Source: Catalimonadaceae bacterium (GTDB lineage Bacteria; Bacteroidota; Bacteroidia; Cytophagales; Flexibacteraceae). From it: a stretch of 49,741 nt of DNA. The position numbers and the translations under genes are program-made. The first letter of the stretch is position 1. Each line of letters starts with the position of its first letter. Shown here in pieces: positions 1-49,741 of the stretch. The notes beneath the pieces are model-generated. The model ran no database searches, was not told where the DNA came from, and saw only the letters and a list, made by a program, of their open reading frames with translations. The stretch lies in contig DAIOVD010000006.1 in assembly GCA_036759185.1 (NCBI GenBank), positions 1 to 49,741 of the forward strand. The letters are read 5' to 3'.

Positions 1-1
1 A

Positions 2-688
2 GTGTACACGGCTTCCCGGGAAAACATGGCGGTTTTCAAGTCCAACGGACTGAAGGTAAAAGCGATGGACAAAGGACTGCATGTGGCCCGGTCCGGATTT
101 ATGCCGACCGTTTCACTGACGGGAAATCTGGGCAGCAGCTATTCGAGTTTGTCGAACCGCTTTATTCCGACGGGAAGTTCGGAGGAGGAGACCGGCCAGT
201 TTGTGCGGTTTCAGGGGACGGAGTCGCCTGTGCTGGTGAACCAGACGCATTACAACAGCGAGAAAATCGGGTACAGCCGCCAGATGAAAAACAACCTGGG
301 GGTGTTTGCGGGTGTGAGTCTGCAGGTGCCGGTGTTCAATGGATTTTATGCCTCGAATCAGGTTCGTCTGGCCAAACTGAACCGGAAGCGGGCCATGCTC
401 GATCTGGAAACCAACGAGCAGCAGATGAAGCAAAACATCGAGCAGGCCTGGTTGCTGATGGACATGGCCTGGCGGAAACAGGATCTGATCCGGCAGCAGG
501 TGTCCGATTTTGAGACTTCATTTCAGGCAGCGAAGACCCGTCTGGAAAACGGCGTGATCAGTGCGGCCGAGTTTCTGATCGCCAAAAACAACGCCGACCG
601 TTCCCGGCTATCCGGTGTGCAGGCGACCTACGAATACCAGTTCCGCACCCGGATTCTGGATTACTATCAGGGAAAGCAGGTTTGGTGA
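2..688 (+). CDS. TolC-family outer membrane efflux protein, C-terminal part (5' end lies outside the window)
   Basis: The ORF is open from the window edge. It shows the alternating helical and beta segments and the C-terminal ...YEYQFRTRILDYYQG motif typical of the OEP/TolC family. Confidence 0.75.
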   Translation: MYTASRENMAVFKSNGLKVKAMDKGLHVARSGFMPTVSLTGNLGSSYSSLSNRFIPTGSSEEETGQFVRFQGTESPVLVNQTHYNSEKIGYSRQMKNNLGVFAGVSLQVPVFNGFYASNQVRLAKLNRKRAMLDLETNEQQMKQNIEQAWLLMDMAWRKQDLIRQQVSDFETSFQAAKTRLENGVISAAEFLIAKNNADRSRLSGVQATYEYQFRTRILDYYQGKQVW

Positions 689-738
689 GGGGGGGATTAT
701 TGATTTTCGATACAGCGAATAATTGTTTACTTTGCACT

Positions 739-972
739 ATGCCAGAGCTTTTCAGACTTTTTGGGATTCGTTTTTTCTTCTTTAGTAATGAACACCCACC
801 AGTGCATGTTCATATTAAAAATGGAGACGGAGATGCAAAATTTCAAATTAAACCAGTGCAACTATTAGAAAACAGAGGCATGAAAAGTAAGGATATTCAT
901 TTGGCTGAAAGTATAATTGAAGAGAACGAAGATCTGATCGAGCAAAAATGGAACGAGTACTTCAACCGGTAA
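739..972 (+). CDS. DUF4160-family small protein
   Basis: ATG at 739 inside ORF 682..972. The N-terminus MPELFRLFGIRFFFFSNEHPPVHVHI matches the DUF4160 signature (F..FY..EH.PPH.H). Confidence 0.75.
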   Translation: MPELFRLFGIRFFFFSNEHPPVHVHIKNGDGDAKFQIKPVQLLENRGMKSKDIHLAESIIEENEDLIEQKWNEYFNR

Positions 973-1211
973 CGGAATCCTTAATTGCAGCTGAAAAAGT
1001 CTGGTTTCAGGATGATTACATCTTTGTACGACTGAAGGACCAACGTGTGCTTGGCCACCCGCTTTCCTGGTATCCGCATCTGATGAAAGGGACGGAAATC
1101 CAGCGGCAAAACGTTGAACTATGGAACGAAGGTGCCTGGCTGCATTGGGAAGAATTGGATGAGGATCTGTCCGCGGAAGGATTTCTTCGGTTTGTGAAGC
1201 CGGGGGAGTAA
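948..1211 (+). CDS. DUF2442-family small protein
   Basis: 87-aa ORF overlapping the preceding gene by 25 nt. The ...DDYIFVRLKDQRVLGHPLSWYPHL...LHWEELDEDLSAEGFL pattern is typical of DUF2442, the usual partner of DUF4160. Confidence 0.7.
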   Translation: MERVLQPVTESLIAAEKVWFQDDYIFVRLKDQRVLGHPLSWYPHLMKGTEIQRQNVELWNEGAWLHWEELDEDLSAEGFLRFVKPGE

Positions 1212-1246
1212 AAGTCTTTGCAAGGGTGTGCTCTAATAGTTGATAC

Positions 1247-2835
1247 TCACTCGTTGATCCATCTTCCTATCCATTTCTGATCGCCTTTCCGGGCCAAGTA
1301 GGTGTACATGCCGGAAGGCAGATTGGCCAGAGAGACGGGAGAACCGCTTCCGGCCCAGCCCTCAAAAACCCGGCGGCCATCGGTGGCAAACAAATTCAAC
1401 TCCAACCGACCTTCGACGCCCGAAAACCAAACATCACCCGAACCTGGATTGGGGTAGAGCCTGAGAGTCTTCGCCCATTTGGGTGCTCTTGTACTTAGCG
1501 GGATGGTATCGGCAAAAGGATCGTAAGGAAGGCCGATTCCGGAGATTTTCATAAAGAACATTTCATCTCCTGTACCTCCCTGGCGGCGGGCTTTACCGGC
1601 CAGAACCACATTTCCCAAACCATCAAAAGCCAGGTCATTGATCTCAGCAGGAACTTTAACCAAGTTTCCACTCTTTGGCAAAGGCTTTTTCCAAAGCAGG
1701 ATGCTGTCCGGACTGTAGAGCTTAATAAAATTGCTGTCTGAGTTTGTGGTGCTGCGTTCAAAGGCGAGAATATTGCCATCCTGCATGGTGGCCAGAACGG
1801 AACCGGATTTTGCAGTGTTTTCTCCTCCCCAGATTTTGTGGCCGCTGGCATCAAATTTTCCAAAGAAATACGGGCTGGATTACTGCCATAGGTACCACTG
1901 GCAACAAGGGATTGGTAGCGGGTCTGCCGGACCACGGTATCAAACACCAGATTTGGCGCCGTCCCAAACCAAACCGTATCCTGGCCCAGTTGATTGCCGT
2001 TCTCATCGATTTCCACTGACCAGATCATTCTTTCGGCCATGCCACTCAATAAGTAGTGCCCGTTTCTCATGGGCTCGATGTTGTTGCCTTTGCAATACCA
2101 GTCGTTTCCTCCATTGAAGCGCTGGGTCCATTGCAACTGGCCATTGTAGCTCACTTTGATCAGAAGCCAGTCCTGCAAACCACCAATTGTACTGAAGTCA
2201 GAACCCATAACAAATGTGCCCCCATCCGAAGTAGGCAGCACCTTGGATACTTGAGGATCATTCAGCCCTGCACTCAAAGGAAGTTTCCAGATGGAATTTC
2301 CATTGGTATCGACCTTCTGGATAAGGATTTTCGAGTCCAGTATCGTGTCACCAACCGACTTTGATGCGATCACCAGGTTGCCTTCGAAACTTTTATGGAT
2401 TTTCATATCAGGTGTGAAGCTTGTCCAACCACCAACCCGTCGCACAAAAATTGTATCACCAGTATTCGCCTGCAATTTCACTAAACCAATGCCATAAGCG
2501 GTACCTGATGAATTTTGTATTGCATAGCCCCACTCCCTAGCAGCAATCGCTGAAAAAATTGTCGATTCATTAAAATATACAATTCCATGAGATGACAAAA
2601 TCTTTGTACCTACTAAAAACTGCCGCTGCCAATCCACACTTTGCCCAAATGAAATCTGATAGAGCAGAAGTATAGATAGCAGCGGCAGGTATTTCTTTAG
2701 TCGTTCTCCTGGTGAAGAGATTTCCAGTCCTGTCGATGCCCGCTCTTTCCTGAGGTATTGCCTGAACCGTTCTTTTGCCTTCTGTTTCCATATTCCTGCC
2801 ATATCGATGAATTTCATTTCGGGTTCCGATCGCAA
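1247..2835 (-). pseudogene. T9SS-sorted secreted repeat protein (beta-propeller-like), interrupted by one frameshift near 1868-1882
   Basis: ORF 1549..2835 carries a hydrophobic signal segment (KKYLPLLSILLLYQISFGQ). ORF 1247..1786, in another frame, ends in a T9SS C-terminal domain (LRLYPNPGSG...GMYTYLARKGDQKWIGRWINE). The downstream frame stays protein-like upstream of its Met (SSPYFFGKFDASGHKIWGGENTAKSGSVLATMQDG) back to a stop at 1880-1882. The upstream frame becomes nonsense after ...GTYGSNPA. Confidence 0.7.
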
Positions 2836-3128
2836 GCCGAATATCCGCTAAAAACCGGAATTGCCGGCATCGTTTTTTTGAACATCACCGGATGAAAAAC
2901 AGAGAGGTGTGTTCATTGGGATGTTCATTGCTTTTCGGGTGTGTTGATAGGTGGGGATACAAATCAACAAAGAGGATTCTGATGTTTGAATTATTCAGGT
3001 TCAGATTATTGAAATGATGAGGCAGTTGCATCGTTCTGCACGAAGTTGCATAGCTGAACCGTTTTAAACAGAACATTTGCTTTTTTTAATCCCAAAAAAT
3101 TATTTGATTTGAGTTCATTCCAATTCCC

Positions 3129-4934
3129 ATGAAACGAACTCAATTTCTCCTTCTTCTCCCGGTTTTATTTCTTGCGTTGAGTTTTCAATCTTTTGGCCAA
3201 ATGACCACGGTCTGGCAAAAACAGATGACCGGTACCGGTTTTTTTCTGAATTCTAAAGTAGCACCCGACGGCAAGGTTTATTCTGTGGGCTATTTCTGGG
3301 GAAAAAAGGCCGTCTTTGGAAACACCGAGATTTGGGCCGATACAGTTTTTGATCCGAATGTTTGGACCACTGGAAATGCCGATAACATAGAGTCAACTGG
3401 TTTCGTTGCCTGTCAGGACATGAATGGAGATTTTGTTTGGGCCCGGCCTGTAACCACTTATTGTGGAATTGATGGTATGACACTTTCACATATTTGTGTG
3501 GACGGAGCCGGAAATGCAGTTGTGGCTGGTAATTTTTATTACCGACATTACAGTCCAGTCAATGGGTGGAGTGCCTCGTTCAATTCGGTTCCATTTTTTC
3601 AGATCCCAAATGATCCTCAAGGTGACCTCCTGGGGGGCTCCCATTTTGCTTTTGTCCTGAAAATATCTCCTCAGGGTGATCTACTTTGGAATAAAGTATT
3701 TCGATCCGGACGCAATTCTCAAAATTTACATCTTGAATTTGTTAACAATACGATTGAGCTTCTGGTTCAACACAACGATACCTTAAAGGTGGACGGTGCG
3801 GTTTATTGCAATGGTTTAACCAATGGCTATATCAATGAATATGCCCTGCTGAAACTAACAACGGATGGTACGGTTATATCTGTTCAGAACCGAAATTTTC
3901 ATAATCTGGTTGTTCCACCAGGCCCACCATCAGGTCGACAGGGGCTTCAAAGAATTTTTATTCGCAGGCTACCCAATCTTTCCTGGGCCCTGGCACTGTT
4001 TGATTTTGCCACATATGGAACGATGGTCGTCGATATCTCACCTGATTTTTCAACCATTCTGGATACGGTATCATTTAAAACCCGTTCAGCAACTGCAATC
4101 GCAAACAACTATTTTAATCCGGGTCCGGTTTTAGTACTTGGAGACATCGTTCAATTGCCCGAGGGAAAAAGAGGCTATATTTTTCAATTTGATACCCGAA
4201 ATTATGGGGATGAAAAGCTGATCTGGAAAAACGACACCCTGGACCTTGGAATTCCGCCAACCGATACAAGTCTTGGAACGAATACGAATATTGGAAATGC
4301 ATTTCTTCTCAAAACGGAAGGAACCTCCTGCATAAAACAAGTTTTGATGTTGCCTCCTGTTGGGACTTATTATGGCTTGGGAGCCAATCAAACCAGCACG
4401 GGTAATTTTTTCACCATCCCAAATTATTTTCCATCCGCTCTCAAACAATTTGATCGCAATGGAAATTTCATTTCCAGCCTTGATCTGAGTCAGGCACATA
4501 ATTCGGTTATAGAAAGCACCGAATTTGAATTTGGGGATGCTTTAATCGAATATGGCGACTCTAAAATTGAAAAGGCTGGAAATCATCTCTACATTTCCTA
4601 TGGACCGTACCTGACCAAAGTCCTGATCAATGAAGTGGCCACAACGGATGTTTCATTTTCAGGATGTTTATCCAACCGCACCCTTCTTACAACCATCCAG
4701 GAACAGGAACTCCGTGATGTCTATGTTTTTAAGATGGACCAGAGTATTGTGTATCACCAATCCTCCAATGAAGATGGATTGTATCGTTTGGTGAACGCTT
4801 TGGGGCAGACCATTTCCGAAGGTGATTTGTCAGGCCTTGAAACCCGGATTCAATCCAAAGGTCAACCCAAGGGCATCTACATGCTTACAATTCAACAGAA
4901 AAATAAGCAGACCACACATCGGGTTATGTGGTAG
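3129..4934 (+). CDS. T9SS-sorted secreted protein, function unknown
   Basis: N-terminal signal peptide MKRTQFLLLLPVLFLALSFQSFGQ. The C-terminal ~80 aa resemble a T9SS type A sorting domain (...YRLVNALGQTISEGDL...GIYMLTIQQKNKQTTHRVMW). Confidence 0.8.
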   Translation: MKRTQFLLLLPVLFLALSFQSFGQMTTVWQKQMTGTGFFLNSKVAPDGKVYSVGYFWGKKAVFGNTEIWADTVFDPNVWTTGNADNIESTGFVACQDMNGDFVWARPVTTYCGIDGMTLSHICVDGAGNAVVAGNFYYRHYSPVNGWSASFNSVPFFQIPNDPQGDLLGGSHFAFVLKISPQGDLLWNKVFRSGRNSQNLHLEFVNNTIELLVQHNDTLKVDGAVYCNGLTNGYINEYALLKLTTDGTVISVQNRNFHNLVVPPGPPSGRQGLQRIFIRRLPNLSWALALFDFATYGTMVVDISPDFSTILDTVSFKTRSATAIANNYFNPGPVLVLGDIVQLPEGKRGYIFQFDTRNYGDEKLIWKNDTLDLGIPPTDTSLGTNTNIGNAFLLKTEGTSCIKQVLMLPPVGTYYGLGANQTSTGNFFTIPNYFPSALKQFDRNGNFISSLDLSQAHNSVIESTEFEFGDALIEYGDSKIEKAGNHLYISYGPYLTKVLINEVATTDVSFSGCLSNRTLLTTIQEQELRDVYVFKMDQSIVYHQSSNEDGLYRLVNALGQTISEGDLSGLETRIQSKGQPKGIYMLTIQQKNKQTTHRVMW

Positions 4935-5300
4935 TAGATGATAAGGATTTCAGGATCGGACTTTTATTCCGCAATTGAGAATCGGTAATAATCTGACAAA
5001 ACGGATTGGTTGCGCCCGGACTAGTTCCGAATTATCTGTTGTTTTTATGCTAGGAAATCCCCTGCCGGGCGGGAATTGAATCTCCATAAAAAGCGGTTCG
5101 CATTTCACTTTTGCATAATTTTCAATGCGTAAAAATTTTTATGCACGAAATTTTATGAAGATGGGGAAATAAAAAGGAGAGTCCTTCGTCTCATTGATTC
5201 GGGCAGTCCAGCGCCTGCAAATGTATTTTCGGGCACCTGTCATTTTGATGAGTTGAGGCACATTTCCTGGTGAAGATCAAACCTTCCAACATGCCTCCTT

Positions 5301-6350
5301 TCATAATTTTGGCTTTCCCGAAGGTTGTTTTGGCATAAACCAACTCTCATGAACAGGTAGTTTCCAGCCCCGAAGTTTGGCATAGTCTTCAATTGGGCAC
5401 AAAAACAGAGCCGTTCGGTCAGCCTTGTTCACTTCGGCTTTCCCAAATGGATATATGGCTCCCGGTTCGGCGCCAAACCAATTGTTTCCACCAAACCAGC
5501 CATATTTCTGGCAATGCTCCCAGTATGTACTATCACTGTTGAATGGCTCCCTTATTCGGCAATAATCAATGGCACTCGCCCAATCTTCAGGATACAAATC
5601 CAACTTGCGGATGGCATCCAGAGCATAAGGCTCCAGCTTTTTTAGCGTCTCGCCGTCTGCATGGCGAATCAAAACTTCTACTTGTCCCGTACCTGCGTTC
5701 CGGCCGGTTTCCCTGAATTCGCCCAGTAAGTGAAAACCTGGCCAGCCGTATTCTGCACATATTTCCAGAAACTCTTTTCTGTTTTCCAGATCCAGAACCC
5801 GGATTTTTCTCCACCTCCTTTTCCCTGAAACAAAAATAGATCGCCAACCGGTTCTGTATCGTTGGTCCTTTATCCCAATTCGATTAATCCTGGCAATCAA
5901 AGGCTTGTTTACGTTTGATTTGTACACCCGGAAACAGGAATCCATCGTTTTTCTCAGCCGCTTATTTTGAGGGAGGTATATGAATTTGCGAAAGGCGTCG
6001 GATTTTTGTTGGAGATAAATATGGTGCTCCATCATTTCTCTGACATTCCGGTAAGTGCCGCCCCTCATGGAAAATCTTTGCAAATAATATCCCGCCAATC
6101 GGGAGTCGCCCAATGTATGTGCATTCACCGCAGCCATCAGATAATCCTGGTTAAAACCCTGAACGGAATCCAGAGCAAAGGCAATCCTGAAGCAGGAATC
6201 CGATTTGGCATAAGATGAATCCATAAAATGATGCTGACCAAGATAAAAATTTGTGTAGTAAACCACATGTTGCGGTGACTGACCAATCGATTGCGCTCCC
6301 CAAATACTGATGTGTAAAAGACTTAGAAATGCGGTTTTGAATTGAAACAC
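5301..6350 (-). CDS. Hypothetical secreted protein (GTG start)
   Basis: 349-aa ORF with a signal-like N-terminus (MFQFKTAFLSLLHISIWGAQSIGQ). I recognise no family. Confidence 0.6.
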   Translation of the reverse strand: MFQFKTAFLSLLHISIWGAQSIGQSPQHVVYYTNFYLGQHHFMDSSYAKSDSCFRIAFALDSVQGFNQDYLMAAVNAHTLGDSRLAGYYLQRFSMRGGTYRNVREMMEHHIYLQQKSDAFRKFIYLPQNKRLRKTMDSCFRVYKSNVNKPLIARINRIGIKDQRYRTGWRSIFVSGKRRWRKIRVLDLENRKEFLEICAEYGWPGFHLLGEFRETGRNAGTGQVEVLIRHADGETLKKLEPYALDAIRKLDLYPEDWASAIDYCRIREPFNSDSTYWEHCQKYGWFGGNNWFGAEPGAIYPFGKAEVNKADRTALFLCPIEDYAKLRGWKLPVHESWFMPKQPSGKPKL

Positions 6351-6644
6351 GTTTTATTCTTAATTTTGAAGCGATAGATCCTTTGGTAGGTAACGTATTT
6401 ACGGGACAAGGATTTTATCGGAAAGGCAGGGAATAGCACCGATTCAGTTCCCACAAATCAAGGGTGGACCAAAATTGTAAGATCTCTCCCAGAGCACTTG
6501 CTGGGTGAAATGAAGAGGAGAGGAACTAACAGAAAACGTAATACCTTCAAGTTCATTGTAGCAATTTGATTCGAAAGTAGCCAAAATTCCCATGCCTGAA
6601 AATACAGATGGGTTATCCATGATCAGGTATAATGGCTGCCGGAT

Positions 6645-6963
6645 GTTTCCAGGCAATTGCCGGAAAGGTCAAAACAATTGTAAAAAATCCTCTAGGGGTT
6701 GGTAAAACATTTCCGGGAAGTCCAGGACCAATTTTACCAATTGCCAAACCCTTTTTATCAATTGTAAAAGTTGCGGCGGGAGTTGTACCGGATGGTTTAC
6801 CATAACCCGCCGCAATTTTTACAACCCCACAGCCGGGTTTTACTATTGGCGGCCACCCGGAGGGAATTCCCTGACGAGTTTTTTGGCAGTCCAAATGCTA
6901 CAGGGAATTGTACAGCGCATTTTTACAATTGGTAAACAGCACATAACAATTGTAAAAATCGTC
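6645..6963. repeat. Phased CAATTG array: three ~45-bp units of the form CAATTG-N15-CAATTGTAAAA
   Basis: CAATTG cores at 6654/6675, 6738/6759 and 6926/6947, each pair exactly 21 bp apart. GAATTG at 6905 lies a further 21 bp upstream of 6926. Related half-sites occur at 6473 (AATTGTAA) and 6812-6826 (GCAATTTTTACAACC). Confidence 0.85.
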
Positions 6964-7025
6964 CGTTCAGCAGCCGGAATCATTTTATCAACCCCATCAT
7001 CAGCCGGATATTGTCGAAAAACATC

Positions 7026-7169
7026 TGTTAAGTTTTTAAACTGATAATAAAAACTTAACAAAGTTGTTGAGTTTTTATTGTTAAGATATAAAATGCAACA
7101 AACAAAACTTAACAGAGATGTTGAGTTTTCAATTCTAAAATCAAAATCTCAACAACCAATTTTTAACAG
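7026..7169. repeat. Block of alternately oriented 11-12-nt segments (TGTTAAGTTTTT / AAAAACTTAACA / TGTTGAGTTTTT) forming alternative hairpins
   Basis: Segments: S1 7026-7037, S2 7049-7060, S3 7065-7076, S4 7079-7085, S5 7104-7114, S6 7119-7129, S7 7143-7154. S1:S2 is a perfect 12-bp complement. S2:S3 and S5:S6 pair with one G-U. The units at 7049-7076 and 7104-7129 are a ~26-bp direct repeat. Confidence 0.85.
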
Positions 7170-7275
7170 GCAATCATGATTACTGACTCGTCAGCCGTCT
7201 TCGTAAATCGGGACCCCGAACTTTGAAAATTACTATTCAAGTTGAAAATGAAGAAGCATAAGGTAAACCTCATCT

Positions 7276-7366
7276 GCGGTCAGACCGCCGCTCCTTCGTC
7301 GCTCCGGTACCGACCACATGCAAGGCAAACCACTCTCTCTGCATTCCTGCATTTCATTCATAATTT
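7276..7366 (+). repeat. Copy A of a ~90-bp imperfect direct repeat
   Basis: GCGGTCAGACCGCCGCTCCTTCGTCGCTCCGGTACCGACCACATGC...CCTGCATTTCATTCATAATTT aligns with 7637-7720 (few substitutions, one ~7-nt gap). Confidence 0.85.
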
Positions 7367-7636
7367 GGCGCTAAAGAGGCCACGTTCCGCATAACTCATC
7401 ATTCATCACTTGGCGCCAAGGTAAGCATCTCTCACCACTAATCAGCCCCACGATAAGCATCATTCTTGATGTGGATCATTTCCCCCAATCAGGCATCACC
7501 ATTGAATTATTTTTCGGGCACCTGTTGTGTTGATGCGTGGGGATTGAAAATGGCGCCTTGTTAAAAACCCTGCTTAAGCAGTGGGCGACACACGCATCCA
7601 GGCGGAGCAATGTCAACTGTTCCGTTTTATTTGAAC

Positions 7637-7720
7637 GCGGTCTGACCGCCACTCCTTCTTCGCTTTGGTACCGACCACATGCCTAGCCAAACACGCAATC
7701 CTGCATTTTATTCATAATTT
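7637..7720 (+). repeat. Copy B of the ~90-bp imperfect direct repeat
   Basis: GCGGTCTGACCGCCACTCCTTCTTCGCTTTGGTACCGACCACATGC...CCTGCATTTTATTCATAATTT, starting 361 bp downstream of copy A. Confidence 0.85.
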
Positions 7721-7764
7721 ATAACTCATAATTCAGCATTAAATCAGGCAGTTACCACCCTATC

Positions 7765-7792
7765 CACAAATCACACATCACAAATCACACAT
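7765..7792 (+). repeat. Perfect tandem duplication of the 14-mer CACAAATCACACAT
   Basis: Read directly: 7765-7778 is identical to 7779-7792, followed by an A8 run. Confidence 0.9.
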
Positions 7793-7854
7793 CAAAAAAA
7801 AGTGGTTTGCAGTCCAAAAGAAAGTTGCCTTTCTCTCAAACCACAAACCACTTT
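7793..7854 (-). terminator. Putative intrinsic terminator of the giant adhesin gene
   Basis: On the minus strand, AAAGTGGTTTG (7854-7844) pairs with CAAACCACTTT (7809-7799), followed by a U-run (7798-7793). It starts 19 nt after the stop codon. The loop is long (34 nt) and contains an inner AGAAAG/CTTTCT stem. Confidence 0.5.
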
Positions 7855-7872
7855 GGTTTCAGTTGGATGCGC

Positions 7873-10800
7873 TTACCGCACGATCAGCTTCCGGATATGG
7901 CGCACTTTGTCGTTCTGCACCTCCATGATGTACAAGCCGGCAGGAGTTCCTCTCAGATCCAGATCCTGGGACGCTTTGCCATCAGTGAGATCCAGTTCTT
8001 TTTCCAGAACCTGAACACCCGTGCTGTTGTACATACGGACGGTACTTTTCGCTGCCGTGGCCGACTCAAAATTGAGGTGGAAGAAACCATCGCCCGGATT
8101 CGGGTAGATTTCCAGAACATCCGACTTAGTGAGGGTTTGCTCAACATCTGTACAGATTACAAACGTTACCTTGATGGTATCGCGGAACGTACATCCATTG
8201 TTGCTGAGAACCTGTACCCAGTATTGTCCGGAAGCGCCAACGGTTACAGTTGGCGTGCCTGAATTATCAAACCATGAATAATCAGCAAAACCTGTACCGG
8301 CATTCAATACCACAGATGTTCCGATACAGGCTAGTGAATCTGGACCCAGATCAAGGGTGTTGATTTCTTTTGTTACCTGCACCAGATCAGAAGCCGTACA
8401 GCTACCTGACGTGACGGTCCAGGCAAATGTATTGACACCGGATCCCAGGTTGGTCACTTCTGAAACTGGATTGCCTGGCTGTGCAATGGTTCCGCTACCG
8501 GAAACCAGAGACCATACTCCAAATCCTGTAACAGGTGCTGTTGCGTTGAGGAAAGTGCTGCTTCCACAAATGGTTTTGTCAGCACCGGCAAGTGCGGTCA
8601 CATTTCCTGGCGTAGCATTGATGATGATTTCGTCAAAGGTTGGTGCACAAGGAGCGTTGCTGATGGTCCATCGGAAGATATTGGCTCCATTACCTAAACC
8701 GATTACCGTTGTACTGGCGCTGGTCAGGTTTGCAATTGTTCCGCTTCCGGAAACAAGTGACCAGCTACCGGTGCCTTGTGTTGGAGTATTGCCGGTTAAT
8801 GTTGCCGACGATCCGCAAATGGTCTGGTCGTTTCCGGCATTGGCCGCAACCGGATTGTTTACCACTGTAATCTGAACCTGGTCCACACTTGGCTGGCATA
8901 CGCCACTGGTGACGGTCCAGCTGAACACGTTCACACCGGCACCCAAACCTGTAACAGATGTCAGGCTGCCATTCGGGTTGGTAATATTTCCACTTCCCGA
9001 AACCAAAGCCCACACACCAGTGCCTGTTCCGGGATTGTTACCGATCAACTGGCTGACAGAACCACAAACGGTCTGGTCTGTTCCGGCATTGGCCGTAACG
9101 GCGGAAAGGGTTGTTGAAATGACCACCTCGTCGGCTGAAGCCGCACACGGAATATTGGTGATGGTCCAGCGGAAAACGTTGGCACCGTTTCCTAGTCCGG
9201 TCACTGTTGTATTCGGATCTGATGGATTGGTGATGGTTCCGGTTCCGGACACCAATGTCCACAATCCCGTTCCAGCCTGCGGAACATTTCCACTAAGTGT
9301 AGCAGTGGAAGTACAAAGGTTTTGATCAATTCCTGCAATTGACAGCGATACGGAATTGATTCGTTCAACGTTCACATCATCGGAACTTGTAGGACAGGTT
9401 CCATTGATGATGGTCCAGCGGAAAACATTCATACCTGCCCCAAGTGCCGTGACCTGAGTGGTAGGAGAGTTGGCATTGGTGAACGTTCCGGAACCTGATA
9501 CTACAGTCCATGTACCGGTTCCTGTTCCGGCGTTGTTACCGGAAAGTTGCGTCGATTCACTGCACAACACCTGATCCTGTCCGGCAACTGCTGCAACGGC
9601 ATTGGTGGTAGAGTTGATGATGACTTCGTCTGTGCTGGCAGCACAAGGTGAGTTGGAAATGGTCCAACGGAAGGTGTTGGCGCCAGTGCCGAGTCCGGTA
9701 ACCTGAGTTTGAGGATTGAACACATCCTGAATCTGTCCGCTTCCTGAGACCAGAGTCCAGAGGCCATTTCCGATGGAAGGAGTTGTAGCGGCAAGTGTGG
9801 CAGAATTGGTACAGATGTTTTGATCTGTTCCGGCAAATGCAACGGAAGGAGCTGGAACACGGGTCACCACTACATCGTCAAATGAAGGAGGACAATTTCC
9901 ATTGGTGATGGTCCAGCGGAAAACGTTAAGTCCGGTTCCGAGTCCGGTTACGGTTGATGTCGGGCTGGTTGGTGATGTGATGGTTCCTGTTCCCGAAACC
10001 AGTGACCACTGTCCGATTCCGAACGTTGCGGTGTTCCCAGCCAGTGTTGCCTGTGTATTACAAAGAGTCTGATTCTCTCCCGCTTGTGCGATGGTGGCAT
10101 TTCCAAGATTGGTGATGATGACATCGTCTGTTGTCTGACTGCATGGAGGATTGGTCACAGTCCATCGGAAAACGTTTTGTCCGTTCCCAAGGTTTGTCAC
10201 CAGTGAATTCGGACTGGAAGAATTTTCGATTGAGCCGGAACCTGAAATCAGTGTCCAGATTCCCGTTCCGGATGACAACGGAGAAGCCTGAAGATTGCCT
10301 TGTCCACCACAAACAGACTGATCCTGACCTGCACTGGCAGTTTGAGGAAGAACCCGTGTTATCCGGACTGTATCTTTGGATTGTGGACATGAACCGTTGG
10401 TAATCGTCCACACAAAAGTGTTCACCCCGTTTCCGAGGCCTGAGACACTGGCGTTCGGGGAGGTTGGATTGACAAGTGTTCCGGAACCGGAAACAAGTGA
10501 CCAGATTCCGGAAGAAGGGGTAGGAGTATTTCCTGCAAGGACAACCTGCTCGCTGCAAAGAGTTTGATCTGCCCCAGCCTGAGCTGTTACAGACGGCGTC
10601 ACCACAATGTTTAGGTCATCGGTGGTAGCTGGACAGGTTCCGTTGCTGCTTGTCCAACGGAAAACGTTGTTTCCGCTTCCCAAACCAGTTACCTGAGAAT
10701 TGGGTTGAGCAGGATTCGCAATGACTCCGGTTCCTGAGACAAGTGTCCAGAGACCGGTTCCGACTGTAATGGTATTTCCAGTCAGAGTCGCACTGGTTCC

Positions 10801-13800
10801 ACAGATATTCTGGTCTGCTCCTACAAATGCTGGGGTTGGTGAGGCATATCGGGTGATGGTCACGGTGTCTTTGCTGGTGGCACAGCCGGGAACCGAAATA
10901 GTCCACACGAAGCGGTTGATTCCTTCTGAAAGTCCCGAAACTCCTGAGTTCGCTGAATTCGGGCTGCTCACTATTCCATTTCCCGCGATTGAAGTCCAGG
11001 TTCCGGTTGCAGTACCAGTGGCTGCGTTTCCAGCCAGAGTTGCGGAAGTCGCACAAATGAACTGATCTGCTCCGGCAACGGCCACCTGGCCAGGTCCTGA
11101 GTAGGTAATCGTAACTTCAGAAAGGGAGTTTCCACAGGAGTTGGAAATGGTCCAACGGAAAACGTTTGTACCCTGACCAAGATTCGAAACAGCTGAATTA
11201 GGTGAGTTAGGATTGGTAATGATTCCACTGCCGCTGAGCAAAGTCCATGTTCCGGTTCCGGAAACAGGTGTGTTCCCTTCAAGAAAAACAGTCGGAGAAC
11301 AGGTAGTGTAACTTGGTCCTGCGTTGGCAGTGGTAGGTGGAGATGCAATCTGAACACTGTATTCTTCGATTTCTCCGGATTCGTAAGGACCGGTAAAACA
11401 GGCGGAAGAACTTGGTATAGAAGTTCCTGGATTGAAAGCAAAAATTCGCATTGGAACTGTTGTGCCTGGAGTGCCGATGTTATTGGCGAAGAAGAAATTG
11501 CCCGTAAACAAGGTTGAATTTGTTAGTGTAGGGGACTGGAGAACCTCGTTGGCATCGTCATAGTCTCCGTCATTATTAAAGTCAATCCAGATTGCCACAT
11601 ACATGCCCGCCGAAGACAAACTTACTGAAAGTGATTTGGTTGTTCCCAAACAAACAGAACCGGTCACATTTTTAAAATTCTGGTACGCTCCTTTGAATTG
11701 GTCGGTCAGGCTGTTGTTGTTGATACCTGCAAAATTTACATTGGTGATGTAGCGGTTTGCCGCAAAAGAGTTTTTCTGGTTGATGGGAGTGGCGCAACTA
11801 ATGTTAACATTCACAGGTGTTGAGTATGCCGGGGCACACGTGCCATTGGTTACCTGTGCACGTAAAGAGAGGATATCTGGCGTTTCACTGGTCACATAAA
11901 ATGTATCCGGATTGCTGCCTGTAATTGACGTAAAAACGCCACTGCCTCCAAAGGCATATTGCCAGACAACAGTGCCAGTATGACCAGACTGCCCGGTTAA
12001 AATTGATCCGTTTGAAACAATATTCAATGGATTTACATTGGTTGTGCCAGCCACGCTGAAGCAGGAAACCTGCTGAATACAAACGTTGTAATCTCCATAA
12101 ACCGGGGAGCTGCCGTAAATTCGAATGTAGTAAGTAGTGCCTATGTTCAGGTTTGTCATGTAAAGTGATTCTCCCAGACCAGCTGAACTGTCGTCCACAC
12201 ATCCTTTGGAAACCAGTGCGGCACATGTTCCGGAAAATCCTTCCACTACTGGATCGGATGCTCCTGAATTGTCCACAAATACACGTGCGTTGGCAGAAGT
12301 GGCTACAAATTTGATCCAGATATCATTGGCAACCGGCGCAGTCGAATTGCTGCAGGATGCTGGTGGAAGGCTTTGAGTTGCACCATAGTTACTGGTCAGA
12401 ATTTTTGTACAGGCTCCAACGGCGTTAACCGTCATGCTCATTGCTCCGGTGCAATTGTCATGCGATGGGGCCAGGATTCGGTCAATACAAAGTCCGAATG
12501 CACCTGGATTACTTGCCACAAAGTCATAAATCCGGACGTAAATAGTTTGACCGGCGGTGAGATTTAATAAAGTGTCTTCCTGATCTCCTGCGAATCCTCT
12601 GTCGCGGCAAGCCAGACTTGTGAGGGCTCCACAGCTTCCGGAATAGACTTCCATCACTCCATCAAAACCAGTGAGGCATGTCATTTTAAACTTGTGAAAT
12701 CCGGAAGTTGCGACGGTGAATTTGTACCAGACATCATCATCGGCAACTCCTGAACAGGCAGCCTGAGGGGATGTTGTTGCACCTACTGTAGTTCCGGCAA
12801 CCGGAAAAGTACAGTTGGTTCCTACTGAAATGGTTGTGGCAGTGGAGCATTCATCGTTTGCAATGGCAGTTGAAGACACTCGTTTCACACAAATATTGAA
12901 TGTACCGGTTGTTCCGGCCCACCCATACACACGTACATAATACGTTTGTCCTGCCACCAGTGTACCGGGAGCAACTTTTTCTGTGGCTGCGGCAGATACC
13001 TGATCGGAACAGGCAAGTGAAACAAGTCCACTACAGGTTCCGGAAAAGATTTCAAGAACAGGATCATATGAAAGCAAACGGGAAACGATGACAGAATCCC
13101 CTGGACCTGATGCAACGAATTTATACCAAACATCCTGAGCAGAGCTGGATGTTGCACCCTGGCAGGTTGCCGGTGCTATTGATTGAGTTGCGCCGGCACT
13201 GTTCCCGAGGGTTGCGTTGCAAGTAGTAGATCCGGTAAGAGTGATTGCATTTGCACAAAAATCATTTACCGCACTGGCAGGTGCCATTGACTTCACACAA
13301 ATATTGAAAATTCCTTCGGAGCCATTGAATCCATATACCCTGACAATGTAGGTAACACCTGGGATTAACGTACCTGGTGCTACTTTTTCAGTTGCGTCAT
13401 AAAAGTTGGGATTGTCTGAGCAGGTTAGTTCAGTAAGTCCTGAACAACTTCCACTGAAAATTTCCAGAACCGGATCAAATGTGTCAAACGGATCTACGAT
13501 GACGGAATCTCCAGCTGAAGTGGCAACAAATGTGTACCATAAATCATTGGCAAATGTGGAAGTGGAGCCTCCACAGGGTTGTGATGCAAGATCTTCAGAT
13601 GCACCCGTTGTATTGCCAGAAATACTGTTGCATGAACTGGAAGGAATTAAGTTGGTGGGAGATGTACAATCGTCATTAGCAGGTGCAGGTACAAAATCTG
13701 ATTTGAGGCAGGCATTAAAACTGCCGTCAATTCCATTCCAGCCATAGACCCGGAAATAATAGGTTTGTCCGGCTACAAGGGTTCCTGGAGCAAGTACTTC

Positions 13801-14709
13801 TGTCGCTTCTCCGCTTTGAGGGTCATCGGAACAGGCAAGGCTGATGAGACCAGTTGTACAGGATCCAGCAAAAAGTTCAATGACGGGATCAAAGCCTCCA
13901 AGGCCAGCCACGGAGATTGAATCGGTTGGTCCATTGGCCACAAAAGAATACCAGATATCTTTTGCAGTAGAGGAAGTAGCTCCACCGCAGGTTGCCGGAG
14001 CGTTTGATTGGGTTGCTCCAACTGTATTGCCAAGGAAAGGCGAACAGAAAGAACCCATAGGTTTGAAAGTGGCAGTTGCACAGCTATTGTTTGCAGGTGC
14101 TGAAAAAATGGTGGTGAAATCCAACCCCATATCCAACCAGGTTGTTGTGGCTGTGCCAGTTGTTGCAGCAGCATTCGTCGATGTCAGAGCTTTATTTGAA
14201 GGTGCCGCCGGCCCAAAGCTTGCCAGAACTGAAAATAAATTGGTGCTGGCACCAGAGTTCACCAACTCAACAATGAGGGTAGTGCCGGTTGGCAACGTAA
14301 ATTGCTGAACAATATCGATCACAAAATACGCATTGCCAGTACCATTTATCACCTGAGAAGAATTAAACAAAACAGGTGTTAGGTTCTGATAAAAGGTAGT
14401 TCCTGAACCCCCAAACGTAGAGGTTTGTGTGTACCCAAGTTTCACCTGAAAATTCGTCAGGGTTACAGTCGAAGGAGTGTTGAGAGACTTTAAGAAATAG
14501 AGCTTGTCGACCACTCCGGTTGGAGGGTTGCCGAGGTCGGCAGCTGTATATAAAAACTGAACTTTTTTATCCAATCCATTAAAACCGGTGGATGCCCAGA
14601 TTCCCCCCAATTCCTTTTTATACTGCTGGGCAGCAACTGGATTGGATATCACATAGGACAGTAAAACAAGAAATGAAAACAGGAGTCGTCTGGTAGTTGA
14701 TTGATTCAT
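7873..14709 (-). CDS. Giant modular T9SS-sorted cell-surface protein (putative adhesin), 2278 aa
   Basis: Start taken at the ATG at 14709, which gives the signal peptide MNQSTTRRLLFSFLVLLSYVISNPVAAQ. Architecture: N-terminal domain, 5 Cys-rich PPC-like modules, a GEVED-like domain (IWIDFNNDGDYDD...YESGEIEEYSV), 12 tandem 83-aa repeats and a T9SS C-terminal domain (LEIYPNPGDGFFHLNFE...GLYIMEVQNDKVRHIRKLIVR). Confidence 0.9.
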   Translation of the reverse strand: MNQSTTRRLLFSFLVLLSYVISNPVAAQQYKKELGGIWASTGFNGLDKKVQFLYTAADLGNPPTGVVDKLYFLKSLNTPSTVTLTNFQVKLGYTQTSTFGGSGTTFYQNLTPVLFNSSQVINGTGNAYFVIDIVQQFTLPTGTTLIVELVNSGASTNLFSVLASFGPAAPSNKALTSTNAAATTGTATTTWLDMGLDFTTIFSAPANNSCATATFKPMGSFCSPFLGNTVGATQSNAPATCGGATSSTAKDIWYSFVANGPTDSISVAGLGGFDPVIELFAGSCTTGLISLACSDDPQSGEATEVLAPGTLVAGQTYYFRVYGWNGIDGSFNACLKSDFVPAPANDDCTSPTNLIPSSSCNSISGNTTGASEDLASQPCGGSTSTFANDLWYTFVATSAGDSVIVDPFDTFDPVLEIFSGSCSGLTELTCSDNPNFYDATEKVAPGTLIPGVTYIVRVYGFNGSEGIFNICVKSMAPASAVNDFCANAITLTGSTTCNATLGNSAGATQSIAPATCQGATSSSAQDVWYKFVASGPGDSVIVSRLLSYDPVLEIFSGTCSGLVSLACSDQVSAAATEKVAPGTLVAGQTYYVRVYGWAGTTGTFNICVKRVSSTAIANDECSTATTISVGTNCTFPVAGTTVGATTSPQAACSGVADDDVWYKFTVATSGFHKFKMTCLTGFDGVMEVYSGSCGALTSLACRDRGFAGDQEDTLLNLTAGQTIYVRIYDFVASNPGAFGLCIDRILAPSHDNCTGAMSMTVNAVGACTKILTSNYGATQSLPPASCSNSTAPVANDIWIKFVATSANARVFVDNSGASDPVVEGFSGTCAALVSKGCVDDSSAGLGESLYMTNLNIGTTYYIRIYGSSPVYGDYNVCIQQVSCFSVAGTTNVNPLNIVSNGSILTGQSGHTGTVVWQYAFGGSGVFTSITGSNPDTFYVTSETPDILSLRAQVTNGTCAPAYSTPVNVNISCATPINQKNSFAANRYITNVNFAGINNNSLTDQFKGAYQNFKNVTGSVCLGTTKSLSVSLSSAGMYVAIWIDFNNDGDYDDANEVLQSPTLTNSTLFTGNFFFANNIGTPGTTVPMRIFAFNPGTSIPSSSACFTGPYESGEIEEYSVQIASPPTTANAGPSYTTCSPTVFLEGNTPVSGTGTWTLLSGSGIITNPNSPNSAVSNLGQGTNVFRWTISNSCGNSLSEVTITYSGPGQVAVAGADQFICATSATLAGNAATGTATGTWTSIAGNGIVSSPNSANSGVSGLSEGINRFVWTISVPGCATSKDTVTITRYASPTPAFVGADQNICGTSATLTGNTITVGTGLWTLVSGTGVIANPAQPNSQVTGLGSGNNVFRWTSSNGTCPATTDDLNIVVTPSVTAQAGADQTLCSEQVVLAGNTPTPSSGIWSLVSGSGTLVNPTSPNASVSGLGNGVNTFVWTITNGSCPQSKDTVRITRVLPQTASAGQDQSVCGGQGNLQASPLSSGTGIWTLISGSGSIENSSSPNSLVTNLGNGQNVFRWTVTNPPCSQTTDDVIITNLGNATIAQAGENQTLCNTQATLAGNTATFGIGQWSLVSGTGTITSPTSPTSTVTGLGTGLNVFRWTITNGNCPPSFDDVVVTRVPAPSVAFAGTDQNICTNSATLAATTPSIGNGLWTLVSGSGQIQDVFNPQTQVTGLGTGANTFRWTISNSPCAASTDEVIINSTTNAVAAVAGQDQVLCSESTQLSGNNAGTGTGTWTVVSGSGTFTNANSPTTQVTALGAGMNVFRWTIINGTCPTSSDDVNVERINSVSLSIAGIDQNLCTSTATLSGNVPQAGTGLWTLVSGTGTITNPSDPNTTVTGLGNGANVFRWTITNIPCAASADEVVISTTLSAVTANAGTDQTVCGSVSQLIGNNPGTGTGVWALVSGSGNITNPNGSLTSVTGLGAGVNVFSWTVTSGVCQPSVDQVQITVVNNPVAANAGNDQTICGSSATLTGNTPTQGTGSWSLVSGSGTIANLTSASTTVIGLGNGANIFRWTISNAPCAPTFDEIIINATPGNVTALAGADKTICGSSTFLNATAPVTGFGVWSLVSGSGTIAQPGNPVSEVTNLGSGVNTFAWTVTSGSCTASDLVQVTKEINTLDLGPDSLACIGTSVVLNAGTGFADYSWFDNSGTPTVTVGASGQYWVQVLSNNGCTFRDTIKVTFVICTDVEQTLTKSDVLEIYPNPGDGFFHLNFESATAAKSTVRMYNSTGVQVLEKELDLTDGKASQDLDLRGTPAGLYIMEVQNDKVRHIRKLIVR
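8359..11334 (-). repeat. Twelve tandem ~83-aa (~249-bp) Ig-like repeats inside the adhesin gene, plus a degenerate 13th
   Basis: The AG.DQ..C anchor recurs at ORF aa 1151, 1233, 1317, 1399, 1481, 1564, 1647, 1730, 1813, 1896, 1979 and 2062. Consensus: AG.DQ..C...A.L.GN.P..GTG.W.LVSGSG.I..P..P...VT.LG.G.N.FRWT..NG.C....D.V.I. Confidence 0.85.
12067..14097 (-). repeat. Five tandem ~136-aa Cys-rich modules inside the adhesin gene (PPC / pre-peptidase C-terminal-like)
   Basis: Recurring pattern: C..A......C....GNT.GAT......C.G.....A.D.WY.F.A....D...V......DPV.E.FSG.C..L..LACSD........E.....L.AGQTYY.RVYG..G..G.FN.C. Spans aa 225-901 of the ORF as listed. Confidence 0.75.
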
Positions 14710-15019
14710 AGGACGAAGAATTAAAACCGTTGAACCGCCAAAAGTGCACGATTGGCGCCGATTAATCAAAAAATAGAGAAAATTGTTTCAATTCTTTGGA
14801 AAAAGTACATGCCAAAGGGTGCCATATCCTGATGAATGGAATTGGAAAGTTGTTGAAATTCTTCCAAACAGGGACCCGCTGAAACCCTTCTGTATTTGCC
14901 GGAAACCATCATTTTCATTCATAACCAATCAGTTGGAATAAATTTTTCTTCATCCACATTATGGATTCTCGATGAAAATTTATAGAATTGGCCCCTGTTA
15001 TTTTCCAATCTGACCAAAC

Positions 15020-16357
15020 ATGATAAAATTTACTCGCTGCCTGATTCTGGCAGGAATTGTCCTTTTTTCTTCCTGTAAGAAATCTGAAACGCTGGTTGAA
15101 CCAACCGAACAGACAAATAACAATCTCTTTGGAGCTGTCTATTCTTCATGGCCTGAAGGATTTGAAGCCGGAACCAAAACCTCGTATGCTTCTGCCAATG
15201 TGGTACTGACAACCGGAACATGGAATCTGGCCGATGCTTTAATCGGAACTTCCACCAGCGACAGGAAAACTGGATCCAAATCAGCCAGAATCCAGAATAC
15301 AGGTATGCTGACGATGAATTTCAATCTCACCAATGGTGCTGCTTCCGCTTCAATAAGCCATGCAAAATATGGAACGGATGCTTCTTCCACCTGGGGTCTG
15401 TGGTATTCAACCGATAACGGCACCTCCTGGACACAAACGGGAAGCAATGTCACAACTTCTTCTACCTCTCTCACAACGGCAAATTTTACATTGTCCATCA
15501 CAGGAAATGTTCGTTTCCAATTGCGGAAACTGAGTGGAGGTCGTCTCAACATCGATGGAATTTCGATCAGTGATAATGTGGCCAATTCACCAACCCGCGA
15601 TGATAATATGGCGCTTGGAAATCCAAGCAATGCTGTTGCCAATGTTGGGTCTCCGGATAACTACCTGATGGTGAAGACACAGTTTGCATTAGCGTATCAG
15701 AATAGCAGGGGATCATCTAAATGGGTATCCTGGCATCTTAGTTCTGCCTGGAAAGGAACAGCTACCCGTTGCGATTGCTTTACTCAGGACGGAACCCTTC
15801 CGATTGGTTTCTTCAGAGCCAGTACTTCACATTACACCAATACCGGTTTCGACAGAGGCCACATGTGCCCAAGCGATGACCGCGATGGCAGCAGTACCGA
15901 CAATGCTGTGACTTTCCAGATGACCAATATTATTCCGCAGGCACCCAACAACAATCAGATCACATGGGGCAATTTTGAAGATTATTGCCGATCTTTGTTG
16001 AATTCAGGCAATGAATTATACATAGTATCCGGATCCTATGGAAACGGAGGAACCGGATCAAAAGGAGGAACCACCACCACCATCAACAATGGAAGTATTG
16101 CCGTTCCTTCAAATGTCTGGAAAGTGGCCGTCATTCTACCGGTTGGAGGCAACGATCTGAGCCGGATTTCCACCAGCACAAGGGTGATTGCCATCAACAC
16201 TCCGAATGTTCAGACTGTAAACAGTCAACCTTGGGGGTATTATCGCACCTCGGTTGATGCGATTGAAACAGCAACCGGTCTGGATCTGCTTTCCAATATT
16301 GCCGATGCAGTTGAAAATTCCCTGGAGGCAACTGTTGACAACGGTCCGACCAACTAA
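15020..16357 (+). CDS. Secreted/lipoprotein DNA/RNA non-specific endonuclease (Serratia NucA/EndoG-type, DRGH family) with an N-terminal extra domain
   Basis: Lipoprotein-like signal (ILAGIVLFSSCKK). The catalytic motif FDRGHMCPSDDR and NIIPQAPNNNQ fit the Endonuclease_NS family. Confidence 0.8.
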   Translation: MIKFTRCLILAGIVLFSSCKKSETLVEPTEQTNNNLFGAVYSSWPEGFEAGTKTSYASANVVLTTGTWNLADALIGTSTSDRKTGSKSARIQNTGMLTMNFNLTNGAASASISHAKYGTDASSTWGLWYSTDNGTSWTQTGSNVTTSSTSLTTANFTLSITGNVRFQLRKLSGGRLNIDGISISDNVANSPTRDDNMALGNPSNAVANVGSPDNYLMVKTQFALAYQNSRGSSKWVSWHLSSAWKGTATRCDCFTQDGTLPIGFFRASTSHYTNTGFDRGHMCPSDDRDGSSTDNAVTFQMTNIIPQAPNNNQITWGNFEDYCRSLLNSGNELYIVSGSYGNGGTGSKGGTTTTINNGSIAVPSNVWKVAVILPVGGNDLSRISTSTRVIAINTPNVQTVNSQPWGYYRTSVDAIETATGLDLLSNIADAVENSLEATVDNGPTN

Positions 16358-16384
16358 GATTTTTGTTTTTTTTTGATTTCAAAA

Positions 16385-16411
16385 GGCCCCGCAATCTGCG
16401 GGGTTTTTTGT
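16385..16411 (+). terminator. Intrinsic terminator after the nuclease gene
   Basis: GGCCCCGCAATCTGCGGGGTTTTTTG: a GC-rich stem followed by a T-run. Confidence 0.8.
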
Positions 16412-16453
16412 TTCCGGAACTTTTCAGTAATCCGGTTTCATCGCCTTACTGAC

Positions 16454-16723
16454 CTACGAAATCAGCCGGGCGACGGGATCGAATTTATCAAAAACCCATT
16501 CCGCGTGCGGGGCTTGTTTCAGTTCCTCGGTGAGATCCTGACCCGCCCAGTGTTCATAATGCTTACCGTTTTTCCAGAGTTTGGATTTGCTCACATCGTA
16601 CACCAGACCTTGATAAGCCACCCAAATGGTGTCTTTGTCGTTTCCGTTGTGCAAGGCCAGACCTCCACGGCTGATCAATGGCAATTCGCTGTTCACTTTT
16701 TCAACTTCCATATCGTCCCGCAA
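16454..16723 (-). CDS. Small cytochrome b5-like heme/steroid-binding domain protein
   Basis: The pattern ...VAYQGLVYDVSKSKLWKNGKHYEHWAGQDLTEELKQAPH... matches the predicted heme/steroid-binding (b5-like) family. Confidence 0.65.
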   Translation of the reverse strand: MRDDMEVEKVNSELPLISRGGLALHNGNDKDTIWVAYQGLVYDVSKSKLWKNGKHYEHWAGQDLTEELKQAPHAEWVFDKFDPVARLIS

Positions 16724-16796
16724 ATATTGGTGTAGTTTTCGTAGGAGAAGTGTAATTTCGCAGTCCTTTTAACCAACCCCGGAATTCACCGGAAAG

Positions 16797-17336
16797 ATGG
16801 AAGCGATCGTATTTTTTGTTTTTTTCGGACTCTACATTTTCATCCGCGTTTTATTCGGTGGGGGAGAGTCGGCATGGGAAAAACAAACAATTGTGCATAA
16901 AGAAGGGATTCTGCTGTTCAAAAGCCGGCAGTTCAGAAAAGCCCGTGAATGGTTTGAAGCGTCCTTGAAACACAGGCCTTATGATTGCCTCAATCTCGTG
17001 ATGCTGGGAGATATTGCCCTTCATTTTGACGAACCGGAAAGGGCGTTGTTTTATGGACAGAAAGCGCTCCGGATGGACAATACCATGTGGCAGACTCACC
17101 TGCTGATGTCCAAGGCGTTCTATGCCATTCAGGTGAAAGATGAATCGTTAAAGCATGCGAAAAATGCAGTTTGGTTCGGCCGGAAGTCAGCTGATGCACA
17201 ATACTGGTACGGGAAACTGATGGTGGAGAAAGGAGAAATGGAGAATGGTCTGCAGCATATGTCCGAAGCCTATACCCTGGGGGAAGAAGATGCCGGACCG
17301 TATCTCAGGTCCAGAAAATTTATATCGAATTCGTAA
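16797..17336 (+). CDS. Membrane-anchored TPR-repeat protein
   Basis: N-terminal TM segment (AIVFFVFFGLYIFIRVLFGG) followed by TPR-like helical repeats (...ARMWFEASLK..., ...ALFYGQKALRMDN...). Confidence 0.6.
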   Translation: MEAIVFFVFFGLYIFIRVLFGGGESAWEKQTIVHKEGILLFKSRQFRKAREWFEASLKHRPYDCLNLVMLGDIALHFDEPERALFYGQKALRMDNTMWQTHLLMSKAFYAIQVKDESLKHAKNAVWFGRKSADAQYWYGKLMVEKGEMENGLQHMSEAYTLGEEDAGPYLRSRKFISNS

Positions 17337-17355
17337 TCAATTAAACAGAAATATA

Positions 17356-18411
17356 ATGAACGCTCGCAAAGCAGAATTGCTTCAGAAAACCATCCAGCAC
17401 ATTGACATATCACAGCACAATGTGGTTTCTATGGTCGAAGCTATGGAACATATGGCTTTTCAGGCCCGCAACATGGCCCGTGGCGCTAAAATTTTCAACA
17501 TGATGCAGGCAGATAAAAACTGCACTGTGTATTTAACACTCGCTGGTTCTTTGATTTCAGCAGGTCTGAAAAAAGTCGTGGTTGACCTCATTAAGAACAA
17601 CATGGTCGATGTGATTGTATCTACCGGTGCCAACATTGTGGATCAGGATTTCTTCGAGGCACTCGGTTTCAAACATTATGTGGGAACTCCATATGGTATC
17701 GACGATCAGGAACTTCGCGAACTGATGATCGACCGTATTTATGATACCTTCATCGATGAGGAAGATCTTCGTGTATGTGACGCTACAATTGGTGAAATCT
17801 GCGATACACTTCCGCATAAGCCACATTCAAGCCGCGAATTCATTCGTGAAATGGGTCGGTTTCTGGCTGATAATGAAAAATATGCCGAGTCAAGAAAGGA
17901 CAGTATCGTATATCAGTGCTTTAAAAAGGGAGTGCCGATTTTCGTTCCGGCCTTCTCTGATTGCTCCGCCGGTTTTGGTCTTGTGCACCACCAGTTCCAC
18001 AATCCGGAATCACACATCAGCATCGATTCTGCCAAAGACTTTCTCGAAATTACCAAAATCAAACTGGCCAACCAGGAGTCTGGTCTTTTTATGATCGGTG
18101 GCGGTGTTCCGAAGAACTTTGTTCAGGACATCGTGGTTGCCTGCGACATTCTCGAAAAAGAAGCACCAATGCACAAATATGCCGTTCAGATTACAGTGGC
18201 AGATGAGCGTGACGGAGCCCTTTCGGGTTCCACATTGAAGGAAGCCTGTTCCTGGGGGAAAGTGGATACCGTTTACGAGCAAATGGTATTCAGCGAAGCC
18301 ACCATCGCAATGCCGATTATTGCAGGTTATGCACTTCACAAACGTGAATGGGTGGGTCGTCCTGAACGCCGCTTGAACGAAGTGCTTGATGGTGCTATGG
18401 TTACCGCATAG
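17356..18411 (+). CDS. Deoxyhypusine synthase-like protein (DHS / homospermidine-synthase-like family)
   Basis: Start chosen at the ATG at 17356 (MNARKAELLQ...); the longer ORF overlaps the TPR gene. NAD-binding style motifs (TLAGSLISAG, STGANIVDQD, IGGGVPKNF) and the catalytic-lysine context EACSWGKV are present. Confidence 0.8.
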   Translation: MNARKAELLQKTIQHIDISQHNVVSMVEAMEHMAFQARNMARGAKIFNMMQADKNCTVYLTLAGSLISAGLKKVVVDLIKNNMVDVIVSTGANIVDQDFFEALGFKHYVGTPYGIDDQELRELMIDRIYDTFIDEEDLRVCDATIGEICDTLPHKPHSSREFIREMGRFLADNEKYAESRKDSIVYQCFKKGVPIFVPAFSDCSAGFGLVHHQFHNPESHISIDSAKDFLEITKIKLANQESGLFMIGGGVPKNFVQDIVVACDILEKEAPMHKYAVQITVADERDGALSGSTLKEACSWGKVDTVYEQMVFSEATIAMPIIAGYALHKREWVGRPERRLNEVLDGAMVTA

Positions 18412-18433
18412 ATTAACTCATTGTATTAAATTG

Positions 18434-18468
18434 GAAACCTGTCAGAAATGGCAGGTTTCTTTGTTTTG
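18434..18468 (+). terminator. Intrinsic terminator after the DHS-like gene
   Basis: GAAACCTG-N10-CAGGTTTC followed by TTTGTTTT. Confidence 0.75.
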
Positions 18469-18581
18469 AGGAGTCCTCCTGAAAGATTTGGATAAAACCG
18501 GAACCAAGGAAGATCATGATTCCGAATTTGGACGAAAGGCTTTTACTGGATGGCCTCTCTATCCTTGTCCGCAGAATTTGT

Positions 18582-20456
18582 CTATGAACTTTTGTATGCT
18601 ACCTCGTGGTAGGTTTTGATATGGGGTCCCAGGAAAACACGGGCAAAAACCCGGATGATGGAAAGACCGTCTACAATGAAACTGAGTGACACAAAAAATG
18701 CCAGAACATATTGATGTGAATGAATGTGGCTGTACAACAAATCTTCTCCGATGAATGTGGGTGTGATGGGAAATCCAGTCAGTCCCAGGCAGGCAATCAG
18801 AAACACAAAAGCCTTGGTTCTGTATTCATACACGTGCCCATGAAACCGGGACAAATCGATGTCAGGCTCCACTTTCCGGATCTGAAGTAAAATCCAGAAG
18901 CCGAGGGCACCACACACAATGATCCCACTTAGATACATGTAAATTTGCGAAAACTCGAAATTCTCATTGAAGCCCAGGCCAAGCGCAATCCAGAAATGAC
19001 TCATAATAATGAGGAGCCAGGTGTAAAGTAAATTTCGTCTTTCAGAAAAGGACTTCATCACCATCACCAGGCCAACAAATGCATACGAAACCGGAAGATA
19101 GGCCCGCACGCTTTCCGGAATGGTTTCCTTGTGGTAGAGTCCGTACAAACCGATCAGAAACGTGGGCACAAAAAAGTAGTACACATTTTTCTCGTTGAGG
19201 AAGGAAAGGGCCCGGGCAAACTTCTTAATCGGATTCCAGATAGTTTCGTACATAAACGAATCCAGGTTCCATTCTTTCAGGCAAAGAATGTAGAGCGTAT
19301 TCCGGATTTTCAGCGGCATACTGGCCTCAATACTTTTGATGTGGGGCGAATAGGTATAAAACTGTTCACGGATCAGATAGCTCACCACCGAAGGCGAAAC
19401 CAATAACTGGTAGGTCCTCAAAAACGCATTTCCGGCAAAATGGAAAAGAGCCAGTTTCTCGAATCCAAGGGCCACTTCAATGAAAATGATCCCGATCTGG
19501 GCTATCGACGAATACGCGATCTGACTTTTAATCGACGACTGGACACGGGAAATACCCGTGGCAATGAGCATGGTGGTGAATCCAAGAGCACCGATCAGAA
19601 TCCGGACAGAGAGCTGGTATTCCCAGAACGAATAGGTCCGAAGCAAAAGGAAAACGCCCATGTGAACCGAAAGAGATCCATAAAAAATCGCACTCGATGG
19701 TGTCGGACCTTCCATTGCACGTGGCAGCCAGGATGAAAACGGAAGTTGCGCCGATTTAGCCGCAGCCGCAATCAGAATCATAAAAGCGATGAAAAACCCG
19801 ACCAGACTATGCCGTTCCAGTAAATCGTGAACCAGAATGAGGTTGTTGAGCTTGCTGAAGGAAATATTCTCCATCCACAGGTGGTGGCTCATCCACATCG
19901 CAAGTAATAATCCAATGTCGCCAATCCGGTAAATGGAAAACACCTTGATGGCATTTTTCACGGGTAAAAAGCGCTCTCTGTAAAAGGCAATCAGCAAAAA
20001 GGACGAAATCCCCAGAATTTCCCATCCGATGAAAAGGGTTTCAAAATTCCCCGAAAACACCGTGATGGTGTAACCCATGTAAAAAAACAGGATGGTGTTG
20101 AAAAACCGCTTGTAGCCCGCTTCCCGGTGCATATAGTACCGGCTGTAGAGAATCACCAGAAAACTGAGTGAGGAACCCACCAGGAAGTACGTAGCCGTGA
20201 TTTTATCAAAGTAGAAATCAATGAGAAACTGATACTCGTTGTTTTGATACAACATAATATCGGCCAGATTCAGATTGGGATGCTGATGAAACACCCAGAA
20301 ATAAACGAACGGAACCCCAACCAGCATCTGCAGACCAACGGTTGCCGTCGCTACCCAGGAAAGTGCTCTTTCCGCTTTGTCCGAAACCAGAAGGCTGATC
20401 AAAAATCCCATGATCGGGATCAGGACAAAAAACTGGAGAAAAAAATTCAGATTCAT
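18582..20456 (-). CDS. dabB: DabB: NuoL/MnhA-like proton-conducting membrane subunit of a DAB inorganic-carbon pump
   Basis: 624-aa polytopic membrane protein with Proton_antipo_M-type motifs (WEILGISSFLLI, AAAKSAQLPFSSWLPRAMEGPTPSSA). It sits 26 nt downstream of a DUF2309 gene. Confidence 0.8.
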   Translation of the reverse strand: MNLNFFLQFFVLIPIMGFLISLLVSDKAERALSWVATATVGLQMLVGVPFVYFWVFHQHPNLNLADIMLYQNNEYQFLIDFYFDKITATYFLVGSSLSFLVILYSRYYMHREAGYKRFFNTILFFYMGYTITVFSGNFETLFIGWEILGISSFLLIAFYRERFLPVKNAIKVFSIYRIGDIGLLLAMWMSHHLWMENISFSKLNNLILVHDLLERHSLVGFFIAFMILIAAAAKSAQLPFSSWLPRAMEGPTPSSAIFYGSLSVHMGVFLLLRTYSFWEYQLSVRILIGALGFTTMLIATGISRVQSSIKSQIAYSSIAQIGIIFIEVALGFEKLALFHFAGNAFLRTYQLLVSPSVVSYLIREQFYTYSPHIKSIEASMPLKIRNTLYILCLKEWNLDSFMYETIWNPIKKFARALSFLNEKNVYYFFVPTFLIGLYGLYHKETIPESVRAYLPVSYAFVGLVMVMKSFSERRNLLYTWLLIIMSHFWIALGLGFNENFEFSQIYMYLSGIIVCGALGFWILLQIRKVEPDIDLSRFHGHVYEYRTKAFVFLIACLGLTGFPITPTFIGEDLLYSHIHSHQYVLAFFVSLSFIVDGLSIIRVFARVFLGPHIKTYHEVAYKSS

Positions 20457-20482
20457 TTTAACAATGGTTTAGTTGATGGAAA

Positions 20483-23029
20483 TCAGGATTTGGTCTCAAG
20501 GAGAAACACCGGGAAATTTTCCTCGTGCGATTCCAACAGTTTGTCCAGATTGGAAACCACCGGAAGTTCTTTATTCACCCGTTTGTAGGGTTTGAAGACC
20601 TTGTCTTTGTACTGAAAAAGCTCTTTGGTTTCGGGATTGACCACCACCAGAACCACCCACTCATTCACAAACCACTCAAACGTAGCCGGATTCTGCTGAA
20701 TGGTTTCCAGCACAATGTTGGGAAAATGCTCCACCAGCATCAGCAAACGGACAGGGTCGTGTACTTCGATCATCTGACTTGGAAGTCCAGGTCGCAGATC
20801 ACCATCGATTCCGTTGGCCACCCCAAAAAGTCCCATCACATTGTGCGGAAGTTTGGTTCCGGCACCCAGTTTCTGGTTGTCGACCCTGGAGAAATAATAT
20901 TCCAGGTTGATTCCACCACACACGGGTGCAGCGGCATTCAGAATATTCAGCAGGTATTTTCCATAGGGATCCACCCTGTAGTCGTAGGAATTGAGGAAGG
21001 ACCGTCTGTCTAAAAACAGCCCTTTCGAAAGCTCACGCCGTCCGACAACGCACATGGCATTGGTGGCATGATTTAATTCCGGCCGGGGTTCAAAAAGAGA
21101 AACCGAGCGGGTGAGAATTTGGCCGTGGATGGTTTTTGGACTTTGTTTTGAATTGATCGAATCGAACCGCCGGGACCGTTCTTTTGCGTTGTAGTCCAGG
21201 GCCTTTTCAAAGACCTTTTCATTTTCCTGATGGTAATGCTGATTTCCTGGAAACAAAGATTCCAGATCGAAGTATACGATTTCATCGCGGGTGGTGTCAC
21301 GGATGGCCCCCACAAACTGGGTGTCAACCGGAATATCAATGCCTCTTTCCTTCAGCATAGAGCGCACCACCGAATGATTGGCCATGTAACTGAACACCCG
21401 GGCATTTACCGAGCCGGCCCTTCCGGAACAGGCACCGCAATCGTAGGCGGCATAGTGCGGATTGTTCACCGAACTGGCGCCATGACCGACAATGTACACG
21501 ATGGGGGCAAAATCTTTCACCAGACCAATGCTCTTCAGTACACTTTCTACGCGGTTGGCCATTTCAGGCAAGGTGAATCCAATCTGAAGATCATTTTCCC
21601 TGTGTTCGGGGTTCTTGTTTTCGATGATCAGTTTGGAATGCTGGTCCATGTGCTTCAGAGAAGAAGCGGTGGCCGGACTCATGGTTGGTTTGAAAATATT
21701 GGAAAACAGCTTCAGGGCCGACCAGAACCCGATGGTCTGCGAAATGAACCAGCCAAACACAAAATTGTGTGAGCTTTTGGAGAAGGTAAAATCGGTCTGC
21801 AGTTTGTTGCGAACCCCTACTTCTTTGATCAGATATTTTGGATTGACCGGTGCCGGGCAAACTTTGGTATAGAATTTCCCGCCCTGTGGCTGAAAGTAAA
21901 ATTCAACCCCGAAAAACCCTGGCGTTCCATAGGTTTCGGCCTGATCGTCAAACCGCTCGAGGTATCGCCGGATGGAGCATTCCCTGTCGTCAATGCAGAA
22001 AACGGCCTGAAAGCTCTTCTTCGGAAGGTCCTTTTTCTCGACCTTTTCCAGTTGGATACCAGCAAGCACCTGATCGTAAAAACTCCACTCAAAGGATTTC
22101 TGCCACAAACTCAAAACCGTGTCCAACTCGGTAATGTCCCGTTTTTCAAATAAGGATTTCGGACGGACGGAAATCACTTCATTGAGCGGTTTCCATTTCC
22201 CTCCAAGTCTGGAATCGAGTGTATCCAGTTCAAGCAAAAGCTCAAAAATGATGACTTCCTTCAACGAAATCTTCTTTGAGATGAGCAAGGTCTGGGGCAT
22301 ATCTTCCACCACCGAAACCATTCCCGACCAGCCCTGATGTGCGAATTGCTGATCAAAAACATATTGCTCATACAGCGTTGGATCGGCCACCAGCAGATCA
22401 AGAAGGTATTCAATGGACAGATCTTTCTGCTTCAGAATCTGCCGGGCCCGTTTGGTTTTGAAAAAGCTCGTATAGCTGTGGCGATCCATTTCCCGGATGG
22501 ATTCCAGAAAACCCATACCGTCTGAAGGAAAGTCCCAGATGGAAATTCCCTGATCGAGGTAGCTGCACAGAATCCGAAACAAAATTGGCTGGATAAACGA
22601 TTCCAGATCGATGTTGAACCGGGTCTTCCAGCAACCACGCAGCACTCCGATTTTGGGTTCCACATTTTCATTGTACTCCTGGTTGATCATTTTGTCGAGC
22701 CAGAAATCCAGTTGTTGTTCCCCCTTATTTTCAGCAATCGTCTGGGCGGTCACTTCTTTGTGAATCCGTCCGGCCTGGTACATCTTTCGGTATTCGGCCA
22801 GACTCAGATAGGTTCGGTATCCAAACGTGTCGGATGCGTCTTTCAGTGCTTCAAAAAACGATTCCGTCTGGAAAGCGTGGAGTGAATTATGATGGATAAA
22901 ATCCTTTAACGGTGCCTGAGCCGGAAGGTAATGCTTCAGGTCGTGCAACAGTTTGTGTTCGTCAAACAAAGCAATCGGGTCATTCATCGTGTTTCGTTTC
23001 CGGTTGGAAAAATCCTGTAAAGCTGTCAT
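20483..23029 (-). CDS. dabA: DabA: DUF2309-family probable inorganic carbon transporter subunit
   Basis: Hallmark N-terminus ...LKDFIHHNSLHAF.... A beta-carbonic-anhydrase-like ligand set is present: C345-I-D347 (FCIDDRE), H516 (VGHGASS) and C531 (DCGACSG). An alternative start is Met15 (22987). Confidence 0.85.
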   Translation of the reverse strand: MTALQDFSNRKRNTMNDPIALFDEHKLLHDLKHYLPAQAPLKDFIHHNSLHAFQTESFFEALKDASDTFGYRTYLSLAEYRKMYQAGRIHKEVTAQTIAENKGEQQLDFWLDKMINQEYNENVEPKIGVLRGCWKTRFNIDLESFIQPILFRILCSYLDQGISIWDFPSDGMGFLESIREMDRHSYTSFFKTKRARQILKQKDLSIEYLLDLLVADPTLYEQYVFDQQFAHQGWSGMVSVVEDMPQTLLISKKISLKEVIIFELLLELDTLDSRLGGKWKPLNEVISVRPKSLFEKRDITELDTVLSLWQKSFEWSFYDQVLAGIQLEKVEKKDLPKKSFQAVFCIDDRECSIRRYLERFDDQAETYGTPGFFGVEFYFQPQGGKFYTKVCPAPVNPKYLIKEVGVRNKLQTDFTFSKSSHNFVFGWFISQTIGFWSALKLFSNIFKPTMSPATASSLKHMDQHSKLIIENKNPEHRENDLQIGFTLPEMANRVESVLKSIGLVKDFAPIVYIVGHGASSVNNPHYAAYDCGACSGRAGSVNARVFSYMANHSVVRSMLKERGIDIPVDTQFVGAIRDTTRDEIVYFDLESLFPGNQHYHQENEKVFEKALDYNAKERSRRFDSINSKQSPKTIHGQILTRSVSLFEPRPELNHATNAMCVVGRRELSKGLFLDRRSFLNSYDYRVDPYGKYLLNILNAAAPVCGGINLEYYFSRVDNQKLGAGTKLPHNVMGLFGVANGIDGDLRPGLPSQMIEVHDPVRLLMLVEHFPNIVLETIQQNPATFEWFVNEWVVLVVVNPETKELFQYKDKVFKPYKRVNKELPVVSNLDKLLESHEENFPVFLLETKS

Positions 23030-23085
23030 GTAAATGAATCCTGATTCTGTACGAATGGTATTCGTGTGTTTCCGGTTGTGAAAAA

Positions 23086-24681
23086 TCAGGAAACGACGCT
23101 TCTGACACGTGTGGCTGTTTTGTGGTCGGAAAGTGTAATGTGGTTTTCCAGACCCACCAGCCGGATTGTTCCGCCACTGGCCCGGTATTCCTCCTTAAAC
23201 TGGTAAATGCTTTCCATCACATTGTGGTCCACAAGGGTGGTTTTGGAAAAATCCAGCGTCACATTCATCCCTTTGGGAATTGCTTCCAGGCGGCTTTTAA
23301 TACCCAGGAAGTTTGTGAATACGGCTGCTTTTTCAACCTCCAGAATGTAATCCTTCCCATTAAATGACACACTTGCCTGAGCGGAGAAGAGAGATTGAAA
23401 CGGAGCACCATGAAGAAGGTGCAGCGCAATTTTCACCAGAATTCCGGCTCCGATTCCAACAAGCAGATCTTCAAAAAGAGTGAAGAAAATGGTGATCAGA
23501 AAAACGGCCAGTTGCTCTTTCCCGATTTTGAAAATGTGGAAAAACTCTTTTGGATGTGCCAGCTTGATACCGACTGAAATCAACATTGCGGCCAGAGCCG
23601 TGTTGGGAATCAGCTCCATATAACTGGATGCCAGTAAAAGGAAACCAAGGAGAAAAAATCCGTGGAAGAAATTAGACCAGCGGGTTCTGGCTCCGTTGTT
23701 TACGTTGGCTGAACTCCGGGCCACTTCAGAAATCATCGGAAGACCTCCAAGAAAGGCAACCAGGGTATTTCCGATACCAACAGCTATCAGATCCTGATTG
23801 GCATCGGATTTACGTTTAAACGGATCCAGCATATCGATGGCCTTTACTGTAAGAAGCGATTCCAGTGAACCCACCAGAGCAAACATGATGACAAACTTTA
23901 TGAAGGTACCAGTTTGCTGAACCCCGGAAAAATCCACATTCATATGGATGCTGTCGACCAGATTCCCAATGTGAACCAGCGCATATTTCGGCAAGGTGCC
24001 GTGAAAATCAAGCAGCAGTTCTCCCGGAATGGCAATCAACAGAACAACCAATGGGGCAGGCAGTAATTTGAGGTAAGGCACTTTTACATTGCCCCATTCC
24101 ATCATAATCCAGAGACTGATAATTCCAATCAGGGATGCCTTTGGATCAAGATGTTGCAAAAACGTAGGAATAGCAGCGATAAGCCCAAAAGGAGTTTTTC
24201 CTTTCGCAAGGGCGGGATCCACATCCAGCAGTACCGGAATCTGCTTAAAAATGATGATCATTCCGATGGCTGCCAGCATACCATGGACAGCGGACAACGG
24301 GAAGAAATCTACCAGACGTCCGAGTTTTAAAACACCAAACAGAATCTGGATCAGACCTGCCATTACCATGGCTCCAAGAGCAAGATGCCAGCCTGTATCG
24401 CCACCACCAAATTCGGCAACGGCACTTACGACAATCACAATCAGACCGGCTGCCGGTCCTTTAATCGTGAGTTTCGATCCTGAGATCATGCTCACCAGCA
24501 TTCCTCCGATAATTGCGGTAACCAGGCCCATAACCGGAGGAAAGTCAGAGGCTTTTGCAATCCCCAGACTCAGGGGAAGTGCCAGCAGAAATACGATAAA
24601 TCCTGAAATCGCATCGGCTGTAAAATTTTCTTTTAGTCCCGCTATTCCATCTTTAGGAAGGGACTCTGTTTTCGTTTTCAT
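23086..24681 (-). CDS. SulP-family anion (bicarbonate/sulfate) transporter with a C-terminal STAS domain
   Basis: 531 aa, multi-TM Sulfate_transp core (...GLIQILFGVLKLGRLVDFFP...). The C-terminal soluble STAS-like domain reads ...YILEVEKAAVFTNFLGIKSRLEAIP.... Confidence 0.85.
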   Translation of the reverse strand: MKTKTESLPKDGIAGLKENFTADAISGFIVFLLALPLSLGIAKASDFPPVMGLVTAIIGGMLVSMISGSKLTIKGPAAGLIVIVVSAVAEFGGGDTGWHLALGAMVMAGLIQILFGVLKLGRLVDFFPLSAVHGMLAAIGMIIIFKQIPVLLDVDPALAKGKTPFGLIAAIPTFLQHLDPKASLIGIISLWIMMEWGNVKVPYLKLLPAPLVVLLIAIPGELLLDFHGTLPKYALVHIGNLVDSIHMNVDFSGVQQTGTFIKFVIMFALVGSLESLLTVKAIDMLDPFKRKSDANQDLIAVGIGNTLVAFLGGLPMISEVARSSANVNNGARTRWSNFFHGFFLLGFLLLASSYMELIPNTALAAMLISVGIKLAHPKEFFHIFKIGKEQLAVFLITIFFTLFEDLLVGIGAGILVKIALHLLHGAPFQSLFSAQASVSFNGKDYILEVEKAAVFTNFLGIKSRLEAIPKGMNVTLDFSKTTLVDHNVMESIYQFKEEYRASGGTIRLVGLENHITLSDHKTATRVRSVVS

Positions 24682-24799
24682 GAATCGAATGTTGAGAATA
24701 GTGATACTTCAGCCTACGGAAAAAACCGCTCCGGCATACTGATACTTCGGGCTCCGTTTGTAAGAAAGTCTTACGAACTGGTGACCAACCGAACAGTCA

Positions 24800-25141
24800 T
24801 CAAATCCGCATGTTGTGCAGAAACAGAAATAATTTTTTGTATATGAATAGGTTGGATTCTCCGCCATCCTGGCCGGAACCCAAAATCTGAACCACTTTGT
24901 GTGTGAAACCCGTGAGTTGTCCCTGAAGGGCACCTCCCTGAATTTCGGGTGAATCGTGCTCTTCCTGTTCTTTATTATCTTCGGTTTCTTCCAGGAAAAA
25001 CTCAACAGATGCAATCGCCATTCCGGAACTGGCTTGTTTCCGGATCGTGAATCCCCTGGATTCTCCTTTCGCACTTTCCATCTGCATGGAAAAGTTGAGG
25101 AGATTTGAGAGGACAAATATGGAGATGAACAGATATTGCAT
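24800..25141 (-). CDS. Possible small secreted protein (very uncertain)
   Basis: ATG at 25141 gives MQYLFISIFVLSNLLNFSMQ..., which is signal-like. The region contains four overlapping minus-strand ORFs in different frames and no recognisable domain. Confidence 0.25.
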   Translation of the reverse strand: MQYLFISIFVLSNLLNFSMQMESAKGESRGFTIRKQASSGMAIASVEFFLEETEDNKEQEEHDSPEIQGGALQGQLTGFTHKVVQILGSGQDGGESNLFIYKKLFLFLHNMRI

Positions 25142-25640
25142 GTCGATCAGTGATGGCAAAGGTAATCAATCGGGATAGCCTTAAAACCAAAGCCTGTGTT
25201 TCTAATGGTATTATAACCGTTTTCCATGTAGGAAAAACCCGCAATTCCACCTACTCCTGGACCAAAATGATCGACAAGAGGCCCCTGCGTAACATGTCCG
25301 GAAAATTTCACACATAAGCCAATGATCAAATTGAAACCGGATTCTTCTCTTATGCCTGAATAAACCTCATCAATCTTTTACTTTCAGAAATAGGAAAAGC
25401 ACGCATTCTGGGATTATTAGGATAGAAAAAAGCAAAGAAAGGACGGTGCGATAAAATTGTATCCATCGGATCTGGAAAAGTATTGTCATCGGGAGTGCAG
25501 GGAAATTCCTGCTATTTCGCGGCAATTCTGTCTTTGTTGACTGAGAACAAAAATCATGAATCTCAATGCGGGAAATGAGATAAATCGTTTTTGGGGACAA
25601 CCGAAAGAAATTACTTGAACAGACAAAAACATAAAAACCA

Positions 25641-26075
25641 ATGGCAGTAAAAATTAAGATCAACAGACTAAATGAGGACTTCCACATGGAAGCAATCAAC
25701 GATGAAGGAGCCCGTCTGGAAATGGATGGTTCCAATGAAATTGGGGGACAAAATCTGGGGATGAAACCTATGCAACTTTTGCTTGCGGCTGCCGGAGGAT
25801 GCAGTTCCATCGATGTTCTGGTAATCCTTAAAAAACAGAAACAGAACGTGCGCTCGTTTTCAGTGGAAGTGGAAGCCGATAAAGACAAGGTGGGTGACTA
25901 TTCGCTCTACAAAAATGTTTGCCTTCATTTTATGATCGAAGGTGAACTTGAACCCGCAAAAGCGAAAAAGGCTATTGAATTGTCGCTGGATAAATACTGT
26001 TCCGTTGCGAAAACGCTGGAGCCCACCACTACAGTTTCATATACATTATCCGTAAACGGGCAAAATGTGGATTAA
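25641..26075 (+). CDS. OsmC-family peroxiredoxin-like protein
   Basis: 144 aa with a pattern typical of the OsmC/Ohr fold: ...GMKPMQLLLAAAGGCSSIDVLVILKKQ... and ...LSLDKYCSVAKTL. Confidence 0.8.
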   Translation: MAVKIKINRLNEDFHMEAINDEGARLEMDGSNEIGGQNLGMKPMQLLLAAAGGCSSIDVLVILKKQKQNVRSFSVEVEADKDKVGDYSLYKNVCLHFMIEGELEPAKAKKAIELSLDKYCSVAKTLEPTTTVSYTLSVNGQNVD

Positions 26076-26080
26076 TCAGC

Positions 26081-26767
26081 TCATGTTCCTTCCCTGGAAG
26101 TAGCAGATGAATCCGGAAGAAGTTGATATTCTTTTTCAATTGTTGAAATGATGCTTTCAGACAGGGCAACGCTTCGGTTGTAACGATCCACAATCTCGTC
26201 GATGTATGTAAGTCCATTGCAGAGATTCTGGATCTTAGGGCTGAGAATCAGATCCTGGTCATTCGAAGTTCCGTCCTTATTAAGCCGCTGGTTGTCTTCA
26301 AAATAGACAGCGAGACGACGCTTTTTCTCAATAAACAATTCGGTGCTTTTTAAAAGCAAAGGGATGGATTCCTGATAAAGATCCAGAATTTCGGTCCTCA
26401 GTTTGCGGTTTTCGATCGAGTACATTTTCCCGCTGGATTTGAAACCTTCGTACCCTCCGTTATTGGGCAGTAATTCAGTTGTATTGTAAAAAATGTATCG
26501 GTACTTATTGATGCTGTCCGAATTCCAGACTCCACCGGTTGAAAGGCTACCGAAATATCGGAAGCCGAGGCTGGTTTTACGATATGATTTGATGTCGGTT
26601 TTCATCTCGGAAATATCGCTGAGGAGATCGCCCCGCAGCCCTAGCAGAAACTCTTTGGCTACGGCCTGGTCTTCATTTCGCTGACGAAGATTTTCCAGCC
26701 AGGTCGCCAGCAACACAGAAAACACAATGACAATTACTTCGAGAAGTGATTTTTTAAGTTTGTCCAT
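26081..26767 (-). CDS. Hypothetical single-pass membrane protein
   Basis: N-terminal TM anchor (LLEVIVIVFSVLLATWL) followed by a helical soluble domain. No family assigned with confidence. Confidence 0.55.
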   Translation of the reverse strand: MDKLKKSLLEVIVIVFSVLLATWLENLRQRNEDQAVAKEFLLGLRGDLLSDISEMKTDIKSYRKTSLGFRYFGSLSTGGVWNSDSINKYRYIFYNTTELLPNNGGYEGFKSSGKMYSIENRKLRTEILDLYQESIPLLLKSTELFIEKKRRLAVYFEDNQRLNKDGTSNDQDLILSPKIQNLCNGLTYIDEIVDRYNRSVALSESIISTIEKEYQLLPDSSATSREGT

Positions 26768-27023
26768 TGCTGCGAAAGAAACACAAAAGGAGGTGAGAAA
26801 AAACGAATGTCACCCAATTTAGCAGCTTCGGCCCTGAACCATGCCAGACAATTGCAAAAGGATTGAGGGGATGAAATTTCAGAAATTCCGGTTGATTTGA
26901 AGCATTCATTCGTCCAACTGAAAAAAAACAACATAAATCATGTATATTCACCACCAATCCATTTGGTTCTTTCAATATCAATTTTCTACTTTGGTCGACT
27001 AATTACGAAGCGAATTCAAAAAC

Positions 27024-27746
27024 ATGAGCGACAAAACAGCACTCACCTATTCCTGTGTTATTGTAGAGGACGACGATGCATCCCGTCTGATTCTGGAAAA
27101 CTACATTAGCCGGATTGAATTCCTCGAATTGAAAGCGTCGCTCCGGAGTGGGAAAGAAGGGTTTAGTTTTCTGATCAACAATCCGGATGTTGACATTCTT
27201 CTGCTCGATATCAATATGCCCGAAATGAGTGGAATCGAGTTGATGAAAGCCATTCCCAACACACATGAAACGATTCTGATTACCACTGAATCGGGTTATG
27301 CAGTTGAAGCATTCGATTTACGGGCTCTCGACTATCTGGTGAAGCCAGTCCAGTTTGAGCGTTTCGCCAAATCGATTCACCGGGCCATCGATACCATCTA
27401 TTTTTCGAAACGTGTGACAGAACCTTTCGAAGATCAGAAAGAAATCTATGTAAGGTCAAACTCCAAATTTTACAAACTTTCGTACCAGGACATCTATTTT
27501 GTGGAAGCACTGGCCGACTACGTCCTCGTATACACAGAAAACACCCGCTACATTGTGTATTCCACCATGAAGGCGATCGAGGAAAAACTGAAAGGAACCA
27601 CATTTGTCCGGGTTCATCGTTCCTACATCATCAACTTACGGAAAATTCAGTTTATCGAAGGCAATACACTGATCATCAATGGAAAACACATTCCGATCAG
27701 TAAAACCTACCAGGAAGCGCTTTTCCAGAAGCTGAATTTCTTGTAG
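27024..27746 (+). CDS. LytTR-family two-component response regulator
   Basis: Receiver domain (VIVEDDDASRL...DILLLDINMPEMSGIEL) plus a LytTR DNA-binding domain (...FVRVHRSYIINLRKI...). Confidence 0.85.
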   Translation: MSDKTALTYSCVIVEDDDASRLILENYISRIEFLELKASLRSGKEGFSFLINNPDVDILLLDINMPEMSGIELMKAIPNTHETILITTESGYAVEAFDLRALDYLVKPVQFERFAKSIHRAIDTIYFSKRVTEPFEDQKEIYVRSNSKFYKLSYQDIYFVEALADYVLVYTENTRYIVYSTMKAIEEKLKGTTFVRVHRSYIINLRKIQFIEGNTLIINGKHIPISKTYQEALFQKLNFL

Positions 27747-27755
27747 ACCCTGTCC

Positions 27756-28913
27756 ATGCGTCTTTGGATCGAAGGATCACCTTATGATCCGGCCTCGTTT
27801 GCTGAACTTGAAAAGAGAGCTGAAAACCTTGAACATTTGGTTCCGGTTCTTTCATTTCTGCGATTCTGGTTTTCTGATCTGGAAGAATGGACAACCCATA
27901 CATCAGGCAGTACGTCCGATCCCAAACCCATCCGGATTTCCCGCCAGCAATTGGAAAGCAGTGCGAGGCTTCATCTTGATTATTTTAAACCGGATCCGGA
28001 ACATGTCGGACTTGTCCTTTGTATTTCAGCCCGCCATGTAGGCGGATTTATGATTCTGGTGAGGGCAATGCTGGGCAATCTGGATGTGTTGATTCTACCG
28101 CCTTCCTCCAATCCCATTCCGGCTGAAGGGCTTCCGTCCTTTCGAAAATGGTTTATCTCCATGGTTCCAATGCAGTTTTACCAGTTGCTGGAGCTTGAAA
28201 ATCTTCCGGTTGTTTCTCAAAACTGGGCGGGAATTCTTCTTGGTGGTGCAGCGGTATCGGACCAGATAAATAAAGCCATTTCATCGCTGGACTGTCCGGT
28301 TTTTCATAGTTATGGAATGACGGAAACCGTTTCACATATTGCGGTGAGGCAGATTCATCCTTCTGAAAACGAACATTTTACCGACATTGCGTTTGACTTG
28401 TTGCCTGGAATCGACATCCGGCTCAATGACAATTCCTGTCTGGCCATTCGCGGACCGGTAACAGACCAGGAATGGATCCAGACAAACGACGTTGCCGTTC
28501 TAATTTCTCCGACCCGATTTCTACTGTTGGGTAGATCAGACCACATCATTAATTCTGGTGGATTGAAAATTCAACCGGATTCCGTAGCCTCATTGGTTTT
28601 ATCTCTTATTCCGGAAACGAACCCTGATTTTGATGTACTGGGAATGCCCGACCACCTTCTTGGCCAACGGGTTGTGGTGGTTTTTTATTCAGATGATTCA
28701 GAAACGTTCCGTCAGTTTTGGGAGAAATCGGACTGGGAAAATCAGATAATGAAGGTAACGGATCCGGCAAAACGACGAATTCTTCCCAAAGCTGTATTTA
28801 CTTTGCCATCCCGACCAATGACGGCAAGTCAGAAAACCGACTTTCCGGCCATCCGGTCTGCTTTGGTGGCAGCAAACCCATTTTGGGAAAAACCAGAAAA
28901 ACCAGGTCCATGA
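27756..28913 (+). CDS. Short ANL-superfamily AMP-binding ligase (O-succinylbenzoate-CoA ligase-like)
   Basis: AMP-binding motif HTSGSTSDPKPIRI, plus YGMTET and the C-terminal ...GGLKIQPD.... The length is typical of the short Bacteroidota MenE-like form. Confidence 0.65.
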   Translation: MRLWIEGSPYDPASFAELEKRAENLEHLVPVLSFLRFWFSDLEEWTTHTSGSTSDPKPIRISRQQLESSARLHLDYFKPDPEHVGLVLCISARHVGGFMILVRAMLGNLDVLILPPSSNPIPAEGLPSFRKWFISMVPMQFYQLLELENLPVVSQNWAGILLGGAAVSDQINKAISSLDCPVFHSYGMTETVSHIAVRQIHPSENEHFTDIAFDLLPGIDIRLNDNSCLAIRGPVTDQEWIQTNDVAVLISPTRFLLLGRSDHIINSGGLKIQPDSVASLVLSLIPETNPDFDVLGMPDHLLGQRVVVVFYSDDSETFRQFWEKSDWENQIMKVTDPAKRRILPKAVFTLPSRPMTASQKTDFPAIRSALVAANPFWEKPEKPGP

Positions 28914-29641
28914 CAACAATCGGAAAGAAATACAGCATCCTATTTCAAACAGCAGGTGATATTCCGGCTCCTCATGCCTTTCATGCATTGGTCCGTTTTG
29001 AGTTAACTTCGGGAGGAAAGTTGAAAGCAGAATTCACCCAGGAATACATCGACCGGGATGAAATTCCTCTTGATGAGATAGAGGCAGAAGGGTTTTCCGA
29101 AAACGACGATTTCTCCTGGAAAGGAAACCTGCCAAAATTCTGGCTCGACAATCTTCTTCAGATTCACCAGAAATCAGAATGGATCGAGGCAGTCAATTCC
29201 CAGGTTTTATTTATGGAGCCAGACTCAACCGAATGGATTTCCCCCACGGTCGAAAAAGACTGGATCCGGTTTACCGAAGAGCTTATACAAGCCTGTCTGG
29301 AAGAAGGAGGCAAAGAGCTCCCAATGGAAATGACGCTGGGCTCACTGGAGAAGAACAACTTTTACGAAAAGATCCGGCTCGAATGGAGCTTCTCCAGGCG
29401 GGAAGTGACTGCCCAGAAACTCTCCGGGGAAAAAGTGGTTTTTAAACTCAGTGACTGGGACGAAGGTCAGAATCAGTTAAAGTCCTGGATAGAAGACGAA
29501 GCAAGCCGCAAAGACTTGTACCAGTTCCCGACTTCACGGGGGATTTACTGGCTCATGAACAATGAAGTCTGGCTTCCATATACACCGAACCAGGAAGGCA
29601 GGATCTGGGAGTGGGTGGACAAAGAAGCCCGAGTTAAGTAG
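28910..29641 (+). CDS. Hypothetical protein, translationally coupled to the ligase gene
   Basis: The ATG at 28910 overlaps the ligase stop (ATGA). The 243-aa acidic protein matches no family I recognise. The longer ORF starting at 28718 is an out-of-frame overlap with the ligase. Confidence 0.6.
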   Translation: MTTIGKKYSILFQTAGDIPAPHAFHALVRFELTSGGKLKAEFTQEYIDRDEIPLDEIEAEGFSENDDFSWKGNLPKFWLDNLLQIHQKSEWIEAVNSQVLFMEPDSTEWISPTVEKDWIRFTEELIQACLEEGGKELPMEMTLGSLEKNNFYEKIRLEWSFSRREVTAQKLSGEKVVFKLSDWDEGQNQLKSWIEDEASRKDLYQFPTSRGIYWLMNNEVWLPYTPNQEGRIWEWVDKEARVK

Positions 29642-29718
29642 ATGTCAATGTTTTGCAAAGTCAATTGATTTTCTGATTGTTGTGAGTCAATTCTATTAAA
29701 ATGAGAATATAATGCATC

Positions 29719-30201
29719 ATGGAAAATTCACTCGATGAGTACCAGTTAGGCGACCAGGAAATTGTGTATGCCAGTTTTGGAAAGCGATTGGTTGCCTCCA
29801 TTCTGGATGGTGTGATCCTGTATATTGTCAATATGATCATCATAACCTTTTTTGGAATGTCGATCCTCAATCCTGGCAATCTGAATGATCCGGATAAGTT
29901 GATGGCACTCTTTGGTAAAATGATCGGTGTTTATGGCATAACTTTGGGCATCAACTGGCTCTATTATGCCTTATTGGAAAGCTCTGAAAAGCAGGGCACC
30001 ATTGGAAAAATGGCAATGGGAATAAAAGTTGTTTCAGCCAACAACAATGCCCGGATTTCATTTGCTCAGGCAACAGGGAGGCATTTTGGGAAATTCATTT
30101 CTGCCATTATTCTGTTTATTGGCTATCTGATGATGTTGTGGAGCAATAAATCGCAGACACTCCATGATTCCATGGCGGGAACACTGGTGGTCCGGCAGTA
30201 A
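29719..30201 (+). CDS. RDD-family membrane protein
   Basis: ASFGKRLVASILDGVILYIV... plus three TM segments and a C-terminal ...TLHDSMAGTLVV, typical of the RDD domain. Confidence 0.75.
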   Translation: MENSLDEYQLGDQEIVYASFGKRLVASILDGVILYIVNMIIITFFGMSILNPGNLNDPDKLMALFGKMIGVYGITLGINWLYYALLESSEKQGTIGKMAMGIKVVSANNNARISFAQATGRHFGKFISAIILFIGYLMMLWSNKSQTLHDSMAGTLVVRQ

Positions 30202-30301
30202 ACTGAGCTGATTTCGAAGGTCACTGCCGGGAATTCAAAACATTTCTATGAATTGAAAGCATAGGGTTTTACATTGCTTTCGAAAATTACCGTCCTCAAA
30301 A

Positions 30302-31474
30302 ATGAACGCTTACCTGATCGATGGATACCGTACCGCAGTTGGAAAAGCTCCCCGCGGATTGTTTCGTTTTATGCGCCCGGATGACCTGGCTGCAGTGGTG
30401 ATCAAACACCTGGTATCGAAGTTTCCACAACTGGATCCATCCACAATTGACGATCTCATAGTGGGCAATGCGGTGCCGGAAGCGGAACAGGGCATGCAAA
30501 TGGGACGAATGATTTCCCTTCTTTCCCTTCCGATTCAGGTTCCGGGAATGATTGTAAACCGGTATTGCGGCTCCGGCCTTGAGGCAATTGCCATTGCCGC
30601 TGCCCGTATTCATGCAGGACAAGCCGACATCATCATTGCCGGAGGGACGGAATCAATGTCACTTGTTCCAACGACCGGCTGGAAAACAGCGCTGAATTAC
30701 AAAATAGCGAAGGAACATTCTGATTATTATCTGGGTATGGGTCTCACCGCTGAAATGGTGCAGAAACGCTACGACATCAGCAGACAGGACCAGGACTTGT
30801 TCGCTTTTCATTCCCATCAGAAAGCCATAAAGGCCATTAACGAAGGGCGGTTTAAAGAACAGATTGTGCCGGTGGAAGTGGAAGAAGTATTCGTAGGTCC
30901 GGATTCGAAGAAGAAATCCCGGTCCTACATAGTGGACACAGATGAAGGCCCACGGGCTGACACCAATCTGGATGTACTGGCCAAACTCAAACCAGCTTTT
31001 GCCGAAAAGGGAACCGTCACAGCGGGAAATTCATCTCAGACTTCAGACGGAGCCTCATTTGTGCTAATGATGAGCGAGCGAAAAATGAAAGAACTGGGCA
31101 TTACACCCAAAGGACGGATGTTAAGTTATGCGGTGGCTGGCGTGGAACCGTCGGTGATGGGGATTGGTCCGGTTGAAGCGATCCCAAAAGCCCTTCGGAT
31201 TGCCGGTCTTGAAAAAAACCAGGTCGATATGATCGAACTCAACGAAGCGTTTGCTTCGCAGGCACTGGCCGTAATGCGGACACTGGATCTGGATCCGGAA
31301 AAAGTAAATGTGAATGGAGGCGCCATTGCATTGGGCCATCCGCTGGGTTGTTCGGGAGCGAAGCTAACAGTTCAGTTATTCAATGAAATGGCCCGCCAGA
31401 ACAAGAAATACGGGATGGTAACGGCTTGTGTGGGAGGTGGCCAGGGTGTAGCCGGTATTTTTGAACGGTTGTAA
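30302..31474 (+). CDS. Acetyl-CoA C-acyltransferase (thiolase)
   Basis: Active-site contexts VNRYCGSGLEAI, NEAFASQ, GGAIALGHPLGCSGA and CVGGGQG. Confidence 0.9.
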   Translation: MNAYLIDGYRTAVGKAPRGLFRFMRPDDLAAVVIKHLVSKFPQLDPSTIDDLIVGNAVPEAEQGMQMGRMISLLSLPIQVPGMIVNRYCGSGLEAIAIAAARIHAGQADIIIAGGTESMSLVPTTGWKTALNYKIAKEHSDYYLGMGLTAEMVQKRYDISRQDQDLFAFHSHQKAIKAINEGRFKEQIVPVEVEEVFVGPDSKKKSRSYIVDTDEGPRADTNLDVLAKLKPAFAEKGTVTAGNSSQTSDGASFVLMMSERKMKELGITPKGRMLSYAVAGVEPSVMGIGPVEAIPKALRIAGLEKNQVDMIELNEAFASQALAVMRTLDLDPEKVNVNGGAIALGHPLGCSGAKLTVQLFNEMARQNKKYGMVTACVGGGQGVAGIFERL

Positions 31475-31540
31475 GAATCACATGTACCAAAGAGCCTGAA
31501 AAACAGGAAAGGCTTTTATTTTATCTCTCAACAATAAAAA

Positions 31541-31562
31541 AGCCCCGCTGTTAGGCGGGGCT
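31541..31562 (-). terminator. Hairpin terminator between the convergent thiolase and RRM genes (U-run on the minus strand)
   Basis: AGCCCCGC-tgttag-GCGGGGCT, flanked by an A-run on the plus strand, so the minus-strand transcript ends in a U-run. Confidence 0.75.
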
Positions 31563-31586
31563 TGGAATGTTCAGATTCGGAATGGA

Positions 31587-31910
31587 TTAATAACGGCTTC
31601 CGCGGTTGTAGCCACCTCTGTCGCCACCGCCACTGTTGCCACCACCAAAACTTCTTTGAGGACGGTCTTCTCTTGGACGAGCTTCAGAAACCGAAATTTC
31701 TTTACCACCAAGATCAATACCATTCAAAGCGTCGATCGCAGACTGACCTGCTTCGCGATTTGAGAATTCAACGAAACCAAATCCACGTGAGCGGCCGGTA
31801 TCGCGATCCATAATGATTTTGGAAGATACAATTTCGCCATAAGGTTCGAATGCCTGGCGGAGTTCATCGTCTCTCAACTTGAAAGCGATGTTTGAAACAT
31901 AAAGATTCAT
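31587..31910 (-). CDS. RRM-type RNA-binding protein with a Gly/Arg-rich tail
   Basis: RNP2 (NLYVSNI) and RNP1 (RGFGFVEF) motifs; the tail reads ...SFGGGNSGGGDRGGYNRGSRY. Confidence 0.9.
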   Translation of the reverse strand: MNLYVSNIAFKLRDDELRQAFEPYGEIVSSKIIMDRDTGRSRGFGFVEFSNREAGQSAIDALNGIDLGGKEISVSEARPREDRPQRSFGGGNSGGGDRGGYNRGSRY

Positions 31911-32182
31911 AAAAAACTAAAAAAACTTATTAATTAAACGGATAGATGGGGGACAAACGAGGAGAAGGAAGGACGAAATATGACAATATTACTAACCGTT
32001 CTTAAAATCGAGAGGACCAAAAACCTTTTACGAAAGTGAGAGAAAATATTTGTTTTCCAACTCCACACGTAAAAAAAATATGAAATAAAAACCTTGATTT
32101 ATACCAACCAGTTGATAATCAGGAATTAGTATTTTGAAAAAATGAGGATCAAAAACTAAATTATGTAATGAATTGTTTGAGA

Positions 32183-33103
32183 TTATTTGATTTTGTCCTT
32201 ACCCAGTACACTCATAATCTGCTGCATTGACTTTTGCATACCATCTGTACTTCCATCGAGGAAGATGGTATTCCCTTTTCCGGTTTCAGCAAAATACTTG
32301 ATCGCTTCGGTCCACATGGAAAACATGATGACGTTGGTATCCAGATTGGCGTCCTGTAATTCTTTGGCTGCGTTTGTCATCCCTTTGGCTACTTCTTCCC
32401 GGAACAAGGCAACACCCATACCTCTGAGTTTGGCCGCTTCTCTTTCGGCTTCAGCTGCAATTTTAATGGCATTTCCTTCTGCTTCCGCAGCTTTGGTTTT
32501 GGTGATAAGCAGAGCCTGACCTTCATTTTCTGCGGCAGCTTTCAGGTTGTTACTGGCCACAACTTTACTCATGGAATCCATCACAGCCTGATCAAATGAA
32601 ATATCGTTGATCTGAAGATCGATCAGGTGATAACCCCAGCCTTCCAGATGCTGGTCCACCTCATTCTTCACATAATCTGTAATCTCTCTTCGGAGGGACA
32701 AAATCTCTGCCTGCTTCTTTGAGGCCACAAACCCACGGATGGTACCTTCGATTGTTCGGACAAGGGCCGTCATAAGATTGTTCTCACTCACAAATTTGAA
32801 GGCCACATTCTTTATTGTTTCCTCATTCTGATCAAACACAGCAAAAAGCAGCATTGCTTTGAAATAAACATTGGCTTGATCAAGCGTTACAGCCTGAAAC
32901 TCCAGTTCCACCGACCGGTTCTGGATACTGATTCGTTTATTGATCACCTCCAGATACGGAATTTTAAAATTCAGTCCCGGGTAAAGGATGCGGCGATATT
33001 TACCAAACATGGTGACCACCGCAATAGTGCCCTGGTTTACGGTAACCAGCCCAAGAAAAATGGTGAGGACGGCAATGGACAGAAAAATGTAAAACGTTAT
33101 CAT
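32183..33103 (-). CDS. SPFH/band-7 (stomatin/prohibitin-like) membrane protein
   Basis: N-terminal TM segment, an SPFH core (...VNQGTIAVVTMFGKYRRILYPGLNFKIPY...) and an Ala/Glu-rich coiled coil. Confidence 0.85.
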   Translation of the reverse strand: MITFYIFLSIAVLTIFLGLVTVNQGTIAVVTMFGKYRRILYPGLNFKIPYLEVINKRISIQNRSVELEFQAVTLDQANVYFKAMLLFAVFDQNEETIKNVAFKFVSENNLMTALVRTIEGTIRGFVASKKQAEILSLRREITDYVKNEVDQHLEGWGYHLIDLQINDISFDQAVMDSMSKVVASNNLKAAAENEGQALLITKTKAAEAEGNAIKIAAEAEREAAKLRGMGVALFREEVAKGMTNAAKELQDANLDTNVIMFSMWTEAIKYFAETGKGNTIFLDGSTDGMQKSMQQIMSVLGKDKIK

Positions 33104-33169
33104 ATCAGAGAATCAAAGATTTCGTGTTGAATTCGAAGAGGCCAAATAAACTGAATTTCTGGTATGTGG

Positions 33170-34843
33170 TTACCGATATTGGTAACAAGGCCAGAAATAA
33201 CCCGATAACTGGTAAATATGCCCTGCATCTTCGATTCCCTCCAAAGGCACGCAAGGAAACGGACAATCCCAGCAAAACACTGGTTTATCAGACGGCACTT
33301 CTGACAAATACGCTACCGGAACAATGGCCATGAAATTTCCGCATGCATAATTCTGGTATTTAACCGACGGCACAGGGGCCGGAAACATAACTCCGATTGG
33401 TTCTGATGGCAATTCCCGGATCGTTTTCATCAGATTAAAGCCTTGCAGGAAAAGGACGGAAATGGCAGCAAATTTTGCCCACTTCCAACGTGCACTGATC
33501 TTTGAAAGGAAATAGCCAACCGGAAACAGAGCTGAAAATACAAGTGCACCAAAACCGTATCTTGGTTCTGTAATGGTGAGGAACCAGCTTAAAACCAAAG
33601 CAAGAACAGACAGGTACAGGAATATGGTGATGATGTTTCGCTGTCGTCTAAGGAATGAAAATATGGCGAGTCCGGAAATAAGTGTGGTGAATGACAAAAG
33701 AATGATCATTCGGGAATCTGTATTCTGAGCCCGAATCCATTGCAAAAACCAGCCCCAGGTATAAGAAGACGGCGGTGCAAAGTCGCCAAACTGAGAAAGG
33801 TAGAATTTCTTGTCGATGGCTTCAATTGGAACCTGCCAGGCCGGGTGCCCGATGGCCGTATTACGGATCGGAAAGACTGCATACCCAGTGATGAGCCAGT
33901 TCTGGAGAATCCAGGGAGCCAAAAGAAGGCAGCCAAAAAGCATCATCCAGCGAATCCGGACCCAGCTTTCCTCCTGGACTGCCAGATAAAGTGCCCCGGC
34001 CGGAATAAAAAGAAGGGCAGCCGAGGATGTTTTTAAAATGACAATCCAAATAGGCAGCACCACAAATGCAGGCCAGATTTGCCAGGGCGATTCTTCTTTT
34101 TCAATCGTTTCAAGCCAATGCGTGAGAACAAACCAGGTGCAAATGATGGCCGGAATATCGGTTGAAGGAGAACTCAGGAGATTCCTGAAAACTAGAAACG
34201 GGAGAAAAACCACAATCCAATGCGAGACCAGGCGTGACCCTTTCAGAATATTCCGAACCCTTGTGGCCGAATACATTCCAAGTACAACCGCAACCAGACT
34301 GTTCAGTGACATTTCTGTTTTCCAGAAGGGTAGAAAACTGAGGTTGGTGAAAGCAGACAGAATATGCCAGGTAGAGTTTAGTCCATAATGGCCGTTCAGA
34401 TTGGCCATTCCCATTACCAGCCCTTGATTTTCCCACATCCGGATGAGTGGTAAATGATAGGCTCCTTCATCAAAAATCTCTGGTCTTCCACTTGCCTTGA
34501 GCAAAGAAATGCCCATAGATACAAAGAGGAGAATCCAGGATACCAATGGAAGAGATCGCAGTTTTTGGAAAATTTCGCGAACAAGTGAAAAGAACAATTG
34601 TCCTTTCAGAAAGCCCGGCAATAAAAGAGCAGTCCATAAAATCCCTTTCACCAAAGGTGTGAGGGGGGTGAAAAAGGTGGCAATTCCCAGGAAAAAAGAA
34701 AGAACAGCAAGCCCGCTCCAAAACCGAAGCCAGATGTTGACCCGCCCTTCTGCAAAGAATTTTCCCGTCAGAGAATCCAGGAGTCCACCCCATAGCAAAG
34801 CCAACATTCCAGTGAGGATCCAGATCAGAATTATTTCCAGCAT
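33170..34843 (-). CDS. Polytopic membrane protein, GT-C-like (possible glycosyltransferase or polymerase)
   Basis: 557 aa with more than 10 predicted TM segments. An acidic/aromatic motif follows the early TM segments (PEIFDEGAYHLPL) and the C-terminal domain is Cys-rich. No secure family assignment. Confidence 0.55.
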   Translation of the reverse strand: MLEIILIWILTGMLALLWGGLLDSLTGKFFAEGRVNIWLRFWSGLAVLSFFLGIATFFTPLTPLVKGILWTALLLPGFLKGQLFFSLVREIFQKLRSLPLVSWILLFVSMGISLLKASGRPEIFDEGAYHLPLIRMWENQGLVMGMANLNGHYGLNSTWHILSAFTNLSFLPFWKTEMSLNSLVAVVLGMYSATRVRNILKGSRLVSHWIVVFLPFLVFRNLLSSPSTDIPAIICTWFVLTHWLETIEKEESPWQIWPAFVVLPIWIVILKTSSAALLFIPAGALYLAVQEESWVRIRWMMLFGCLLLAPWILQNWLITGYAVFPIRNTAIGHPAWQVPIEAIDKKFYLSQFGDFAPPSSYTWGWFLQWIRAQNTDSRMIILLSFTTLISGLAIFSFLRRQRNIITIFLYLSVLALVLSWFLTITEPRYGFGALVFSALFPVGYFLSKISARWKWAKFAAISVLFLQGFNLMKTIRELPSEPIGVMFPAPVPSVKYQNYACGNFMAIVPVAYLSEVPSDKPVFCWDCPFPCVPLEGIEDAGHIYQLSGYFWPCYQYR

Positions 34844-34935
34844 GGGTTTATCTGAATATCAGAGCAAAAACTCTTGTTTGGATTTCAGACCAGCAAATGG
34901 ATCTGCAGAACGCAAGGTGGCCAAAGATTTTATTT

Positions 34936-35616
34936 TCATTTCTCAGAAGAATTCCCGCCAAACAAACGGTAACTCAGGGCAAACTGAAGCAGATTGTTAA
35001 AATATCCTCCCTGGGTTCTGGCACCAATAATTCCGTTGTTGAAATTATTAAGGCCGATGGCATTGGTGGATACGACCGAATAGAGCAGCCTTCCGTGGAT
35101 CCACAGATTATCAAATATCTGGTATTTGAGCCCAATAAAGCCCTGGTAGTCTAACTTTTTAAACAGATAATCTACGTTCACAAATCCAAGGTTGGTTCCG
35201 TTGTCAAATTTGGCATTGAGAAGGTAGGCGAACAGAAATCCTCCCTCTACCTGAAGCCCATCATTCACTTTATATTCAGCCACAAGAGGCAAATCCACAT
35301 AATTGAGTCTGTAAATCAATCTGGGGTAGTTGAACTTCGTCACCTGGTCAAATGAAGTCTTGGCTCCTTTCATAGAATACATGATTTCAGGACCTACACT
35401 TAGTTTTTCATTCAATGGAAACCGGACACCAGCACCGAATACGAGTCCTGCTTTGTAATATCCACTCAGACCATCTCCGTCGATCTGGCATCCGTTCACT
35501 CCAACAATCAGTTTGCCTGTGAAATTCTGAGCGAATGTGTGTGAACTGCTGATGGTAAAAGCCGTCAACAGGAGAAGAATCAAATTTTTGGCCCTGTGCG
35601 GGAGGCGTTGAAGCAT
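34936..35616 (-). CDS. Outer membrane beta-barrel (porin-family / PorT-like) protein
   Basis: Signal peptide (...LLLLTAFTISSSHTFAQ), alternating beta-strand pattern, and a C-terminus ...NLLQFALSYRLF. Confidence 0.75.
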   Translation of the reverse strand: MLQRLPHRAKNLILLLLTAFTISSSHTFAQNFTGKLIVGVNGCQIDGDGLSGYYKAGLVFGAGVRFPLNEKLSVGPEIMYSMKGAKTSFDQVTKFNYPRLIYRLNYVDLPLVAEYKVNDGLQVEGGFLFAYLLNAKFDNGTNLGFVNVDYLFKKLDYQGFIGLKYQIFDNLWIHGRLLYSVVSTNAIGLNNFNNGIIGARTQGGYFNNLLQFALSYRLFGGNSSEK

Positions 35617-35740
35617 AGAAAGGAACGTGATTGCAGGTACAAATAAGCGAAAGCCGGAATCGTAATGAAAGAAGCTTCCGGATTTTTTAATTGTTTTGCA
35701 TTGCAGAAACGGTTCAGCAACCGCACCGAAGCGAAATTAT

Positions 35741-36688
35741 ATGCCAAAAATTTCCGTCATTATTCCTTGCTATTACAACGAAGACAACATTCCTGTCACC
35801 ACACAGGCACTTCTTGAAAATGAGAGATTATTTCCACAGGAGGTTGAATTCGAATATGTTATGGTGGACGATGGCTCAAAAGACGGAACACTTGAAGCAC
35901 TTCTACGCTTTGAAAAGGAGAATCCTGGAAAGGTAAAAGTGGTTAAACTGGTTTCCAATTCCGGTTCCTACAATGCCATTGTTGCCGGGATGGAAAATGC
36001 GACCGGCGATTGCAACGTCGTGATTACAGCGGACCTTCAGGACCCACCATCCCTGATGGTCAAAATGTATGAATATTGGTGCAAAGGTCTGAAACTGGTG
36101 ATTGCAAACCGGGAAGAGCGTCAGGAAGGATTTTTTAAAAACCTGTTTGCCAATACGTTTCACTATCTGATGAAGAACTTTGCATTGTCAAATCTTCCGG
36201 ATGGTGGATTTGACTATGTCCTGTTTGATGCCATGGTTCGGGATGAAGTTGTTAAAATGAAGGAGAAGAACACCAACAGTCTTTTTCTCATGGTATGGCT
36301 TGGTTTCGATTATGTAAGCATACCCTATGTTCGCCAGGAACGGAAAATCGGGAAGAGCCGCTGGACTTTGAAAAAGAAACTGAAACTGTTTGTCGACTCG
36401 TTTGTCTCGTTTTCCTTTTTACCCATCCGTGCCATCACGACAACCGGATTTTTTCTGGGTATGGGAGCGCTGTTCTATGGCCTCTTTGTGGTCTTTGCAA
36501 AAATGACCGGTCTCATTGCGGCCACTGGTTGGTCCAGCCTTATGATGGTGATGTTGTTTGTATCCAGTTTCCAGATGATTTCATTGGGAGTATTGGGTGA
36601 ATATCTATGGAGAACCCTTGATGCCAGCCGCAACCGTCCCAATTATCTGATCGATAAGGTCTATTATTCCGGAAAAAATGAACGCTGA
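35741..36688 (+). CDS. GT2 polyprenyl-phosphate glycosyltransferase (ArnC/GtrB/DPM1-like)
   Basis: Start at the ATG at 35741 (MPKISVIIPCYYNEDNI). Motifs MVDDGSKDGT and ADLQDPP are present, with two C-terminal TM helices. Confidence 0.85.
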   Translation: MPKISVIIPCYYNEDNIPVTTQALLENERLFPQEVEFEYVMVDDGSKDGTLEALLRFEKENPGKVKVVKLVSNSGSYNAIVAGMENATGDCNVVITADLQDPPSLMVKMYEYWCKGLKLVIANREERQEGFFKNLFANTFHYLMKNFALSNLPDGGFDYVLFDAMVRDEVVKMKEKNTNSLFLMVWLGFDYVSIPYVRQERKIGKSRWTLKKKLKLFVDSFVSFSFLPIRAITTTGFFLGMGALFYGLFVVFAKMTGLIAATGWSSLMMVMLFVSSFQMISLGVLGEYLWRTLDASRNRPNYLIDKVYYSGKNER

Positions 36689-38171
36689 TTCCGGAAAAAT
36701 ACCCGGCTGGCTTTGGATTTTATGGGCAATGGCTCTGGTGTACCACCTGCTGACCATTGATATCTCCCCTATGCCATGGTTTGATGAAACTTATTTCGCC
36801 AGCATGACCCTTCACTTCCAGAAAACAGGTGAGTTCATGCCGCAAATCGGACCGATGCTGGAGTATTTTTATCCTCAATCCAAAGCATATGGACCTGCAT
36901 ACTTTCTGGTGATCGCATCCAGTTTTAAATTGTTTGGATTTGGTATGATTCAAATGAGGATTCCAGCACTGCTCTTTGGATTTGTTTCCTTACCGGTTGT
37001 TTATAAAATTCTTGAAGTGAGCAACATAAGGGCAAGCTTCCGTAATTTTGTTTTCGTCCTTGCTTTGTTCGATCCGATTTTTCTCCAGAACATTCACTCT
37101 GGCCGCATGGATTCAATGGCCTTGTTTTTTGTTTTTGGGGGCATTTATTTTTTGTTGAAAGGCTTTCGGCAGGATTCAGTTTTATGGTACTTTGGTTGCG
37201 GCGTTTCCTTTGGAATCGCTTTACTCACCACTCCCCGGATTGCTGTTTCTTTGATTGGCCCGGTTGCAGCTTTGATCCTTTTCTTTTTTTCAAAACCGAC
37301 AACCAAACAATTTTTCCTGTCCTTTTCAGTTGCCCTTTTGATTGCGGGCCTTTATTCGATCTGGGTTTTCTGGGGTTTTGGAGGATACAATGAGGCCTAT
37401 CATTACTTCTTTGGTAAGCCAAAAGAGGTGTTGTATTTCAAAAGTCTGGCCGACGGATATATTTCCTATAAGAAGTATATTCCGGTTTTCCAGATCCCCG
37501 TTCTTCTCTTTCTCGGTATCTTTATAAGCCTGATTATCTACTACAGACGAGCAATGGTCTGGATATTCTGGATTTCCATGTTCAACCTTGCAGCATTTTA
37601 CACCCTGGTGAACGATACTGGTATTTACTCCATTTTTTCCATGCCCTGGGTGTACATATGTCTCGCCTGTATTGGCCAGAGCTTTACAACTTTTTTGTTT
37701 CAGGAACGGTTGTTGCAAATCGGACTCATCTGTCTGATGGTATTAAATATTTCGATTTTCACGTTGAAGAACACCGTTATCTGGCTTTTTGCTGCCTCCA
37801 GAAATACTGAGATTGTGCAGAAGCAAATTTCCCGGATGATCCCGAAAGGAAGCAAAGTCATAGGAGACGAAGCGTATTACTATTTTGTGATGAAAGCTGG
37901 TTCTGATTTTCAGTATCTGGATCGTGGAGCATCAACTCCGCAACGAATCGATTATCATAAAAACCAGTATAAGTATGAATACATCATCGTCAGAAACCCT
38001 CCGGCAAACCCTTTTGAACTGGAATGGTATTTTAAATCTCAGCCTCACCAGGAACTGGGGATGATAAATGTTCCCAGATCCGGTCATCTTGCCCAGAACC
38101 TGAGCAGTTTGCTCTCGAAAATTAAAATTGAAGTTCCGAAGGGATACGAAGGCAAAATTTATAAAAGGTGA
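36678..38171 (+). CDS. GT-C fold membrane glycosyltransferase (ArnT/PMT, GT39/GT83-like)
   Basis: Overlaps the GT2 stop by 11 nt. The first-loop acidic motif ISPMPWFDETYFASM is followed by about 11 TM segments and a C-terminal soluble domain. Confidence 0.7.
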   Translation: MNADSGKIPGWLWILWAMALVYHLLTIDISPMPWFDETYFASMTLHFQKTGEFMPQIGPMLEYFYPQSKAYGPAYFLVIASSFKLFGFGMIQMRIPALLFGFVSLPVVYKILEVSNIRASFRNFVFVLALFDPIFLQNIHSGRMDSMALFFVFGGIYFLLKGFRQDSVLWYFGCGVSFGIALLTTPRIAVSLIGPVAALILFFFSKPTTKQFFLSFSVALLIAGLYSIWVFWGFGGYNEAYHYFFGKPKEVLYFKSLADGYISYKKYIPVFQIPVLLFLGIFISLIIYYRRAMVWIFWISMFNLAAFYTLVNDTGIYSIFSMPWVYICLACIGQSFTTFLFQERLLQIGLICLMVLNISIFTLKNTVIWLFAASRNTEIVQKQISRMIPKGSKVIGDEAYYYFVMKAGSDFQYLDRGASTPQRIDYHKNQYKYEYIIVRNPPANPFELEWYFKSQPHQELGMINVPRSGHLAQNLSSLLSKIKIEVPKGYEGKIYKR

Positions 38172-38893
38172 AAACGATTCTGGCAATCGCAGTTTGTCTG
38201 GTTTTCATGGTTTGTTCCTGGGTTCTTGTGCATTACAAACTCTGGGAAAGGATTTCCATATTTGCCACCCAACCCGTGTTTGGTAAGAACTGGAAAAACG
38301 AGGTGGATAAACAGAAGACTTTGTACTATGGAACGGCGGCAGATCTCATTTTTCTGGGAGATTCCCATATGGAACAGTGCGAATGGCAGGAAGTCTTTTC
38401 CGGGCTGAGAACAACCAATCGTGGAATCGGGGGCGAATCAACAGAAGGTCTCCATGCCCGTATTTCAGTACTTCCACCCGGTGACTCCACAAAAGTTCTG
38501 TTTCTCCAGATTGGTATTAATGATCTGCTGGGAGGACGAAAGCCTGCGGATGTGTTGAGTTCGTACAAAAATATCCTCGATCAAATAGCTGTCAGACGTT
38601 ACACGGTGGTTCCAACCCTTGTATTCTATGTCCGCTACATTCCGGAAATAAACCCACTTGTGACTGAACTGAACCAATTGATTCAGGCTGAATTGTTGCA
38701 GCGGAAAATACCGTTCATTGATCTGAACTCCATCATAGCCGAAAATGAAACATTGTTACGTCCTTATTCTGCTGACGGAGTTCACTTATCCGCTGCCGGC
38801 TACCAGAAATGGATTGAAAAAATGAATGCGTTTATTCCGAAGAATGGGCCGGTTTCCGGTTACCCGTCAGAAAAGAATAGAACAAAGGAGTGA
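38168..38893 (+). CDS. SGNH/GDSL-family hydrolase
   Basis: The GTG start overlaps the upstream stop (GTGA). Block I FLGDSH, block III GINDL and block V DGVHLS are all present. Confidence 0.8.
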   Translation: MKTILAIAVCLVFMVCSWVLVHYKLWERISIFATQPVFGKNWKNEVDKQKTLYYGTAADLIFLGDSHMEQCEWQEVFSGLRTTNRGIGGESTEGLHARISVLPPGDSTKVLFLQIGINDLLGGRKPADVLSSYKNILDQIAVRRYTVVPTLVFYVRYIPEINPLVTELNQLIQAELLQRKIPFIDLNSIIAENETLLRPYSADGVHLSAAGYQKWIEKMNAFIPKNGPVSGYPSEKNRTKE

Positions 38894-39956
38894 ACCGGAA
38901 CAGCATTCTGGATAACAGCAAGCCAAAACCAAAGCCGAGAACAGGCGCCAGAAGAAATGTAAGCAGAAGTGTTGTGTCGTTGCTTGCCCCAATCCGGACC
39001 AGAATTTTCTTTGCGATGGTCAGGCAAGGTTCATGGAAAAGAAAAATCCCGAAAGAATAGTTCGAATATTCCTTAATCCAGGAGGATCTTGCGATTATAG
39101 GTTCCATTTCATCATACAGAAACCAGAACAGGACAAACCCAAGTGAAGTGAATCCAATCAGATGATAGTGGACAGCATAGTGATCGAACAATTCAGGTAC
39201 AATGTTGATCCAGGTCCGGTATCCAACCCAAAAAGTCCAGACTGCCAGCAAAAGGAAGAATGTTTTTGAGGGCATACGATACAGCAGATTCATCTGGCTG
39301 GTTGCAGCAAAAACGCCAATACTGAAGAACAGAAGGCCTTCGACCTCAATTTTGGTCACACCAATCTGTTGCTGCAGCCCAAAACTTGACCAGAAATACA
39401 AAAGAGCCAGAATAAAAATGAGCTTCAGGTATTTGGCCAGAAAATAGATGACCGGATACAACAGGAAATAGATACACAGGAATCGGAGAAACCATAGTTG
39501 GTATGGCACCGGCGAAACCAGCCATATCCAGATCCATTTGCTAAAAGTGGTGCTCCCGAGGCTGAAATTGTTAAAAAACGGACGGGAAAAAGGGATGATT
39601 TGCAGAATGATGACAGTGGCAATACCCAGAGCACTCACTGAAAGGTAAGGTACCATCAAAGAAGAAAACCTCTTTCTCAGTATTTTTCCGTAAATCCTGG
39701 TATTGAATTCTCCTTTCAGGCTTTGAGTGGCCAGATAACCGGAAATAGCAAAAAACATCGGCACCGCCACACGGCAAATGCCATCGGAAACGAATCCTTC
39801 CACGAACTGAAGCCACAGAGCCGGACTGAACTGCTCTCCATCGCTGAATTTCAGATTCACATTGTAGCCATGGATAAAGGCCACCAGAATCATGAGAAGA
39901 AAAGAAAGATTACGAAGCTTGTTGCTAAGATAGGCATTCATACAACAGGCCCGCAA
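38832..39956 (-). CDS. Acyltransferase-3 family membrane O-acyltransferase
   Basis: Ten-TM pattern with an N-terminus ...LRNLSFLLMILVAFIHGYN typical of the Acyl_transf_3 family. Its 3' end overlaps the SGNH gene by 62 nt. Confidence 0.75.
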   Translation of the reverse strand: MRACCMNAYLSNKLRNLSFLLMILVAFIHGYNVNLKFSDGEQFSPALWLQFVEGFVSDGICRVAVPMFFAISGYLATQSLKGEFNTRIYGKILRKRFSSLMVPYLSVSALGIATVIILQIIPFSRPFFNNFSLGSTTFSKWIWIWLVSPVPYQLWFLRFLCIYFLLYPVIYFLAKYLKLIFILALLYFWSSFGLQQQIGVTKIEVEGLLFFSIGVFAATSQMNLLYRMPSKTFFLLLAVWTFWVGYRTWINIVPELFDHYAVHYHLIGFTSLGFVLFWFLYDEMEPIIARSSWIKEYSNYSFGIFLFHEPCLTIAKKILVRIGASNDTTLLLTFLLAPVLGFGFGLLLSRMLFRFTPLFYSFLTGNRKPAHSSE

Positions 39957-40064
39957 TTAGGCCCGATCGTGGCAAATACTCAAGGAATAATTCAGGAATT
40001 AAGTAATTTTAATGGGGTACCATTGGAAGCTGTGTGATTTTCGGCCACAATCCAAGGCCACCCA

Positions 40065-41510
40065 TCAATTCTTCTTTGTTTCAATTTCTTTTAGAACCTC
40101 TCTCACCCAGGGTTGCCATGCTTTGCTCTTGGAATGGAGGATTATGTCCGGCTGAATTCCGACTCCGTCAATAGGTTGAAACGGCAGCCGGTTGCTGATT
40201 CCGATCGGGTGGTACAAAATCAGACTGGAACAGGGAAGGTTTACATCGACTGTTTCTTCAAAATCGGCCACACCACCTGTCCGTTCACCCGCCACTATAA
40301 TTCGCTTCCCGGGTTTTAATGCCAGAATGAAATCTTCTGTGCTGCTTTTACAAACACCGTTTACCAGCAAAACGATTTTTTCAGGAAAGGGGTGCTTCGA
40401 TTCGGGAACTAAAGTATCGTTGGGGATAGACCAGGTTCCGCCGGTATGGGATGCCATTTCTCTGGCCATTTCCAGATATTCCGGATCGATCTGACCTTTC
40501 ATCGATTCAATCTGTTTGGTATAGGCTGCTACATTGAACGGTGTGCACATATAGGTGGTGCCATAAATTACCGCTTTTTCATCCAAAAGAATTGGCCAGA
40601 ATGATTCGAATGCGGTGAGGTCGCCGCCTTCGTTGTCCCTCAGATCCAGAATCAGTGTTTTCGTGGACAGAATCTGTTTCCGGTATTCACGCACCAGACT
40701 GTCGATCAGTGGCTTTACACCGGCCGTGATGTTTTGCAACTGCACATAAAAAACCTCGTCATTCCATGGTCGGAATTCCTGGGTCCATTTGTACCGGGCC
40801 GAAACATAGGCTTCCACCGATTCCGGATGCTCATCAGCCGGATAAGTCCGGTTCCAGACAGTGGTCTTTTTTATTTCAAGGATGTTTTTGCGGTGCACAA
40901 ACTTTGGGTGTTCCGGTTTATGGTCGGAAGCATAAAACGTGCAGACCATTTTCCCTTTTTCATCTGGGAAAAACTCCATTTTTACTTCACCCGGTTTCCA
41001 GTTGTTGTTGATGGTTTCAATCAGAAATGCTCTGTATCCTCTGCCATCAGGTGTTTTGCAGATCAACGCCTTATAGAAGGATTCATACCCTTCCCAGATG
41101 CCGGTCATGGAGTCTTTCACCGGGAGACTGTCGATGTAGTGTTTTGCAACTTCTTCTGTGAGTCCTTCCCAGACCGGCGTATTCTGGTTCCGTATCTGTT
41201 TGGGCTTAAATACATCACCCGAATAGGACACACCGAGATGGCCGTCTGAAAACCAGGTCAGAAACGAATTGATCACCTTCTGGCATTCTTTCGAAAGGAT
41301 GGTACGATCGGCTTCATCCCGGGACTTTTGAAGGAAAGCCTCAAACTCTTTGCTGTCTGTGTTTTTAAGCGGATATCCCGGATAATTGACCCGGATGTGC
41401 CGCAGGACGGAATCCAGGTTCGCCCGGCAGTGACAAGGAATGTTTTCTGCAACAGCATTCGAGGCTGACAGAAAAAACAGAAGTACACAAAACCGGAACG
41501 GGTTCATCAT
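40065..41510 (-). CDS. S41-family peptidase
   Basis: Signal peptide; LILDLRDNEGGD and ...VNGVCKSSTEDF... match the S41 catalytic domain signatures. Confidence 0.75.
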   Translation of the reverse strand: MMNPFRFCVLLFFLSASNAVAENIPCHCRANLDSVLRHIRVNYPGYPLKNTDSKEFEAFLQKSRDEADRTILSKECQKVINSFLTWFSDGHLGVSYSGDVFKPKQIRNQNTPVWEGLTEEVAKHYIDSLPVKDSMTGIWEGYESFYKALICKTPDGRGYRAFLIETINNNWKPGEVKMEFFPDEKGKMVCTFYASDHKPEHPKFVHRKNILEIKKTTVWNRTYPADEHPESVEAYVSARYKWTQEFRPWNDEVFYVQLQNITAGVKPLIDSLVREYRKQILSTKTLILDLRDNEGGDLTAFESFWPILLDEKAVIYGTTYMCTPFNVAAYTKQIESMKGQIDPEYLEMAREMASHTGGTWSIPNDTLVPESKHPFPEKIVLLVNGVCKSSTEDFILALKPGKRIIVAGERTGGVADFEETVDVNLPCSSLILYHPIGISNRLPFQPIDGVGIQPDIILHSKSKAWQPWVREVLKEIETKKN

Positions 41511-41533
41511 GTGAAGATCATCTGAAAAAAGAC

Positions 41534-41567
41534 AAAAAAAAAGAGGCCATACAACGGTATGACCTCT
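41534..41567 (-). terminator. Intrinsic terminator after rpsT
   Basis: Minus strand: GAGGTCATAC-cgtt-GTATGGCCTC followed by a T9 run. Confidence 0.8.
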
Positions 41568-41589
41568 CCGGTTATTTTGGTAGTTTGTC

Positions 41590-41847
41590 TTAAGCTGCCA
41601 GATGATTCACAAATTTCGCAAGACGAGACTTGTGGCCAGCTGCTTTGTTTTTGTGAATGATGTTTCTCTTCGCCAGTTTGTCGAAAAGAGAAGCGCATTT
41701 TTTCAAAAGTTCTACTGCCTCAGATTTAGAGTTAGTCTTCCGAAGTTTCTTTTCGAAAGTACGTGCGGTGGTAAGCTGGTATTTGTTACGTAACCTCTTA
41801 ACCTTATCGGCACGAATTTTCTTGAGGGCGGACTTATGATTTGCCAT
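41590..41847 (-). CDS. rpsT: 30S ribosomal protein S20
   Basis: MANHKSALKKIRADKVKRLRNKYQ..., 85 aa and basic. Confidence 0.95.
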   Translation of the reverse strand: MANHKSALKKIRADKVKRLRNKYQLTTARTFEKKLRKTNSKSEAVELLKKCASLFDKLAKRNIIHKNKAAGHKSRLAKFVNHLAA

Positions 41848-41875
41848 TGATAATCTTTACTTTATAATAAATCTG

Positions 41876-41960
41876 CAGAGAGAGAGGGATTCGAACCCCC
41901 GGACCTTTAACAGTCAACGGTTTTCAAGACCGCCGCAATCGACCACTCTGCCATCTCTCT
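41876..41960 (-). tRNA. tRNA-Ser (anticodon UGA), 85 nt, long variable arm, no encoded CCA
   Basis: Hand fold: acceptor AGAGAGA/TCTCTCT, D-arm GCA...TGC, anticodon loop CTTGAAA, long variable arm, T-arm GGGGG-TTCGAAT-CCCTC, discriminator G. Confidence 0.85.
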
Positions 41961-42003
41961 ATGGGGGTGCAAAAGTAAACTTTGATTTTTTTTCTGCCAA
42001 ATG

Positions 42004-42423
42004 TTATTCAAGAGTTTTTTCAAAAAATCTTTGAATCGCCTCTTTTATGTACTCCGGAAACGACACAACCTTCTTTGTTTCAGCGGAAATAAAAACCAGA
42101 ACAGTGTGGCCGATGTGGATCAAAGTGCCCTCCTGATTGCGTATTTCATATTCAAACCGGATTCGTGTGCCCGGAATTTCCTTAATCATCACCCGAAGTG
42201 AAAGAAGATCATCGTAGAATGCCGGCCTCAGATATTTCGAAAAATTCTCCAGAACCGGCATCATAATGCCCTGTTCTTCGAGGTTTTTGTACGAAATTCC
42301 CAGACTTCGGAGCGCTTCCACCCGGCCGATTTCGAAATACCGGGCGTAATTTCCATAATACACATAACCCATCTGGTCGGTGTCGGCATACCGGACACGA
42401 ATCTGTGTGGTGAAATCAAACAT
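42004..42423 (-). CDS. YbgC/4HBT-family acyl-CoA thioesterase
   Basis: N-terminus ...IRVRYADTDQMGYVYYGNYARYFEIGRVEALRSLG is diagnostic of hot-dog fold thioesterases. Confidence 0.85.
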   Translation of the reverse strand: MFDFTTQIRVRYADTDQMGYVYYGNYARYFEIGRVEALRSLGISYKNLEEQGIMMPVLENFSKYLRPAFYDDLLSLRVMIKEIPGTRIRFEYEIRNQEGTLIHIGHTVLVFISAETKKVVSFPEYIKEAIQRFFEKTLE

Positions 42424-42435
42424 TCCTTCCTTCAG

Positions 42436-43500
42436 TTAATTGCCTGGCGGCCTTCTGTTCTCGTCTTCTTTTTCATATGCCCGGATGATTTCCTGAACCA
42501 ACTTATGGCGAACCACATCAGTGGAATCCAAATGAATAAAAGCAATGCCTTTGATGGATTTCAGAATGTGATAGGCCTCTGTGAGACCCGATTGCTGATG
42601 TCGGGGTAAATCTACCTGTGTCATATCGCCGGTCACAATCACTTTCGAATTGGGGCCCATCCGGGTAAGAAACATTTTGATCTGGCTGGGGGTAGTGTTC
42701 TGCGCTTCATCCAAAAGAATAAAGGCATTGTTGAGCGTCCGTCCCCGCATGTAAGCCAGTGGTGCGATCTCAATCACCCGGTTTTCCTGGTAAAACTTCA
42801 TCTTTTCAGGAGGAAGCATATCGTCGAGCGCATCATAAACCGGACGCAGATACGGATCAATTTTCTCTTTCAGATCACCCGGAAGAAAGCCAAGATTTTC
42901 ACCTGCCTCTACAGCCGGACGGGTAATGATGATTTTCTTTACCTCTTTATTCTTCAACGCCCGGACAGCAATCGCAACGGCTGTGTACGTCTTTCCTGTT
43001 CCGGCCGGACCTGTAGCAAAGACCAGGTCATGTTTCAGACAGGCATCCACCATTCGTTTTTGATTGGGTGTTCTGGCCTTGATCGGAAATCCTTTGGCAG
43101 AATAAATGATGACGTCTTCCTGACCTTCCATTTCGGCGGCAATCTGATCGTGCTGAATAAGTGACTTTACTTTTTCTTCCGAGATCTTACCATAATGATT
43201 GTAGTGCTCGAGAAGACTGGTGAGGATGTCCGATATTTTTATGATCTCGGTGCCGGTTCCCCGGATACGGATCTCGTTGCCCCGGCTGATGATTTTGCTT
43301 TCCGGAAATGCCTGGGATATTTCCCTAAGATTCCGGTTTTCTACGCCCAGAAAGTCAACCAATGACACATTTTCCAGGGTGATAATTTTTTCTACCAATA
43401 TGTTGTTTTGGATGGAGTGGATGGATCCGTTTATGGTGCGTAAAAGTAGAGATTTGGAAATTACGGACGAACCCAAAATGTGAATTCTTTTATTCACCAC
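42436..43500 (-). CDS. phoH: PhoH-family ATPase (start uncertain)
   Basis: Walker A GPAGTGKTY and ...ILLDEAQNTT.... The GTG at 43500 lies only 22 nt from the divergent SDR start, so the true start may be further downstream. Confidence 0.85.
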   Translation of the reverse strand: MVNKRIHILGSSVISKSLLLRTINGSIHSIQNNILVEKIITLENVSLVDFLGVENRNLREISQAFPESKIISRGNEIRIRGTGTEIIKISDILTSLLEHYNHYGKISEEKVKSLIQHDQIAAEMEGQEDVIIYSAKGFPIKARTPNQKRMVDACLKHDLVFATGPAGTGKTYTAVAIAVRALKNKEVKKIIITRPAVEAGENLGFLPGDLKEKIDPYLRPVYDALDDMLPPEKMKFYQENRVIEIAPLAYMRGRTLNNAFILLDEAQNTTPSQIKMFLTRMGPNSKVIVTGDMTQVDLPRHQQSGLTEAYHILKSIKGIAFIHLDSTDVVRHKLVQEIIRAYEKEDENRRPPGN

Positions 43501-43522
43501 TTTTGCGATTCAATTTGAATTC

Positions 43523-44281
43523 ATGCAAACAAAAACCGCCCTGATTACAGGGGCCACATCCGGAATCGGCCTGGAGACGGCCCGGATTTTACACGCAAAA
43601 GGTTATGCCATCATTGCCACTGGTCGCCGGCAGGAAAGACTGGATGCTCTTGTGGAGGAGTTCGGTTCTAAGAGGATTTTGACCTGCTGTTTTGATGTTC
43701 GGAACCGGGAAGAACTGCGATCACAGATTCAATCGCTTCCGGAAGAGTGGCAGGCAATTGATGTTCTGATCAACAACGCCGGAAATGCGTATGGAATGGA
43801 GCCTTTTCAGGAAGGAAACTGGGCCGACTGGGAAGCCATGATCGACATCAACATCAAAGGATTGGTGGCTGTGACAGAAGCCGTTTTGCCTCTGATGCTT
43901 GCCCGGAAGTCAGGACACATCGTCAACATCAGTAGTATAGCTGGTGATCAGGCCTATCCGAAAGGGTCACTGTATTGTGCCTCTAAATCAGCGGTTTCGA
44001 TGATTACCGAATGCTTAAGGATTGACCTGAATTCAGAAGGGATTAAAGTAAGTGAAATTAAGCCCGGCATGGTGGAAACCGAATTTTCACTGGTGCGGTT
44101 CAAAGGAGATGAGAACCGGGCGGCCAATGTATATAAGGGTGTGACACCTTTGTCAGGTAAAGACGTAGCCGAGGTGATTGTATATATGGTGGAAGCACCG
44201 AAACATGTGAATATTGCCGAAGTTCTGCTTATGCCACTGGACCAGGCATCGACCACTATTTTCAACCGGAAAACTTTATAA
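43523..44281 (+). CDS. Short-chain dehydrogenase/reductase (SDR)
   Basis: Cofactor motif TGATSGIG, NNAG, and the catalytic Y..ASK (YCASK). Confidence 0.85.
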   Translation: MQTKTALITGATSGIGLETARILHAKGYAIIATGRRQERLDALVEEFGSKRILTCCFDVRNREELRSQIQSLPEEWQAIDVLINNAGNAYGMEPFQEGNWADWEAMIDINIKGLVAVTEAVLPLMLARKSGHIVNISSIAGDQAYPKGSLYCASKSAVSMITECLRIDLNSEGIKVSEIKPGMVETEFSLVRFKGDENRAANVYKGVTPLSGKDVAEVIVYMVEAPKHVNIAEVLLMPLDQASTTIFNRKTL

Positions 44282-44320
44282 GAACGGGCCTGAAATCAAA
44301 CATTCAGAAAAATTAACATC

Positions 44321-45067
44321 ATGAAAAAAGCTGCCGTCATCATTCCAGCCCGATTTGCCAGTACCCGTTTTCCTGGTAAACCTCTGATCAAAATCGGGGG
44401 CATCACTATGATTGAGCGGGTATACATTCAGGCAACCCTTTGCACAGAAGTTTCCCGGATTCTGGTTGCTACAGACAGTGACGAGATTTTTGATACCGTC
44501 CGTTCATTCGGTGGTGATGCGGTGATGACTTCTCCCCTTTGCCAGTCGGGTACAGACAGGTGTGCGGAAGTGATCAGCAGCCGGGAAATCAGTGAGGAAA
44601 TCATTATCAATATTCAGGGGGACGAGCCATTTATTAAGCCGGAACAGATATCCCAACTGATCCGGCTTATGCAACCGGAGCACATCCATATTGGTACACT
44701 GGCGAGACGAATTACAGACCAGGAAACCGTTTTCAATCCCAATGTGGTAAAAGTGGTGAAAGCTTCAACCGGCAAGGCGCTGTATTTCAGTCGAAACCCC
44801 ATCCCGTTTGTACGGGGAGCGGATGCAGAATCCTGGCTTGGGTCTGCTACATTTTTCAAACACATTGGTTTGTACGGATACAAAAAAGACGTACTCACCA
44901 AACTGGCGAAACTTCCAATCGGGCAGCTTGAAAAGGCCGAAAGCCTAGAACAACTGCGTTGGCTGGAGGCAGGATATGAATTGTATGCCGCCGAAACGGA
45001 ATGGGAAAGTCTGGGCATCGACACACCTGCAGACCTCGAAAAAGCCACTCAGTTTCTCCAATCGTAA
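44321..45067 (+). CDS. kdsB: 3-deoxy-manno-octulosonate cytidylyltransferase
   Basis: AAVIIPARFASTRFPGKPL..., IQGDEP, ...LEQLRWLE.... Confidence 0.9.
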   Translation: MKKAAVIIPARFASTRFPGKPLIKIGGITMIERVYIQATLCTEVSRILVATDSDEIFDTVRSFGGDAVMTSPLCQSGTDRCAEVISSREISEEIIINIQGDEPFIKPEQISQLIRLMQPEHIHIGTLARRITDQETVFNPNVVKVVKASTGKALYFSRNPIPFVRGADAESWLGSATFFKHIGLYGYKKDVLTKLAKLPIGQLEKAESLEQLRWLEAGYELYAAETEWESLGIDTPADLEKATQFLQS

Positions 45068-45074
45068 AACCCAC

Positions 45075-48000
45075 TCAGAGCAAAGGGCTGCCTTTCTGCA
45101 CAGATTTTAACCCGGAAGGATCATCGAATTCTACATTCAGGAGAAGGAAGCTGATTTCTTTCAGGAGTTCATTCTTCAGTTTGAGTCTGCCTTCAGGTAC
45201 CATTGATTCTGAATGTTGCCATTCAGATGCCAGATAACCAAGCTTTTCAAACCCAATGTTTAACGCAAGCCCTTTGATGGAATGGGCTAGTTCACCTGCA
45301 GTTGCTCCACTTTCTTCATTTATCTTCAATTCCGAATCAAAATGAAGGAGCTGTTCTTTCGCCAGTCGCAATAGCTTCGATATGAGATCCCTGTTGTTGA
45401 GGGTTTTATTTTTCAGATCATCGATATTGAAATGCATTTTTCCTTCAGGTACTGGTTCAGTTGCATTCCGTTTTTTTGATAATATCCAGAAATCCAGAGC
45501 TTTCTCCAAAACTCCGGGACGAACAGGTTTGGAAATGAAATCATCCATTCCGGCATCAAAGCACTTATCTTTTTCTTCAGAGGTAGTGCCGGCCGTTAGA
45601 GCAATAATGGGAACCCTGGACAAACCTTCCTGACTCCGGATGGACCGGGTCGCATCAAAACCATTCATTTCCGGCATTTGAACATCCATAAAAACAATGT
45701 CGTGCTGCTCTCTCCGAAAACAGTCTACAGCCTCTATTCCATTTTCAGCCTGGCAAATTCGGGCATCAGGAACATGGTGCCGGATAATGGTTTCAGCCAG
45801 AAGCATATTCACCGGATTGTCTTCAGCAATCAGAATCCGGATTTCACAAGGTTGCTTTTTTTCGATCACCAATTCATTGGCTGCTTCCACTTCAGCAGAC
45901 TTCTGGCCTGTGAAAATCTGCCCGATTTCCTGGATAAGGCGGTCAGGCATAACAGGTTTCACCAATTCGAGAACCTGCCCACTGAAAACAGGAGTTTGTT
46001 GGTAATCAGCTGATTCGACGGACGGAATCATACGGATCAGAGGGATAGAGTTCAGTTGAAACATCAGCTGTTTCTGTATGTCAGCATCATACACTGATCC
46101 ATTTATTTCCATAAAAGCGGAATCCATCAGAATGGCATCAAAATGTGGATCCTTGGCTTCCAGAACAAGGGATTCAGGTGTTAGCGACTGTATGACCCGG
46201 ATCTGACAACTCTTCAGGATATGTGTGAGTATTTCCATCTGCCCTGGATTGCGGTCGGCTACAAGAACAGTTTTTCCTAACCAGTCCGGTAATTTGCCCG
46301 ATGGATCCTGCTTCAGCACAGGAAGCATAATGTCGAAATAAAATGTACTGCCAACCCCGGGTTTGCTTTGTACCTTGAGCTGTGATCCCATTAATGCCAG
46401 AAGCGTATTGGAGATGGCAAGTCCCAATCCGGTCCCTCCATACTTTCGGGTGGTGGAGGCATCGGCTTGCGAAAAGGCATCAAATATTGTCTCCAGCTTG
46501 TCGGGATCAATTCCAATGCCGGTATCCCGCACTGAAAACCGGTATTTCATCGCATCCTTTTGGGATGAAGGCATAATCTGAATCTTCAACTCAATTTCGC
46601 CTTCAGCTGTAAATTTGACTGCGTTGCCCAGAAGGTTGACAAGAATCTGCCGCAGGCGCAACGGATCGGTCATTGCAAAACGGCTGCAATCAGAAGAGAT
46701 ATCCAGAAGCAATTCCAGCTTTTTCTTGTGGGCCTGGTATTTAACGGAATCCACAACCTGAGAAAACAAATCGTACAGATCTGTGGAGACGGGTTCCATT
46801 TCCAGTTTTCCGGCTTCAATTTTTGAGAAATCCAGAATATCGTTGATGATTTCAAGAAGTGATTGCGCTGAATGATGGATGGTTTGTGCGAACCTTTTCT
46901 GGACGTGGTCCAGATCTGTTTTCACCAGCTGATCCGAAAATCCAATGATACCATTGAGAGGTGTGCGAATTTCGTGGCTCATGTTTGCCAGGAATTCGGA
47001 TTTCGACTTACTGGCTGCAATGGCTTGTTCTCTAGCTTGCAGAATGGCGATTTCTTCTTCTTTTCGCTTGGTGATGTCCCGCACCACCGCCTGTAAAACA
47101 TGCTGGCCATTGAGGTTCATGGCAGTCAGAAATACTTCGGCCTTGAAATTTTTCTGGGTATCTACCCTTTTGTGAATCCACTCAAACGACTGGTTACCTA
47201 ATTCGTATGCTTTGGAAATCCGCACATTGGCCAGATCCCGGCTCAGACCGCCATCAGCCTGTATCCTTGGTGAAACATCAGCTGGGTGGAGCAGGCAAAA
47301 TTCTTCTTTTGACTTCACACCAAACATGCTCACTGTAGCCGGATTGCAATCAAAAAATCCTTTGTCGTCTAACAACATAACGGCATCGCCGGTGGATTGG
47401 TACAGACTTCGGTAGGTGAGCTCCGATAAAACCAGGGCTTGTTCGGCGGCTTTGTAATGGCTGATGTCTTGCAAAAAACCATACCAGACCACTTTCTCGC
47501 CCTGTTGTGAAGGCATGGCTTCACCACGGATCCAACGCTCTTTTCCATTGGATTGAATGATCCGGAAGTCCACCTCCCATTTGGTAAGTTTTTGAAAAGA
47601 ATTGTGTATGGAATGTTTTACAAGCGGACGATCATCTTCCAGAACTTTTTTATAAATGAGAACCGGATTCTGAAATACATCTTCGACCTGAAGTCCAAAC
47701 GTATCATACAATCCCTCTGACATATATTGAAATGAATAGGATTTGTCCTGTTTCATTTCAAACTGAAATACACAACCAGGAACCTGATCGGTGATGTTTT
47801 TTAGAAGCCTGGATGATTTTTGAATTTCGATTTCCGTCCGTTTGAATGAATCGATATTCTGAAAAGTCCCATACAGCCGGGTGCACCGTCCGTTTTTCCA
47901 TTCTGGTTTTCCAATGGCTCTGATCCAGACATCCTGATTCCTGTCGTTAACAATCTGTAGTTCCAGGTCGTAGGGAGTACCATCCATAATAGCCTTTTGC

Positions 48001-49379
48001 ACTGCATTTTCGACTTTGCTGCGACTTTCTCCTTCTTTGTAAAAACCAAAGATCTGGTCCATTTCCAGCACTACATCTTTGCCCACACCGTGGATCTCGC
48101 GGGTTACATCTGACCAGGTAATTTTGTTCTGAGTCAAATCATAATTCCAGCCTCCGATTCGTGCAACCTGATTGGTTTCCTGGAGCATTTCGCGGGTAAT
48201 CGCCAGTTCTTCTTCTGCCTTTTTCCTGGTACTGATATCCCTGACTGAAGCGATGTAGTTGGTGCAAACTCCTGAGTCGTCCAACACTTTAGTGATGGTA
48301 ATATCAGACCAGAACTTCCTGCCCGTTTTGGTCTGACTTTGCAAAATCCCGGAATAAACTCCGCTGCTATTCAGCGATTCACGCATTGTTTCATAAAGCC
48401 CTTCATTTAAGGAGGGGTCGAAGAGAAGATCAAATGGATTTTGGTCCTGAATGTCAGTTAGCTGATGGCCCGTGAGTCTGCTAAAGGAATTATTAACCCA
48501 AACAATACGCCCTAGCTGATTGGTAATAACAATGGCATCGGACGTTTTCGACACCACAAGGGCCAGCTCATTGAGACGGGATTCCGCCTTCTTTTTCTCG
48601 GTGATGTTTCGTATGATGAAAATATTCTCGATCAGGGCTCCTTCATCGTCAAGCAGGCAGGACACATATCCGGCAAAATGTTCCACTTTTCCATTGATCT
48701 CGAGGGAATACTCAATTTCTGAATTTCTCCCGGAAATCTTTGAAATCTCAATTGCCTGGTGGAATTGGTCAGGTATTTCTTTTGGAAGACCAATTTCAAA
48801 CAGATTTTTTTTATGAAACTGTTCCGGCGGAAGGAACAGGATCTCATCGTTTTTGGTCTGGTAATATTCTGTGATGATGAAATTTTTATCCACCACCAGC
48901 ACCAGATCGCCAAGATGGTATAGAATTTCTTTGAGTCTTTTGTTGGTATTGGACAGGTAAACTTCTTTTTGCTTTTCGCTGGTGATATCAATGTGAGCAC
49001 CAAGCATTCGTTTTGGAACTCCGTTTTCATCCCGGATGGCCATTCCCCGGCATCGGATCCAGACAGTGGAGCCATTGGAATGCAGATAACGGATGACCTG
49101 GTCATATGGAAAGGTAGGATCCTGCAGATGGCGGGTTACCAGTTCCTGTGCTTTCTGAAGATCTTCCTCATTGATCAGATTTCTCCAGGAAGCAGGAGAA
49201 TTGGGCATGTTTTCGGGCTCATAACCCAGGGTTTTCCAGAAGCGGGCGTTCATCCACTCTTCTTCCGGTTTTTCCAGATCCCAATACCATAATCCGTCCA
49301 ATGAAGAGTCCTGGATGAAATCAAAAATGAGATCATCCGTCTTCATCAGCTCATACAACTCTCGCTTTAAATAATACAT
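45075..49379 (-). CDS. Cytoplasmic multi-PAS hybrid sensor histidine kinase (PAS x ~6, HisKA, HATPase, degenerate receiver, receiver, HPt)
   Basis: H-box SHEIRTPLNGI; G-boxes DTGIGI and GTGLGLAIS; receiver ILIAEDNPVN...VFMDVQMPEMNGFD...ALTA; HPt HSIKGLALNIGF. No N-terminal TM segment. Confidence 0.9.
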   Translation of the reverse strand: MYYLKRELYELMKTDDLIFDFIQDSSLDGLWYWDLEKPEEEWMNARFWKTLGYEPENMPNSPASWRNLINEEDLQKAQELVTRHLQDPTFPYDQVIRYLHSNGSTVWIRCRGMAIRDENGVPKRMLGAHIDITSEKQKEVYLSNTNKRLKEILYHLGDLVLVVDKNFIITEYYQTKNDEILFLPPEQFHKKNLFEIGLPKEIPDQFHQAIEISKISGRNSEIEYSLEINGKVEHFAGYVSCLLDDEGALIENIFIIRNITEKKKAESRLNELALVVSKTSDAIVITNQLGRIVWVNNSFSRLTGHQLTDIQDQNPFDLLFDPSLNEGLYETMRESLNSSGVYSGILQSQTKTGRKFWSDITITKVLDDSGVCTNYIASVRDISTRKKAEEELAITREMLQETNQVARIGGWNYDLTQNKITWSDVTREIHGVGKDVVLEMDQIFGFYKEGESRSKVENAVQKAIMDGTPYDLELQIVNDRNQDVWIRAIGKPEWKNGRCTRLYGTFQNIDSFKRTEIEIQKSSRLLKNITDQVPGCVFQFEMKQDKSYSFQYMSEGLYDTFGLQVEDVFQNPVLIYKKVLEDDRPLVKHSIHNSFQKLTKWEVDFRIIQSNGKERWIRGEAMPSQQGEKVVWYGFLQDISHYKAAEQALVLSELTYRSLYQSTGDAVMLLDDKGFFDCNPATVSMFGVKSKEEFCLLHPADVSPRIQADGGLSRDLANVRISKAYELGNQSFEWIHKRVDTQKNFKAEVFLTAMNLNGQHVLQAVVRDITKRKEEEIAILQAREQAIAASKSKSEFLANMSHEIRTPLNGIIGFSDQLVKTDLDHVQKRFAQTIHHSAQSLLEIINDILDFSKIEAGKLEMEPVSTDLYDLFSQVVDSVKYQAHKKKLELLLDISSDCSRFAMTDPLRLRQILVNLLGNAVKFTAEGEIELKIQIMPSSQKDAMKYRFSVRDTGIGIDPDKLETIFDAFSQADASTTRKYGGTGLGLAISNTLLALMGSQLKVQSKPGVGSTFYFDIMLPVLKQDPSGKLPDWLGKTVLVADRNPGQMEILTHILKSCQIRVIQSLTPESLVLEAKDPHFDAILMDSAFMEINGSVYDADIQKQLMFQLNSIPLIRMIPSVESADYQQTPVFSGQVLELVKPVMPDRLIQEIGQIFTGQKSAEVEAANELVIEKKQPCEIRILIAEDNPVNMLLAETIIRHHVPDARICQAENGIEAVDCFRREQHDIVFMDVQMPEMNGFDATRSIRSQEGLSRVPIIALTAGTTSEEKDKCFDAGMDDFISKPVRPGVLEKALDFWILSKKRNATEPVPEGKMHFNIDDLKNKTLNNRDLISKLLRLAKEQLLHFDSELKINEESGATAGELAHSIKGLALNIGFEKLGYLASEWQHSESMVPEGRLKLKNELLKEISFLLLNVEFDDPSGLKSVQKGSPLL

Positions 49380-49584
49380 AGTTAAAATTGGATTTGTGGG
49401 ATGGTCAGCCGCAAAATACGGATTTGGCCTAATTCACAGAATGAATTTTCGACAGGAATCAACGTGATTTTTATGTCAGTATCTTTCCAGATTTGCCTTC
49501 AACAGGTTGAATGGCCTCTTTCTTGACTTGATTCTGTGATCACCTTGGCATTGTGGTTCAACCGGCGTACCTTTGCCTCCCGCT

Positions 49585-49658
49585 GGTTCCGTAGTTCAAT
49601 TGGATAGAATATCAGATTTCGGCTCTGAGGGTTGGGAGTTCGAGTCTCTCCGGGATCA
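49585..49658 (+). tRNA. tRNA-Arg (anticodon UCG), 74 nt
   Basis: Hand fold: acceptor GGTTCCG/CGGGATC (two G-U pairs), D-arm GTTC/GAAT, anticodon stem TCAGA/TCTGA with loop TTTCGGC, T-arm GGGAG-TTCGAGT-CTCTC, discriminator A. Confidence 0.85.
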
Positions 49659-49672
49659 CCTATTTTAGTCGT

Positions 49673-49709
49673 AAAGCCTTGTAAGTTAGATACTTGCAAG
49701 GCTTTTTTC
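49673..49709 (+). terminator. Intrinsic terminator after tRNA-Arg
   Basis: AAAGCCTTGTAAGT-taga-TACTTGCAAGGCTTT followed by a T-run. Confidence 0.8.
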
Positions 49710-49741
49710 TTATCGGGGTAAACATAGGGTAAACATTTTAA

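Follow-up and report, generated by a model that had tools for sequence, protein, structure and literature searches.

A conserved, helically phased array of CAATTG sites as a candidate protein-binding platform upstream of a variable T9SS-secreted-protein locus

The ARG boxes recognized by ArgR are 18-bp palindromes that occur in pairs, 21 bp apart from center to center, and are bound by dimers of dimers or by hexamers. Plasmid and phage iterons and centromeres (parC, sopC) consist of tandem phased motif copies that extend over a few hundred base pairs and form a nucleoprotein complex. The REP325 element of E. coli is built of 77-bp tandem units, and a total of 355 REPs are annotated in E. coli (PMC4550694). 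LytTR operators comprise two 9-bp repeats separated by a 12-bp (11–13) spacer, giving a 21-bp period that places both repeats on one helix face for cooperative binding; the sequence of the repeats differs by system, whereas their length and spacing are strictly retained (PMC2714321, PMC6193735).

The window analyzed here, i.e., the whole 49,741-nt stretch of contig DAIOVD010000006.1 from a Catalimonadaceae bacterium, contains an array at 6654..7003 with ~17 rows and a 21-nt periodicity, as delimited by autocorrelation, gapless alignment, and nhmmer. Over the whole of 6636–7005, the autocorrelation reached z = 5.8, 3.8, 4.2, and 4.7 at lags of 21, 42, 63, and 84, respectively; the same periodicity is seen in L054, a metagenomic contig carrying a homologous array, and a register slip of 1 nt lies near 6885–6905. 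CAATTG occurs at 6654/6675, 6738/6759, and 6926/6947, each pair being spaced by 21 bp. In unit I, core S1 (CAATTG, 6654..6659) forms the center of GGCAATTGCC, and S2 (6675..6685) reads CAATTGTAAAA; in unit II, S3 (CAATTG, 6738..6743) is preceded by TTTTAC, and S4 (6759..6769) reads CAATTGTAAAA as well; in unit III, a third in-phase site, S5 (GAATTG, 6905..6910), is followed by S6 (CAATTG, 6926..6931, preceded by TTTTTA) and S7 (CAATTGTAAAA, 6947..6957). CAATTGTAAAA has four exact copies, every one of them inside the array. Viewed on the gene strand, the units are direct repeats of TTT..CAATTG at 21-bp intervals. An extended palindrome at each site was dropped as a description, flank symmetry around single cores being just 2–5/8. 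The preliminary description had located all of these sites correctly, including GAATTG at 6905 and the 84 bp between units I and II. Those sites are real, but the array is larger than it had proposed: it covers ~350 bp (6654–7003) and includes weak in-phase sites, read in the 21-nt register, at 6696..6701 (GGGTTG, followed by GTAAAA), 21 bp past S2, and at 6780..6785 (GAGTTG, followed by TACC), 21 bp past S4. Its contention that the clustering exceeds background is borne out by random placement, in which six CAATTG fell within 300 bp in 3 of 200,000 trials and three 21-bp pairs arose in none of 200,000. Over the full window, CAATTG is neither enriched nor depleted (29 observed vs. 31.5 expected); among the palindromic hexamers of the window, it is the most clustered.

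The array shares its geometry with LytTR operators (AgrA/ComE/PlnC/HdrR), all three pairs being spaced by 21 bp from start to start, and the contig encodes a LytTR response regulator. The earlier remark that no described element has such a layout was therefore overstated, given that 21-bp paired sites define LytTR operators (PMC2714321, PMC6193735). Whereas LytTR sites consist of one pair 4–11 bp upstream of −35, the array has at least seven strong sites in ~17 rows over 350 bp, its cores are palindromic, and no identifiable promoter adjoins it. LytTR regulators are usually encoded next to their sites and autoregulated. Here, by contrast, the LytTR gene (27024–27746), the sole DNA-binding regulator detected by Pfam on the contig, lies 20 kb away; one CAATTG precedes it without a 21-bp partner, and autoregulation via the array motif was rejected for want of a paired site upstream of the gene. 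The observation that the gap is poor in ORFs and adjoined by no DNA-binding gene holds. Like ARG boxes, the cores are palindromic sites two helical turns apart and arranged in pairs, but the array lacks the ARG box (TGAAT..ATTCA), has no arginine genes nearby, and exceeds a two-box operator in length many times over. Iterons and centromeres resemble the array in their many helically phased short motifs and function independently of an adjacent gene; the array, however, is chromosomal, matches nothing in plasmid and phage collections, has no DnaA-box cluster, and consists of units that are strongly degenerate outside their cores. BIME/REP325 elements are likewise intergenic, with tandem units (77 bp vs. 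84 bp here) that each hold two hairpin-capable palindromic motifs, and they may be bound by nucleoid proteins in their position between genes. REPs are dispersed and high-copy, however, while the array occurs once in 49.7 kb and a scan of species-representative genomes returned at least one homologous locus beside ~120 chance-like single hits among the matches listed.

Several other kinds of element were rejected. A replication origin is not indicated, as DnaA boxes are at chance level (two 8/9 boxes in the gap, none in the array), no rep or dnaA gene was found, and the skew minimum near 6–8 kb is shallow and not clean. A Bacteroidota promoter array was excluded because the gene strand of the gap lacks TAnnTTTG and the core spacing is unlike the −33/−7 arrangement; sigma-70-like matches within the array arise as a by-product of its repeats, and they represent a promoter type not used in this phylum. 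PorX sites were also excluded, since footprints I and II of the porT promoter (PMC8050853) lack CAATTG and are unlike the array unit.

The array was built by an 84-nt tandem duplication and a 75-nt inverted copy, and its units are paralogues. Units I and II constitute the tandem duplication (42/84 identical; z = 4.7 at lag 84), and unit III sits in an inverted copy of the unit II region (6695–6769 vs. 6921–6995, 71%), which also appears among the nhmmer self-hits. The left arm (6695..6769, plus strand) holds unit II and the right arm (6921..6995, minus strand) holds unit III, the latter arm being the best-conserved part of the array in the variability map. Since the units are paralogous, their three exact 21-bp spacings descend from one ancestral pair; the spacing noted previously is exact, but the three units do not count as independent evidence. 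What counts is that cores and spacing have been kept despite decay of the N15 spacers to a similarity close to random: in comparisons of the units, core and TAAAA together are identical at 17/17 positions and spacer length is never altered, whereas the spacers themselves are identical at 1–7/15 positions, i.e., near random (~25%). Two further inverted repeats are present in the window. A perfect 12-nt repeat (6675–6686/6920–6931) is degraded in L054 by 6920 T>C and 6925 A>G, and a near-perfect 19-bp repeat at the array center (6762..6824; arms 6762–6780 and 6806–6824) is not kept in relatives, with three pairs broken in L054 by pairwise alignment and the breaks uncompensated.

Homologous copies of the array were found on three other Bacteroidota metagenome contigs at 84–89% identity. 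The array is thus far known from four metagenomic contigs, and its DNA was compared among three of them: the window (7001–6654), L054 (3423–3076), and L251 (67–414). Identity to the window is 88% for L054 and 86% for L251, without indels. The 348 aligned columns of the three genomes include 70 variable columns and zero indels, while indels do occur in the flanks, which fits a constraint on spacing. S1 is unchanged in L054 and reads CATTTG in L251, precisely where window–L251 homology stops; the six other phased hexamers (S2–S7) are invariant in all three genomes, with 0/36 positions varying vs. 20% of all columns (P about 3e-4). In the pairwise comparison of the window with L054, cores differ at 0/36 and N15 spacers at 7/45 positions; over the orthologue comparisons, core invariance has P about 3e-4 to 4e-3, so that the orthologue alignment proposed as a check shows cores and 21-bp spacing kept and spacers drifting. 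Long stretches outside the cores are also unvarying, e.g., 6782–6811 (window vs. L054), and the constraint therefore covers more than the cores. After scan correction, phasing of substitutions with the 21-nt register fell short of significance (p = 0.065 for two genomes, 0.14 for three). An nhmmer profile search of 1.77 Mb of DNA detected just three full copies (E about 1e-124 to 1e-126), and the 49.7-kb window holds no second copy; the array is accordingly not a dispersed REP/MITE-like repeat, an alternative that had been named as fatal to the proposal. Neither ORF clusters nor the adjacent 349-aa protein led to further loci: the former yielded no additional array copies, and the latter has no relatives in reference genomes and six distant homologues with neither synteny nor motif. 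The array is also absent from L245, where AT-rich DNA carries just loosely spaced AATTG-like sites and the β-helix gene is 70% identical to that of L054. A match of the symmetric unit to one phage (three near-identical contigs) lies within the 5′ end of a gene and was set aside as a chance or coding occurrence, and the 24-nt core of the promoter-proximal conserved motif is absent from viral contigs. As a separate observation, metagenomes commonly carry perfect 21-bp CAATTG minisatellites that are unrelated to the array block (84 = 4 × 21).

The neighbors of the array differ among all four genomes, yet the array persists. It holds 84–89% identity, whereas adjacent X proteins are 20–35% identical outside their 5′ ends and the non-coding DNA beside it either cannot be aligned or is 67% identical. 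Co-oriented secreted-protein genes lie 3′ of the array in the window, L054, and L251; on the fourth contig, P0015, convergent genes follow it and there is no co-oriented downstream gene. The gap is marked as a separate unit by an intrinsic terminator (7803..7850, minus strand) that belongs to the 2298-aa T9SS gene upstream and has a 20-bp stem and a U-run (−41 kcal/mol, z −7.3). On the distal side, the array is bounded by AU-rich palindromes, AAAACTTAACA..TGTTGAGTTTT (7026..7160), that are specific to the window and not found in L054 or L251. On the other side, a gene-proximal conserved motif (6545..6620, minus strand) also occurs upstream of the β-helix genes in L054 and L245; its 58-nt core is 89.7–94.8% identical, 6560–6588 (29 nt) shows zero substitutions in three genomes, and the motif is missing from L251. 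At the S1 breakpoint, the L251 sequence runs into ATCAACAC..CCCGAAAA, a short dispersed motif that is seen again at other gene boundaries of the window. Directly after the array in L251 comes a non-coding-like X leader (L251 429–596 = window 2941–2774, 89.3%), whose counterpart in the window (2774..2941, minus strand) lies 3.7 kb from the array and precedes T9SS gene X, which is frameshifted. On the gene strand, neither the X leader nor the interval from the array to the genes downstream contains a canonical Bacteroidota promoter (TTTG/TAnnTTTG), and the link between array and promoter is therefore positional only. A search of the 49.7-kb contig detected no gene for a partition protein, recombinase, integrase, transposase, methyltransferase, Rep protein, or relaxase.

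Given that three overlapping minus-strand ORFs cover the array, one L054 frame is open for ~143 codons, and the absence of indels resembles coding DNA, we considered whether the region is or was protein-coding, with a 7- or 28-residue repeat that is now frameshifted. This is scarcely credible: stops interrupt all six frames in three genomes, the synonymous fraction is 14–25% in every frame and thus at random level, variable sites are distributed 27/21/22 by codon position with no codon pattern, frame-B amino-acid identity (74%) equals the neutral expectation at 87% nucleotide identity, and no frame has an ATG start. The minus-strand ORFs match no Pfam or NCBIfam family and are not real genes; conserved protein homologs for them would have been the other finding fatal to the original proposal, and eight conceptual translations (548 aa concatenated) have no relatives in 5.8 billion clusters. 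An exhaustive HMMER search with ORF 6613..6894 returned as homologues two short ORFs (76–80 aa) called over other array copies; a weak match to a 1477-aa tandem-repeat protein (P0017, E = 8e-4) was also seen, but its E-value is inflated by nine identical repeats. A decayed copy of a neighboring gene was excluded as well, as a tblastn search of the gap with every ORF of the window gave self-hits only. A transcribed array that acts as RNA, either as the long 5′ leader of the cargo mRNA or as a separate non-coding RNA that serves as a sponge or processing platform by presenting repeated UUUUACAAUUG motifs or AU-rich hairpins to an RNA-binding protein, appears unlikely, although it deserves more weight than a coding origin. 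Both strands fold much better than shuffled sequences (z −5.4 and −4.5), a stem with a 15-nt loop is possible for each CAATTG pair, conservation extends over the whole block beyond the cores, the array and the genes downstream of it have no canonical promoter between them, and in L251 the array is followed directly by a short motif that elsewhere is located just 3′ of genes. Palindrome sets fold well anyway, however, and RNAalifold on the three genomes gave a covariation term of +4.9, with two pairs compensated and ~24, the 19-bp central hairpin included, lost in one or more genomes, in a test whose power is limited by n = 3 sequences. What is conserved is the sequence identity of the stems and not mere complementarity, and neither the in-phase triplets nor the 21-nt register over pairless rows has an RNA rationale. 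With Rfam 15, the window yielded two tRNAs only, and a permissive scan of 6300–7900 gave just miRNA- and snoRNA-like noise far below threshold.

We also regard as improbable that the array is a cassette-exchange anchor or an invertible switch, its cores being where a recombinase or other DNA-processing system binds or crosses over, assisted by phased accessory sites. The persistence of the array between differing flanks, the end of window–L251 homology exactly at S1, and the 75-nt inverted arms with the perfect 12-nt inverted repeat would suit such a role, but the lone breakpoint at a core may be coincidence, the 49.7 kb encode no recombinase, integrase, or transposase, and the block ends without terminal inverted repeats or target duplications. 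An inverton was rejected, as the central segment has one orientation in three genomes, the 12-nt repeat is degraded in L054, and no recombinase is encoded on the contig; a dispersed REP/BIME/MITE was rejected because the array has no second copy in 49.7 kb, one homologous locus among the reference-genome matches listed, and neither terminal inverted repeats nor target duplications at ~6542/6654 and ~7003. The null explanation, in which the array is a functionless relic of a locally duplicated and decayed 21-bp minisatellite that remains alike in a few close genomes, seems to us similarly doubtful. It can point to the origin of the units by tandem and inverted duplication, to the frequency of perfect 21-bp CAATTG minisatellites in metagenomes, to L245, which lacks the array, and to the divergence of the genomes, which is uncalibrated by an orthologous housekeeping gene. 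Against it, neutral decay cannot yield random-level paralogous spacers together with perfect cores and spacing, the cores are invariant among orthologues, 70 variable columns in 348 nt come with zero indels, and both the nearby non-coding DNA and the bodies of the adjacent proteins have diverged far more. Least supported among the DNA-level alternatives is an epigenetic ON/OFF switch, in which a CAATTG-specific methyltransferase competes with a binding protein as in pap/agn43. The cores have the 6-bp palindromic form usual for sites of type II methyltransferases, show perfect conservation, and cluster at a regulatory position, but the contig has no methyltransferase gene, the window-wide frequency of CAATTG gives no hint of a cognate restriction system, and methylation alone leaves the TTTTA/TAAAA flanks and the weak non-CAATTG in-phase sites unexplained; we consider this switch very improbable.

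The array is non-coding, conserved in cores and spacing, free of indels, and confined to a single locus whose neighbors change. The explanation we tentatively favor, with somewhat less than even confidence, is that it represents a cis-acting set of protein-binding sites in helical phase, located upstream of the variable T9SS-secreted-protein locus. Cooperative binding on one helix face, as originally proposed, is the best-supported reading, given the invariant cores, drifting spacers, and zero indels. In favor of phased binding are the clustering and exact 21-bp spacing, which are far beyond chance, the retention of cores and spacer length between paralogues whose N15 spacers are at random level, the exclusion of coding and the lack of support for an RNA fold, and the precedent of LytTR operators, with two 9-bp repeats and a 12-bp spacer on one helix face. 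The ~350-bp block would then act as a platform of sequence-specific sites 21 bp, or two helical turns, apart on the same side of the helix, where a dimeric or oligomerizing DNA-binding protein may occupy neighboring CAATTG-centered sites cooperatively, the strong sites being arranged as pairs and triplets with weaker in-phase sites between them. Since the array comes after the upstream gene's terminator and precedes secreted/T9SS genes of the same orientation, the most likely output would be transcriptional control, i.e., activation or repression of the variable cargo locus from upstream. Counting against a binding array, no regulator adjoins it on the contig, the candidate LytTR gene lacks a 21-bp partner site, P0015 has no co-oriented gene downstream, and L245 has no array despite its related β-helix gene. 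A bolder proposal, which we hold to be improbable, is an architectural, Bacteroidota-specific element along whose ~17 phased sites a protein polymerizes into a filament or loop that switches the T9SS-cargo locus, possibly in a methylation-sensitive manner, with the element also serving as an anchor for cassette exchange. Such a filament and anchor would explain how the array stays 85–88% identical and indel-free while its surroundings are replaced.

To our knowledge, very little is known about how the T9SS-exported repertoire is regulated in Bacteroidota beyond Bacteroides and Porphyromonas, few cis-regulatory elements have been defined in Cytophagia-like lineages, and we know of no described recognition site for the uncharacterized LytTR regulators of the phylum. 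The array, whose generality is limited to four metagenomic contigs, is non-coding yet can be likened to a housekeeping gene in its conservation (divergence being uncalibrated), and it survives full turnover of its neighbors. It would offer a clean probe for fishing out a DNA-binding protein, and it marks a cargo locus prone to recombination. If the protein that binds it were one of the uncharacterized LytTR regulators, the recognition site of such a regulator would become known; if it were another protein, the array would define a new operator or architectural system.

The genes of the window are chromosomal and Bacteroidota-like, and several of the encoded proteins carry a C-terminal sorting domain for type IX secretion (T9SS). 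The array (6654-7003, ~350 bp) lies in an ORF-poor gap of 1.5 kb (6351-7872) bounded by two minus-strand genes. One (5301-6350) encodes a protein of 349 aa, its family unknown, with an N-terminus that by eye resembles a signal peptide; the other (7873-14769) encodes a 2298-aa T9SS protein, and its transcription stops at a strong intrinsic terminator (7850-7803, minus strand). Inside the latter gene, near-matches to the unit geometry at 8733-8759 and 10473-10499 (CAATTG/CAAGTG-N15-CAAGTG, centre TTCCGG..CCGGAA) presumably reflect repetition in the coding sequence of its PKD-like domains. Cumulative GC skew over 2000-10000 has a shallow minimum at ~6-8 kb, adjoining the gap, where neither a DnaA-box cluster nor divergent gene orientation supports an origin. 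The contig also carries a DabA/DabB-type inorganic-carbon transporter pair (18582-23029) and a deoxyhypusine-synthase-like gene (17245-18411), neither related to the array.

All coordinates in the preliminary description proved correct. CAATTG is not enriched window-wide (29 observed, 31.5 expected); it is the most strongly clustered palindromic hexamer of the window. Of 200,000 random placements, 3 gave six copies within 300 bp and 0 gave three pairs spaced exactly 21 bp, confirming that clustering and phasing exceed background. The extended motif CAATTGTAAAA occurs exactly four times in the window, each time within the array. A 21-nt periodicity spans 6636-7005 (autocorrelation z 5.8; harmonics at 42, 63 and 84), so that the array exceeds three units; control segments of the window have nothing comparable, and the homologous region of L054, a Bacteroidota metagenome contig, is likewise 21-nt periodic. 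Set out in this register, the rows have the form CAATTG....TTTTA; positions 6696 and 6780 carry weaker in-phase sites, and the register slips by 1 nt near 6885-6905.

Units I and II (CAATTG pairs at 6654/6675 and 6738/6759) are parts of one 84-nt tandem duplication, and unit III (6926/6947) belongs to the copy of the unit II region made by a 75-nt inverted duplication (6695-6769 versus 6921-6995, 71%). Because the units are paralogues, their exact spacings are not three independent events. Between them, the core plus TAAAA is identical at 17/17 positions and the 15-nt spacers at 1-7/15; the informative point is that cores and spacing were kept while the spacers decayed to near-random similarity.

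Scanning reference genomes with the originally proposed unit pattern gave at least ~120 single, chance-like matches in unrelated phyla; among the matches listed, one was a true homologue, L054, from a MAG labelled Spirosoma fluviale, with identical 84/188-bp unit spacing. A third DNA copy, on contig L251, was reached via P0016, a short ORF called over it, and the contig of a similar ORF, P0015, provides a fourth copy at the protein level only. An alignment-profile search of 1.77 Mb of fetched DNA found three full copies and no second one in the window, at odds with a high-copy dispersed repeat. Pairwise identities among the window, L054 and L251 are 88.2, 85.6 and 85.3%; of 348 aligned columns, 70 vary and none contains an indel. 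Six hexamers, namely the CAATTG cores at 6675, 6738, 6759, 6926 and 6947 and the GAATTG at 6905, are invariant in all three genomes (0/36 positions vary, against 20% of all columns; P about 3e-4). The remaining core, at 6654, is altered only in L251 (CATTTG), precisely where homology of L251 to the window stops. Between the window and L054, the cores differ at 0/36 positions and the N15 spacers at 7/45, bearing out the expected conservation of cores and 21-bp spacing over spacers; an apparent concentration of substitutions in spacer phases of the register was not significant after correction (p = 0.065, 0.14). Variability is highest in the core-poor centre (6822-6904) and lowest in the unit III arm. 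L054 has a seventh CAATTG at 3314-3319 (window 6892-6897, CAAATG), created by a single substitution and outside the 21-bp register. The array appears unusually conserved, a view weakened, not removed, by the fetched pieces sharing no housekeeping orthologue to gauge genome divergence.

The neighbours of the array, by comparison, differ in every genome. In L251 it directly abuts a 168-nt non-coding-like leader, followed by gene X, which encodes a 471-aa protein with a T9SS tail. In the window, this leader (2941-2774, minus strand; 89% identical to that of L251) and a frameshifted gene X lie 3.7 kb from the array, separated from it by two unrelated genes. Gene X of the window (1247-2835, minus strand) is broken into overlapping ORFs (1247..1786 and 1549..2835) that, when joined, are collinear with the single 471-474-aa proteins of L054 and L251, and is therefore either a pseudogene with a frameshift or the product of an assembly error; X protein bodies are merely ~20-35% identical. 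A ~75-nt motif and then a β-helix gene come after the array in L054. Of these, the window retains only the motif (6545-6620), and L245, a contig without the array, has the motif with a β-helix gene 70% identical to that of L054. Within the motif, the 29-nt stretch AATTTTGGCTACTTTCGAATCAAATTGCT (6560-6588, gene strand) is identical in the window, L054 and L245 although the adjoining β-helix proteins of the latter two are just 70% identical, a constraint at the nucleotide level; it may be a promoter or operator. On the P0015 contig, convergent genes follow the array. β-helix-like and ~480-aa T9SS-tail genes form tandem paralogous pairs on contigs L246 and L247, which suggests that a family of cargo genes expands and contracts around loci of this kind.

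Other repeats occur in and around the gap. The dispersed motif ATCAACAC(..)CCCGAAAA, expected nowhere in the window by chance, is located at gene and cassette boundaries (window minus strand, 7511-7534, 2932-2948 and, degenerate, 5226-5253; L251, 415-438 and about 2130-2160). It directly follows the 349-aa gene and the L251 X gene, which share a ~90-nt 3' element (79% identical) that includes it, and also lies at the X leader start and the exact array/leader junction in L251. The distal half of the gap (7006-7872) has a strong 7-nt periodicity (z 5.9). A repeated element (7276-7366 and 7637-7720; 79-83% identical, 361 bp apart) contains the palindrome GCGGTCAGACCGC and ..CGACCACATGC..TTCATTCATAATTT, and its copy at 7669-7800 aligns weakly (67%) to L054 3573-3719. 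A second palindrome family, AAAACTTAACA-N3-4-TGTTGAGTTTT (7026-7160, 54-bp spacing), is absent from L054 and L251; it folds into hairpins rich in AU (up to -20 kcal/mol, z -4.9), which resemble bidirectional terminators or operator sites. The 14-nt sequence CACAAATCACACAT occurs as two tandem copies at 7765-7792. Perfect 21-bp-period CAATTG tandem repeats are common in metagenomes (many among contigs L125-L244; 13.6 copies of AATTGGCAATTGTTCTCTTAC at 5730-6014 of L015, a Bacteroidetes MAG), and their sequence is unrelated to that of the array.

Coding was the main rival, given the three ORFs on the minus strand that run over the array and the FTI......I.K reading of the repeat in some frames. 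No Pfam or NCBIfam family matched these ORFs, and eight concatenated conceptual translations (548 aa) had no match among 5.8 billion protein clusters. An exhaustive HMMER search with ORF 6613..6894, whose homologues would have pointed to a coding repeat, returned only P0015 (85% identical) and P0016 (65%), both gene calls over further array copies, and a borderline 1477-aa protein (E = 8e-4, a value that its nine identical tandem repeats inflate). In the three genomes, which align without gaps, stops interrupt 6/6 frames in each, synonymous changes make up 14-25% of codon differences across all frames, and variable sites fall 27/21/22 by codon position. We therefore reject a protein-coding array as extremely improbable. 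An RNA element is unlikely: both strands form much more stable folds than shuffled sequences do, as expected for a set of palindromes, but no Rfam family came near threshold, the RNAalifold covariation term was unfavourable (+4.9), and ~24 pairs, including the 19-bp central hairpin, are broken in at least one genome versus 2 compensated. Core identity, exact spacing, absence of indels and in-phase triplets agree better with double-stranded DNA being recognised on one face of the helix than with an RNA fold. A cluster of recombination or inversion sites would accord with the homology breakpoint at 6654, the reshuffled flanks and the short junction motif, but no recombinase was found in the window and the array has the same orientation in all three genomes, making it improbable; a functionless relic seems equally so, and a CAATTG-methylation switch, raised in the preliminary description, highly improbable.

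A protein-binding array is the best-supported, if unproven, reading, favoured by invariant cores, exact spacing and zero indels. Tentatively, and at somewhat less than even credence, we propose that the array acts in cis, as a platform on which helically phased sites bind protein and control the adjacent variable secreted-protein locus. From the observed sequence constraints we infer an oligomerising sequence-specific protein, whatever its identity, that would occupy the strong CAATTG-centred sites as pairs or triplets and spread onto weaker in-phase sites; the output from this upstream position would be transcriptional control of the highly variable locus. A canonical Bacteroidota promoter was not found on the gene strand from the upstream terminator to the downstream genes, nor in the X leader, so the array itself could be transcribed, and its link to a promoter is positional only.

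That no such layout had been described was an overstatement, as a 21-bp period is the hallmark of LytTR-family operators, in which two 9-bp repeats with a 12-bp spacer lie on one helix face, with fixed geometry and variable sequence (PMC2714321, PMC6193735). The array pairs share this period and the contig encodes one LytTR regulator, but that gene is 20 kb away and its own promoter has no paired site, and the array cores are palindromic and the array many times the length of one operator; it might work like a LytTR operator, membership in the class being unproven. Paired ARG boxes also have a 21-bp geometry, which they share with the array, but not their sequence. Plasmid iteron and centromere arrays have a similar long phased layout, but none of the genes associated with them accompanies the array, and plasmid and phage collections held no match to the array. 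PorX footprints do not resemble its motif. REP325/BIME clusters are likewise intergenic, with double palindromes in tandem, but they form high-copy families (PMC4550694). Seen so far in four metagenomic contigs only, the array is a well-defined, conserved, indel-free non-coding element.
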